A stretch of 24,000 nucleotides of DNA from Vibrio panuliri. Lineage in GTDB: Bacteria; Pseudomonadota; Gammaproteobacteria; Enterobacterales; Vibrionaceae. Shown here one piece after another: positions 1 to 24,000 of this stretch. The notes beneath the pieces are model-generated. The model did not search any database. It saw only the letters and a program-made list of their open reading frames with translations, and had not been told where the DNA came from. Position 1 is the first letter of the stretch. Each line of letters begins with the position of its first letter. The stretch is taken from positions 2,236,540-2,260,539 of the forward strand of contig NZ_AP019654.1 in the NCBI RefSeq assembly GCF_009938205.1. Direction: 5' to 3'. The translations under genes were made by a program, and so were the position numbers.

Positions 1-752
1 CATTGCTCAGAGTAGCCTTGAATATAAGCCTGCTCACCTGATGAAATCTGCGATTGTTCAATCCGTTTTGCTAACCCTAAGTCAATAACCTTAAGTCGGT
101 TACTCGACGTCACCATAACGTTTTGCGGCTTGAGATCCGCATGAAAAATATGCCGAGAGTGCGCATATTCTAGCGCTTGGCACAACTGATGAAGTATCGC
201 GATACGCTCATTTAGCGTAGGGTTGTGTGCCAGCCACGCCTCAAGTGTCACGCCTTGAATGTACTCCATCACAATGCAGGCGCTGCCTTGAATATTATCA
301 AAGCCATAAACACGGCAAATATTGGGATGATCCAGTTCAATTAAACTTGATGCTTCACGGAAAAAGTACTTTTCTAATCGCTGAGCACTGATCACTTCTT
401 TTCGCAGAACTTTAATTGCCGCTTGGTGCTTGCTGGTTTGGCCTTCAGCGCCATTGACGATTTGCTCGCCTAGATAGATCCGCCCCATTCCCCCCGACTC
501 AGACAATGGGGCAACAATTTCAAACCCCATCGCACAGTAGCCAGTTAAATCACTTTCTTGAGGCACATAACGAACGAAAGAGCGTAAGCCGTCATCATTG
601 AGCTCGGTCACATTGAGTGCCAACATATCCGCCAGATCATTAGCAAGATCGCGATCGAGTTGAGCAATTTGCGCTAAGCGCTCACGTTGATCCGCCGCAC
701 TTAATGACAATAACTCGATATACAGCTCTGTTGCGTCCAAACCCTGATTCAT
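1..752 (-). CDS. Hanks-type Ser/Thr protein kinase, N-terminal ~250 aa (gene continues past the left edge)
   Basis: Absent from the ORF track because it has no stop in the window. My reverse-complement translation from the ATG at 752-750 stays open to base 1: MNQGLDATELYIELLSLSAADQRERLAQIAQLDRDLANDLADMLAL... It shows a Gly-rich loop (SESGGMGRIY), a VAIK-type lysine (AAIKVL), a catalytic loop HADLKPQN and a DLG (DFG-equivalent) motif. It starts 4 nt after the sigma-factor stop. Confidence 0.85.
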   Translation of the reverse strand, partial: MNQGLDATELYIELLSLSAADQRERLAQIAQLDRDLANDLADMLALNVTELNDDGLRSFVRYVPQESDLTGYCAMGFEIVAPLSESGGMGRIYLGEQIVNGAEGQTSKHQAAIKVLRKEVISAQRLEKYFFREASSLIELDHPNICRVYGFDNIQGSACIVMEYIQGVTLEAWLAHNPTLNERIAILHQLCQALEYAHSRHIFHADLKPQNVMVTSSNRLKVIDLGLAKRIEQSQISSGEQAYIQGYSEQ

Positions 753-756
753 AATC

Positions 757-1341
757 CTAACTTAACTTCTTTTGCAGCCATACTTGGGCAAACTTTAAAT
801 CATTATCGACGGTACGCTTAGATACCCCCTTCAACTCAGCAATGTCCGTAATGGATGCGGTAGAAAAATGTTTTAGCTCAAACACTTCAAACTGTCGCGG
901 GTATCGGGCGCGCATTTCTTCCAAGGCGATGTAGAGATCGCGATTTAACTCGTGCTGGCTGGTGAACTCAGCGGGAATCGCCTCTTCCAGTTGGTCAAGC
1001 AGTTGTTCAGATGAGCTGAGCATCACTAAATTATGGTGCGCTTTACCAAACAATAAATGCCACACAGAAACCCGCACATATTCAAAAAAATCGCGACGAC
1101 TTTCCATTGGCACTTCATCATGTCGCCAACGGTGAAGCTTGACGATGGATTCATTCGCGAGCTCCGTTACGGAGCTTTCACGCAGCAGGGTGTCTGTTGG
1201 GCGCTGAGTTTGCATTAAGTTTGCAATGACCGCTTTAATATCATCATAAACATGATGAAATAGCTCTTGGCTTGCATCTTTGTCTCGGCTTTGCCACCCC
1301 ATCAACAGCTTTGTAGCGTGCTCGATGTCATATAGTGACAC
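757..1341 (-). CDS. ECF-type RNA polymerase sigma factor of the Ser/Thr-kinase-linked family (Sigma70_ECF-like)
   Basis: The tracked ORF is 757..1518. The C-terminus has a region 4.2 HTH (SITDIAELKGVSKRTVDNDLKFAQVWLQKKL). The N-terminal core ATKLLMGWQSRDKDASQELFHHVYDDIKAVI matches the typical start of this ECF family. I prefer the GTG at 1341, preceded by GGAGA 5 nt upstream. The residues upstream of it (CCCFLCSSSS...) look non-coding. The start is uncertain (1302, 1341 or 1518). Confidence 0.8.
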   Translation of the reverse strand: MSLYDIEHATKLLMGWQSRDKDASQELFHHVYDDIKAVIANLMQTQRPTDTLLRESSVTELANESIVKLHRWRHDEVPMESRRDFFEYVRVSVWHLLFGKAHHNLVMLSSSEQLLDQLEEAIPAEFTSQHELNRDLYIALEEMRARYPRQFEVFELKHFSTASITDIAELKGVSKRTVDNDLKFAQVWLQKKLS

Positions 1342-1584
1342 AATATTCTCCAAGGTTTCATACAAAGAAGCTATGCTACTCGACGAGCATAAAAAGCAAC
1401 AACAGCGATGTTGTGTTTTGTTAACTATTTCCGTAATTAAACCGAACCACAACAGATTGTCAGCTTGCCAATCATTGTTCATGCAATCGAGGGACGTTTT
1501 TCTCCTCATTTCGCGCACTTTGTTTCAACTTATCATTGGCGCGAGTATCCCACTCAACTGGTCGTTCACATTGAGGGAAGAGAG

Positions 1585-2346
1585 ATGCAAAAGATAATCA
1601 TCAGTGCTCTGCTTGCCTGCAGCTTTGGCGCGAGTGCCGATTACAAAAACTTTGCTTGGTCAATCAGTGATAAAGCAGGAAACCGAGTTTATGACACCAG
1701 CAATGTCATCAAGGCCGCAATTGAGCAAGACAACTTTATTTCGCTGGCTTATCACTCTCAGTTTGAAAGCGCATCTGCCGATCTCTTTCGGCAAGTAAAC
1801 ACGTTAGGTAAGTTTGAACTGGACGCGTTTGCTTCCCCTAGCCTTATCAAAGGCATTCAACAACTAGTCAATGAGTTTGCTTGTGCAACCTACCGATTTC
1901 ATGCAGGTGACGGTGAGAGCCGTCGTTGCAATGGGCTTAGTATTGATAACAAAACCAAAGAAGGTAAGCCGTTCCAAGGTGGGCAGTTCGTCGAGAATCG
2001 ACTTCAAGTGGCGATAAACAGTATTCGCTCCAATATGCCCAATCGCAGCTATGATATCTATCTGCCGAGCACTCAAGAAGTGTCGCTTGATTACACTTGG
2101 GGCGCCGTCCATGAACTGGGATCATTTTTTGTTCACCAACGAGACCGCAAAGACACGGTGCTCACTGTGTATATTGAAGGGTATAAACTCGATGCCAATG
2201 GAGAAAGGGGCGCGAAAGTTACATCACGCCCTGAAATTATCTTTGTCGTCATTCCGCGAGCATCAAACATCGGTAAGCAGGGCAGCGAAAATGCCGCTGC
2301 GTCATTTGCACGAGCGAATGCCGATATTATCGTCCCGCTATATTAG
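1585..2346 (+). CDS. Secreted or periplasmic hypothetical protein with a signal peptide
   Basis: Internal ATG at 1585 of the tracked ORF 1465..2346, preceded by GAGGGAAGAGAG. The N-terminus MQKIIISALLACSFGASA-DY is a classic Sec signal with an ASA cleavage motif. I recognise no family. It is divergent from the sigma/kinase operon. Confidence 0.6.
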   Translation: MQKIIISALLACSFGASADYKNFAWSISDKAGNRVYDTSNVIKAAIEQDNFISLAYHSQFESASADLFRQVNTLGKFELDAFASPSLIKGIQQLVNEFACATYRFHAGDGESRRCNGLSIDNKTKEGKPFQGGQFVENRLQVAINSIRSNMPNRSYDIYLPSTQEVSLDYTWGAVHELGSFFVHQRDRKDTVLTVYIEGYKLDANGERGAKVTSRPEIIFVVIPRASNIGKQGSENAAASFARANADIIVPLY

Positions 2347-2350
2347 CAAC

Positions 2351-2373
2351 ATGCCCTCAACGAAGGAGGGCAT
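2351..2373. terminator. Hairpin between convergent genes (possible bidirectional terminator)
   Basis: ATGCCCTC-aacgaag-GAGGGCAT is an 8-bp perfect stem. It lies 5 nt after the stop of the + gene and 9 nt after the yghU stop. There is no clear U-tract on either strand. Confidence 0.35.
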
Positions 2374-2381
2374 CGACACTA

Positions 2382-3248
2382 TTATTTAGGTTGCTTAGCT
2401 AGAGCTTGATCAATATCGTCAGCGCTATGACGCTCAGCGACTTGCTCCCACTCTTCTCCCCAACTACGATTCACAATTCGACCACGTTGAACGGCTTGGC
2501 GCTCAGAAATATCCTCTGCCCAACGGAGTAGATTCGGATAGCTCGCAACATCCAAAAACTCTGCGGCATCATACAACTTACCAAGCACTAAATTGCCATA
2601 CCAAGGCCAGATGGCAATATCAGCAATGGAATATTCATCCCCGGCAAAATAACGGTGTTCAGCTAAATGCTGGTCAAGCAAGTCAAGTTGGCGTTTGGTT
2701 TCCATCGTAAAACGGTTGATTGGGTATTCAAACTTTTCTGGCGCATAAGCATAGAAATGACCAAAGCCACCACCCAAATATGGGGCACTACCTTGTAGCC
2801 AAAATAGCCAGTTCATCGCCACGGTTTTATTGGCTGGGTCTTTGGGTAATAGGTAGCCAAATTTCTCGGCTAGGTAAAGCAGGATATGTCCCGATTCAAA
2901 TACGTTAACAGGCGGTGATACCGACCGATCAACCAAGGCTGGAATCTTTGAATTTGGGTTAACTTCGACAAACCCCGAGGAAAATTGATCGCCATCGCCA
3001 ATTCGAATTAAATACGCATCATACTGTGCTTCATTCACACCCAGCGCGAGCAACTCTTCGAGCATAATGGTGACTTTCTGACCATTTGGCGTACCCATCG
3101 AGTAAAGCTGCAATGGATGCTGCCCCACTGGGAGTTGCTGCTCATGTCGAGCGCCTGCCGTTGGACGATTGATACTAGCCCAAGTGCCGCCTGTTTCGGT
3201 ATCCGTAGTCCACACTTTTGGTGGGATATATTCACTTGCCATGACCAT
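2382..3248 (-). CDS. yghU: Glutathione S-transferase family protein, YghU-like (Nu class)
   Basis: 288 aa, the same length as E. coli YghU. Long near-identical blocks as I recall that protein: HPLQLYSMGTPNGQKVTIMLEELLALGV, IRIGDGDQFSSGFVEVNPNSKIPAL, MNWLFWLQGSAPYLGGGFGHFY, INRFTME. Confidence 0.9.
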   Translation of the reverse strand: MVMASEYIPPKVWTTDTETGGTWASINRPTAGARHEQQLPVGQHPLQLYSMGTPNGQKVTIMLEELLALGVNEAQYDAYLIRIGDGDQFSSGFVEVNPNSKIPALVDRSVSPPVNVFESGHILLYLAEKFGYLLPKDPANKTVAMNWLFWLQGSAPYLGGGFGHFYAYAPEKFEYPINRFTMETKRQLDLLDQHLAEHRYFAGDEYSIADIAIWPWYGNLVLGKLYDAAEFLDVASYPNLLRWAEDISERQAVQRGRIVNRSWGEEWEQVAERHSADDIDQALAKQPK

Positions 3249-3529
3249 TCCTTATCGATTGTGGTTTGTGCCCAAGTCACTTAGTGTCTGTTCATTTTAG
3301 TCTTAAACGTTCTACAACATCGACAAGCTCAACTCAAGCGAGGAACTCAATCGCAGCAAACAGCCAACTTGGGTTATCGCGATCAATTATCTGGCGATAA
3401 CTTGCGCAAATACAACCTTTAATTAACCAATTTGTTATTGTCTTACTTATGCTGGTCACATTTCTCCTTGACCCATCTACTGAGCTAGGGTTTAGTGTGC
3501 GGCCCTAAATAGTAAATGTTGAGGAAATC

Positions 3530-4882
3530 ATGTCTCTTGGATTCGATTTTGGCACGGCCAATTGCTGCGTCGCCCACCTTGTTGAAGGCAAAGTGTCCCC
3601 TATCCCATTGGTCGATGACAATATCTACCTCCCCTCAACCTTGTGCGCCCCCAATGCTGAGTCTGTCTCGGAGTATTTATTTCGTTGTTTAGATATTACC
3701 CCTAGCAATGACACTAACCAAGCCGTGTTGAGACGAGCAATCAAGATCAACCGCGAAGAAGGGCTGGATATCCACGCTGACGACGTAAAATTTGGTCATC
3801 AAGCACTCAAGCTTTACCTAGAGGACCCTAAAGACGTTTACTTCGTTAAGTCACCAAAGTCCTTTCTTGGTGCGATGGGACTTAGAGACATGCAACTCTC
3901 TTATTTTGAAGATCTTGTTTGCGCAATGATGAGCAACATCAAACGCAGCGCCGAGGCCAATACTAATCAGTCGTTTGAACAAACCGTGATTGGCCGACCA
4001 GTGAACTTCTTGGGACGCGGCGGTGAAGCGTCAAATATTCAAGCCGTCGACATCTTAACTCGCGCAGCGAAACGAGCCGGGTTTAAAGATATTGAATTTC
4101 AATATGAGCCTGTCGCAGCGGGTTTGGATTTTGAAGCAACACTAACCACTGACCAAAATGTGTTAGTGGTCGATATTGGCGGTGGTACCACCGACTGCTC
4201 AATGATCCAAATGGGGCCATCGTGGCAGGGTAAAATGGAACGCAAAGAGTCACTATTGGCGCACACGGGGCAAATGGTGGGCGGTAATGATCTTGATATC
4301 TTTATTGCCTTTCGCTGCCTGATGACGGAATTTGGTCTTGGCAGCAAACTGAAGAGTGGATTGGATCTGCCGTTAATTCAATTCTGGAATGCGATTGCAA
4401 TCAATGATGTACAAGCTCAGCGCGATTTCTATGCCCACGATAACTTGTCGATGTTACGTCAGTTTCACAAAGAAGCACTTGAGCCGCAAAAACTGCAGCG
4501 TCTGGTCGCATTACATCAAGAGACTCTTGGGCATAGCGTAATTCATCAGGCGGAGTTGGCTAAAATTGCCATGTCAGAGCAAACCGACTATGTCACCAAT
4601 ATTGATTTGGTCAGTGAAGCCTTTGAAGTTGCGACCGATCGCGCCAGTATCGATGCTGCGATTGAAAACCCAATGAACAAAATTCGTGCACTCGTCCAAG
4701 AGGCGGTAACTCAAAGTGGGATTAAGCCCGATGTTATCTATATGACAGGGGGTTCTTCACGCTCAACAGCGCTGACGTCAGCCGTTGCTTCCGTGCTACC
4801 TAATACCGAAATTATCAGTGGTAACTATTTTGGTTCTGTTACCGCGGGACTGACCCACTGGGCAAATCTCATCTATCGCTAG
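3530..4882 (+). CDS. yegD: Hsp70/actin-fold ATPase, YegD-like putative chaperone
   Basis: 450 aa, the same length as E. coli YegD. Shared blocks: GFDFGTANC, VKSPKSFLGA, FEDLVCAMM, FQYEPVAAGLD, VVDIGGGTTDCS, YMTGGSSRS, FGSVTAGL. A GAGGAAA Shine-Dalgarno sits before the ATG. Confidence 0.9.
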   Translation: MSLGFDFGTANCCVAHLVEGKVSPIPLVDDNIYLPSTLCAPNAESVSEYLFRCLDITPSNDTNQAVLRRAIKINREEGLDIHADDVKFGHQALKLYLEDPKDVYFVKSPKSFLGAMGLRDMQLSYFEDLVCAMMSNIKRSAEANTNQSFEQTVIGRPVNFLGRGGEASNIQAVDILTRAAKRAGFKDIEFQYEPVAAGLDFEATLTTDQNVLVVDIGGGTTDCSMIQMGPSWQGKMERKESLLAHTGQMVGGNDLDIFIAFRCLMTEFGLGSKLKSGLDLPLIQFWNAIAINDVQAQRDFYAHDNLSMLRQFHKEALEPQKLQRLVALHQETLGHSVIHQAELAKIAMSEQTDYVTNIDLVSEAFEVATDRASIDAAIENPMNKIRALVQEAVTQSGIKPDVIYMTGGSSRSTALTSAVASVLPNTEIISGNYFGSVTAGLTHWANLIYR

Positions 4883-4913
4883 AGAGTCAGTTTATCATCG
4901 CGAATCACTCATG

Positions 4914-4958
4914 CGCTTAGTTCAATCCAACGCGATAAGGTTGTGATTGAATTAAGCG
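4914..4958. other. Long imperfect hairpin between convergent yegD and the GGDEF gene
   Basis: CGCTTAGTTCAATC(CAAC)...(GTTG)tGATTGAATTAAGCG. The arms are about 14+4 bp with one G-U/mismatch and one bulge. No U-tract is present, so it could be a terminator or a small repeat element. Confidence 0.3.
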
Positions 4959-4971
4959 ATGGGAAGAGTAA

Positions 4972-5988
4972 TTACGCCATTTCTTGTGCAGTTATGCAGG
5001 CTTTATAAGTCACACAATTTCGGTTATTACTCTTCGATTCATACAGAGCTTCGTCTGCTGCCTCAGCCAAATAACGGCGAGAAAGATCCCGATTAGGATA
5101 GATGGAGCTCACTCCTAAGCTCGCTGTTACGATGGATCTTCCCGATTCATCATTGTGAGGGATTTGCAGTTCAGCGATCACGTTTCTCACTTTTTCCGCA
5201 ACCAACTCAGCCCCCGACTGTTCGGTATCTGGTAACACAATCGCGAACTCTTCCCCACCTACTCGCGCCACTCTATCGAGTTCTCGTAGTTGCATGGTTT
5301 GTAGCGCTTTCGCGACAGTTCTTAAACAATCATCGCCAAGATGGTGACCAAAGGTGTCGTTATAAAGTTTGAAATGGTCAATATCGAGCATGATCAGCGA
5401 CAATGCCGTTCCAGCACGTGACGCTCGCTCCCACTCTTCAGCAAAGATTTGTTCAAAACGACGACGGTTGTACAAGCCAGTTAAGCTGTCTGTGGTTGAA
5501 AGCATCAACAGCTGCTCGTTGGTTTCTTCTAGTTGCTGCTGCAGTTCCTCAAGCTCTGCCAACTTTTGGTCAAACTCAATGGTCTTACGGCGCAAGGCTT
5601 CTCGCTGCTCATACAACTCAATAAACACCCTTACTTTGCCTCTAAACACCACAGGTTCAAGCGGCTTGAACATGTAATCGACTGCACCAGACTCATAACC
5701 ACGAAAAACTTGGGTTTCGTTCTTTGAACGTGCGGTAACGAAAATTATCGGAATAGTTTTGGTTTTCTTATTGCCGCGCAGCAACTCCGCGACCTCATAA
5801 CCATCCATTCCCGGCATTTGCACATCGAGTAGCACTAAAGCAAATTGATGATCCAGCGTATGTGCTAACGCTTCCTCACCGCAGCTTGCGCGCACAATAT
5901 CGACATCAAAAGACTCCAATAACACTTCTAGCGCAATCAGGTTTTCAGGACGGTCATCCACGATTAAAACACTCGGACGTTGCGTCAT
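4972..5988 (-). CDS. Response regulator-diguanylate cyclase (REC, coiled coil, GGDEF; PleD/WspR-like)
   Basis: The receiver has LIVDD...LLDVQMPGMDGY...FVTA. The GGDEF domain has DSLTGLYNRR, an active site GGEEF and an intact I-site RELD five residues upstream of GGEEF. The start overlaps the cheB stop by 4 nt. Confidence 0.9.
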   Translation of the reverse strand: MTQRPSVLIVDDRPENLIALEVLLESFDVDIVRASCGEEALAHTLDHQFALVLLDVQMPGMDGYEVAELLRGNKKTKTIPIIFVTARSKNETQVFRGYESGAVDYMFKPLEPVVFRGKVRVFIELYEQREALRRKTIEFDQKLAELEELQQQLEETNEQLLMLSTTDSLTGLYNRRRFEQIFAEEWERASRAGTALSLIMLDIDHFKLYNDTFGHHLGDDCLRTVAKALQTMQLRELDRVARVGGEEFAIVLPDTEQSGAELVAEKVRNVIAELQIPHNDESGRSIVTASLGVSSIYPNRDLSRRYLAEAADEALYESKSNNRNCVTYKACITAQEMA

Positions 5989-6596
5989 TTTTCACACTCA
6001 CATAGGCTGTTTAAAAAATCACCCATTTGCTCAATAGGAACAATATGGTCCACCTCCACAGCTTCAATAGCTGCTTGTGGCATAGCTTGCGCTTCAGCAC
6101 TTTCGATTGACTGAACCACTGCAATGCCTCCTTTTTGTTTGATTCGGGCGAGTCCTTGCGCACCATCCGAGTTTGCCCCAGTCAACACCACCCCGATTAA
6201 GTGTTGACCATAATACTGAGCTGCAGTCTCAAACAACACATCGATAGAAGGACGCGAATAGTTCACTGGAGGGTCAATAGACAAGGCAATTGATCCATCA
6301 ACTTCCACCATCATGTGATAGTTAGGTGGCGCGATATACAACGTGCCACGGCGTATCGGTTCTTTATCCTCCCCTTCCTTAACCGTAAGTTGAGAACGAT
6401 ATTCGAAGTGGGTCGCCAAATAACTTTCTACATTTGGGCTGATATGTTGCACCAACAGGATTGGTAGACAGAAGCTTGATTTTAGCTCCCGCAATACCTT
6501 TTCCATTGCCGCTAAACCACCCGCTGATGCACCAATCACAACAGCATGATATTGCTCATTACCACAGTTGATTGCCACACGACCTCCGCTACACAT
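5985..6596 (-). CDS. cheB: CheB-type glutamate methylesterase/glutamine deamidase, catalytic domain only (no receiver)
   Basis: 203 aa. Catalytic-triad contexts are present: VIGASAGG (Ser), LLVQHISP (His), LTGANSDGAQG (Asp). There is no N-terminal REC domain. It overlaps cheR by 8 nt and the GGDEF gene by 4 nt. Confidence 0.85.
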   Translation of the reverse strand: MCSGGRVAINCGNEQYHAVVIGASAGGLAAMEKVLRELKSSFCLPILLVQHISPNVESYLATHFEYRSQLTVKEGEDKEPIRRGTLYIAPPNYHMMVEVDGSIALSIDPPVNYSRPSIDVLFETAAQYYGQHLIGVVLTGANSDGAQGLARIKQKGGIAVVQSIESAEAQAMPQAAIEAVEVDHIVPIEQMGDFLNSLCECEK

Positions 6597-7437
6597 TCAA
6601 CGCTGAGCGCTTCTTGCGATAAATCTTCTCTCGTTCAGAGACCAACTCAAACTTATCGGCGACATCGGCGAAGCGCAGGCTCTCTTTGGAACCCAAACAT
6701 AAAAAACCACCTGGGACTAAGCTGTCGTAGAAAAGCTGAAACACCTTGTTTTGCAACTCTCGATTAAAGTAAATCAAAACGTTACGACAGAAGATAACAT
6801 TCATTTCGCCAAAAACACCGTCTGTGGCTAAGTTGTGCGGCGTAAACAGTACTCGCTCGCGTAAACGGCTCTGCATAATGACGTGGTCATAATCAGCAGT
6901 GTAATAGTCAGAGAAAGAGTTAATCCCCCCGGCCGCCTGATAGTTTGTGGTGTACTGACGCACCAGATCCATCGGGTAGATCCCTTTTTGCGCCTTCTCT
7001 AAAATGGCTTCATTAAAGTCCGTTGCATACAACTGTGCCCGCGAGGTCATGCCTTCTTCTTCAAGCAAGATCCCCATAGAGTAGACTTCTTGACCAGCAG
7101 AACACCCTGCATGCCAAATCTTGACGAATGGATAGGTGTGTAGATGCGGCAAAACGATCTCACGCACTTTCTTATAGAACCAAGGATCACGAAACATCTC
7201 AGTAACGTTAATCGAGAGATCCAGCAAAATCTGTTCGAAAAAGCGTGGGTCGTAAATCACCTTATGTTGCATTTGCGAATAGTTCGTCATGCCCTCTAAT
7301 GCGCGTCGATACTCTAAGCGACGGCGAGTATGCGCCACAGAGTACTCACGAAAATCGTAGCCGTACTTGCGATAAATCGCTTCTAGAAACAGTTGGATTT
7401 CCAATTGCTCGTCGTCAATGTCAATCACATCACTCAT
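6589..7437 (-). CDS. cheR: CheR-type protein-glutamate O-methyltransferase
   Basis: 282 aa. The N-terminal helical domain carries TEMFRDP. The SAM-binding fold carries IWHAGCSAGQEVYS, ATDFN and IFCRNVLIYF. The start lies 1 nt downstream of the kinase stop. Confidence 0.9.
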   Translation of the reverse strand: MSDVIDIDDEQLEIQLFLEAIYRKYGYDFREYSVAHTRRRLEYRRALEGMTNYSQMQHKVIYDPRFFEQILLDLSINVTEMFRDPWFYKKVREIVLPHLHTYPFVKIWHAGCSAGQEVYSMGILLEEEGMTSRAQLYATDFNEAILEKAQKGIYPMDLVRQYTTNYQAAGGINSFSDYYTADYDHVIMQSRLRERVLFTPHNLATDGVFGEMNVIFCRNVLIYFNRELQNKVFQLFYDSLVPGGFLCLGSKESLRFADVADKFELVSEREKIYRKKRSALNV

Positions 7438-7438
7438 A

Positions 7439-10400
7439 TCAGTACAACCACACTCTCATCATTGAAATTAGCTTGCTGGTGTCAATTGGCTTAGCCAAGT
7501 AATCACTGGCGCCTGCTTCGATGCATTTACTGCGATCTCCTTTCATGGCTTTGGCAGTTAAGGCAATAATTGGCAGTGACGCATGTTTTTTCTGTTGGCG
7601 AATAGCCTGCATCGCCTCATAACCATCCATTTTCGGCATCATGATGTCCATCAGCACCAAGTCAATATCTGGGTTGTCTTTCAGTTTATCGAGACTCTCC
7701 AATCCATCTCGGGCAATCGTGACATTCATGCCCTTATCTTCTAAGACATTGGATAGCGCGAACACATTGCGCATATCGTCATCAACCAACAAGATGTGCT
7801 TGTCTTTAAGCAAGGTTTCTTTGTCATGTACTGCTTTCAGCATGCCACGCTGCTCTGCCGGTAATGCCGATTCTACTCGATGCAGAAACAGGGCTGATTC
7901 ATCAAGCAACCGCTCTGGCGACTTCACCCCTTTGATGATGATGCTTTCTGCGTACTGGTTAAGCTCTTTTTCTTCCTCACGCGTTAATTCACGACCGGTA
8001 TAGACAATAATTGGCACTCTCGCTGCGGTTTCACTGCGGCGAATGTTCTCCAGAAGATCAAAGCCCGTCATATCTTCTAGGCCTAAATCTAAAATCATGC
8101 AGTCATAGTTATGCAGTTCGAGCTCATCCAACGCGTCTTTGCCCGTTGATACCGCGACAATATGCACATCATCTTCACCAATCAGTTGGCGGATGCTGTC
8201 GCGCTGAACTTCATCGTCTTCAACGATAAGCAAGCGTTTGACCGGTTTGGAAATGATGTTTTCAATGCTAGCAAATGCCATATCGAGTTTTTTCATATCC
8301 ACGGGTTTGGTTAGATAACCAATCGCCCCCATCCGCATCGCATCTAAATTGGCGTCATTGGCCGACATAAAGTGCACTGGAATATGACGCACCGCAGGAT
8401 TGTCTTTTAGACGTTCCATAACCGTCCAGCCATCAATACCCGGTAGACCAATGTCGAGGATAATCGCACTAGGCTTATAGTACTCAGCAAAGTGGAGACC
8501 AATTTCGCCCGTCTCAGCCACGATGCACTTAAACCCGCGTTCACGCCCAAAATCACGCATTACGCCGGCAAACGCGCGATCATCTTCAATGATCAGTAAG
8601 GTCTTATCTTCAGCGGCTATCGTTTGACGGTCATCTTCAATAAAGTTCTCGTTCTTGACCGCCATCGGTAATGGTGGCTCGACAGCTTGTGCTTCAAGCT
8701 GGTCTTGCTTAACGGCGGACATCCGCTGAGAAGGGAGTGGTGGTACTGCCGATGACTCATCTTGCTGAGGCACAATGTTGATGATCGGTTTCAGCGACAC
8801 CTCTCCAGTTGCATTCGCGCGCTCCTTACCTGAGTACTCAAGCGGCAAGACAATGGTAAAGGCACTGCCTTTACGCTCTTCACTCTTGAGCAAAATCATA
8901 CCGCCCAGTAGGTGGGTAAGCTCTTTGGAAATCGAAAGCCCCAAGCCAGTGCCGCCATACTTACGACTGGTGCTACCATCGGCTTGTTGGAATGCTTGGA
9001 AAATCGCAAGCTGCTGTTCTTCTTTGATGCCAATACCATCATCTTTAACGCGGAATGCCACCAAAGACTCTCTTGGTCTTTGCATCCGCTCTGCGGTTTC
9101 TGGCGAAGGCAGCGCAACGCTTAGTGATACCGACCCTTCGTGAGTAAACTTGAAGGCGTTGGTTAATAAGTTACGTAAGATTTGCTGTAGGCGCTGGGAG
9201 TCGGTTTCGATACTTGCCGGCAAGTTGCCCGCGATCGACACCGAGAAATCTAGCCCTTTATCCGCGGCGATATCTTTGTATAGACGATTAATATCTTGCT
9301 CAATGGTTGCAAACGGTACGTCTTCGATATGGAGATCAACCTTACCCGCCTCTACTTTGGACAAGTCCAAAATTTCATTAATAAGCGATAGCAAATCAGA
9401 TCCTGACGAGTTAATCGCTTTGGCTGACTCTATCTGTTTATCGTTGAGGTTGCCGTCTTTATTATTGGCAAACAGTTGCGACAAAATCAGGATACTGTTG
9501 AGCGGTGTACGCAACTCGTGCGACATATTGGCAAGAAACTCAGACTTGTACTTACTTGCAATCTCAAGCTCTTTCGCTTTTTCTTCAACGATTTGCTGAG
9601 CGCGATTCAACTCGCTGTTTTTCTCTTGCATCTCAAGCTTTTGGTCTTCAAGTGCTTTAGTACGCTCTTCAAGCTCTTCATTGGTGACACGCAACTCTTC
9701 TTGCTGAGCTTGCAGTTCAGCTTCGGACTCTTTAAGCACTTTCGTCTGCTCTTCAAGTTCCTCATTAGTGACACGCAACTCCTCTTGTTGAGTTTGCAGC
9801 GCACTTTCCGACTCACGCAACGCCGCGGCTTGCTCTTCAAGGTCTTTATTTGCTTGGGTCAGATTTTTTTGATCTTGTTGTGACTGTTCAAGCAACGCAC
9901 TGATCGTCTCGCGTGCGTTCGCCGCGTCAAAAATCACCGCAGCATTGGTGCAGGCTTCATTCACGTAGCGTTTTTGCAGTTTGCTAAACGGGGTTAAAGA
10001 ACCAAGCAGCACGACACCGATGAGATGAGAATCTGTCACCAATGGAATCGACATAAAGTTCGCTGGCGTTACTTCACCTGCACCATAGTTTAACGTTGGC
10101 GCGTCATGGGTGATGTCACTATAAGCGATAACCTCTTGCTCAACGGCCGCTTGGCCGACCATGCCCTCGCCTAACTCGACCAGATTGAAATTACCGCTGC
10201 GGTCACTAAAAGCGTAACTTGAGGTTAAAGCGAGAGTTTTGCTCTCTTGATCATACAAGTACAAAGCGCCCAACTCGGCACTCATATGCTTAGTGAAAAA
10301 GGTAACGAAACGCTTAGCAAGCTCAGCCAAGGTGAGATCACCACGCAACTGGTCATCTAAGCTCTCCTTGCCGACTTTGAGCCAATCAAGATCGCGTAAC

Positions 10401-11548
10401 TGAACCGCCATATCATTCAAAGCGCCAGAGAGTTGACCCAACTCATCGTTGCGTTCCAGTTTTAATGTCGAGTTGAGCTTGCCAGAAGCGATATCATTGG
10501 CAAACGCCATGCCTTGCTCCAAAGGATCGGTGACCGATTTAGCAAACTTAACTGCAACCAGACCCACCACGGCAATCAGTACTAATGCCGCCACCACTAA
10601 GCTGATATAGAGAAAATAAACAGGCTGAGTCACCTCGTATTGATCAATCTTGGAGATCATGTACCAGTTGTGACCTGGAACAGGGATCTTACTGTAAGCA
10701 ATCAAGACGTTTTTTCCTGCGCTATCGAAATAAACGTCATGCCCGCCTTTGTCTCCTGCTGCTTTCGCATCTCCCCAATATGGCGGCTCTGTGGGGAGAC
10801 GATAACCAACGACATACTGACCATTACCCATGGTAGTCACGTCACTGCGCAATTCAAACTGCCCCGTTAGTCGATTGCTGCCAATCAAATAAGACTCACC
10901 AGTTTTGCCTAGCCCAACCCGAGAGTCCAAAATATGGTTGATCAGTTCTGGTAAGATTTTTACTGCCACAATTGCATGCATTTGGTTTTGCTGATCAAAC
11001 ATTGGAGCAGCAAGATAGGAGACTTGCTTTTGCTCATGTTCGCTAAAACTAAAATCCGAAAACGCGGGCTTGCCAGTCCGCTCAACTTCCGACCAAACTC
11101 GGCTCAATGCCAAGTCAAGACTATTGTTGGAAGCCAGTCGCGTACCGAGACGTTGCTTGTCTTGATAGGAATAGAGAATTTCGCCGCGGTCTGGGCTGAG
11201 GATCAATAAGTCGCTGTAACGATAGCTTTGAACAAACTTGCCCACCAGTTGGTTGTACTCTTCATCGACCATTAGTGATTGCTTGTTTGACAAAATCTGA
11301 GAAAGATTTTTCACTTGCTCACTTTGGGCAAAAACTTCAACATCAAGAGTACGATCAAGAAAAAACTCTTCGATTTCATTGCTACGCAGCAATTGAATCG
11401 CGAGCAATTCTTCAAAGGATTTTTCAATCAAAGCATCTGAAGCGATTTTTCCGTTGAACATCGTCGCAGCTAATAGTGGTATTACGCCAAAAAACACCAA
11501 TATCGCGACAAGTTTGGTTCGGATTTTTATGTCTGAGAACTTGGGCAT
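7439..11548 (-). CDS. Hybrid sensor histidine kinase: TM, Cache-like periplasmic domain, TM, HAMP, GAF, coiled coil, HisKA, HATPase, REC, REC, REC
   Basis: The tracked ORF is 7439..11626. I prefer the ATG at 11548 (MPKFSDIKIRTKLVAILVFFGVIPLL gives a first TM segment straight away). H-box FLANMSHELRTPLNSI. G-boxes DDGIGI and GGTGLGLSISK. HAMP ends ...DELGQLSGALNDMAVQL. Three receivers: LIIEDD..ILDIGLPGIDGW, LIVEDD..ILDLGLEDMTGF, LLVDDD..LMDIMMPKMDGY..ALTAKA. Confidence 0.9.
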   Translation of the reverse strand: MPKFSDIKIRTKLVAILVFFGVIPLLAATMFNGKIASDALIEKSFEELLAIQLLRSNEIEEFFLDRTLDVEVFAQSEQVKNLSQILSNKQSLMVDEEYNQLVGKFVQSYRYSDLLILSPDRGEILYSYQDKQRLGTRLASNNSLDLALSRVWSEVERTGKPAFSDFSFSEHEQKQVSYLAAPMFDQQNQMHAIVAVKILPELINHILDSRVGLGKTGESYLIGSNRLTGQFELRSDVTTMGNGQYVVGYRLPTEPPYWGDAKAAGDKGGHDVYFDSAGKNVLIAYSKIPVPGHNWYMISKIDQYEVTQPVYFLYISLVVAALVLIAVVGLVAVKFAKSVTDPLEQGMAFANDIASGKLNSTLKLERNDELGQLSGALNDMAVQLRDLDWLKVGKESLDDQLRGDLTLAELAKRFVTFFTKHMSAELGALYLYDQESKTLALTSSYAFSDRSGNFNLVELGEGMVGQAAVEQEVIAYSDITHDAPTLNYGAGEVTPANFMSIPLVTDSHLIGVVLLGSLTPFSKLQKRYVNEACTNAAVIFDAANARETISALLEQSQQDQKNLTQANKDLEEQAAALRESESALQTQQEELRVTNEELEEQTKVLKESEAELQAQQEELRVTNEELEERTKALEDQKLEMQEKNSELNRAQQIVEEKAKELEIASKYKSEFLANMSHELRTPLNSILILSQLFANNKDGNLNDKQIESAKAINSSGSDLLSLINEILDLSKVEAGKVDLHIEDVPFATIEQDINRLYKDIAADKGLDFSVSIAGNLPASIETDSQRLQQILRNLLTNAFKFTHEGSVSLSVALPSPETAERMQRPRESLVAFRVKDDGIGIKEEQQLAIFQAFQQADGSTSRKYGGTGLGLSISKELTHLLGGMILLKSEERKGSAFTIVLPLEYSGKERANATGEVSLKPIINIVPQQDESSAVPPLPSQRMSAVKQDQLEAQAVEPPLPMAVKNENFIEDDRQTIAAEDKTLLIIEDDRAFAGVMRDFGRERGFKCIVAETGEIGLHFAEYYKPSAIILDIGLPGIDGWTVMERLKDNPAVRHIPVHFMSANDANLDAMRMGAIGYLTKPVDMKKLDMAFASIENIISKPVKRLLIVEDDEVQRDSIRQLIGEDDVHIVAVSTGKDALDELELHNYDCMILDLGLEDMTGFDLLENIRRSETAARVPIIVYTGRELTREEEKELNQYAESIIIKGVKSPERLLDESALFLHRVESALPAEQRGMLKAVHDKETLLKDKHILLVDDDMRNVFALSNVLEDKGMNVTIARDGLESLDKLKDNPDIDLVLMDIMMPKMDGYEAMQAIRQQKKHASLPIIALTAKAMKGDRSKCIEAGASDYLAKPIDTSKLISMMRVWLY
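9647..9814 (-). repeat. In-frame tandem duplication (2 x 84 bp, 2 x 28 aa) inside the kinase coiled coil
   Basis: Unit 1 (9814-9731): ESESALQTQQEELRVTNEELEEQTKVLK. Unit 2 (9730-9647): ESEAELQAQQEELRVTNEELEERTKALE. My manual nucleotide alignment gives 67 of 84 matches. Confidence 0.85.
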
Positions 11549-11929
11549 AGTCAAATAAGTTGGTTTTATTAACAATAATCTCAAATTCTTGCAAAGCAAA
11601 ACTGCAATCTCAATTACGAAACACACTCATTTTGATGTACGTCATACGAGTCACGATTAAATTGCGGCGCCAAACAAGATTTAAGGTTTGAAACGCGATA
11701 GTGACCACATTCCAACACACTGCAACTGCGAATTAAGCAAAGTAATATTTCACCAGAGAGAGTGTGCCCTCGATTTTCCACACCAAACCGCTATTTCTCC
11801 TATTGAAGCCCCTCGTTTAAACCATTGTGCGACGTGGGTTTGCGCCAATCTATTATTAAGTCGCACAGCTCTCATCTTTGCCGCTGCCATATTGATAGAA
11901 TTGAATAAATTTTAAAGATTTATCCTCAC

Positions 11930-13693
11930 ATGAGCTTAAATAAACAGCACTTTGATATTGTGACAGCACTGACCATGCAAGGGACCAGTATCAATGCCCT
12001 TGCCTCTGTTTTTAATATGACCTCGCGTAACCTTCGCTACGCGATAGAGAACATTAATTTCTATCTCGAAAAACTGGCGATGACACCGATAGAACTGACT
12101 AACGGTGAACTGCATTATCCCTATGATGCCAGCCAGTTTTTTAGTGATGTCGTTGCCAACAATTTTATCTATTCAAAACATGAACGTGAGGAATACATTG
12201 CTGTCATTGCGTTATTTTCTCCGCAAACCCTACTTAGCGATATACAACAATATTTACGTGTCAGCCGCCCAACGCTGAATAAGGATTTACGTAACATCAA
12301 TGAGATGTTCAATAACTTGGCGATTAAGCTGGAAGTTATCGAACAACAACTGCACGTCTCAGGCAAAGAGAAGCAAATCCGCTATCTACAGATGTGTTAT
12401 GCCTCCAAGTACCTATTTTGCAAAAATGAGCAGGTTCACTATCTTCAGAAACGCTATTTCTACGAGCGAGATGTTGTGGCGATCGTGCAGGGATATTTGG
12501 AGAAATATCGGCCATATTCAGCATTTTCGGCGGTGAGTCGAATTGAGCAGAATGCGAACTGCGTTCTTAGTGACGAGTTTAGAAATCTATTTACCATCTA
12601 CCTGATGGTCACATTGAGTCGCATTGAACAGGGCGTGTTAATTAACCGCAAAAATAACGGTATGTTTTTGCAGTCAACGAAAGCGTTTGGATACATTAAG
12701 CAGGCGCTTGGTTGGCAACAAGAGAGCCATCACTATGAAGCCTTGCATCTTGCGGAATACTTCCTCGGCGGTATCAATACCGATGGTTTTTACGAAAAGC
12801 GTTTTCAAGCTGAAAGTTTTATTTTCCAGCTACTCAGTGAAGTTAGCCATGACTGCGGTAAAGACTTGCTGTGTGATACAACATTACTCAACGATATCGT
12901 CAACTATCTCACCACCGCGGTCTATCGGGCGAAGAACAATCTCAACACTCAAATTGGCGCACAAAGTGCCTACTCAAAAGCCTTATTTGAACAGATAAAA
13001 GCGGTCGCTGAGCAGTATCGTCATCATTTAGTTGAACCGCTACGCAATGAAGAAATTGGCTACATTACACGGTTAGTAAATCGAACTATCGAGGTACGTA
13101 ATCAGCAGTCTGTATCACTCAAACAGTTGTTAGCCATTGCGAAGAATCATTGTCGCGAACTCAACAGTGAAGGCTTTGTCAGCCAGTTAGTGGAGCAATT
13201 GGGCGATCAAGTGATTGATGACCGAACCTTACCCGGCCTCGACGACCTACTTATTACACTTAAAGATACTTCTCAGCTAATAACCGAGACCGACTTAGTG
13301 GCCGTTTTATCTTGGCTCAGCGGTGAAATGGAGAGGTTGGGACTGGTCAATCATGAGTATAGCGGTGGAATCGTTAGCCTTTACTATGCTCGAAATCACG
13401 CTTATTTTGCTCAACATGGCTTATTGGTTTGTCACGGAAAAAGTGCCAGTCACTGCCAAGGGATTGCGATTGTGCATCTACCGTTACCAAAACCAATTAC
13501 CGATATATTCCAGCGTAATATTCGTCAAGTGATGCTGATCAGCCATATGGATAATGTCCAACATGTTCGAGCTGTGCACCAACTTCATCAAAAGCTCACC
13601 GAGCAAGGGCCATTCGCCCTAGCTACGGATAGAGAAATGCCACTTAGCAATAGGAGTACAAGTGCGCTGTCTGCCTTTCATCCAGTTGAGTAA
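11930..13693 (+). CDS. PTS-controlled transcriptional regulator, FrvR/LicR/MtlR-like (two winged HTH, PRD-like region, C-terminal EIIA(Fru/Mtl)-like domain)
   Basis: 587 aa. The N-terminus has two HTH units (TSINALASVFNMTSRNLRYAIENINFYL and LLSDIQQYLRVSRPTLNKDLRNINEMF). The helical middle is PRD-like (IYLMVTLSRIEQG, HYEALHLAEYFLGG). The C-terminus has LLVCHGKSASHCQGIAIVHLP, resembling the EIIA-2 His region. E. coli FrvR has a similar size and layout as I recall. PRD assignment by eye is the weakest part of this call. Confidence 0.7.
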   Translation: MSLNKQHFDIVTALTMQGTSINALASVFNMTSRNLRYAIENINFYLEKLAMTPIELTNGELHYPYDASQFFSDVVANNFIYSKHEREEYIAVIALFSPQTLLSDIQQYLRVSRPTLNKDLRNINEMFNNLAIKLEVIEQQLHVSGKEKQIRYLQMCYASKYLFCKNEQVHYLQKRYFYERDVVAIVQGYLEKYRPYSAFSAVSRIEQNANCVLSDEFRNLFTIYLMVTLSRIEQGVLINRKNNGMFLQSTKAFGYIKQALGWQQESHHYEALHLAEYFLGGINTDGFYEKRFQAESFIFQLLSEVSHDCGKDLLCDTTLLNDIVNYLTTAVYRAKNNLNTQIGAQSAYSKALFEQIKAVAEQYRHHLVEPLRNEEIGYITRLVNRTIEVRNQQSVSLKQLLAIAKNHCRELNSEGFVSQLVEQLGDQVIDDRTLPGLDDLLITLKDTSQLITETDLVAVLSWLSGEMERLGLVNHEYSGGIVSLYYARNHAYFAQHGLLVCHGKSASHCQGIAIVHLPLPKPITDIFQRNIRQVMLISHMDNVQHVRAVHQLHQKLTEQGPFALATDREMPLSNRSTSALSAFHPVE

Positions 13694-14693
13694 CAACGTG
13701 ACTTAGCAACTTAACGCAACTGATCGCATCATTGGGATTAACTTGGGTGTAAGCTGAGTGACAGTTGCGGACAGGCAGAATAATGGCAAGCCCCGCGATA
13801 CCGCTACCCACCAAGGTGGCTGGCCCATTGTCTGTACCGCCCCCAGCAAGAAAATCTCGTTGTACGCCGATACCAAATTCATTGGCGACATCACTGACAT
13901 AATTCAATAGCGAATAATGACCTAACGCCATCTTATCCGCGACAACCAAGCAAGGCCCTTGACCAAATAACCGCTGCGCTCCCGATTTTACTTCAAGGTG
14001 CTTTGCGGTCGCGACATCAAGCACAATGACAATATCCGGATTGAGTTGTTCGATGGCGGTTTTACCGCCTTTGGTGCCTACTTCTTCTTGCACGGTCGCC
14101 ACAAAATAGAGATCACAAGCGAGTGACTGTTTATCGAGTGAACGTAGTAGTTCAACCCCTACCCAACACCCAATGCGATCATCCATCGCTTTACCGATCA
14201 TCACACCACTGTTATTTAATTCAAAATGGCGAGTCGCAAACACGGCACTGTCGCCAATTTGAATCCCCATAGTGATGACTTCTTCGCGACTACACGCACC
14301 AACATCAAGCCATAAATCATCAATGCTCAACTCAGCCAATGGTTTATCTGTCCAAATCAGACCAGTAAACTTATTGCCACAACGCGTTTTAACTTCAATC
14401 TCACTATTTACTGCCACTTTAGGGTCAATTCCCCCCAACTTGAACAGTTTAAGCAGACCATCATTACGAATTTCTCTGATCAGGAAGCCAACTTCATCCA
14501 TATGTGCAACCACTGCAACTTTGGGACCAGTGGCATGACGATTAAAGCGTGCAATCAAGCTACCGAGCCCATCAAAGCTAATGTCATCAACAATGGGGTT
14601 AAGCACTCCACTTAATATTTGGCGAACCTCATCTTCGCGACCTGATGGGCCATGGGCATTGTTCAACTCGACCAACAAACTAAAGTCTTTCAT
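13644..14693 (-). CDS. M42 family metallo-aminopeptidase (FrvX/YpdE/SgcX-like; often mislabelled endoglucanase)
   Basis: 349 aa. Metal-ligand contexts are present: VVAHMDEVGF, KAMDDRIG, TVQEEVG, VIVLDV, VRNCHS. It starts 5 nt after the M24 gene stop. Confidence 0.85.
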   Translation of the reverse strand: MKDFSLLVELNNAHGPSGREDEVRQILSGVLNPIVDDISFDGLGSLIARFNRHATGPKVAVVAHMDEVGFLIREIRNDGLLKLFKLGGIDPKVAVNSEIEVKTRCGNKFTGLIWTDKPLAELSIDDLWLDVGACSREEVITMGIQIGDSAVFATRHFELNNSGVMIGKAMDDRIGCWVGVELLRSLDKQSLACDLYFVATVQEEVGTKGGKTAIEQLNPDIVIVLDVATAKHLEVKSGAQRLFGQGPCLVVADKMALGHYSLLNYVSDVANEFGIGVQRDFLAGGGTDNGPATLVGSGIAGLAIILPVRNCHSAYTQVNPNDAISCVKLLSHVVTQLDERQTAHLYSYC

Positions 14694-14698
14694 TATTG

Positions 14699-15787
14699 TT
14701 ACTCCTGACGGTTCTTGACCATATCTGCTACTTCAAAAATATTGCGTAGCTGTCTCGGTAATTTGGTGAGGCTCTCACAGCCACTTGGCGTAATGACTAA
14801 GGTATCCTCCACTCGCGCCCCGCCTAATCCACTTAGGTAAACGCCAGGTTCAACCGTCACCACCATACCCACTTCCAACGTCGCCAAACTGTCGGGGGTC
14901 AGCAGTGGATACTCATGCCCTTGCAACCCAACACCATGCCCCAAGCCATGGCAAAATGCTTCGCCATAGCCCAATGAGCCGAGATACTCTCTCACAGTGT
15001 GATCCACGCGATTTGCCGCAATACCTGGCGCAAGCATCTCAACACCCAGTTTTTGTGCGCAGTAAACGGCGTCAAACAGCTGTTGCAACTGCGGTGCGAC
15101 TTCACCGGTACAGAACGTTCTGGTGACATCCGAATGATAGCCTTGGTACACCACACCAAAATCTATGGTAACCAGTTCATTACGCCCAATAATTCGCTCA
15201 GAGGGTCGTCCGTGAGGCAATGCACCTCGCTCCCCCGAGACCACAATTAAAAAATCGATACTTTCTGCACCAAGCATACGAGCGTAGAACTCAAGGTGCG
15301 CAGCTAGCTCACGCTCACTCATCCCAAACCGGAAATGAGCGAGCCCTTGCTCAATAGCCGCTTCAGTGATTTCACAGGCCTTGCGAATCAAGGCGATTTC
15401 CGGTGCTGATTTCCAGCGTCGTGATGGGGTGACAACATGGTCTGTTGCCACCAATTGTTGTGATAATGCCTGCGTAAGCTGCATTACTTGCTGATAACTT
15501 AGCGCATGAGCTTCGAAACCGAGTCGCTCAATCGAATGGACATCCAAACGTTGTTGCAGAACATTCAACCAGCCATCTTGATCAGTACAGAATCTCTGGC
15601 ATTGGGGACTTTGCTCGGCAACTTGCTGCCAATATTTTCCCGCCACCAGCAACTCACTGCCCGAGGGCGTCAGCAATAGATACCCTCCACTGCCCGTGAA
15701 GCCACTTAAATAGCGCTTGTGGTGCGTATCACTAACCAGTAAAGCATCAAACTCTTGCTGATAAGGCGCTAGGCTAAATGTCTGCAT
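14699..15787 (-). CDS. M24B Xaa-Pro aminopeptidase/dipeptidase (YpdF/PepQ-like)
   Basis: The tracked ORF 14699..15799 begins at a GTG. An ATG at 15787 has GGAA 7 nt upstream. Pita-bread fold ligand contexts: IDFGVVYQGYHSDVTRT, HGLGHGVGL, VTVEPGVY, GARVEDT. Confidence 0.85.
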   Translation of the reverse strand: MQTFSLAPYQQEFDALLVSDTHHKRYLSGFTGSGGYLLLTPSGSELLVAGKYWQQVAEQSPQCQRFCTDQDGWLNVLQQRLDVHSIERLGFEAHALSYQQVMQLTQALSQQLVATDHVVTPSRRWKSAPEIALIRKACEITEAAIEQGLAHFRFGMSERELAAHLEFYARMLGAESIDFLIVVSGERGALPHGRPSERIIGRNELVTIDFGVVYQGYHSDVTRTFCTGEVAPQLQQLFDAVYCAQKLGVEMLAPGIAANRVDHTVREYLGSLGYGEAFCHGLGHGVGLQGHEYPLLTPDSLATLEVGMVVTVEPGVYLSGLGGARVEDTLVITPSGCESLTKLPRQLRNIFEVADMVKNRQE

Positions 15788-15833
15788 ATTGATTTCCACT
15801 CAATTGATACTCTTCGTTACTCTGCGCTTGGCG

Positions 15834-17177
15834 TTAGAAGTCCAGCCCGAGCTCATCCAGCAGCTCATCATCTTTCTTACTGAACACCGATTTCTTCTCT
15901 TGCTCAGCTTTTAGCGCGGCCTCTCTTGCCATCTCTTGTCTATCCATAATTCTGAAGAATGGGTAGTAGACGAAGAATGAAGCGACAATTTGCAGTGCTT
16001 GAACGAATGGTGTTTTCCAGTCAAAGCTTGTTAAGTAACCTTCAAAGAACAAAGGCAGATACGGGGGATCAAAGAACGGTTTGGCTAAGAAACCATATTT
16101 CATCAGTACCAGTGGGAATATACCGATTAGCGAGCCACCCAATACAAACGGAATAAACAGAATCGGGTTTAAGATAATAGGCGCACCAAACAATACTGGC
16201 TCATTAATGCCAAACAAACTTGGCACTAGAGATACTTGACCAACTTTACGATAACGTTGAGTTTTGGCAATCATCATCGCAATAACTAAGCCTAAGGTAA
16301 CCCCTGACCCAGTGAAGTTAACAAATGCTGAGAATGTACCGCCAGTAACGAAGTGAGCAAGCTCTACCCCAGCCGTTTTCGCAGCGATGTTCTCCGATAG
16401 ATATTGGACAAAAATCGGCGATAGAATTGGGCTAAGCACGGCCGAGTGGATACCAAAGAACCAGAACAACAGACGCAACATAATGACAAACCAGACCACC
16501 CACAGATTGTCTAAGCTGCCAACCACAGGCGCCAGTACCTGCATTAAGATCTCTGGTAGCAGCAAGCCACCGGTCCATTGAGCAATAAAGTAACGGGCAG
16601 AAACAAACAGAACGGCGATAAAAGCAGTCGGAGTGATTAATTCGAATGAGCTTGAAACGAAATCAGGCACACCTTCTGGCATTCTGATCACCAGCCTCTT
16701 TTCGGTAAAGAATCGATAGATCTCAACACTGGCAATCGCGACAAATATGGCGGTAAATAAGCCTTTTGAATCAAAGAAGCGAATATCAAGTGAGCCATCA
16801 GGATTCACTGAGGTGGTCATGATCAAATAAGCAAAAAGGGATAGGGCCACCGCACCAACTGTGTATATTTTGTAGCCTTCACTTAGAAAATAAGCGATTG
16901 CTATCACAGTGTAAATGGCGATAAAACCGAGTGAAAATTTAATTAAAAGATCGATAAGATAAGTGTTATTAATAAACCACTCTTGCACCGCAGCCGAATC
17001 AGAAAATACGTTTTTAAGTGCTTTTAATGGATAAGCCATCGAGCCGAGCAATAGGATTGGCGTTAATACAACCATGCCTTTTTTCACAGCACTAAGATGG
17101 ACTTGCTTATCTATTTTTTCTGCTATTGGCAGTAATATACTGCTGAGCAGCTTTTCAAAAGATGCGAATAGGCTCAT
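15834..17177 (-). CDS. PTS EIIC permease, lactose/cellobiose (Lac/Chb) family
   Basis: The tracked ORF is 15834..17192. I prefer the ATG at 17177, which has AAGG 8 nt upstream. It is polytopic and carries family motifs (FWFFGIHS, SLFGINEPVLFGAPIILNP). Confidence 0.9.
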   Translation of the reverse strand: MSLFASFEKLLSSILLPIAEKIDKQVHLSAVKKGMVVLTPILLLGSMAYPLKALKNVFSDSAAVQEWFINNTYLIDLLIKFSLGFIAIYTVIAIAYFLSEGYKIYTVGAVALSLFAYLIMTTSVNPDGSLDIRFFDSKGLFTAIFVAIASVEIYRFFTEKRLVIRMPEGVPDFVSSSFELITPTAFIAVLFVSARYFIAQWTGGLLLPEILMQVLAPVVGSLDNLWVVWFVIMLRLLFWFFGIHSAVLSPILSPIFVQYLSENIAAKTAGVELAHFVTGGTFSAFVNFTGSGVTLGLVIAMMIAKTQRYRKVGQVSLVPSLFGINEPVLFGAPIILNPILFIPFVLGGSLIGIFPLVLMKYGFLAKPFFDPPYLPLFFEGYLTSFDWKTPFVQALQIVASFFVYYPFFRIMDRQEMAREAALKAEQEKKSVFSKKDDELLDELGLDF

Positions 17178-17208
17178 ATACGTAACCTTCATTCATTATT
17201 ATAGGTAA

Positions 17209-17230
17209 CACCTGCGTGTTTTCGCAGGTG
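17209..17230 (-). other. Intercistronic stem-loop between the EIIB and EIIC genes
   Basis: CACCTGCG-tgtttt-CGCAGGTG is an 8-bp perfect stem in the 72-nt gap. There is no convincing U-tract on the transcribed strand. Confidence 0.3.
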
Positions 17231-17249
17231 GTAGGGAGTGAGGTATCTC

Positions 17250-17591
17250 TTAGTCAGTAAGACTCATCTGGTGCTTTTTGTGTGCTAACAACGCTTGTTT
17301 TAGCACTGTTGCTCCATCCATCGCGCCGTAAATCTCTGCTGAAAGCAGCACAGATGGTTTATTATTTTCTAGTGCTGATGCTTCGATGTTTTTGTATTTA
17401 TGACTAAGTTGAGGCCCTACCAAAATAACATCAAAGCTATTAATTTTTTCTGATAGACGGTCAACAGAAATAGCTTCAAGAGTAAAGTCTTCAATATTTA
17501 GCTTTTGGCTACCATTGATGGTTTTCTTCATCTCTTCCATCATCATCGTGGTTGAAAAACCACCCGCACACACCAATAAAATATTCATCAT
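17250..17591 (-). CDS. PTS EIIB, lactose/cellobiose family
   Basis: 113 aa. The N-terminal active-site cysteine context NILLVCAGGFSTT matches the ChbB-type CxxGxST loop. AAGGG Shine-Dalgarno 5 nt upstream. Confidence 0.9.
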   Translation of the reverse strand: MMNILLVCAGGFSTTMMMEEMKKTINGSQKLNIEDFTLEAISVDRLSEKINSFDVILVGPQLSHKYKNIEASALENNKPSVLLSAEIYGAMDGATVLKQALLAHKKHQMSLTD

Positions 17592-17654
17592 ACAACCCTT
17601 TGTGGTTTACATTTGAGTACAGGTTAATTAATAAATATTTGCTTACATTCGTCA

Positions 17655-17695
17655 ACGAAACTTGATTTCACTAATATTGTGAAATCAAGTTTCGT
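17655..17695. promoter_or_regulatory. Perfect 17-bp-arm palindrome in the divergent EIIB / EIIA promoter region (candidate operator or activator site)
   Basis: ACGAAACTTGATTTCAC-taatatt-GTGAAATCAAGTTTCGT. The arms are 17655-17671 and 17679-17695 with no mismatch. A TATAAC hexamer lies at 17703-17708. On the + strand the repeat is followed by CGCTTTTT. Confidence 0.6.
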
Positions 17696-17733
17696 CGCTT
17701 TTTATAACGCTTTTGTTAATGTGAAAGCGTCCA

Positions 17734-18111
17734 ATGAACACCAAGGAATATCCCGTGAGCAATTCCCAAGAAATGAATGAAGATTTTGAGAAAGTCATAA
17801 TATCGATTGTCAGTTATTCTGGCGAAGCTAAGGGCTACGCTTATGAGGCTTTAACACTCTCTGAAGAGGGTAAGTTTGATGAAGCTGAAGATATGATGGA
17901 GCAATGTAACGTTAGTGTTCGTAAAGCACATGCTGTGCAAACTGAATTGATTCGCCAAGAGATCAGTGGTGAAAAAATCGTGGTAAGTATGATTATGGTG
18001 CACGCTCAAGACCATCTTATGACGACCCTATCTGAGCGCGAACTGATCCGTAAAATGATCGAGCAAAACCGCCGCCTCTACAAATTAGAACAAGCATTGC
18101 TGAACAAATAA
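17734..18111 (+). CDS. PTS EIIA, lactose/cellobiose family
   Basis: 125 aa. Three-helix-bundle type with the phospho-His motif MIMVHAQDHLMTT (compare ChbA VHAQDHLMT). Confidence 0.9.
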   Translation: MNTKEYPVSNSQEMNEDFEKVIISIVSYSGEAKGYAYEALTLSEEGKFDEAEDMMEQCNVSVRKAHAVQTELIRQEISGEKIVVSMIMVHAQDHLMTTLSERELIRKMIEQNRRLYKLEQALLNK

Positions 18112-18149
18112 TCTCTCCCCCCGAGACTTATTGCTCCTGCAGTGATGCT

Positions 18150-18183
18150 GACGCGATGGCTCCGTCATCGCGTCTTTCTCTTT
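18150..18183 (+). terminator. Rho-independent terminator/attenuator between EIIA and the malY-like gene
   Basis: GACGCGATG-gctccgt-CATCGCGTC is a 9-bp GC-rich perfect stem followed directly by TTTCTCTTT. It begins 39 nt after the EIIA stop and ends 24 nt before the next ATG. Confidence 0.6.
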
Positions 18184-18206
18184 GATCTTGTTCAGGTATC
18201 CATGCC

Positions 18207-19391
18207 ATGCAATTTGACTTTTCCACACCGACCCAACGATTAAATAGCTACTCAACTCAATGGGATTATGTTGGCGATCGTTTTGGCTGTTCTGACCTAC
18301 TGCCTTTTACCATCTCTGACATGGATTTTGCTGCTGCGCCTTGTATCATCAAAGCCCTTCAACATCGCCTAGATCATGGCATCTTTGGCTATAGTCGCTG
18401 GAATCACTCTGATTTTAAACAAGCTATCTGTCACTGGTTCGAAAGCCAGTACCAAGCTCAAATTGATCAAGACAGCTTGGTCTATGGTCCTTCTGTCATC
18501 TACATCATCGCAAAATTGATCCAATTATGGTCAAAACCAAATGACAGTGTGCTGTTTTTTGACCCAGCATATGACGCTTTCAGACCTTTGATAGAAACCA
18601 GTCAGCGCAGAGCCGTCCCTTGCCCATTAACATGTCAAAGGGACGAGCAATCATCGAGCTATCAGGTTGATTGGCATAAATTGGATCAGCAAGCTTCTGA
18701 TCCTCGTTGTACCATTTTGCTGCTCTGCAACCCACACAACCCCACAGGTAAAGTCTGGAACCATCAAGAACTCAGCAAAATTGCCCACATTGCGCAGCGC
18801 CACAACCTTAAAGTCATTAGCGACGATATCCATATGGATATCTGTTTCGCCCCCTATACTCCGTGGAGTAAGGTGGCTCAAAACGATCAATGGGCGCTGG
18901 TCAGTTCAGCATCAAAGTCATTTAATATCCCTGCCCTAACTGGTGCGTACGCTGCTATCGCTTGTGAAGAAACCAAGCAAGCGTATCTAAATGTTGTTAA
19001 ACAAACGGAGGGTTTATCTTCGCCAGCCATTCTCGGTGTGATTGCCACAATGGCGGCTTATCGCGAAGGAGCTACATGGTTACATGCCCTCAAAGAGTAT
19101 CTGCATGGCAACTTACTTTGGGTAACAGAGCGACTCAATCAGGAGTTTCCACAACTTAATTTGCATCCACCACAAGGGACTTACCTAGCGTGGCTTGACC
19201 TCTCTGCGCTCAATATTGATATGGATAAACTGCAACACGCCCTCATCCATGAGCAAAAAATCGCGATTATGCGGGGAGATGCTTACGGCCCTTTGGGTGA
19301 AAATCATCTACGTTTTAATGTCGGATGCCAAAGAGATAAGGTAGAGAAAGGAATTGAAGGCTTGATTAACGCGATTCACTCATTGCGTTAG
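18207..19391 (+). CDS. malY: PLP-dependent C-S lyase (cystathionine beta-lyase type), MalY/PatB family
   Basis: 394 aa. Extended similarity to E. coli MalY as I recall it: FDFS...TQWDYVGDRFG.SDLLPFTISDMDFAAAPCII.AL, YGPSVIY, NPHNPTGKVW, VISDDIHMD, PLP-lysine context SSASKSFNIPALTGAY, YLAWLDLSALNID, GLINAI. Confidence 0.9.
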   Translation: MQFDFSTPTQRLNSYSTQWDYVGDRFGCSDLLPFTISDMDFAAAPCIIKALQHRLDHGIFGYSRWNHSDFKQAICHWFESQYQAQIDQDSLVYGPSVIYIIAKLIQLWSKPNDSVLFFDPAYDAFRPLIETSQRRAVPCPLTCQRDEQSSSYQVDWHKLDQQASDPRCTILLLCNPHNPTGKVWNHQELSKIAHIAQRHNLKVISDDIHMDICFAPYTPWSKVAQNDQWALVSSASKSFNIPALTGAYAAIACEETKQAYLNVVKQTEGLSSPAILGVIATMAAYREGATWLHALKEYLHGNLLWVTERLNQEFPQLNLHPPQGTYLAWLDLSALNIDMDKLQHALIHEQKIAIMRGDAYGPLGENHLRFNVGCQRDKVEKGIEGLINAIHSLR

Positions 19392-19474
19392 ACTTCTACA
19401 GAGCCAAAGCAACGCGAGTTGACAGATAGTCCGTTGCTTATCGGCTGATTTATCCAAAGAATAATTGCAGACAT

Positions 19475-19500
19475 AAAAAGGGCTTGTTGAATACAAGCCC
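19475..19500 (-). terminator. Rho-independent terminator of gabT
   Basis: On the minus strand: GGGCTTGT-attca-ACAAGCCC followed by TTTTT, 30 nt downstream of the gabT stop. The same stem could also stop the convergent malY-like transcript, though without a U-tract. Confidence 0.65.
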
Positions 19501-19529
19501 CTGCAAACGAAAGATAAATGGGTTAAACG

Positions 19530-20801
19530 CTAAACCAGTTCTTTAATGATCTTCTCGAGTTTATCCAGACCTTCATTTAGAATTTCTGATTCAATGGTCA
19601 ATGGTGGAAGAAGGCGAATTACGTTACCTTTCACCCCACATGACAGCAAGATCACCCCATTTTCTTGTGCTTTACCAATAATGGCCTTGGTTAAATCTTG
19701 CAATGGTTGACCCGAGTGCGGATCCGCAAACTCAATCGCCATCATTGCACCATGAGTGCGCACTTGAGCAATTTGTGACACAGTCTGTTGTAGTTTGGTC
19801 ATTCGGCTGTTCACCACTTCACCGATGCCCATCGCTTTGGCGCACAGATCTTCCTCTTCGATGATTTTCAGTACCTCCAAACCCGCAACACAGCCCAGTG
19901 GTGAACCTGCATATGTCCCGCCAAGACCGCCTGCCGGTGCTGAGTCCATCACGTCTGCTTTCCCGACTACAGCTGAAATAGGAAAACCACCAGCAATGCC
20001 CTTGGCGAGCGTCATCATATCGGGCTCAATCCCTAAGTTCTCAGTGGCAAACATCTTACCGGTACGTGCAAAGCCCGCTTGAATTTCATCAGCAATCAAC
20101 ATGATACCGTGCTTATCGCAGATCTGACGCAGAGCCTGAGCAAACACCGCAGGGGCTTGATAGAAACCGCCTTCCCCTTGCACTGGTTCAAAAATAATCG
20201 CGGCAACACGTGATGCTTCAATATCGCAAGTAAACAGATCTTCCAATGCTTGCAGGCTTTGCTCAACCGTTACCCCATGAAACTCATTCGGATAAGGAGC
20301 GTGGAACACTTCACCCGGAAATGGACCAAAACTGGCTTTATAAGGGGTCACTTTACCCGTTAATGCCATGGTCAAATTTGTCCGTCCGTGGAAAGCCCCC
20401 TTAAACGCAATCACACCACTTCGTCCCGTATGTGCGCGAGCAACCTTAACGGCATTCTCAACCGCTTCTGCCCCTGTGGTTAAGAAGGCGACTTTCTTAG
20501 GTGTCGTTCCCGGGGCGACTTGCGTTAACTTCTCCGCCAGTTCAACAAATGATTCGTAGGGGGTCACCAACGCACATGTGTGCGAAAAATTGTCCAACTG
20601 AGCTTTGACTGCTTCCGTAATCCGTTTATTGGAGTGACCGGTGTTGTTGACTGCAATACCTGCGGCAAAGTCGATGTATTTATTGCCTTCCACATCCCAT
20701 ATCAAAGCATTTTCAGCTTTAGCAACATACAGTGGGTACAGCGCCCCCATACCGTTGGAAAATACCTGATTTCTTCTCTGGTGCAGTTGTTGGTTGGTCA
20801 T
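19530..20801 (-). CDS. gabT: 4-aminobutyrate:2-oxoglutarate aminotransferase (class III, GabT/PuuE-like)
   Basis: 423 aa. Collinear with E. coli GabT: WDVEGN.YIDFA.GIAV.NTGH, TTGAEAVENAVK.AR, FEPVQGEGGF, HGIMLIADE.Q.G..RTG, PLP-lysine context TLAKGIAGGFP, GGLGGTYAG.P. AAGGA Shine-Dalgarno upstream. Confidence 0.9.
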   Translation of the reverse strand: MTNQQLHQRRNQVFSNGMGALYPLYVAKAENALIWDVEGNKYIDFAAGIAVNNTGHSNKRITEAVKAQLDNFSHTCALVTPYESFVELAEKLTQVAPGTTPKKVAFLTTGAEAVENAVKVARAHTGRSGVIAFKGAFHGRTNLTMALTGKVTPYKASFGPFPGEVFHAPYPNEFHGVTVEQSLQALEDLFTCDIEASRVAAIIFEPVQGEGGFYQAPAVFAQALRQICDKHGIMLIADEIQAGFARTGKMFATENLGIEPDMMTLAKGIAGGFPISAVVGKADVMDSAPAGGLGGTYAGSPLGCVAGLEVLKIIEEEDLCAKAMGIGEVVNSRMTKLQQTVSQIAQVRTHGAMMAIEFADPHSGQPLQDLTKAIIGKAQENGVILLSCGVKGNVIRLLPPLTIESEILNEGLDKLEKIIKELV

Positions 20802-20907
20802 TGTCTATTCCTTGAGTTTGTGAGTGTACCTCCGCCAGGAATTACTCCTTTTGTGGCGACTTTGTTTGTAGTTATTTTTATGTGCGCCAAACTGGCGCGA
20901 AGATTAG

Positions 20908-21345
20908 CTATGCCGGATCATCTTTCACCACGAACACTGAACAGTGGGAGTGACGAACAATCTTGGCGGCATTTGAACCGAGAAAATAGGAACGAAACTT
21001 GGGCTTTGCCGAAGCCATAACAATCGCATCCACCTGTGAGCGTTTGGCTTGCAAGACAACTTCATCAAATACGACCCCATTACGCACAATCGCCTTGCCT
21101 CGATGTGCTTTGGGCACATACATCTCAAGCATGGTGTGCACACTATCAAATGCATTTTGGTGTTGCGCAGAAAAAGCACTGCCTGAAGCGGTGGGAACCA
21201 TACTGCGATGAACTCGCGCTTCATCGACATACAGCATGTCAATAACGCCCTGCTCATCAATTAACTTAAGTGCCATATCCACCTCCTTTTTCACCACATC
21301 TGGGTAAGCAAGGTCTACTGGCATCAAGATTCGCTTAAGGCTCAT
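20908..21345 (-). CDS. Universal stress protein (UspA family), TRAP-associated (TeaD-like position)
   Basis: 145 aa. ILMPVDL at the N-terminus; ...VDAIVMASAKPKFRSYFLGSNAAKIVRHSHCSVFVVK at the C-terminus (Usp ATP-binding-type G..GS motif region). The start lies 1 nt after the dctM stop. Confidence 0.85.
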   Translation of the reverse strand: MSLKRILMPVDLAYPDVVKKEVDMALKLIDEQGVIDMLYVDEARVHRSMVPTASGSAFSAQHQNAFDSVHTMLEMYVPKAHRGKAIVRNGVVFDEVVLQAKRSQVDAIVMASAKPKFRSYFLGSNAAKIVRHSHCSVFVVKDDPA

Positions 21346-21346
21346 A

Positions 21347-22669
21347 TCAGTTCACTCCCATCACTTTATTTGGTAACCACATCACGACCTCAGGGAACAT
21401 CATGCAGAGAATGAGCACACATAACTTGAGGGCGATAAATGGCAATATTGAACGATAAATATCCATCATACTGACCCCTGGTGGGGCAATACCTTTCAGG
21501 TAGAAAAGTGCGAAACCATACGGTGGCGTTTGCACTGCAATTTCAATGTTCAAAATCATCAGAATGCCAAACCAAATTGGGTCATAACCGAGTGAGACGA
21601 CAATAGGTGTAAACAGTGGTGCGCACATTAAAACGATAATGAGTTCATCGATAATAAAGCCGAGTAACAGCATGATCACTTGCATCAAAATAATCACACC
21701 TAGCGGAGGCAACCCAAGGTCCTGAGTGATTTGCGCCACCATATTTTGCACACCACTTAACATGTGGAAATTGCTAAATAGAGACGCACCGAGAATGATC
21801 CACATCGAAACACTAACGAGCATGGCGGTTTCAAAACCGGAAGATTTGAACATTTCAAAGCGGAAACGTTTGAAAACGATGGCAAGAATAATCGCCCCGA
21901 CAACCCCTATCGCCCCAGACTCAGTTGGCGTGGCAATGCCGGTGATAATACTGCCCAACACCGCTACGATAAGTAAGAGTGAGAACAGGCCATCACGAGC
22001 AGTGGTAAACTTTTCCTTACCACTCATTTGGCTTTCGCTGCCCGTACCCAGTGGCGCTTTCTTGGGATTAAGCTTACAGCTGATCACAACGTAAGCCATC
22101 AACAAGATGATTGAGATCAGTGCAGGGATAATCGCCGCAAGGAACATACGCCCCACCGAGTTTTGCGTAGTCGCCGCGTACATGATCATCGGAATACTAG
22201 GCGGAATTAAGATACCCAATCCGCCACCCGCCATAATCACGCCCAGTGCCAAACGTTTATCGTACCCGCGCTCTAACATCGGCTTAAGTGCGATACTGCC
22301 TGACGTCATGATACCTGCACCGATAATGCCAACCATGGCGCCAATCATTGAGCAAACACCAATAACACTCACCGCCAAGGAACCACGGATACGCCCGATC
22401 ACCATTTGACTAGCATTAAACATTGCGTCACCAATGCCTGAGCGAGTCAACAACTGCCCCATATAGATATACAGCGGAATGGCAAGCAGGATAAAACTAA
22501 AGAAATTACTTTCGATGGTCGTGGGGACAAGGTTAAAAATACCCTCCCCCCAAGTAAGGTAACCCATCCCCATCGCGATGCCACCAAGCGCTAGACCCAC
22601 AGGCGCACCTAAAGCGAAACTAGCAAGAACACAGCCGATCAGTAACAACGTCAATACTTCGATACTCAT
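21347..22669 (-). CDS. dctM: TRAP transporter large permease subunit (DctM family)
   Basis: 440 aa, about 12 TM segments, with typical DctM composition and length. The start overlaps the dctQ stop (ATGA). Confidence 0.9.
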   Translation of the reverse strand: MSIEVLTLLLIGCVLASFALGAPVGLALGGIAMGMGYLTWGEGIFNLVPTTIESNFFSFILLAIPLYIYMGQLLTRSGIGDAMFNASQMVIGRIRGSLAVSVIGVCSMIGAMVGIIGAGIMTSGSIALKPMLERGYDKRLALGVIMAGGGLGILIPPSIPMIMYAATTQNSVGRMFLAAIIPALISIILLMAYVVISCKLNPKKAPLGTGSESQMSGKEKFTTARDGLFSLLLIVAVLGSIITGIATPTESGAIGVVGAIILAIVFKRFRFEMFKSSGFETAMLVSVSMWIILGASLFSNFHMLSGVQNMVAQITQDLGLPPLGVIILMQVIMLLLGFIIDELIIVLMCAPLFTPIVVSLGYDPIWFGILMILNIEIAVQTPPYGFALFYLKGIAPPGVSMMDIYRSILPFIALKLCVLILCMMFPEVVMWLPNKVMGVN

Positions 22670-23250
22670 AAATCCCCCGCCTGCTCAACCAAGGTTTCAC
22701 TCTCCTCGCTCTCTTCTGGTGTCTGCTCAATCAGCGATTTCCCAGTAAGCAAGTAGTAGAGATCTTGTACAATGTCGCTAGTGAACTGAACAATGAACGC
22801 CCCACAAGCGACCACCATCATCACCCAGAAATGCGCCATCGATGGAGCCCACTCTGACTGGCGGCGGTAATTAAACTCCACAGCCTCTTCAAACTTACCC
22901 AGTGCCATCATCAGCACCACTGCAAGAAAGAAGATCGCGAGAGAGTATGAAAAAAGATTAAACAGTGAACGTACTCGCATCGAAACTGATAGATAGAGTA
23001 CATCGACGTTAATGTGCGCTTTCTTTTGTTGAGCCAGCGCACCACCCAAGGCAGCGATATAACCAAACAAGAAAAGTGAAACGTCATACGCCCAGATAGT
23101 TGGAGCACCAAGCACATAACGAGAGAAGACTTCAAAGGCGACGGTAACCGCTAAGATTGGCATTAAGAGTGATGCTGAAACACCGATCCAATAAATCACC
23201 TGATTCACGCCGCGACAATATGTTGCTAACACCGTACTCAACATAAACTT
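22666..23250 (-). CDS. dctQ: TRAP transporter small permease subunit (DctQ family)
   Basis: The tracked ORF is 22666..23310. It has four TM segments and the FEVFSRYVLGAPTIWAYD motif region. The true start is probably internal (ATG at 23265, 23250 or 23241), because a hairpin plus T-run occupies 23273-23296. AGGGA lies 8 nt before the ATG at 23241. Confidence 0.8.
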   Translation of the reverse strand, partial: KFMLSTVLATYCRGVNQVIYWIGVSASLLMPILAVTVAFEVFSRYVLGAPTIWAYDVSLFLFGYIAALGGALAQQKKAHINVDVLYLSVSMRVRSLFNLFSYSLAIFFLAVVLMMALGKFEEAVEFNYRRQSEWAPSMAHFWVMMVVACGAFIVQFTSDIVQDLYYLLTGKSLIEQTPEESEESETLVEQAGDL

Positions 23251-23272
23251 CATCCCTAACAGCATAAAAAGA

Positions 23273-23296
23273 GAAAGGGGCAACTCGCCCCCTTTT
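23273..23296 (-). other. Intra-operon stem-loop with U-tract after the dctP stop (partial terminator or mRNA stabiliser)
   Basis: On the minus strand: AAAGGGG-gcgagttg-CCCCTTT followed by CTCTTTTT. This is a common arrangement downstream of solute-binding-protein genes. Confidence 0.45.
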
Positions 23297-23348
23297 AGTC
23301 GGTGATTCAACCTGAGGGTACAATGGGCTTCAAATCACCTTTTGATTG

Positions 23349-24000
23349 TTATTGTGTGTCTTGCACGATTTTGATTAAGCGTTGACTGTACTTGTCTGAA
23401 TCTGCGTACTCAGTCCAAAGTGAACCGGCTGCCTCATTCCATTTAGCCGTATCTGCTGTACTTGGCTCTGGGCTCCACTTCATGCCTTTTGCTTGCATAT
23501 CGGCGATCGCTTGAGATTCCCAAAGACGTGACTTCGTCATCTGCTCACGAGCGTGAACGGCACTTGCCGCACGAACAATCGCTTTCAAGTCATCAGGTAA
23601 TTTGTTCCATGCACTCTTGTTAACCACGATTGGCAACGTCTGTGCACCTGCAATTGGTAGGCGGTACATATATTTAGCCACTTCGACATGGTTACCATCG
23701 CGGTGGTCAATGATGTTGCTACCGATAGAGCCATCGATAACTCCTGTCGCAAGGCTGGTGTAGATTTCACTGTAGGAGAGTGATGCAGGAGAAGCGCCTA
23801 AGTTACGCAAGAACTTACCATAGGCACCAGGAGCGCGGATTTTCAACCCTTGGAAGTCTTCAATTGAGTTAATCGGCTCTTTGGTCAGTACATAAACTGG
23901 AAGCTGGATATACGGTTCTAACCAAACCAGATTCTGCTTGTCATACGCTTCTTCAAGTACTTCGCCCCAACCTTTTTCATGGAACAATGCACTTAGCTCA
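23349..24000 (-). CDS. dctP: TRAP transporter solute-binding protein (DctP family), C-terminal ~217 aa; gene continues past the right edge
   Basis: The reading frame is open to base 24000 (ELSALFHEKGW...). The tracked TTG start at 23987 is therefore an artefact. The fold is DctP-like, with typical segments (LKIRAPGAY..F...GASP..L.YSE.YT.L.TGVIDG). Confidence 0.85.
   Translation of the reverse strand, partial: ELSALFHEKGWGEVLEEAYDKQNLVWLEPYIQLPVYVLTKEPINSIEDFQGLKIRAPGAYGKFLRNLGASPASLSYSEIYTSLATGVIDGSIGSNIIDHRDGNHVEVAKYMYRLPIAGAQTLPIVVNKSAWNKLPDDLKAIVRAASAVHAREQMTKSRLWESQAIADMQAKGMKWSPEPSTADTAKWNEAAGSLWTEYADSDKYSQRLIKIVQDTQ

Follow-up and report, generated by a model that had tools for sequence, protein, structure and literature searches.

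What do the adaptation enzymes CheR and CheB modify when they are encoded between a hybrid sensor histidine kinase and a REC-GGDEF protein? The question is raised by four minus-strand genes in a 24,000-nucleotide stretch of the Vibrio panuliri genome (hereafter the window; Table 1). The original prediction described these genes as tightly packed, and both the ORFs and reading of the sequence confirmed this, with a 1-nt gap between the kinase gene and cheR, an 8-nt overlap between cheR and cheB (ATGTGTAG) and a 4-nt overlap between cheB and the REC-GGDEF gene. For cheB, a GTG at 6578, six codons further in and 4 nt after GGAGG, could be the real start, giving a 10-nt gap in place of the overlap. 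The kinase ORF extends to 11626 from a GTG start; the ATG start was preferred because a database protein of V. panuliri (P0001), 99% identical to the window kinase, is also 1369 aa long. The flanking genes are convergent (3530..4882, plus strand) and divergent (11930..13693, plus strand), indicating that the four genes form a self-contained unit. Since V. vulnificus, Desulfotalea psychrophila and Shewanella sediminis carry the same four-gene cassette in unrelated genomic surroundings, the arrangement is not due to chance. As had been claimed, none of the 16 remaining large ORFs in the window encodes MCP, CheA, CheW or CheY. As judged from sequence, the four genes probably represent a MAC2-class signalling operon, in which CheR and CheB would modify the stalk of the kinase and c-di-GMP synthesis would be the output.

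Table 1. Features of the four-gene operon, in coordinates of the window
Feature	Position	Strand	Product or residues	Basis or remark
Hybrid sensor histidine kinase gene	7439..11548	-	1369 aa	from ATG
dCache_1-like periplasmic sensor domain	10652..11386	-	kinase aa 55-299	E=3e-10, 40.4 bits, under 45-bit cut-off
HAMP	10391..10543	-	kinase aa 336-386	domain search
GAF	9929..10336	-	kinase aa 405-540	domain search; alpha/beta GAF fold in AlphaFold model
Continuous coiled-coil stalk	9548..9928	-	kinase aa 541-667	heptad register and AlphaFold model
MAC repeat 1	9731..9814	-	kinase aa 579-606, ESESALQTQQEELRVTNEELEEQTKVLK	sequence, register, conservation
MAC repeat 2	9647..9730	-	kinase aa 607-634, ESEAELQAQQEELRVTNEELEERTKALE	sequence, register, conservation
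HisKA (DHp)	9344..9547	-	kinase aa 668-735, H-box SHELRTP, phospho-acceptor H677	domain search, motif positions
HATPase_c catalytic domain	8837..9202	-	kinase aa 783-904	domain search
Three tandem receivers	7457..8611	-	kinase ~aa 980-1096, 1102-1222, 1252-1364	three Response_reg stretches
cheR	6589..7437	-	282 aa	
cheB	5985..6596	-	203 aa	
REC-GGDEF gene	4972..5988	-	338 aa	

The kinase consists, in this order, of TM1, a dCache-like periplasmic domain, TM2, HAMP, GAF, a long coiled coil with two MAC repeats, HisKA, HATPase_c and three receivers. The HAMP, the GAF and the three tandem receivers at its end, all anticipated, were found by domain search. Hydrophobic segments at approximately aa 12-33 and 306-331 flank the periplasmic domain. 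Its description as Cache-like holds weakly: dCache_1 was matched and a precomputed PF02743 match is present in most kinase orthologues, but the bit score falls under the cut-off. The phospho-acceptors of the kinase receivers are D1032, D1154 and D1301, and, as read from the translation, the acidic pocket, phospho-acceptor Asp, Thr/Ser and Lys are kept in all four receivers of the operon. No HPt domain was detected by domain search in the kinase or elsewhere in the operon.

CheR was identified by its domains, CheR_N and CheR (SAM-binding), as a CheR-family glutamate O-methyltransferase, and it keeps the motifs WHAGCSAGQE, YATDFN and CRNVLIYF. CheB consists of CheB_methylest alone (residues 19-194), the methylesterase/deamidase catalytic domain, with motifs GASAGG, QH and SDG, which we take to carry the Ser-His-Asp catalytic residues. 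Both enzymes align along their full catalytic domains with solved CheR and CheB structures, and in fold and conserved motifs they match the canonical enzymes of E. coli and Salmonella. Unlike canonical CheB, with its regulatory receiver, the window CheB has no REC domain, and the phospho-feedback arm of classical adaptation is therefore missing. If adaptation takes place, it would have to arise from conformation-dependent substrate choice. The loss of this receiver, together with the lack of MCP, CheA and CheW genes in the window, might point to a decaying remnant of a chemosensory cluster with adaptation genes that no longer function. Such a remnant is extremely improbable and is contradicted by the conservation data. 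Among the matches listed, identity is 71-76% for CheR orthologues of Desulfovibrio, Pseudodesulfovibrio and Ferrimonas and lower (55-58%) for kinase orthologues of Pseudodesulfovibrio and Ferrimonas. In addition, reading frames and enzyme motifs are intact, and the genes of the cassette have stayed together in many phyla and also on 355 plasmid records.

Between the GAF and the phospho-acceptor helix, we found a leucine-zipper stalk with unbroken heptads that runs straight into DHp helix 1. Its position d is almost always Leu and its position a is polar (Q, N, T, E). AlphaFold2 predicted one uninterrupted helix from approximately aa 523 to 694, which links the GAF to DHp helix 1 and includes both repeats; its pLDDT is mostly 85-91, falling to about 78-82 at the DHp end. 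Each of the two 28-residue repeats of the stalk carries QQEELRVTNEELEE, that is, Glu-Glu pairs one heptad apart. In MCPs, methylation takes place on a helical coiled coil that has Glu/Gln pairs one heptad apart, and the stalk motif loosely resembles the MCP methylation consensus. The two targets differ in architecture: that of MCPs is an antiparallel four-helix bundle, with CheW as the link to CheA, whereas that of the kinase is a predicted continuous two-stranded parallel stalk upstream of the DHp. This 28-residue repeat between GAF and HisKA is the likely target of CheR and CheB. Candidate methyl-accepting pairs in repeat 1 are E589/E590 and E596/E597 (also E599/E600), with Q587/Q588 as a candidate pair for deamidation; the candidate sites in repeat 2 are E617/E618 and E624/E625 (also E627/E628) and Q615/Q616.

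Conservation of the stalk was then compared across 96 kinase orthologues with a mean identity of 57%. The two repeats (scores 0.80 and 0.88) are about as conserved as HisKA (0.87), the scores being 0.68 for HATPase, 0.51 for GAF and 0.47 and 0.57 for the flanking coiled coil. The sequence EELRVTNEEL is close to invariant, being present in one to three copies in nearly all of 120 kinase homologues among the matches listed, with a spacing of exactly 28 residues wherever it is repeated. The invariant residues lie on the surface of the coiled coil, a placement that speaks for their being recognised by a partner. At the DNA level, the two repeats are identical at 67 of 84 positions, and 7 of the 22 conserved residues use different codons, indicating that the protein sequence of the repeats is kept by selection and does not reflect recent duplication. 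The original prediction had not noticed this repeat as a likely target.

Among paralogous HAMP/GAF hybrid kinases, all eight with the full double-EE motif (the window kinase and those of loci L001-L005, L010 and L011) are followed directly by cheR and REC-less cheB, and none of the four that lost one or both EE pairs (L006, L007, L008 and L009) has cheR/cheB downstream, in a sample that is small and not phylogenetically independent. In the latter group EE is replaced by DE, SA, AE, TE or KE, and the coiled-coil scaffold, the receivers and the REC-kinase gene downstream are the same as in the former. The unchanged scaffold and the loose likeness to the MCP consensus would fit repeats that are not methylated themselves but form a structural signalling helix or allow CheR/CheB or another partner to dock, the true substrate lying elsewhere; long, often conserved signalling helices are common between sensor domains and DHp. 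This is improbable, however, since the Glu pairs specifically separate the kinases with cheR/cheB from those without, and helix packing needs no invariant Glu at surface b/c positions. By analogy with Salmonella PhoP, a response regulator reported in PMC8546571 to be methylated by CheR at EE/ED pairs, the enzymes might instead modify a receiver domain, either of the REC-GGDEF protein or of the kinase. The fourth-gene receiver is a strongly conserved partner across MAC2-type operons, and all receivers of the window kinase are highly conserved in the 96-orthologue alignment. A receiver target is nevertheless quite unlikely: it leaves the invariant surface EE/QQ of the stalk unexplained, as well as their loss in paralogues without cheR/cheB, which retain the receivers and the REC-kinase gene.

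CheR and CheB could also be spare enzymes whose substrates, in trans, are conventional MCPs encoded at other sites of the Vibrio genome, the kinase and cyclase being no more than co-expressed with them. Both keep their conserved motifs, and vibrios generally carry dozens of MCPs and several che clusters. For V. vulnificus, 42-53 chemoreceptors are given in PMC10107281, and a PAS-MCP gene lies about 5 kb from its cassette. This gene is set off, however, by three opposite-strand genes, and no MCP is found near the cassette at the D. psychrophila and S. sediminis loci. When 80 genome loci from many phyla were collected via CheR, a motif-bearing kinase adjoined cheR on the same strand in 72, and six of the other eight are truncated contigs; MCP signalling domains were present in two of the 80, on the opposite strand and kilobases away, and CheW in none. 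Many of these loci come from Bacteroidota genera, which generally lack flagellar chemotaxis. The window CheR and CheB also differ from the canonical E. coli and Salmonella enzymes in scoring far under the cut-offs of the chemotaxis families (83 bits against 435 for the NCBI equivalog model of CheR, and 164 bits against 293 for the NCBI subfamily model of CheB). Proteome clusters with MAC components but no other chemotaxis system were described (Vass et al. 2022), and the cheR/cheB homologues of P. putida cfcABCDE have been ruled out of chemotaxis. As the EE pairs are also lost exactly in the paralogues without cheR/cheB, action in trans on MCPs is unlikely. These comparative genomic findings, together with the conservation of the stalk motif, support the original proposal of the kinase, and not an MCP, as the substrate of the adaptation enzymes.

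Adaptation enzymes directed at a kinase are not a new idea, having been published as the 'methyl-accepting coiled-coil' (MAC2) hypothesis. Definitions of the MAC class are given in MiST3 and by Vass et al. (2022), in either case with reference to the genome-based prediction of Wuichet and Zhulin (2010); CheB and CheR are fused in MAC1 and separate in MAC2. It was described in the preprint of Vass et al. (2022) as experimentally uncharacterised 'in any respect', and no experiment on methylation of any MAC kinase was found in the literature searched. In a MAC2 system of MiST 3.0, a HisKA-type kinase serves as both receptor and kinase, CheR and CheB are encoded by separate genes next to it, and MCP, CheA and CheW are lacking. 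The window operon shows all these features and, beyond the definition, Glu pairs at heptad spacing in a conserved coiled coil. The same logic is presumed for MAC1 proteins, fusions of the type CheB-CheR-PAS-histidine kinase, in that the adaptation enzymes serve a kinase and not an MCP. In contrast to the separate enzymes of the window, those of MAC1 are part of the kinase polypeptide, and this kinase is usually a cytoplasmic one with PAS sensors. Similar NEEL heptad repeats probably follow the CheR domain of these fusions. The Wsp system of Pseudomonas (WspA-F, WspR), a pathway described in PMC5907407, is also alike in that CheR-like and CheB-like enzymes tune a pathway with a REC-GGDEF cyclase and biofilm formation as output. 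It includes an MCP (WspA), CheW-like proteins, a CheA-like kinase and a CheB with receiver, none of which is encoded in the window.

The MAC2 class includes the CfcA-type loci of Pseudomonas putida. CfcA shares with the window kinase its membrane location, a hybrid architecture of periplasmic sensor, GAF, autokinase and three receivers, and the cheR and cheB homologues that follow it, but its sensor is CHASE3 in place of dCache and HAMP. The motif QQEELKTANEELEEQ is located about 80 residues before the H-box in CfcA-type Pseudomonas loci, including that of the putida-group P. pudica. CfcA is needed for c-di-GMP production by the REC-GGDEF-EAL protein CfcR, and it controls a REC-containing diguanylate cyclase, as proposed for the window kinase. 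CfcR is encoded away from cfcABCDE, whereas the window cyclase is in the operon, at the place after cheB that in P. putida is taken by the REC-kinase CfcD. The crinkly phenotype of high c-di-GMP persisted in mutants of the other cfc genes, cheR and cheB among them (an unpublished result cited in PMC4951495), indicating that the enzymes are modulators at most and not essential for signalling. No discussion of CfcA methylation was found in the CfcA papers covered by the search.

For the window operon we propose that the transmembrane kinase senses a periplasmic ligand via its dCache-like domain, and possibly a cytoplasmic cue via GAF, and that the signal would pass along the single long parallel coiled-coil stalk to the DHp/H677 autokinase. 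The phosphoryl group would then reach D55 of the co-encoded REC-GGDEF protein, directly or via an unlinked HPt protein, the three attached receivers of the kinase serving as intramolecular sinks or regulators. Phosphorylation of D55 would activate c-di-GMP synthesis, with product inhibition through the intact I-site. The operon CheR may methylate the conserved Glu pairs E589/590, E596/597, E617/618 and E624/625, which face the solvent at positions b/c (and e/f) of the two stalk repeats. The receiver-less CheB would reverse this methylation, and Q587/588 and Q615/616 may be deamidated by the same enzyme. Charge neutralisation on a marginally stable zipper, with Leu at d and polar residues at a, could shift the on/off equilibrium of the kinase, and past stimulation would thereby influence the set-point of c-di-GMP output.

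The REC-GGDEF protein is composed of Response_reg (residues 7-115, with D55 as receiver Asp), a coiled-coil linker and GGDEF (165-324). It was correctly predicted to be a diguanylate cyclase with intact GGEEF and RxxD sites: GGEEF was located at 244-248 and the I-site RELD at 235-238, five residues upstream. Its receiver is most similar to the REC that the fourth gene encodes in MAC2-type operons of other genomes. In most sampled MAC2-type loci, however, this fourth gene encodes REC-HisKA-HATPase; among the 80 loci collected via CheR, it encodes REC-GGDEF in six. Within the MAC2 class, output through a REC-GGDEF protein from the same operon, as in the window, is a variant found in a minority.

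The four genes of the operon are flanked by a convergent gene on one side and a divergent gene on the other, so that they stand alone. As in the original note, all four lie on the minus strand, and the junctions read from the sequence are a 1-nt gap between the kinase gene and cheR, an 8-nt overlap between cheR and cheB, and a 4-nt overlap between cheB and the REC-GGDEF gene. The cheB gene could also start at a GTG located six codons in and preceded by GGAGG, in which case the overlap would become a 10-nt gap. The kinase ORF, when called mechanically, begins 26 codons earlier, at GTG 11626. The best database match, a V. panuliri kinase of 99% identity, has the 1369 aa expected if translation begins at ATG 11548, and a promoter-like site lies between the two codons; on these two grounds the ATG is favoured as the putative start. 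Scanning of the sequence for promoters and terminators was uninformative, with predicted sites fewer than, or no more than, those in shuffled sequence. None of the window ORFs was annotated by domain as MCP, CheA, CheW or CheY, in agreement with what had been noted from the sequence.

Features of the operon and of the other parts of the window
Feature	Coordinates	Strand	Basis or remark
Hybrid kinase, 1369 aa	7439..11548	minus	ORF call
cheR	6589..7437	minus	ORF call
cheB	5985..6596	minus	ORF call
REC-GGDEF gene	4972..5988	minus	ORF call
Promoter-like site	11613-11585		between GTG 11626 and ATG 11548
Coiled-coil stalk of kinase	aa 541-667		GAF to HisKA
Two 28-residue repeats	aa 579-634; nt 9647-9814		within stalk
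ECF sigma factor	757-1518	minus	Pfam domain begins at residue 68
ORF, 293 aa	1465-2346	plus	no Pfam match
Mga/PRD-domain regulator	11930-13693		divergent from kinase operon
M42 and M24 peptidases	13644-15799
Cellobiose/lactose-type PTS, IIC	15834-17192
Cellobiose/lactose-type PTS, IIB	17250-17591
Cellobiose/lactose-type PTS, IIA	17734-18111
GST
Hsp70-like protein
Aminotransferases
Usp protein
TRAP transporter

Pfam analysis of the kinase detected HAMP, GAF, HisKA, HATPase_c and three receivers. The predicted HAMP, GAF and triple receiver were thus found, while the Cache-like periplasmic part matched dCache_1 over its full length at a score slightly under the Pfam cut-off; the dCache_1 annotation is carried by most kinase orthologues. 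CheR consists of CheR_N and CheR domains, and CheB (203 aa) of CheB_methylest alone (residues 19-194) with no receiver, aligning to profile positions 167-353 of 357 of NCBIfam PRK00742. Both enzymes align over the full catalytic domains to solved structures, with conserved motifs kept, and both score below the NCBIfam cut-offs for canonical chemotaxis CheR and CheB (CheR, 83.1 bits against 435 for the equivalog PRK10611; CheB, 164.1 bits against 293 for the subfamily PRK00742). The last protein carries Response_reg and GGDEF domains (GGDEF, E=2.6e-49), and its GGEEF (244-248), the I-site RELD (235-238) five residues upstream, and receiver D55 are all intact, as expected for the former two from the first inspection. 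By sequence criteria, this protein is predicted to be an active PleD/WspR-like diguanylate cyclase. The phospho-acceptor residues of the operon proteins were intact upon sequence inspection, and neither an EAL domain nor an HPt domain was detected by Pfam in the operon products.

Between GAF and HisKA, the kinase stalk forms a coiled coil some 125 residues long with unbroken heptad register; Leu occupies position d in 14 of the 19 heptads, including 10 in a row, and position a is polar. It contains two 28-residue repeats, ESESALQTQQEELRVTNEELEEQTKVLK and ESEAELQAQQEELRVTNEELEERTKALE. In each, EE pairs at the exposed b/c positions are spaced by seven residues, with QQ just before them and an extra EE at e/f. 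The candidate target for methylation or deamidation comprises eight Glu and four Gln residues in the two repeats. Of the 120 kinase homologues listed, almost all contain EELRVTNEEL, in one to three copies that, when recurring, are always exactly 28 residues apart. They range from Vibrio, Shewanella and Photobacterium to Desulfotalea, Pseudodesulfovibrio and a spirochaete MAG. In the alignment of 96 orthologues (mean identity 57%), conservation of the two repeats (0.80 and 0.88) was equal to that of HisKA (0.87), and lower levels were observed for HATPase (0.68), GAF (0.51) and the remaining coiled coil (0.47 and 0.57). Such invariance at the coiled-coil surface suggests that these residues are recognized by a partner protein. 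Along the kinase orthologues P0001-P0104, which are otherwise collinear, the repeat number varies from one to three in steps of exactly four heptads, indicating that the phase of the coiled coil into the DHp domain is kept. Comparison of the DNA of repeats 1 and 2 shows 17 differences in 84 nucleotides, some of them synonymous; recent DNA duplication was therefore rejected as their origin, and the repeats are taken to be old and maintained by selection.

An AlphaFold2 model built with 60 sequences predicted a single 172-residue helix from the GAF end through both repeats to DHp helix 1, with pLDDT mostly 85-91. From this continuous helix, the likely target of CheR is a parallel two-stranded stalk rather than an MCP-like hairpin bundle. 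Folding back of the stalk as an MCP-like hairpin was also considered, and was rejected in view of the unbroken register, the exact 28-residue steps and the one modelled helix. With the 70-residue repeat region as the sole query, a word-indexed protein search yielded just 13 short fragments but no architectures, and a literature search pairing the peptide TNEEL with CheR found nothing relevant.

The relationship between the stalk motif and the presence of cheR and cheB was then compared among kinases. Orthologous four-gene cassettes are present in V. vulnificus (whose kinase cluster holds 788 member sequences), Desulfotalea psychrophila and Shewanella sediminis, in unrelated surroundings. For more distant paralogues, with poly-HAMP, PAS or CHASE3 sensors, cheR and REC-less cheB were located directly downstream of all four kinases with an intact double-EE motif (L004, L005, L010 and L011), and both genes were absent from all four loci with degraded motifs, QQDELKRTNSALE, QQEELKRSNAELE, RQTELQQTNEELA and QQKELQQTNEELA (L006, L007, L008 and L009). 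All eight of these paralogues have the coiled-coil scaffold in common and are followed by a REC-kinase gene. Altogether, downstream cheR and cheB accompany 8/8 kinases with intact motif versus 0/4 with degraded motif, a small sample of 12 phylogenetically non-independent kinases.

A scan that started from CheR, with one genome per species, gave 80 CheR-anchored loci, with CheR of 39-60% identity, from Proteobacteria, Bacteroidota, Firmicutes, Cyanobacteria, Deinococcota, Gemmatimonadota, Planctomycetota and other phyla. A kinase with the strict motif was found beside cheR on the same strand in 53 loci, and one with the strict or relaxed motif in 72. In six of the eight motif-negative loci the contig ends shortly upstream of cheR, leaving L013 and L034 as genuine exceptions. 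The cheB gene was present in 65 of the 80 loci. An MCP signalling domain was detected in two, on the opposite strand and kilobases off, and CheW in none, each by a single E. coli query that weak homologues could escape; as detection of CheW and CheA rested on a single query or none, its sensitivity is limited. Almost all of these CheR relatives thus adjoin a kinase and not an MCP, which was taken as a proxy for placing CheR and CheB in the MAC2 phylogenetic class. The best 150 of 1326 representatives in a CheR search (E<1e-30) were nearly all stand-alone CheRs or short fusions, and included neither a motif bearer nor a MAC1-type fusion, in which CheB and CheR form part of the kinase.

Taken together, the motif, its conservation and these two comparisons give good support from comparative genomics to the original prediction that CheR and CheB act on the kinase. 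The two enzymes might instead work in trans on MCPs encoded elsewhere in the genome, but loss of the stalk Glu pairs is confined to kinases without cheR and cheB. The same loss fits less well with modification of the receiver domains in place of the stalk, even though methylation of PhoP by CheR is reported (PMC8546571), and with repeats that are purely structural or serve for docking. Decay of the cassette is likewise hard to reconcile with this specific loss, and the very strong conservation of CheR argues against all four of these explanations: among the matches listed, Vibrio CheR is 71-76% identical to the orthologues of Desulfovibrio, Pseudodesulfovibrio and Ferrimonas, and the kinase 55-58%.

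Chemotaxis is the textbook example of molecular memory by reversible methylation. With the observed architecture, intact motifs, conserved repeat and covariation with cheR and cheB in hand, we propose that CheR would methylate exposed Glu pairs of the kinase stalk, and that CheB would demethylate them and may deamidate the QQ pairs. Charge neutralization in a zipper whose a-positions are polar would alter helix stability or register at the DHp entrance, shifting the on/off balance of the kinase and thereby activation of REC-GGDEF and the level of c-di-GMP, to which the cyclase I-site would add product inhibition. Phosphotransfer may take place from H677, the phospho-acceptor of the kinase, directly or through an unlinked HPt protein. 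Canonical chemotaxis CheB has an N-terminal receiver phosphorylated by CheA, whereas CheB of this operon has no receiver, and feedback would therefore need to arise through conformation-dependent choice of substrate. The outcome may be a slow set-point memory instead of exact adaptation. The joint reading, put forward tentatively as slightly more apt to fail than to hold, is that a dedicated CheR/CheB pair reversibly methylates Glu on a parallel signalling helix of a HisKA kinase, that the copies (one to three) of a modular 28-residue unit set the number of modification states, and that, given the receiver-less CheB, the result is a slowly reset c-di-GMP set-point memory, unlike the fast exact adaptation of chemotaxis.

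The operon belongs by its composition to the MAC2 class: HisKA/HATPase_c and a presumed methyl-accepting coiled coil are in one polypeptide, separate cheR and cheB adjoin the kinase, unlike the fused MAC1, and neither an MCP signalling domain nor CheA or CheW is part of the cluster. MAC proteins unite receptor and kinase, with CheB/CheR domains incorporated (MAC1) or associated (MAC2), and the class was reported to be uncharacterised in 2022 (Vass, Bourret and Foster, bioRxiv 2022). MAC2 is attributed to Wuichet and Zhulin 2010 and is also included in MiST3. No later experimental study of MAC-kinase methylation was found in the searchable literature. The Wsp-type (ACF) pathway shares the REC-GGDEF output, but there the adaptation enzymes are encoded with MCP, CheW-like and CheA-like parts, which are absent from both operon and window.

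A closer likeness is the CfcA-type cluster of Pseudomonas putida. The cfcABCDE cluster begins with the hybrid kinase CfcA (CHASE3-GAF-kinase-3xREC), so that a GAF hybrid kinase with three C-terminal receivers is followed by cheR and cheB as in Vibrio. The sensor is CHASE3 in CfcA and dCache-like with HAMP in the Vibrio kinase; the fourth gene encodes a REC-kinase (CfcD), with an unlinked REC-GGDEF-EAL cyclase, in place of REC-GGDEF. The sequence QQEELKTANEELEEQ was found upstream of the H-box in Pseudomonas CfcA-type loci, including that of the putida-group P. pudica. The cheR and cheB homologues after CfcA have reportedly been ruled out of chemotaxis. Mutation of the other cfc genes left the crinkly phenotype in place (unpublished result quoted in PMC4951495), suggesting that the adaptation enzymes modulate, but do not drive, the pathway. 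The same reasoning as for Vibrio suggests a role for cheR and cheB beside cfcA, one not considered in the CfcA literature found.

The MAC2 class has been described before, as have the hypothesis and close relatives, and the interpretation of this window is a rediscovery of the MAC2 hypothesis; what is added is a further member with a minority REC-GGDEF output. The discovery is modest and its value practical, as methylation memory in ordinary two-component kinases is a genomic prediction dating from 2010, for which the operon offers a Vibrio model with candidate residues and a simple readout. It is compact and self-contained, with an easily measured c-di-GMP output encoded in the same transcription unit, and its small defined target of two repeats makes the MAC hypothesis testable by mutagenesis and mass spectrometry. 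If demonstrated in a tractable Vibrio, the joint reading would possibly be the first experimental characterisation of a class whose MAC2-type cassettes occur in numerous bacterial phyla and are carried by hundreds of plasmids.

The usual gene after cheB in the CheR-anchored operons encodes a REC-HisKA-HATPase protein. REC-GGDEF occupies this place in the window, in the three orthologous loci, and in 6/80 CheR-anchored loci. The receiver of the Vibrio cyclase is closest to those of MAC2-type fourth genes (47 of the best 60 matches), indicating that the partner receiver was conserved and the output domain swapped.

Other variants of the cassette were observed. In Firmicutes (L020, L036, L042, L051, L064, L065, L067, L069 and L070, from Paenibacillus, Bacillus and relatives), cheR lies beside a hybrid kinase of about 880-1240 aa with the stalk motif variant EELQ[STAC]QSEEL, and cheB is not detectable, which would mean methylation without a dedicated esterase. 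In Bacteroidota (L043, L057, L074, L081, L083 and L089, also L071 and L082), a gene for a single-domain receiver of about 125 aa is inserted between kinase and cheR, and the motif in most is EEL[KR]VQQEEL; the phospho-feedback arm that the Vibrio operon lacks could be provided by this receiver. CheB of L089 is fused to a REC domain. At the poly-HAMP, MAC2-type locus L005, cheB precedes a gene for a separate dCache_1-HAMP protein without kinase domain (13546-14880) and, after it, a second GAF-kinase gene (15184-17997), resembling a split-sensor arrangement. A kinase-CheR-CheB-response regulator cassette (L092) is located at 52460-58363 of the mobilizable plasmid pOANT02 of Brucella anthropi ATCC 49188, flanked by IS66 and Tn3-family transposase genes, and a close relative of the window CheR is encoded in 355 PLSDB plasmid records, mostly of rhizobia and sphingomonads. 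This setting and these records suggest horizontal spread of the cassette.

Elsewhere in the window, the true start of the ECF sigma factor is probably further in than that of its ORF, as judged from the position of the Pfam domain, and the ORF overlaps the plus-strand ORF listed in the table. The PTS genes are grouped with the two peptidase genes and the Mga/PRD-domain regulator (11930-18111), and a sugar PTS paired with peptidases is an unusual combination.

Follow-up and report, generated by a model that had tools for sequence, protein, structure and literature searches.

The window analysed here, a 24,000-nucleotide stretch of the Vibrio panuliri genome (RefSeq assembly GCF_009938205.1, contig NZ_AP019654.1), carries on its minus strand four tightly packed genes, coding in order of transcription for a hybrid sensor histidine kinase, a CheR-type methyltransferase, a CheB methylesterase catalytic domain and a REC-GGDEF response regulator (Table 1). 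The kinase joins receptor and histidine-kinase functions in a single protein by Pfam, arranged as a first transmembrane segment, a periplasmic region without any Pfam match, a second transmembrane segment (aa 336-359, a hydrophobic stretch), HAMP and GAF domains, a stalk, HisKA, HATPase and three REC domains, whose characteristic motifs (acidic pocket, phospho-acceptor Asp, Thr/Ser, Lys) were recognised by eye in the sequence only. Residues are numbered from the start of the open reading frame at 11626, with Met27 as the first residue of the 1369-aa product. Public gene calls for the identical locus give 1369 aa in two records and 1340 aa in one. We note that the identical locus is present in GCA_054783715.1 and GCA_008830195.1.

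Table 1. Genes, domains and repeat units of the kinase locus, in window coordinates.
Feature	Position	Residues	Strand	Description and evidence
REC-GGDEF response regulator	4972..5988	338 aa	-	Pfam Response_reg + GGDEF, E=2.6e-49
CheB methylesterase, catalytic domain only	5985..6596	203 aa	-	Pfam CheB_methylest, E=5e-59
CheR-type protein-glutamate O-methyltransferase	6589..7437	282 aa	-	Pfam CheR_N + CheR, E=2e-40
Hybrid sensor histidine kinase	7439..11548	1369 aa from Met27	-	ORF translation, Pfam; ORF open to 11626
Three REC domains	7457..8602		-	Pfam Response_reg, 3 stretches, E=1.6e-68
HATPase_c catalytic domain	8837..9202		-	Pfam, E=7e-26
HisKA (DHp)	9344..9547	694-761	-	Pfam, E=3.3e-17; family-specific SKYKSEFLANMSHELRTP box
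Continuous predicted alpha-helix, GAF end through stalk to DHp helix 1	9464..9982	549-721	-	AlphaFold2
Unit 3, degenerate, last 28-aa unit	9563..9646	661-688	-	DQKLEMQEKNSELNRAQQIVEEKAKELE; heptad table
Unit 2	9647..9730		-	ESEAELQAQQEELRVTNEELEERTKALE; candidate pairs E643/E644 (9695..9700), E650/E651 (9674..9679)
Unit 1	9731..9814		-	ESESALQTQQEELRVTNEELEEQTKVLK; candidate pairs E615/E616 (9779..9784), E622/E623 (9758..9763)
Unit 0, decayed 28-aa unit	9815..9898	577-604	-	ALLEQSQQDQKNLTQANKDLEEQAAALR; heptad table, lag-168 self-similarity 45/84
GAF	9929..10336	431-566	-	Pfam GAF_2, E=4.9e-13
HAMP	10391..10543		-	Pfam PF00672, E=1.3e-7

That the genes of the two enzymes named in an earlier note on this DNA, cheR and cheB, lie directly downstream of the kinase gene is borne out by the Pfam matches and by verification of the junctions. 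The cheR start codon lies 1 nt past the kinase stop codon, cheB read from its 203-aa start shares 8 nt with cheR (an alternative start, giving 197 aa, is chosen in two of the three public gene calls), and the REC-GGDEF gene overlaps cheB by 4 nt (ATGA). The two enzymes are thus associated with the kinase gene as separate, unfused genes. Comparison with PDB 5FTW shows that CheR retains the AGCSxGxExYS, ATD and CRNVxIYF motifs, with the SAM-binding motifs intact, and it scores 83 bits, under the NCBIfam CheR equivalog cut-off of 435. CheB retains the GASxGG Ser, VQH His and SDG Asp of PDB 3SFT, an intact triad; it scores 164 bits against an NCBIfam cut-off of 293 and matches profile positions 167-353 only. 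Pfam finds no receiver domain in CheB, and classical phospho-feedback on this protein therefore cannot operate. The REC-GGDEF protein is presumed to be the output of the kinase; no HPt domain joining the REC domains of the kinase to it was found. Elsewhere in the window a Pfam scan of all but six shorter ORFs gives no MCP, CheA or CheW domain, and there is no ORF of MCP size (about 500 aa or more) besides the kinase itself and an Mga/PRD regulator.

Within the kinase gene, the minus strand from 9814 to 9647 consists of two tandem 84-bp units that read, as the reverse complement, ESESALQTQQEELRVTNEELEEQTKVLK and then ESEAELQAQQEELRVTNEELEERTKALE. Manual alignment had put their match at about four fifths of nucleotide positions, with QQEEL and NEELEE in each unit and EE pairs 7 residues apart, and measurement agrees on every point: the units are identical at 67/84 nt (79.8%) and 22/28 aa, synonymous changes account for seven of the 13 differing codons, and the candidate pairs recur at the expected spacing (E615/616 and E622/623, E643/644 and E650/651). 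Further pairs occupy e/f positions (E625/E626 in unit 1, E653/E654 in unit 2). Tandem Repeats Finder reports a period of 84 with 2.1 copies and 76% matches over 9664..9841, and a self-match scan of the entire gene at every in-frame lag from 21 to 600 nt gives as its best 84-nt match 67/84 at lag 84, with 46 for the runner-up. The maxima from 200 codon-shuffled genes average 41.7 and none exceeds 46 of 84; the repeat is therefore far beyond chance. Weaker units stand on either side, unit 0 directly upstream and unit 3 downstream. Unit 0 (ALLEQSQQDQKNLTQANKDLEEQAAALR) retains the L/N skeleton with its acceptor pairs replaced by KN and KD, and the closest homologue, P0001, has EE/EE at the equivalent place (QQEELRVANEELEEQ). 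Unit 3 (DQKLEMQEKNSELNRAQQIVEEKAKELE) contains KN-x-EL, with K669/N670 conserved in homologues, and forms a spacer of near-constant length to the H-box, interrupted by 7- or 21-residue indels in a few of them.

The Pfam boundaries confirm the earlier placement of the segment between the GAF domain and the H-box, where the predicted phospho-acceptor is His703 (9518..9520) and the columns of the SKYKSEFLANMSHELRTP box are invariant in homologues. An AlphaFold2 model of aa 540-940 predicts that the four units of four heptads each, two of them well kept and two decayed, lie in a single unbroken helix from the GAF domain to the phospho-acceptor helix (model residues 10-182; block pLDDT 71-95, mean pLDDT 85.3), the model being a monomer that informs on helix continuity and not on dimer packing. 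The heptad is unbroken from I575 to L687, with Leu, Ile, Val or Met at each seventh residue; Leu occupies all d positions of the stalk and the a positions are polar (Gln, Asn, Thr or Glu). The EE pairs fall at exposed b/c positions and therefore not at the core a/d positions where, the earlier note reasoned, an enzyme could not reach them. No family in Pfam or NCBIfam spans the stalk, which gives only spurious sub-cut-off matches to coiled-coil families (CALCOCO1, ATG16).

Alignment with orthologues had been proposed as a way of asking whether the EE positions are invariant while the copy number varies, and both patterns are seen. Across 38 non-redundant homologues the residues of unit 2 are near-invariant (E644 in 37/38, E651 in 33/38, E643 in 30/38 and E650 in 29/38), a conservation comparable to that of the core Leu and Asn; the other b/c/f positions nearby are variable (2.8-3.6 bits). 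Complete EE/EE units vary chiefly from one to three, with 0, 1, 2 and 3 of them in 3, 38, 70 and 13, respectively, of 124 full-length representatives, and successive units are 28 aa apart in 90 of 96 cases. The stalk alone is matched by 951 representative clusters. Among the Pfam accessions given for homologues are PF28159, PF28019 and PF27881.

A set of 80 related genomic loci, chosen by similarity to the motif-bearing query, allowed the distribution of the pairs to be compared with that of cheR. In 26 of the 80, drawn from many phyla, the gene follows the kinase immediately and in the same orientation, and the order kinase-cheR-cheB is likewise conserved over many phyla. A CheR match is present in 27 loci overall, and locus L038 has a convergent fused CheB-CheR ORF instead; the motif comparison omits locus L066, for want of a parsed H-box ORF, and so scores 26 cheR-linked kinases. 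The view that the segment is a plausible CheR/CheB substrate gains from the outcome, since complete EE/EE units are enriched near cheR: at least one is present in 18/26 cheR-linked kinases versus 4/47 without cheR within 10 kb (Fisher p=1e-7, uncorrected for phylogeny), or in 16/20 versus 2/9 when counted by 70%-identity clusters. This association is confounded by shared ancestry, and the coupling is a tendency, not a rule, with a complete unit absent from 8/26 cheR-linked kinases and retained in four cheR-less ones, including that of Kitasatospora (L017). The giant poly-HAMP subfamily offers a further comparison, in which the cheR-linked members (L014, L073 and L078) keep QQEELQQ[TV]NEELEE and the cheR-less members (L006, L015, L020, L036 and L065) have substitutions within the pairs. 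The fourth gene is of another kind here: a REC-(PAS)-HisKA-HATPase protein is encoded there in 10/10 other cheR/cheB-linked loci versus REC-GGDEF here, and we reject GGDEF as the usual partner.

Resemblance to a chemoreceptor methylation site is limited. The consensus [ASTG][ASTG]xx[EQ][EQ]xx[ASTG][ASTG] has no regular-expression match, either anywhere in the kinase or in the stalk of any of the 26 cheR-linked homologues, and Pfam MCPsignal (PF00015) does not match the kinase at E<=0.01; only a looser pattern, EExxx[AST], occurs, in two copies of EELRVT. With the 10-residue consensus unmatched, the stalk is not classed as an MCP-type site. Since the acceptor pairs consist of EE and the conserved Gln residues occupy g/a positions, nothing specific favours deamidation.

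From these observations we conclude that the segment is probably a 'methyl-accepting coiled-coil' (MAC) stalk, belonging to a hybrid histidine kinase of the MAC2 class. In the mechanism we propose, the kinase would dimerise via the stalk as a parallel coiled coil, which its polar core and strongly acidic surface would leave only marginally stable. CheR would methylate the exposed Glu pairs from SAM and CheB would demethylate them, and the resulting neutralisation of charge would alter the stability or register of the stalk and so shift the on/off balance of the DHp and catalytic domains, providing a slow and reversible gain control (adaptation or memory) over the signal from the periplasmic, HAMP and GAF sensors. 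Phosphotransfer to the REC-GGDEF protein would then lead to c-di-GMP synthesis, a Wsp-like logic in which MCP, CheW and CheA would be collapsed into one protein. Steps of 28 residues would change the number of sites and leave the phase between sensor and kinase as it was, 28 residues being exactly four heptads, so that this phase is kept when a unit is gained or lost. We lean, with more caution, towards the full version of this reading, namely that the EE pairs are reversibly methylated, that a HisKA kinase has thereby a built-in chemotaxis-style adaptation whose dynamic range is set by the number of units (1-3), that feedback comes from conformation-dependent access of CheR and CheB, and that in this lineage c-di-GMP synthesis is driven directly through the REC-GGDEF protein, which takes the place of the usual REC-kinase partner. 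In such an adaptation module, because CheB has no receiver domain, feedback would come from conformation-dependent access to the stalk and not from phosphorylation.

The strongest rival holds that the stalk is purely a structural or signalling coiled coil, either a marginally stable acidic zipper that passes signals from GAF to DHp or an acidic face for docking, for example, a REC domain, and that CheR and CheB leave it unmodified. We consider this unlikely, although several facts speak for it: kinases without cheR within 10 kb, including those of Streptomyces and Acidobacteria, retain the L/N skeleton and the fixed H-box spacer, four of these cheR-less kinases keep full EE/EE units, and the canonical MCP consensus is absent. 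The b/c positions of dimeric coiled coils are normally variable, yet those occupied by the pairs are here conserved like the core. Moreover, it is specifically the EE pairs that decay in the absence of cheR while the skeleton persists, NEEL heptads also accompany the fusion of CheB and CheR to the kinase, and cheR begins 1 nt past the kinase stop here and follows immediately on the same strand in 26/80 loci. Literature searches for CheR methylation of a histidine kinase, MAC2, CheR3 and CfcA found no biochemical evidence of methylation, a silence that suits the structural account, as does a remark on Pseudomonas putida that the cheB/cheR mutants were without phenotype in the single assay reported: cfc mutants other than that of the kinase, including those of the CheB/CheR pair, retained the crinkly phenotype (authors' unpublished remark, PMC4951495).

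Improbable, in our judgement, is a second rival, in which CheR and CheB act on other substrates (chemoreceptors elsewhere, another site in the kinase, or the response regulator) and the linkage reflects co-regulation only. Both proteins are generic MCP-modifying enzymes by Pfam, and about 80% of the species that carry MAC systems also possess ordinary chemotaxis (Wuichet & Zhulin, cited from bioRxiv 10.1101/2022.05.07.491037). Against this stand the lack of an MCP-sized ORF in the 24-kb window and of MCP, CheA or CheW domains in its scanned ORFs, a CheR score (83 versus 435 bits) far under the chemotaxis-CheR cut-off, a CheB without the receiver domain that couples CheB to CheA, the kinase-cheR-cheB order conserved over many phyla, and a statement in PMC4951495 that a chemotaxis role is excluded for the P. 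putida homologues (citing Garcia-Fontana 2013). The idea that slippage produced the two units by a recent and neutral duplication, leaving them functionless on their own, fits their tandem, in-frame arrangement and 80% DNA identity, but is rejected as most improbable, given that 7/13 differing codons are synonymous, that both copies keep the family consensus, and that distant homologues across many phyla generally carry two or three units, which makes the arrangement an old one kept by purifying selection.

If the stalk is methylated, adaptation by glutamate methylation would not be limited to chemoreceptor arrays and would extend to the tuning of ordinary histidine kinases across many phyla. 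The locus is a compact test case for this: its four genes lie close together, the candidate Glu pairs are four and clean, and the output, c-di-GMP, is simple to measure.

MCPs such as Tar and Tsr have exposed Glu pairs at heptad spacing that are served by CheR and CheB, and the stalk resembles them in its exposed, heptad-spaced pairs, after which come a core Leu and, at +4, a small residue (EELxx[TSA]). Unlike the antiparallel four-helix bundle of an MCP, however, the stalk contributes a single helix per chain that runs into the DHp domain, presumably as a two-helix parallel coiled coil, and the protein has neither a hairpin tip for CheA/CheW binding nor a C-terminal pentapeptide. The Wsp system (WspA-WspE-WspR with WspC/WspF) likewise has a CheR/CheB-tuned sensory input that drives a REC-GGDEF diguanylate cyclase, but uses separate MCP and CheW proteins and a CheA-type kinase where here there is one HisKA-type hybrid kinase.

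The idea of a methyl-accepting kinase is not new, as the MAC2 class has been predicted since 2010. In that year Wuichet and Zhulin reportedly predicted a group of methyl-accepting coiled-coil proteins with MAC2 as one class. The b/c register, the core-like conservation of the pairs, the 28-residue steps and the decay of pairs without cheR may aid the design of methylation tests, and some of these points are possibly in the 2010 paper already. Two later sources describe MAC1 and MAC2 as proteins that unite receptor and kinase and either contain CheB and CheR or occur in association with them (PMC6943060; bioRxiv 10.1101/2022.05.07.491037); MAC2 profile HMMs are included in MiST3 (PMC6943060), and the 2022 preprint terms MAC proteins experimentally uncharacterised (bioRxiv 10.1101/2022.05.07.491037). 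The kinase matches the MAC2 class by published description and architecture: receptor and kinase lie in one protein with a proposed methyl-accepting coiled coil, cheR and cheB are separate and adjacent, and there is no CheA or CheW. It departs from the other loci of this type in its fourth gene, REC-GGDEF in place of the REC-(PAS)-HisKA-HATPase gene found in all ten.

MAC1 proteins (CheB-CheR-coiled coil-PAS-HisKA-HATPase, annotated as 'two-component system CheB/CheR fusion protein') share a Glu-rich heptad stalk with N-E-E-L ahead of the sensor/kinase part. The statement in the earlier note that such repeats are typical of fused CheB-CheR-PAS kinases finds an example in the MAC1-like ORF of L038 (12984-17255, minus strand), which has heptad NEEL repeats, RAANEEILSSNEELQSTNEELETAKEEIQATNEELNTINDEL, in the equivalent linker. 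In MAC1, however, substrate and enzymes form one fused protein, the stalk repeats every 7 residues rather than every 14 or 28, and it precedes a PAS domain, whereas the stalk here runs directly into the DHp helix.

The closest studied relative is CfcA (PP_3761) of P. putida, which PMC4951495 describes as a CHASE3/GAF hybrid kinase heading cfcABCDE, a cluster that includes a CheB/CheR pair, and which, from that paper and PMC6849547, is needed for the diguanylate-cyclase activity of CfcR, a REC-GGDEF-EAL protein. The order kinase-cheR-cheB is shared by Pseudomonas viridiflava (L072), with a QQEELRTANEELEEQ unit. CfcA and the V. panuliri kinase, likened here by description, differ in the sensor, which is CHASE3 in CfcA and matches no Pfam family here. 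They are alike in that each is a hybrid kinase heading a cluster with a CheB/CheR pair and acting, presumably in our case, on a REC-GGDEF regulator; that regulator has an EAL domain and is encoded elsewhere in the genome in the case of CfcR, whereas here the REC-GGDEF gene lies within the operon.

The tandem duplication that an earlier note had read from the sequence within the hybrid histidine kinase is confirmed, and lies far beyond chance. Both peptides quoted there exactly match the reverse complement of the repeat, and the estimate that the two units agree at about four fifths of nucleotide positions proved accurate, with 67/84 nucleotides (79.8%) and 22/28 amino acids identical and 7 of the 13 differing codons synonymous. 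Tandem Repeats Finder detects 2.1 copies at a period of 84 with 76% matches, and when every in-frame lag between 21 and 600 nt is compared, the best 84-nt self-match in the kinase gene is the 67/84 at lag 84, the runner-up reaching 46, a maximum that 200 codon-shuffled control genes never exceeded. Translation of the kinase probably starts at Met27 (position 11548), giving 1369 amino acids as in two public gene calls of the identical locus; the third such call gives 1340.

Pfam places the repeat between GAF and HisKA, as had been claimed; this part of the kinase is a predicted Glu-rich coiled-coil stalk. When the sequence is set in rows of seven, Leu, Ile, Val or Met recurs at every seventh residue, unbroken from I575 to L687; with d assigned to this column of the heptad, position a is filled in turn by Gln, Asn, Thr and Glu. 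The pairs E615/616 and E622/623 of unit 1 and E643/644 and E650/651 of unit 2 occupy b/c, and the extra pairs E625/626 and E653/654 occupy e/f. The b/c pairs are therefore clear of the core a/d positions that, in the earlier note, would have placed them beyond an enzyme's reach. At the place of the kinase's decayed upstream unit, the closest homologue (P0001) carries both Glu pairs. An AlphaFold2 model of residues 540-940 (42 sequences; mean pLDDT 85.3) predicts a single continuous helix from residue 549 to 721, which spans the stalk and continues as the phospho-acceptor helix with His703; being of a monomer, the model is evidence for the continuity of the helix alone. Ahead of the second hydrophobic segment, a region of about 280 residues has no Pfam match at E<=0.01; the homologue P0012 carries dCache_1, so the periplasmic region could be a Cache-type sensor that has diverged.

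Searching with the stretch from GAF over the stalk to HisKA yielded thousands of matches, and most of the best 120 have at least one QQEELxxxNEELEE unit or near variant ahead of an invariant SKYKSEFLANMSHELRTP box. Across 38 non-redundant homologues the exposed glutamates (E644 in 37, E651 in 33, E643 in 30 and E650 in 29) are conserved about as well as the core Leu and Asn, whereas other nearby b/c/f positions have entropies of 2.8-3.6 bits. Conservation at exposed b/c positions exceeds the needs of packing and suggests that a partner or an enzyme recognises them. A search of 1.84 billion representative proteins with just the 89-residue stalk gave 951 matches at E<=1e-3, of which 142 reach E<=1e-10. 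In 124 full-length proteins among these, 3, 38, 70 and 13 have zero, one, two and three complete units with both Glu pairs (EE/EE units), and the step between successive units is 28 residues in 90 of 96 cases. Thus copy number varies in four-heptad steps while the EE positions persist, the pattern that the earlier note had proposed to look for. Many homologues (P0024, P0027, P0031, P0084 and others) carry the precomputed Pfam accessions PF28159, PF28019 and PF27881, which the Pfam scan did not report for the window kinase and which could represent more recent families that span the stalk.

Among 80 genomic loci from many phyla, the kinase gene is directly followed by a same-strand cheR in 26, after which there is usually a cheB lacking a receiver domain; L038 has a convergent ORF with CheB and CheR fused in place of this arrangement. 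(L066, a cheR-linked locus whose H-box ORF was not parsed, was left out of motif scoring.) At least one complete EE/EE unit is present in 18/26 cheR-linked kinases and in 4/47 kinases with adequate downstream sequence and no cheR within 10 kb (Fisher's test p=1e-7, uncorrected for phylogeny); after clustering at 70% identity the counts are 16/20 and 2/9. Eight cheR-linked kinases lack a complete unit, and one of the four cheR-less kinases that keep it is from Kitasatospora. In cheR-less kinases of Streptomyces, Acidobacteria and others, the L/N skeleton and spacer are kept and the pairs substituted, as in RQKALQASNAEL and QQKELQQTNEQL. The same contrast is seen within a giant poly-HAMP subfamily, between the cheR-linked loci L014, L073 and L078 and the cheR-less L006, L015, L020, L036 and L065. 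The association is real yet imperfect, with ancestry and the choice of loci as confounders.

Alignment to solved structures shows the Ser/His/Asp triad of the window CheB and the SAM-binding motifs of its CheR to be intact, and both proteins score below the NCBIfam chemotaxis equivalog cut-offs. Public gene calls give cheB two alternative starts (203 or 197 amino acids), and CheB ORFs of related loci are likewise short. The 24-kb window has no MCP-size ORF besides the kinase and a Mga/PRD regulator. Pfam found no MCP, CheA or CheW domain in the ORFs it was run on, which were all but six shorter ones. The fourth gene encodes REC-GGDEF, whereas in all ten other cheR/cheB-linked loci scanned (L014, L029, L032, L048, L067, L069, L070, L076, L077, L078) the gene downstream of cheB encodes REC-(PAS)-HisKA-HATPase(-REC). 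The REC N-termini (VDDRPENL...LDVQMP) of the two kinds of gene are very similar, and this looks like an output-domain swap by which the system of the window lineage would feed c-di-GMP directly. Elsewhere in the window, the genes at 11930..17192 seem to form a PTS-linked uptake cluster that has no connection with the stalk.

Features of the kinase operon and its surroundings (residues counted from the ORF start at 11626)
Feature	Window positions	Strand	Kinase residues	Remarks
Kinase ORF	7439..11626	(-)		contains the repeat; Pfam HAMP, GAF, HisKA, HATPase_c, three receiver domains
Large periplasmic region	~10540..11450	(-)	~60-335	between two membrane segments
Second hydrophobic segment			336-359	
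Upstream decayed unit	9815..9898	(-)	577-604	L/N skeleton kept; Glu pairs replaced by KN and KD
Tandem repeat, units 1 and 2	9647..9814	(-)		
Downstream degenerate unit		(-)	661-688	near-fixed-length spacer to H-box
cheR	6589..7437	(-)		starts 1 nt after kinase stop codon
cheB	5985..6596	(-)		methylesterase domain only, no receiver domain; 8-nt overlap with cheR
REC-GGDEF gene	4972..5988	(-)		4-nt overlap with cheB
Hsp70/MreB-like gene	3530..4882	(+)		450 aa, actin-fold ATPase; converges with REC-GGDEF end of operon; same position in 3/3 public copies of locus
Mga/PRD-domain regulator	11930..13693	(+)		
Two ORFs beside Mga/PRD regulator	13644..14693; 14699..15799	(-)		putative peptidases, read from sequence only
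PTS EIIC gene	15834..17192	(-)		
ECF sigma factor gene	757..1518	(-)		overlapped on opposite strand by next ORF
293-aa ORF	1465..2346	(+)		no Pfam match

From the observed stalk anatomy, operon, conservation of exposed pairs and statistical link to cheR, we infer the following mechanism. As a dimer, the stalk would form a parallel coiled coil of marginal stability, polar in its core and acidic on its surface, and its b/c Glu pairs would be methylated by CheR and demethylated by CheB. Neutralisation of charge could shift the stability or register of the stalk and hence how the adjoining DHp is balanced between kinase and phosphatase, with output to the REC-GGDEF protein and then c-di-GMP. Because CheB has no receiver domain, any feedback would have to arise through conformation-dependent access to the substrate. 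The methyl-accepting interpretation agrees with every available in-silico test, and on balance we lean towards the Glu pairs actually being methylated.

The idea itself is already known, having been published in 2010 and made part of a public database; what differs locally is the REC-GGDEF fourth gene. The 'methyl-accepting coiled-coil' (MAC) class was introduced by Wuichet and Zhulin (2010); it comprises MAC1 proteins, which have CheB and CheR built in, and MAC2 proteins, with which both enzymes are associated, and profiles for each were built in MiST3 (PMC6943060). A 2022 preprint (bioRxiv 10.1101/2022.05.07.491037) calls these proteins experimentally uncharacterised. By that description and its architecture, the window kinase very probably belongs to MAC2. 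No later biochemical test of MAC proteins was found in the literature searched, and the locus is of moderate interest as a compact, testable example of a question without an experimental answer there. A MAC1-like fusion (CheB-CheR-coiled coil-PAS-HisKA-HATPase-REC) is present in the Nostoc locus L038 (12984-17255, minus strand), convergent to a giant stalk-bearing kinase (5804-12289, plus strand) that it might serve. The fusion's linker consists of seven tandem 7-residue NEEL-type heptads, against units of 28 residues in the window stalk, and bears out the earlier note's statement on NEEL repeats in fused CheB-CheR kinases. The closest studied relative is CfcA of Pseudomonas putida, the product of the first gene of cfcABCDE, a cluster including a CheB/CheR pair without a chemotaxis role; the REC-GGDEF-EAL regulator CfcR needs CfcA for its diguanylate-cyclase activity, and mutants in the other cfc genes, the authors remark, keep the phenotype (PMC4951495). 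The stalk is not an MCP signalling domain: it has no Pfam match to MCPsignal, lacks the 10-residue MCP methylation consensus and, unlike an MCP, forms one helix per chain in the model rather than a hairpin. By analogy, it may nevertheless work like an MCP methylation helix from outside the MCP family.

Follow-up and report, generated by a model that had tools for sequence, protein, structure and literature searches.

A phosphotransferase cassette with two aminopeptidases and a C–S lyase in Vibrio panuliri may handle sugar–amino acid conjugates

Several described bacterial operons share part of their gene content with the Vibrio panuliri cassette reported here. The Escherichia coli fry (ypd) operon (fryB-fryC-ypdF-ypdE-fryA) has EIIB, EIIC, M24B and M42 genes in the same order, but it lacks a lyase and a PRD regulator and carries FryA, a fused EI/HPr/EIIA protein. 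A BLAST comparison of FryC and FryB with their cassette counterparts gives no match, indicating that the phosphotransferase system (PTS) family differs, as the initial annotation proposed when it placed the PTS–peptidase pairing on a different permease family. The frvABXR and sgc operons also set a PTS permease beside an M42 protein (FrvX and SgcX, respectively), but they belong to other PTS families and have neither M24 nor lyase; sgc has an additional epimerase and SgcQ. A check of gene contents showed that the earlier comparisons with frv, fry and sgc were accurate. The chb/cel operons encode a three-component EIIA/EIIB/EIIC of the same Lac/Chb family as the cassette, together with a GH4 or GH1 phospho-glycosidase and, in some cases, a deacetylase, whereas the cassette has none of these enzymes and instead has two peptidases and a lyase. 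Like the cassette, malXY (E. coli, V. vulnificus and Photobacterium, with the pairing present in P. kishitanii) and Clostridioides difficile CD3027–CD3030 (PMC6143707) have a MalY-type lyase in a PTS operon; unlike it, malXY-type operons have a Glc-family EIICB, a LacI-type repressor and no peptidases. Lactobacillus sakei LT-13 has a cluster, LACBS_00568–00576, that by published annotation, not sequence comparison, has the gene order we call type B below: PRD proteins, aminopeptidase, Lac/Cel EIIA, EIIB, EIIC, aminopeptidase and MalY, plus an RDD-family gene that distinguishes it from the cassette (Kato and Oikawa 2018, PMC5845896). The lyase alone was studied, on free amino acids (PMC5845896), and this cluster is the only cassette member with enzyme data that we found in the literature.

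The window, by which we mean the whole 24-kb stretch of V. panuliri DNA analysed, contains seven genes whose coordinates, families and orientations agree with the initial annotation. Genes for Lac/Chb-type EIIB (17250–17591; PTS_IIB, 3.5e-11), Lac/Chb-family EIIC (15834–17192; PTS_EIIC, 4e-44), a YpdF/prolidase-like M24B Xaa-Pro peptidase (14699–15799; Peptidase_M24, 8.8e-62; Creatinase_N, 5.4e-16) and a TET/YpdE-like M42 metallo-aminopeptidase (13644–14693, 349 aa; Peptidase_M42, 6.3e-75) form a single minus-strand unit. The reported gaps of 72, 46 and 5 nt are exact with EIIC starting at 17177 and M24 at 15787; each of these starts has a ribosome-binding site, and the resulting lengths agree with those in sister species. 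Divergent from this unit, on the plus strand, are Lac/Chb-type EIIA (17734–18111; PTS_IIA, 4.2e-31), whose probable start is a GTG at 17755, judging from an AAGGAA ribosome-binding site and the sister species, and a MalY/PatB-family PLP-dependent C–S (beta) lyase (18207–19391, 394 aa; Aminotran_1_2, 3.2e-52). A plus-strand gene for a regulator with an Mga-type helix–turn–helix (HTH) and a PRD (11930–13693, 587 aa; Pfam Mga, 9.1e-10; PRD, 1.1e-9) converges on M42, and the two 3′ ends overlap by 50 nt. All seven open reading frames are intact. Nowhere does the window encode a glycosidase, deacetylase, kinase or isomerase, as had been claimed; the cassette joins a sugar-phosphorylating PTS, two aminopeptidases and a C–S lyase, with no sugar-cleaving enzyme in the unit.

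We examined this combination in 80 loci from different species, picked solely by EIIC similarity (the best 80 of 212 EIIC relatives). Among these best 80 of 212, which span four phyla, M42 adjoins EIIC in every locus, EIIB is adjacent in 79, EIIA in 76, M24 and the PRD-type regulator in 74 each and the MalY/PatB-type lyase in 73; the next commonest neighbour is lineage-specific and occurs in only 13, and a glycosidase is a unit member in none. The counts for M42, M24 and the lyase bear out co-conservation of the PTS genes with all three enzymes. The opposite pattern, in which a phospho-glycosidase is usual and the enzymes are not co-conserved, was not found in the best 80 of 212, so the original idea survives. 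Firmicute cassettes have their genes touching or overlapping, as E. raffinosus shows for M24/M42 and M42/lyase. Pairwise identities correlate with those of EIIC (r = 0.83 for M42, 0.78 for M24 and 0.84 for the lyase). Two gene orders, REG-IIA-IIB-IIC-M24-M42-LYA (type A) and REG-M42-IIA-IIB-IIC-M24-LYA (type B), are anciently diverged. Nine Enterococcus genomes among the best 80 of 212 EIIC relatives contain both, each with separate enzymes, an arrangement that speaks for enzymes dedicated to their own transporter. Brevinema has a minimal EIIB-EIIC-M42 unit, and an adjacent lyase is absent from V. marinisediminis, Photobacterium and a Vagococcus metagenome-assembled genome (MAG); because of these variants, neither the lyase nor M24 is indispensable in cis.

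We see about an even chance that the substrate is a sugar–amino acid or sugar–peptide conjugate that the cassette handles without a glycosidase, and we infer its nature, the order of steps and a deglycosylating role for the lyase as follows. The Mga/PRD regulator would bind a conserved palindrome beside the EIIB promoter and switch the operon on when the PTS substrate is present. The Lac/Chb-family EIIABC would import and phosphorylate a glycoside with an amino acid or short peptide as its aglycone; the M42 aminopeptidase would trim N-terminal residues, and M24B would cleave the Xaa-Pro bonds that block M42, leaving a phospho-glycosyl amino acid. Finally, the PLP lyase would carry out alpha,beta-elimination on this last residue, an O- or S-glycosyl Ser, Thr or Cys, yielding sugar phosphate, pyruvate or 2-oxobutyrate, and ammonia. 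Release of the sugar phosphate by elimination would explain why a glycosidase is dispensable.

The transporter bears on a more conventional scheme, in which an ordinary beta-glycoside or disaccharide is imported and cleaved by an unlinked phospho-glycosidase, the co-regulation of the peptidases and lyase having some other basis. This could be regulatory, as in the binding of MalT by E. coli MalY, or could lie in the coupling of nitrogen or sulfur metabolism to sugar supply. EIIC exceeds the cut-off of the lacE subfamily model TIGR00410 (282.6 versus 236 bits) and is 29% identical to E. coli ChbC, and its H249 and E331 align with H250 and E334 of Bacillus cereus ChbC (3QNQ); retention of this ChbC-type His/Glu pair favours an ordinary sugar, as does the loss of the lyase or M24 in some lineages, which we also count against the conjugate. 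The regulatory role of E. coli MalY, moreover, is established to be independent of catalysis (cited in PMC5845896). On the other hand, EIIC stays under the cut-offs of all NCBIfam-type equivalog models for cellobiose, chitobiose and lactose. Inheritance of the full set, with overlapping genes, over four phyla, the two complete paralogous sets in single genomes, the lack of a glycosidase in cassette units at the 80 loci (best 80 of 212) and the strict conservation of catalytic residues in all three enzymes also count against an ordinary disaccharide, which we consider unlikely. The phosphorylation sites are kept as well: EIIB Cys8 in at least 97% of 84 family members, and EIIA H90 is conserved among family members.

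The M42 residues H64, D66, D171, E203, E204, D226 and H312 are kept in at least 97% of 83 family members, and M24 residues D213, D224, H288, E317 and E331 in at least 97% of 76. Window M42 and M24 are 36% and 37% identical to YpdE and YpdF, respectively, and fall under the equivalog cut-offs for these proteins; the M42 of the type B cassette exceeds that for YpdE (525.9 versus 412 bits). A different role for the two enzymes would be as amidohydrolases acting on a phosphorylated amino-sugar derivative, such as an N-aminoacyl or N-peptidyl amino sugar, releasing the sugar phosphate directly and with no peptide trimming, while the lyase disposes of the freed amino acid, for instance Cys or a Cys conjugate. 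Such a route also needs no glycosidase. It would suit the Brevinema unit, which suggests that M42 does the key step, and the M24 family, which includes non-peptidase hydrolases; window M24 has weak NCBIfam matches to ectoine hydrolase and DddP. Cleavage of L-Cys by the L. sakei cassette lyase (PMC5845896) is in keeping with it too. Against this, the nearest characterised relatives, YpdE and YpdF, are named aminopeptidases, and the nearest solved structures are aminopeptidases and prolidases (1VHE and 1YLO at the top for M42; 3Q6D, 1.6e-71, and YpdF, 5CNX, 1.2e-66, for M24). A broad aminopeptidase and an Xaa-Pro peptidase are moreover the classical pair for full digestion of peptides from the N terminus, and this pairing, too, weighs against amidohydrolysis. 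In three variants without M24 (L024, L025 and L027), an M17 aminopeptidase is encoded 3′ of M42, a probable peptidase substitution that we count for the conjugate and against the amidohydrolases. Taken together, we regard the amidohydrolase route as decidedly unlikely.

The window lyase just exceeds the cut-off of the PatB C–S lyase model TIGR04350 (341.8 versus 340 bits), matches E. coli MalY (1D2F, 9.7e-138; 52.5% identity) and the Staphylococcus hominis PatB structure 6QP3 (2.5e-74), and has K237, Y122, N178, D206 and R369 conserved among family members. The known activity of MalY/PatB enzymes is C–S cleavage. The proposed activity on O-glycosyl serine would go beyond this, which counts against the conjugate reading, as does the absence of activity of L. 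sakei MalY on L-Ser (PMC5845896). In the other direction, the L. sakei cassette lyase has weak racemase and L-Cys beta-lyase activity (Km 11.5 to 169 mM; PMC5845896), and we count this weak action on free amino acids, like the recurrent PTS linkage of MalY genes in malXY and CD3027–CD3030, in favour of a conjugate. In S. hominis, a thioalcohol pathway reportedly comprises a peptidase step followed by release of a Cys-conjugated group by a PatB-family lyase, an order resembling that proposed here; it is said to use a proton-coupled peptide transporter rather than a PTS, to involve no sugar and, unlike the Vibrio locus, to have its genes outside a single cassette. A further operon combines a Man-family PTS with a PLP enzyme from another family, lacks peptidases and takes a sugar acid, not a conjugate, as its substrate. 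For a PLP elimination enzyme that works directly on what a PTS delivers, this operon is a precedent (PMC9529869).

The EIIA–lyase gap holds an element (18128–18184, plus strand; terminator scan) kept in six Vibrio species. It consists of an invariant TTGCTCCTGCAGT, an 11-bp GC-rich hairpin (18150–18174) with compensatory stem changes across the six species and a T-run; the hairpin has a fold z-score of −3.9, and the element matches no Rfam family. The element resembles a terminator or attenuator, which makes co-transcription of EIIA and the lyase uncertain, and we count it against the conjugate and towards an ordinary disaccharide.

In the divergent control region (17627–17695), a perfect palindrome with 17-bp arms, ACGAAACTTGATTTCAC-N7-GTGAAATCAAGTTTCGT (17655–17695), adjoins a minus-strand TTGACG (17655–17650) and, after a 17-nt spacer, ATTAAT (17632–17627). 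In nine Vibrionaceae loci the palindrome, TTGACG and TTAAT are invariant or symmetrically changed, whereas the 7 nt between the arms differ. A related site, AAAGTTTATTTC-N10-GAAATAAACTTT, is present in Cetobacterium, and the window has no further copy of the palindrome. The palindrome is a putative operator and the adjoining element a putative promoter. The regulator, previously described as HTH/PRD/EIIA-type and FrvR-like, has the HTH and PRD by Pfam, which detects no EIIA_2 domain; this third part emerges only from profile–profile alignment with Firmicute HTH_11-PRD-EIIA_2 cassette regulators (hhalign probability 98.7%, 501 columns). Likeness to FrvR holds for general architecture but not for closer kinship, as the two have no BLAST similarity, a single PRD is seen and conservation does not extend to the EIIB-like cysteine. 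Across its whole length the protein shares 32% identity with the regulator of the Cetobacterium cassette, and it belongs, as a divergent member, to the MtlR/LicR-like PTS-controlled activators.

Eight species representatives carry the cassette in a patchy distribution across Vibrionaceae (among the best 80 of 212 EIIC relatives), with variable flanks, and the PTS genes have a GC content of 0.38–0.43 compared with 0.46 for the window. These features, with the high dN of the enzymes, might point to a remnant of horizontal acquisition, cryptic or in decay, in which the lyase lies by an accident of insertion. The seven open reading frames, however, are intact with conserved catalytic residues, dN is far under the saturated dS, and the operator-like palindrome and promoter-like elements are kept in the nine loci. 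The components appear functionally intact in their catalytic and phosphorylation residues, which we also count in favour of the conjugate, and we find a remnant very improbable. Between V. panuliri and V. fluminensis, EIIC is 99% identical and the enzymes 78 to 81%; this much faster divergence of the enzymes than of the transporter counts against the conjugate and suits an ordinary disaccharide. The Vibrio lyase nests within the gammaproteobacterial MalY clade, and we rejected it as the lyase of the donor cassette; it has an origin separate from the rest. EIIA–lyase adjacency is nevertheless held in six species with differing outer flanks, and no malX or malI remnants lie near the Vibrio cassettes, which speaks against an insertion accident; we count this steady placement of a separately derived lyase in favour of the conjugate. 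The Vibrio locus is one form of a cassette that is widespread, has spread horizontally and probably serves catabolism, and among the cassettes inspected (best 80 of 212) its nearest relative is the fish-gut Cetobacterium version.

All seven genes named in the initial annotation were recovered in place by open reading frame listing and profile searches. On the plus strand, a Mga-HTH/PRD regulator (11930-13693; Mga 9.1e-10, PRD 1.1e-9) converges on a minus-strand unit comprising EIIB (17250-17591; PTS_IIB, PF02302, 3.5e-11), a Lac/Chb-family EIIC (15834-17192), an M24B Xaa-Pro peptidase (14699-15799; Peptidase_M24 8.8e-62) and an M42 aminopeptidase (13644-14693; Peptidase_M42 6.3e-75). EIIA (17734-18111; PTS_IIA, PF02255, 4.2e-31) and a MalY/PatB C-S lyase (18207-19391; 9.7e-138 to 1D2F, E. 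coli MalY) lie on the plus strand. The gaps of 72, 46 and 5 nt originally reported within the minus-strand unit are exact if EIIC starts at 17177 and M24 at 15787, each start codon being preceded by a ribosome-binding site; the 46- and 5-nt gaps are those of the peptidase genes, on the same strand as EIIB and EIIC. The absence of a linked sugar enzyme also held, with zero glycosidase, kinase, deacetylase or isomerase genes in the whole 24 kb. A Vibrio panuliri protein matches the lyase at 100% identity, which assigns the window to this species or one very near it.

To assign each component to a family, we compared it with models and structures. EIIC scored 282.6 bits against TIGR00410 (cut-off 236), which places it in the Lac/Chb family (TC 4.A.3), and EIIB (Cys8) and EIIA (His90) are separate proteins with phosphorylatable residues, as in that family. 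In an alignment with the Bacillus cereus ChbC structure (3QNQ), EIIC H249 and E331 correspond to H250 and E334, the His/Glu pair that adjoins the C6-OH of the sugar. Every score of the window PTS proteins against cellobiose, chitobiose and lactose equivalog models fell below cut-off (for example, TIGR00359, 282.6 versus 434; PRK10297, 135 versus 760). These shortfalls, and the lack of GH1 or GH4 as a member of the unit at any of 80 related loci, led us to reject a cellobiose, chitobiose or lactose PTS operon. The lyase passed TIGR04350 marginally (341.8 bits versus 340) and has the other marks of MalY/PatB enzymes: the PLP-lysine, an arginine, R369, that binds the carboxylate, and grouping with MalY.

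The regulator was originally described as FrvR-like. Its layout bears this out, with an N-terminal HTH/Mga region (Mga at residues 86-157) followed by a PRD (300-383, the only one detected), as in PRD-type PTS activators (MtlR/LicR/ManR). Its sequence does not: E. coli FrvR gave no BLAST match to the window regulator, and its only match among cassette regulators was a weak one in Enterococcus gallinarum (1e-5 over 170 aa). A Pfam search of the C terminus for EIIB(Gat)-like or EIIA_2 domains found no match. The C terminus does align with the EIIB-like and EIIA_2 region of Firmicute regulators (hhalign probability 98.7%, 501 columns), with 'CHGK' opposite 'PHP' and no conservation in the Cys column. 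The Vibrionaceae and Cetobacterium regulators are, by this alignment, a divergent branch of the Firmicute HTH_11-PRD-EIIA_2 regulators.

Co-conservation of the PTS, peptidase and lyase genes had been proposed as the decisive test of a functional link. We scanned one genome per GTDB species with an alignment of 13 EIIC homologues (48 to 94% identity), which returned 212 stretches with an EIIC relative, and fetched the best 80 with 10 kb flanks. These were chosen by EIIC alone, and neighbours were counted by tblastn mapping and by clustering every flanking ORF de novo. At these best 80 of 212 loci, M42 was present in 80/80, EIIB in 79/80, EIIA in 76/80, M24 and the regulator in 74/80 each and the lyase in 73/80, with several of the missing genes falling at contig ends. 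Co-conservation thus held by a wide margin across the 80 loci. The most frequent non-cassette neighbour family occurred at 13/80 loci, and the top ten extra families were lineage-specific and unrelated to sugar cleavage; extra neighbours included a GntR regulator, an ABC ATPase, Man-PTS parts, a Na/Pi transporter, TruA, an SDR, glutamate decarboxylase and a LysR regulator. Precomputed Pfam neighbourhoods of six homologues left this picture unchanged. The single GH4 gene found among the 80 loci, in Brevinema, was considered as a substitute for the lyase and rejected, as it directly follows a separate Glc-family EIICB, and an ORF on the opposite strand lies between it and the cassette.

Hosts belong to four phyla: Pseudomonadota (Vibrio and Photobacterium), Fusobacteriota (Cetobacterium), Spirochaetota (Brevinema) and Bacillota. 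Bacillota hosts include Enterococcus, Listeria grayi, Carnobacterium, Vagococcus, Romboutsia, Lacticaseibacillus zeae, Streptococcus cuniculi, Granulicatella, Clostridium (including C. perfringens and C. tertium) and one C. difficile strain. Several lineages carry reduced forms. V. marinisediminis and Photobacterium have the cassette with no adjacent lyase, Brevinema retains just EIIB-EIIC-M42, and a Sarcina/Clostridium variant lacks M24 and has the order regulator-EIIA-EIIB-EIIC-lyase-M42. In M24-less variants, M42 is followed, after about 0.2 to 0.8 kb, by a gene for an M17 leucyl aminopeptidase (L024, 14513-15982; L025, 14587-16047, the one confirmed by Pfam; L027, 4555-6036), which may have taken the place of the second peptidase by non-orthologous replacement. 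In a Vagococcus metagenome-assembled genome whose cassette has no lyase, the regulator is closely preceded by a gene for a RidA (L-PSP) enamine/imine deaminase (L029, 6837-7235). One contig binned as Sarcina (L020), compared with L021 and L003, is laid out like the Cetobacterium cassette and shares its putative operator sequence; it may reflect a metagenome binning error or recent transfer.

Two gene orders were found: type A, regulator-EIIA-EIIB-EIIC-M24-M42-lyase, and type B, regulator-M42-EIIA-EIIB-EIIC-M24-lyase. Identity between the types is about 46% for EIIC, 33% for M42, 35% for M24 and 26% for the lyase, and on these sequences they appear to be ancient versions that differ in every component. 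Both co-occur in nine Enterococcus genomes (L031-L041 paired with L056-L080), for example in E. raffinosus (L037 and L056) and E. avium (L038 and L068). The presence of two complete enzyme sets in one genome argues for a pairing of each set with its own transporter and against a housekeeping role for the peptidases. Pairwise identities of M42, M24 and the lyase correlate with those of EIIC (0.83, 0.78 and 0.84, respectively). In E. raffinosus, M24 overlaps M42 and M42 overlaps the lyase gene; RefSeq names there are generic ('Xaa-Pro peptidase family protein', 'M42 family peptidase', 'aminotransferase class I/II-fold...'). Plasmid carriage was seen only on Enterococcus megaplasmids of roughly 1 Mb, which are non-mobilizable and bear generic annotation only; those of E. 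raffinosus and E. gilvus hold a type A-like copy whose EIIC is about 58% identical to that of the window.

Residue conservation was computed over roughly 75 to 88 members per family. Conserved in at least 97% of members were M42 H64, D66, D171, E203, E204, D226 and H312 (metal and catalytic residues of the TET type), M24 D213, D224, H288, E317 and E331 (its five metal ligands), lyase K237 (the PLP lysine), Y122, N178, D206 and R369, and EIIB Cys8, EIIA His90 and EIIC E331. Divergence is uneven within the cassette. EIIC and EIIB of V. panuliri are 99% and 96% identical to those of V. fluminensis, but the figures for the same two species fall to 78% for M24, 81% for M42, 81% for the lyase and 80% for the regulator, with flanking genes at 88 to 98%. 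The pattern is repeated across phyla, with Cetobacterium EIIC at 71% and the enzymes at 40 to 46%. As dS was saturated between all available Vibrio pairs, enzymes were compared by dN alone, which for the same two species was 0.13 to 0.16 for the enzymes, 0.011 for EIIC and 0.02 to 0.06 for flanking genes. With dS saturated, these dN values indicate that the enzymes are under purifying selection and far less constrained than the transporter.

The E. coli precedents cited in the initial annotation, the fry, frv and sgc operons that pair a PTS with an M42 protein, are correct. The EIIB-EIIC-M24-M42 order of fryB-fryC-ypdF-ypdE-fryA is that of the window, frvABXR and sgc likewise carry M42 genes, and the window shares with these operons an M42 gene (with M24B, as in fry) alongside EIIB and EIIC. 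The permease differs, however: fry has Fru-family EIIC and EIIB, and neither FryC nor FryB gave a BLAST match to cassette EIIC or EIIB. The window peptidases also fall short of the YpdE and YpdF equivalogs (M42, 305.8 versus 412; M24, 239.6 versus 393), whereas a type B M42 passes that of YpdE (525.9 bits versus 412). Our literature search for functional work on the cassette or on fry, frv or sgc substrates returned only a paper on MalY of Lactobacillus sakei and papers mentioning C. difficile malY. In the former, the same cluster is drawn for L. sakei LT-13, in type B order by its annotation, and MalY is characterized (PMC5845896). This enzyme showed L-Cys beta-lyase activity in vitro (Km 11.5 mM), weak racemase activity of broad range (about 9 nmol/min/mg with Ala and a Km of about 150 to 170 mM) and no activity on L-Ser; the data on cassette lyase activity are these in vitro measurements on the L. 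sakei homologue (PMC5845896). The cassette is a variant of a known, unexplained PTS-M42 theme, noticed in passing in the literature and never analysed.

What might such a cassette do? A broad aminopeptidase and an Xaa-Pro peptidase form the classical pair for complete N-terminal digestion of peptides, the substrate of a MalY/PatB enzyme must be a free alpha-amino acid whose beta-carbon bears a leaving group, and Lac/Chb PTSs phosphorylate glycosides. Because of these properties and the lack of a linked glycosidase, a glycosyl conjugate provides the simplest scheme that uses all parts. The PTS would import and phosphorylate a glycosyl amino acid or a short glycopeptide; the two aminopeptidases would strip the peptide; and the lyase is predicted to catalyse beta-elimination from glycosyl-Ser, -Thr or -Cys, yielding a sugar phosphate, a 2-oxo acid and ammonia. 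The M17 gene downstream of M42 in M24-less variants weakly favours trimming of this kind. Brevinema, with EIIB-EIIC-M42 alone, and the lineages without a linked lyase count against the conjugate scheme, and the sugar may instead be released by an unlinked glycosidase. We consider the chances evenly balanced that, in general terms, a conjugate is processed by the linked enzymes. The fuller proposal, a previously undescribed route for peptides O- or S-glycosylated on Ser, Thr or Cys (derived, for example, from host mucin or O-GlcNAc proteins) in which a MalY-type lyase takes the place of a glycosidase as the deglycosylating step after a PTS and two aminopeptidases, we regard as rather improbable as it stands.

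Two old puzzles meet in this cassette, namely why M42 aminopeptidases (FrvX, YpdE and SgcX) sit in PTS 'sugar' operons and what the MalY-type lyases of PTS operons act on. If true, the glycopeptide route would also account for the fry, frv and sgc operons of E. coli, which have long been cryptic, and MalY and malXY would gain a missing class of physiological substrate. A glycosylated amino acid or peptide as substrate would extend the PTS beyond plain carbohydrates and reveal a glycosidase-independent release of sugar. Hosts include tractable gut bacteria of medical or ecological relevance (Enterococcus, C. perfringens, C. difficile strains, Listeria grayi and lactobacilli) and fish-gut bacteria (Vibrio, Cetobacterium and Brevinema). 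L. sakei strains exist with and without the cassette, so the question is directly testable.

The Vibrionaceae cassette is nearest that of Cetobacterium (EIIC 71%, EIIB 69%, EIIA 57%, M42 46%, M24 43% and regulator 32% identity), and the two have a common divergent layout, with EIIA set against EIIB-EIIC-M24-M42. The lyase has other affinities. Its identity is 52.5% with E. coli MalY and 55 to 62% with MalY of Vibrio, Photobacterium and Aeromonas, compared with 40 to 46% with type A lyases and 24% with a type B one. In a neighbour-joining tree, the cassette-linked Vibrio lyases fall inside the gammaproteobacterial MalY clade, which is sister to the type A lyases. Canonical MalY genes lie in malI-malX-malY in V. 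vulnificus and P. kishitanii. Insertion of the cassette into such a locus was rejected, as no malX, malI or phosphomannose isomerase (PMI) remnants were found near any Vibrio cassette and the spacer between EIIA and the lyase shows no resemblance to malX-malY spacers. The identities, the tree and the absence of mal remnants therefore suggest that the donor's lyase was replaced by a resident-type MalY. The lyase adjoins EIIA in six Vibrio species despite differing outer flanks, and the Vibrio unit appears, from these sequence comparisons, to be an independent assembly of the PTS-peptidase-lyase trio. GC content was set aside as evidence of transfer, as it dips only modestly. In V. vulnificus, the flanks of malI-malX-malY hold a GH2 beta-mannosidase-like gene and a gene for a type I phosphomannose isomerase (L095, 539-8386), a hint that this 'MalX' is perhaps for a mannoside, not maltose.

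The 142-nt divergent spacer holds a perfect palindrome with 17-bp arms (17655-17695). At nine Vibrionaceae loci the arms are conserved or symmetrically changed and the 7-nt centre is variable, and the arms abut an invariant TTGACG that is followed, after a 17-nt spacer, by a -10-like ATTAAT before EIIB. A related site in Cetobacterium is AAAGTTTATTTC-N10-GAAATAAACTTT. The covariation fits either a DNA site or an RNA structure such as a leader terminator or RAT-like element; we prefer a DNA operator because the regulator has an HTH and not a CAT domain and because the site abuts a -35-like hexamer, making the palindrome the putative operator of the regulator. Between EIIA and the lyase, an element at 18128-18184 comprises an invariant TTGCTCCTGCAGT, then a GC-rich hairpin and T-run, with compensatory changes in the stem across six species (seen in L012 and L014-L017). 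Given this hairpin, lyase expression may be partly separate from that of EIIA. Neither the window nor its two conserved hairpin regions had a significant Rfam match. At the other end of the cassette, the 3′ coding ends of the convergent regulator and M42 genes overlap by 50 nt (13644-13693), an overlap that is identical in V. marinisediminis (L001), and antisense interference between the two transcripts is possible.

Outside the cassette, a 293-aa ORF with no Pfam match (1465-2346) adjoins and partly overlaps a minus-strand ECF sigma-factor gene (757-1518). Between the regulator and an Hsp70-like gene, the window carries genes for a response regulator-GGDEF protein, CheB, CheR and a 1395-aa hybrid histidine kinase (4972-11626). 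This block is missing from the otherwise syntenic V. fluminensis (L017) and V. renipiscarius (L014), in which Hsp70-like and GST genes directly follow the regulator; these close species thus differ here by an insertion or a deletion.
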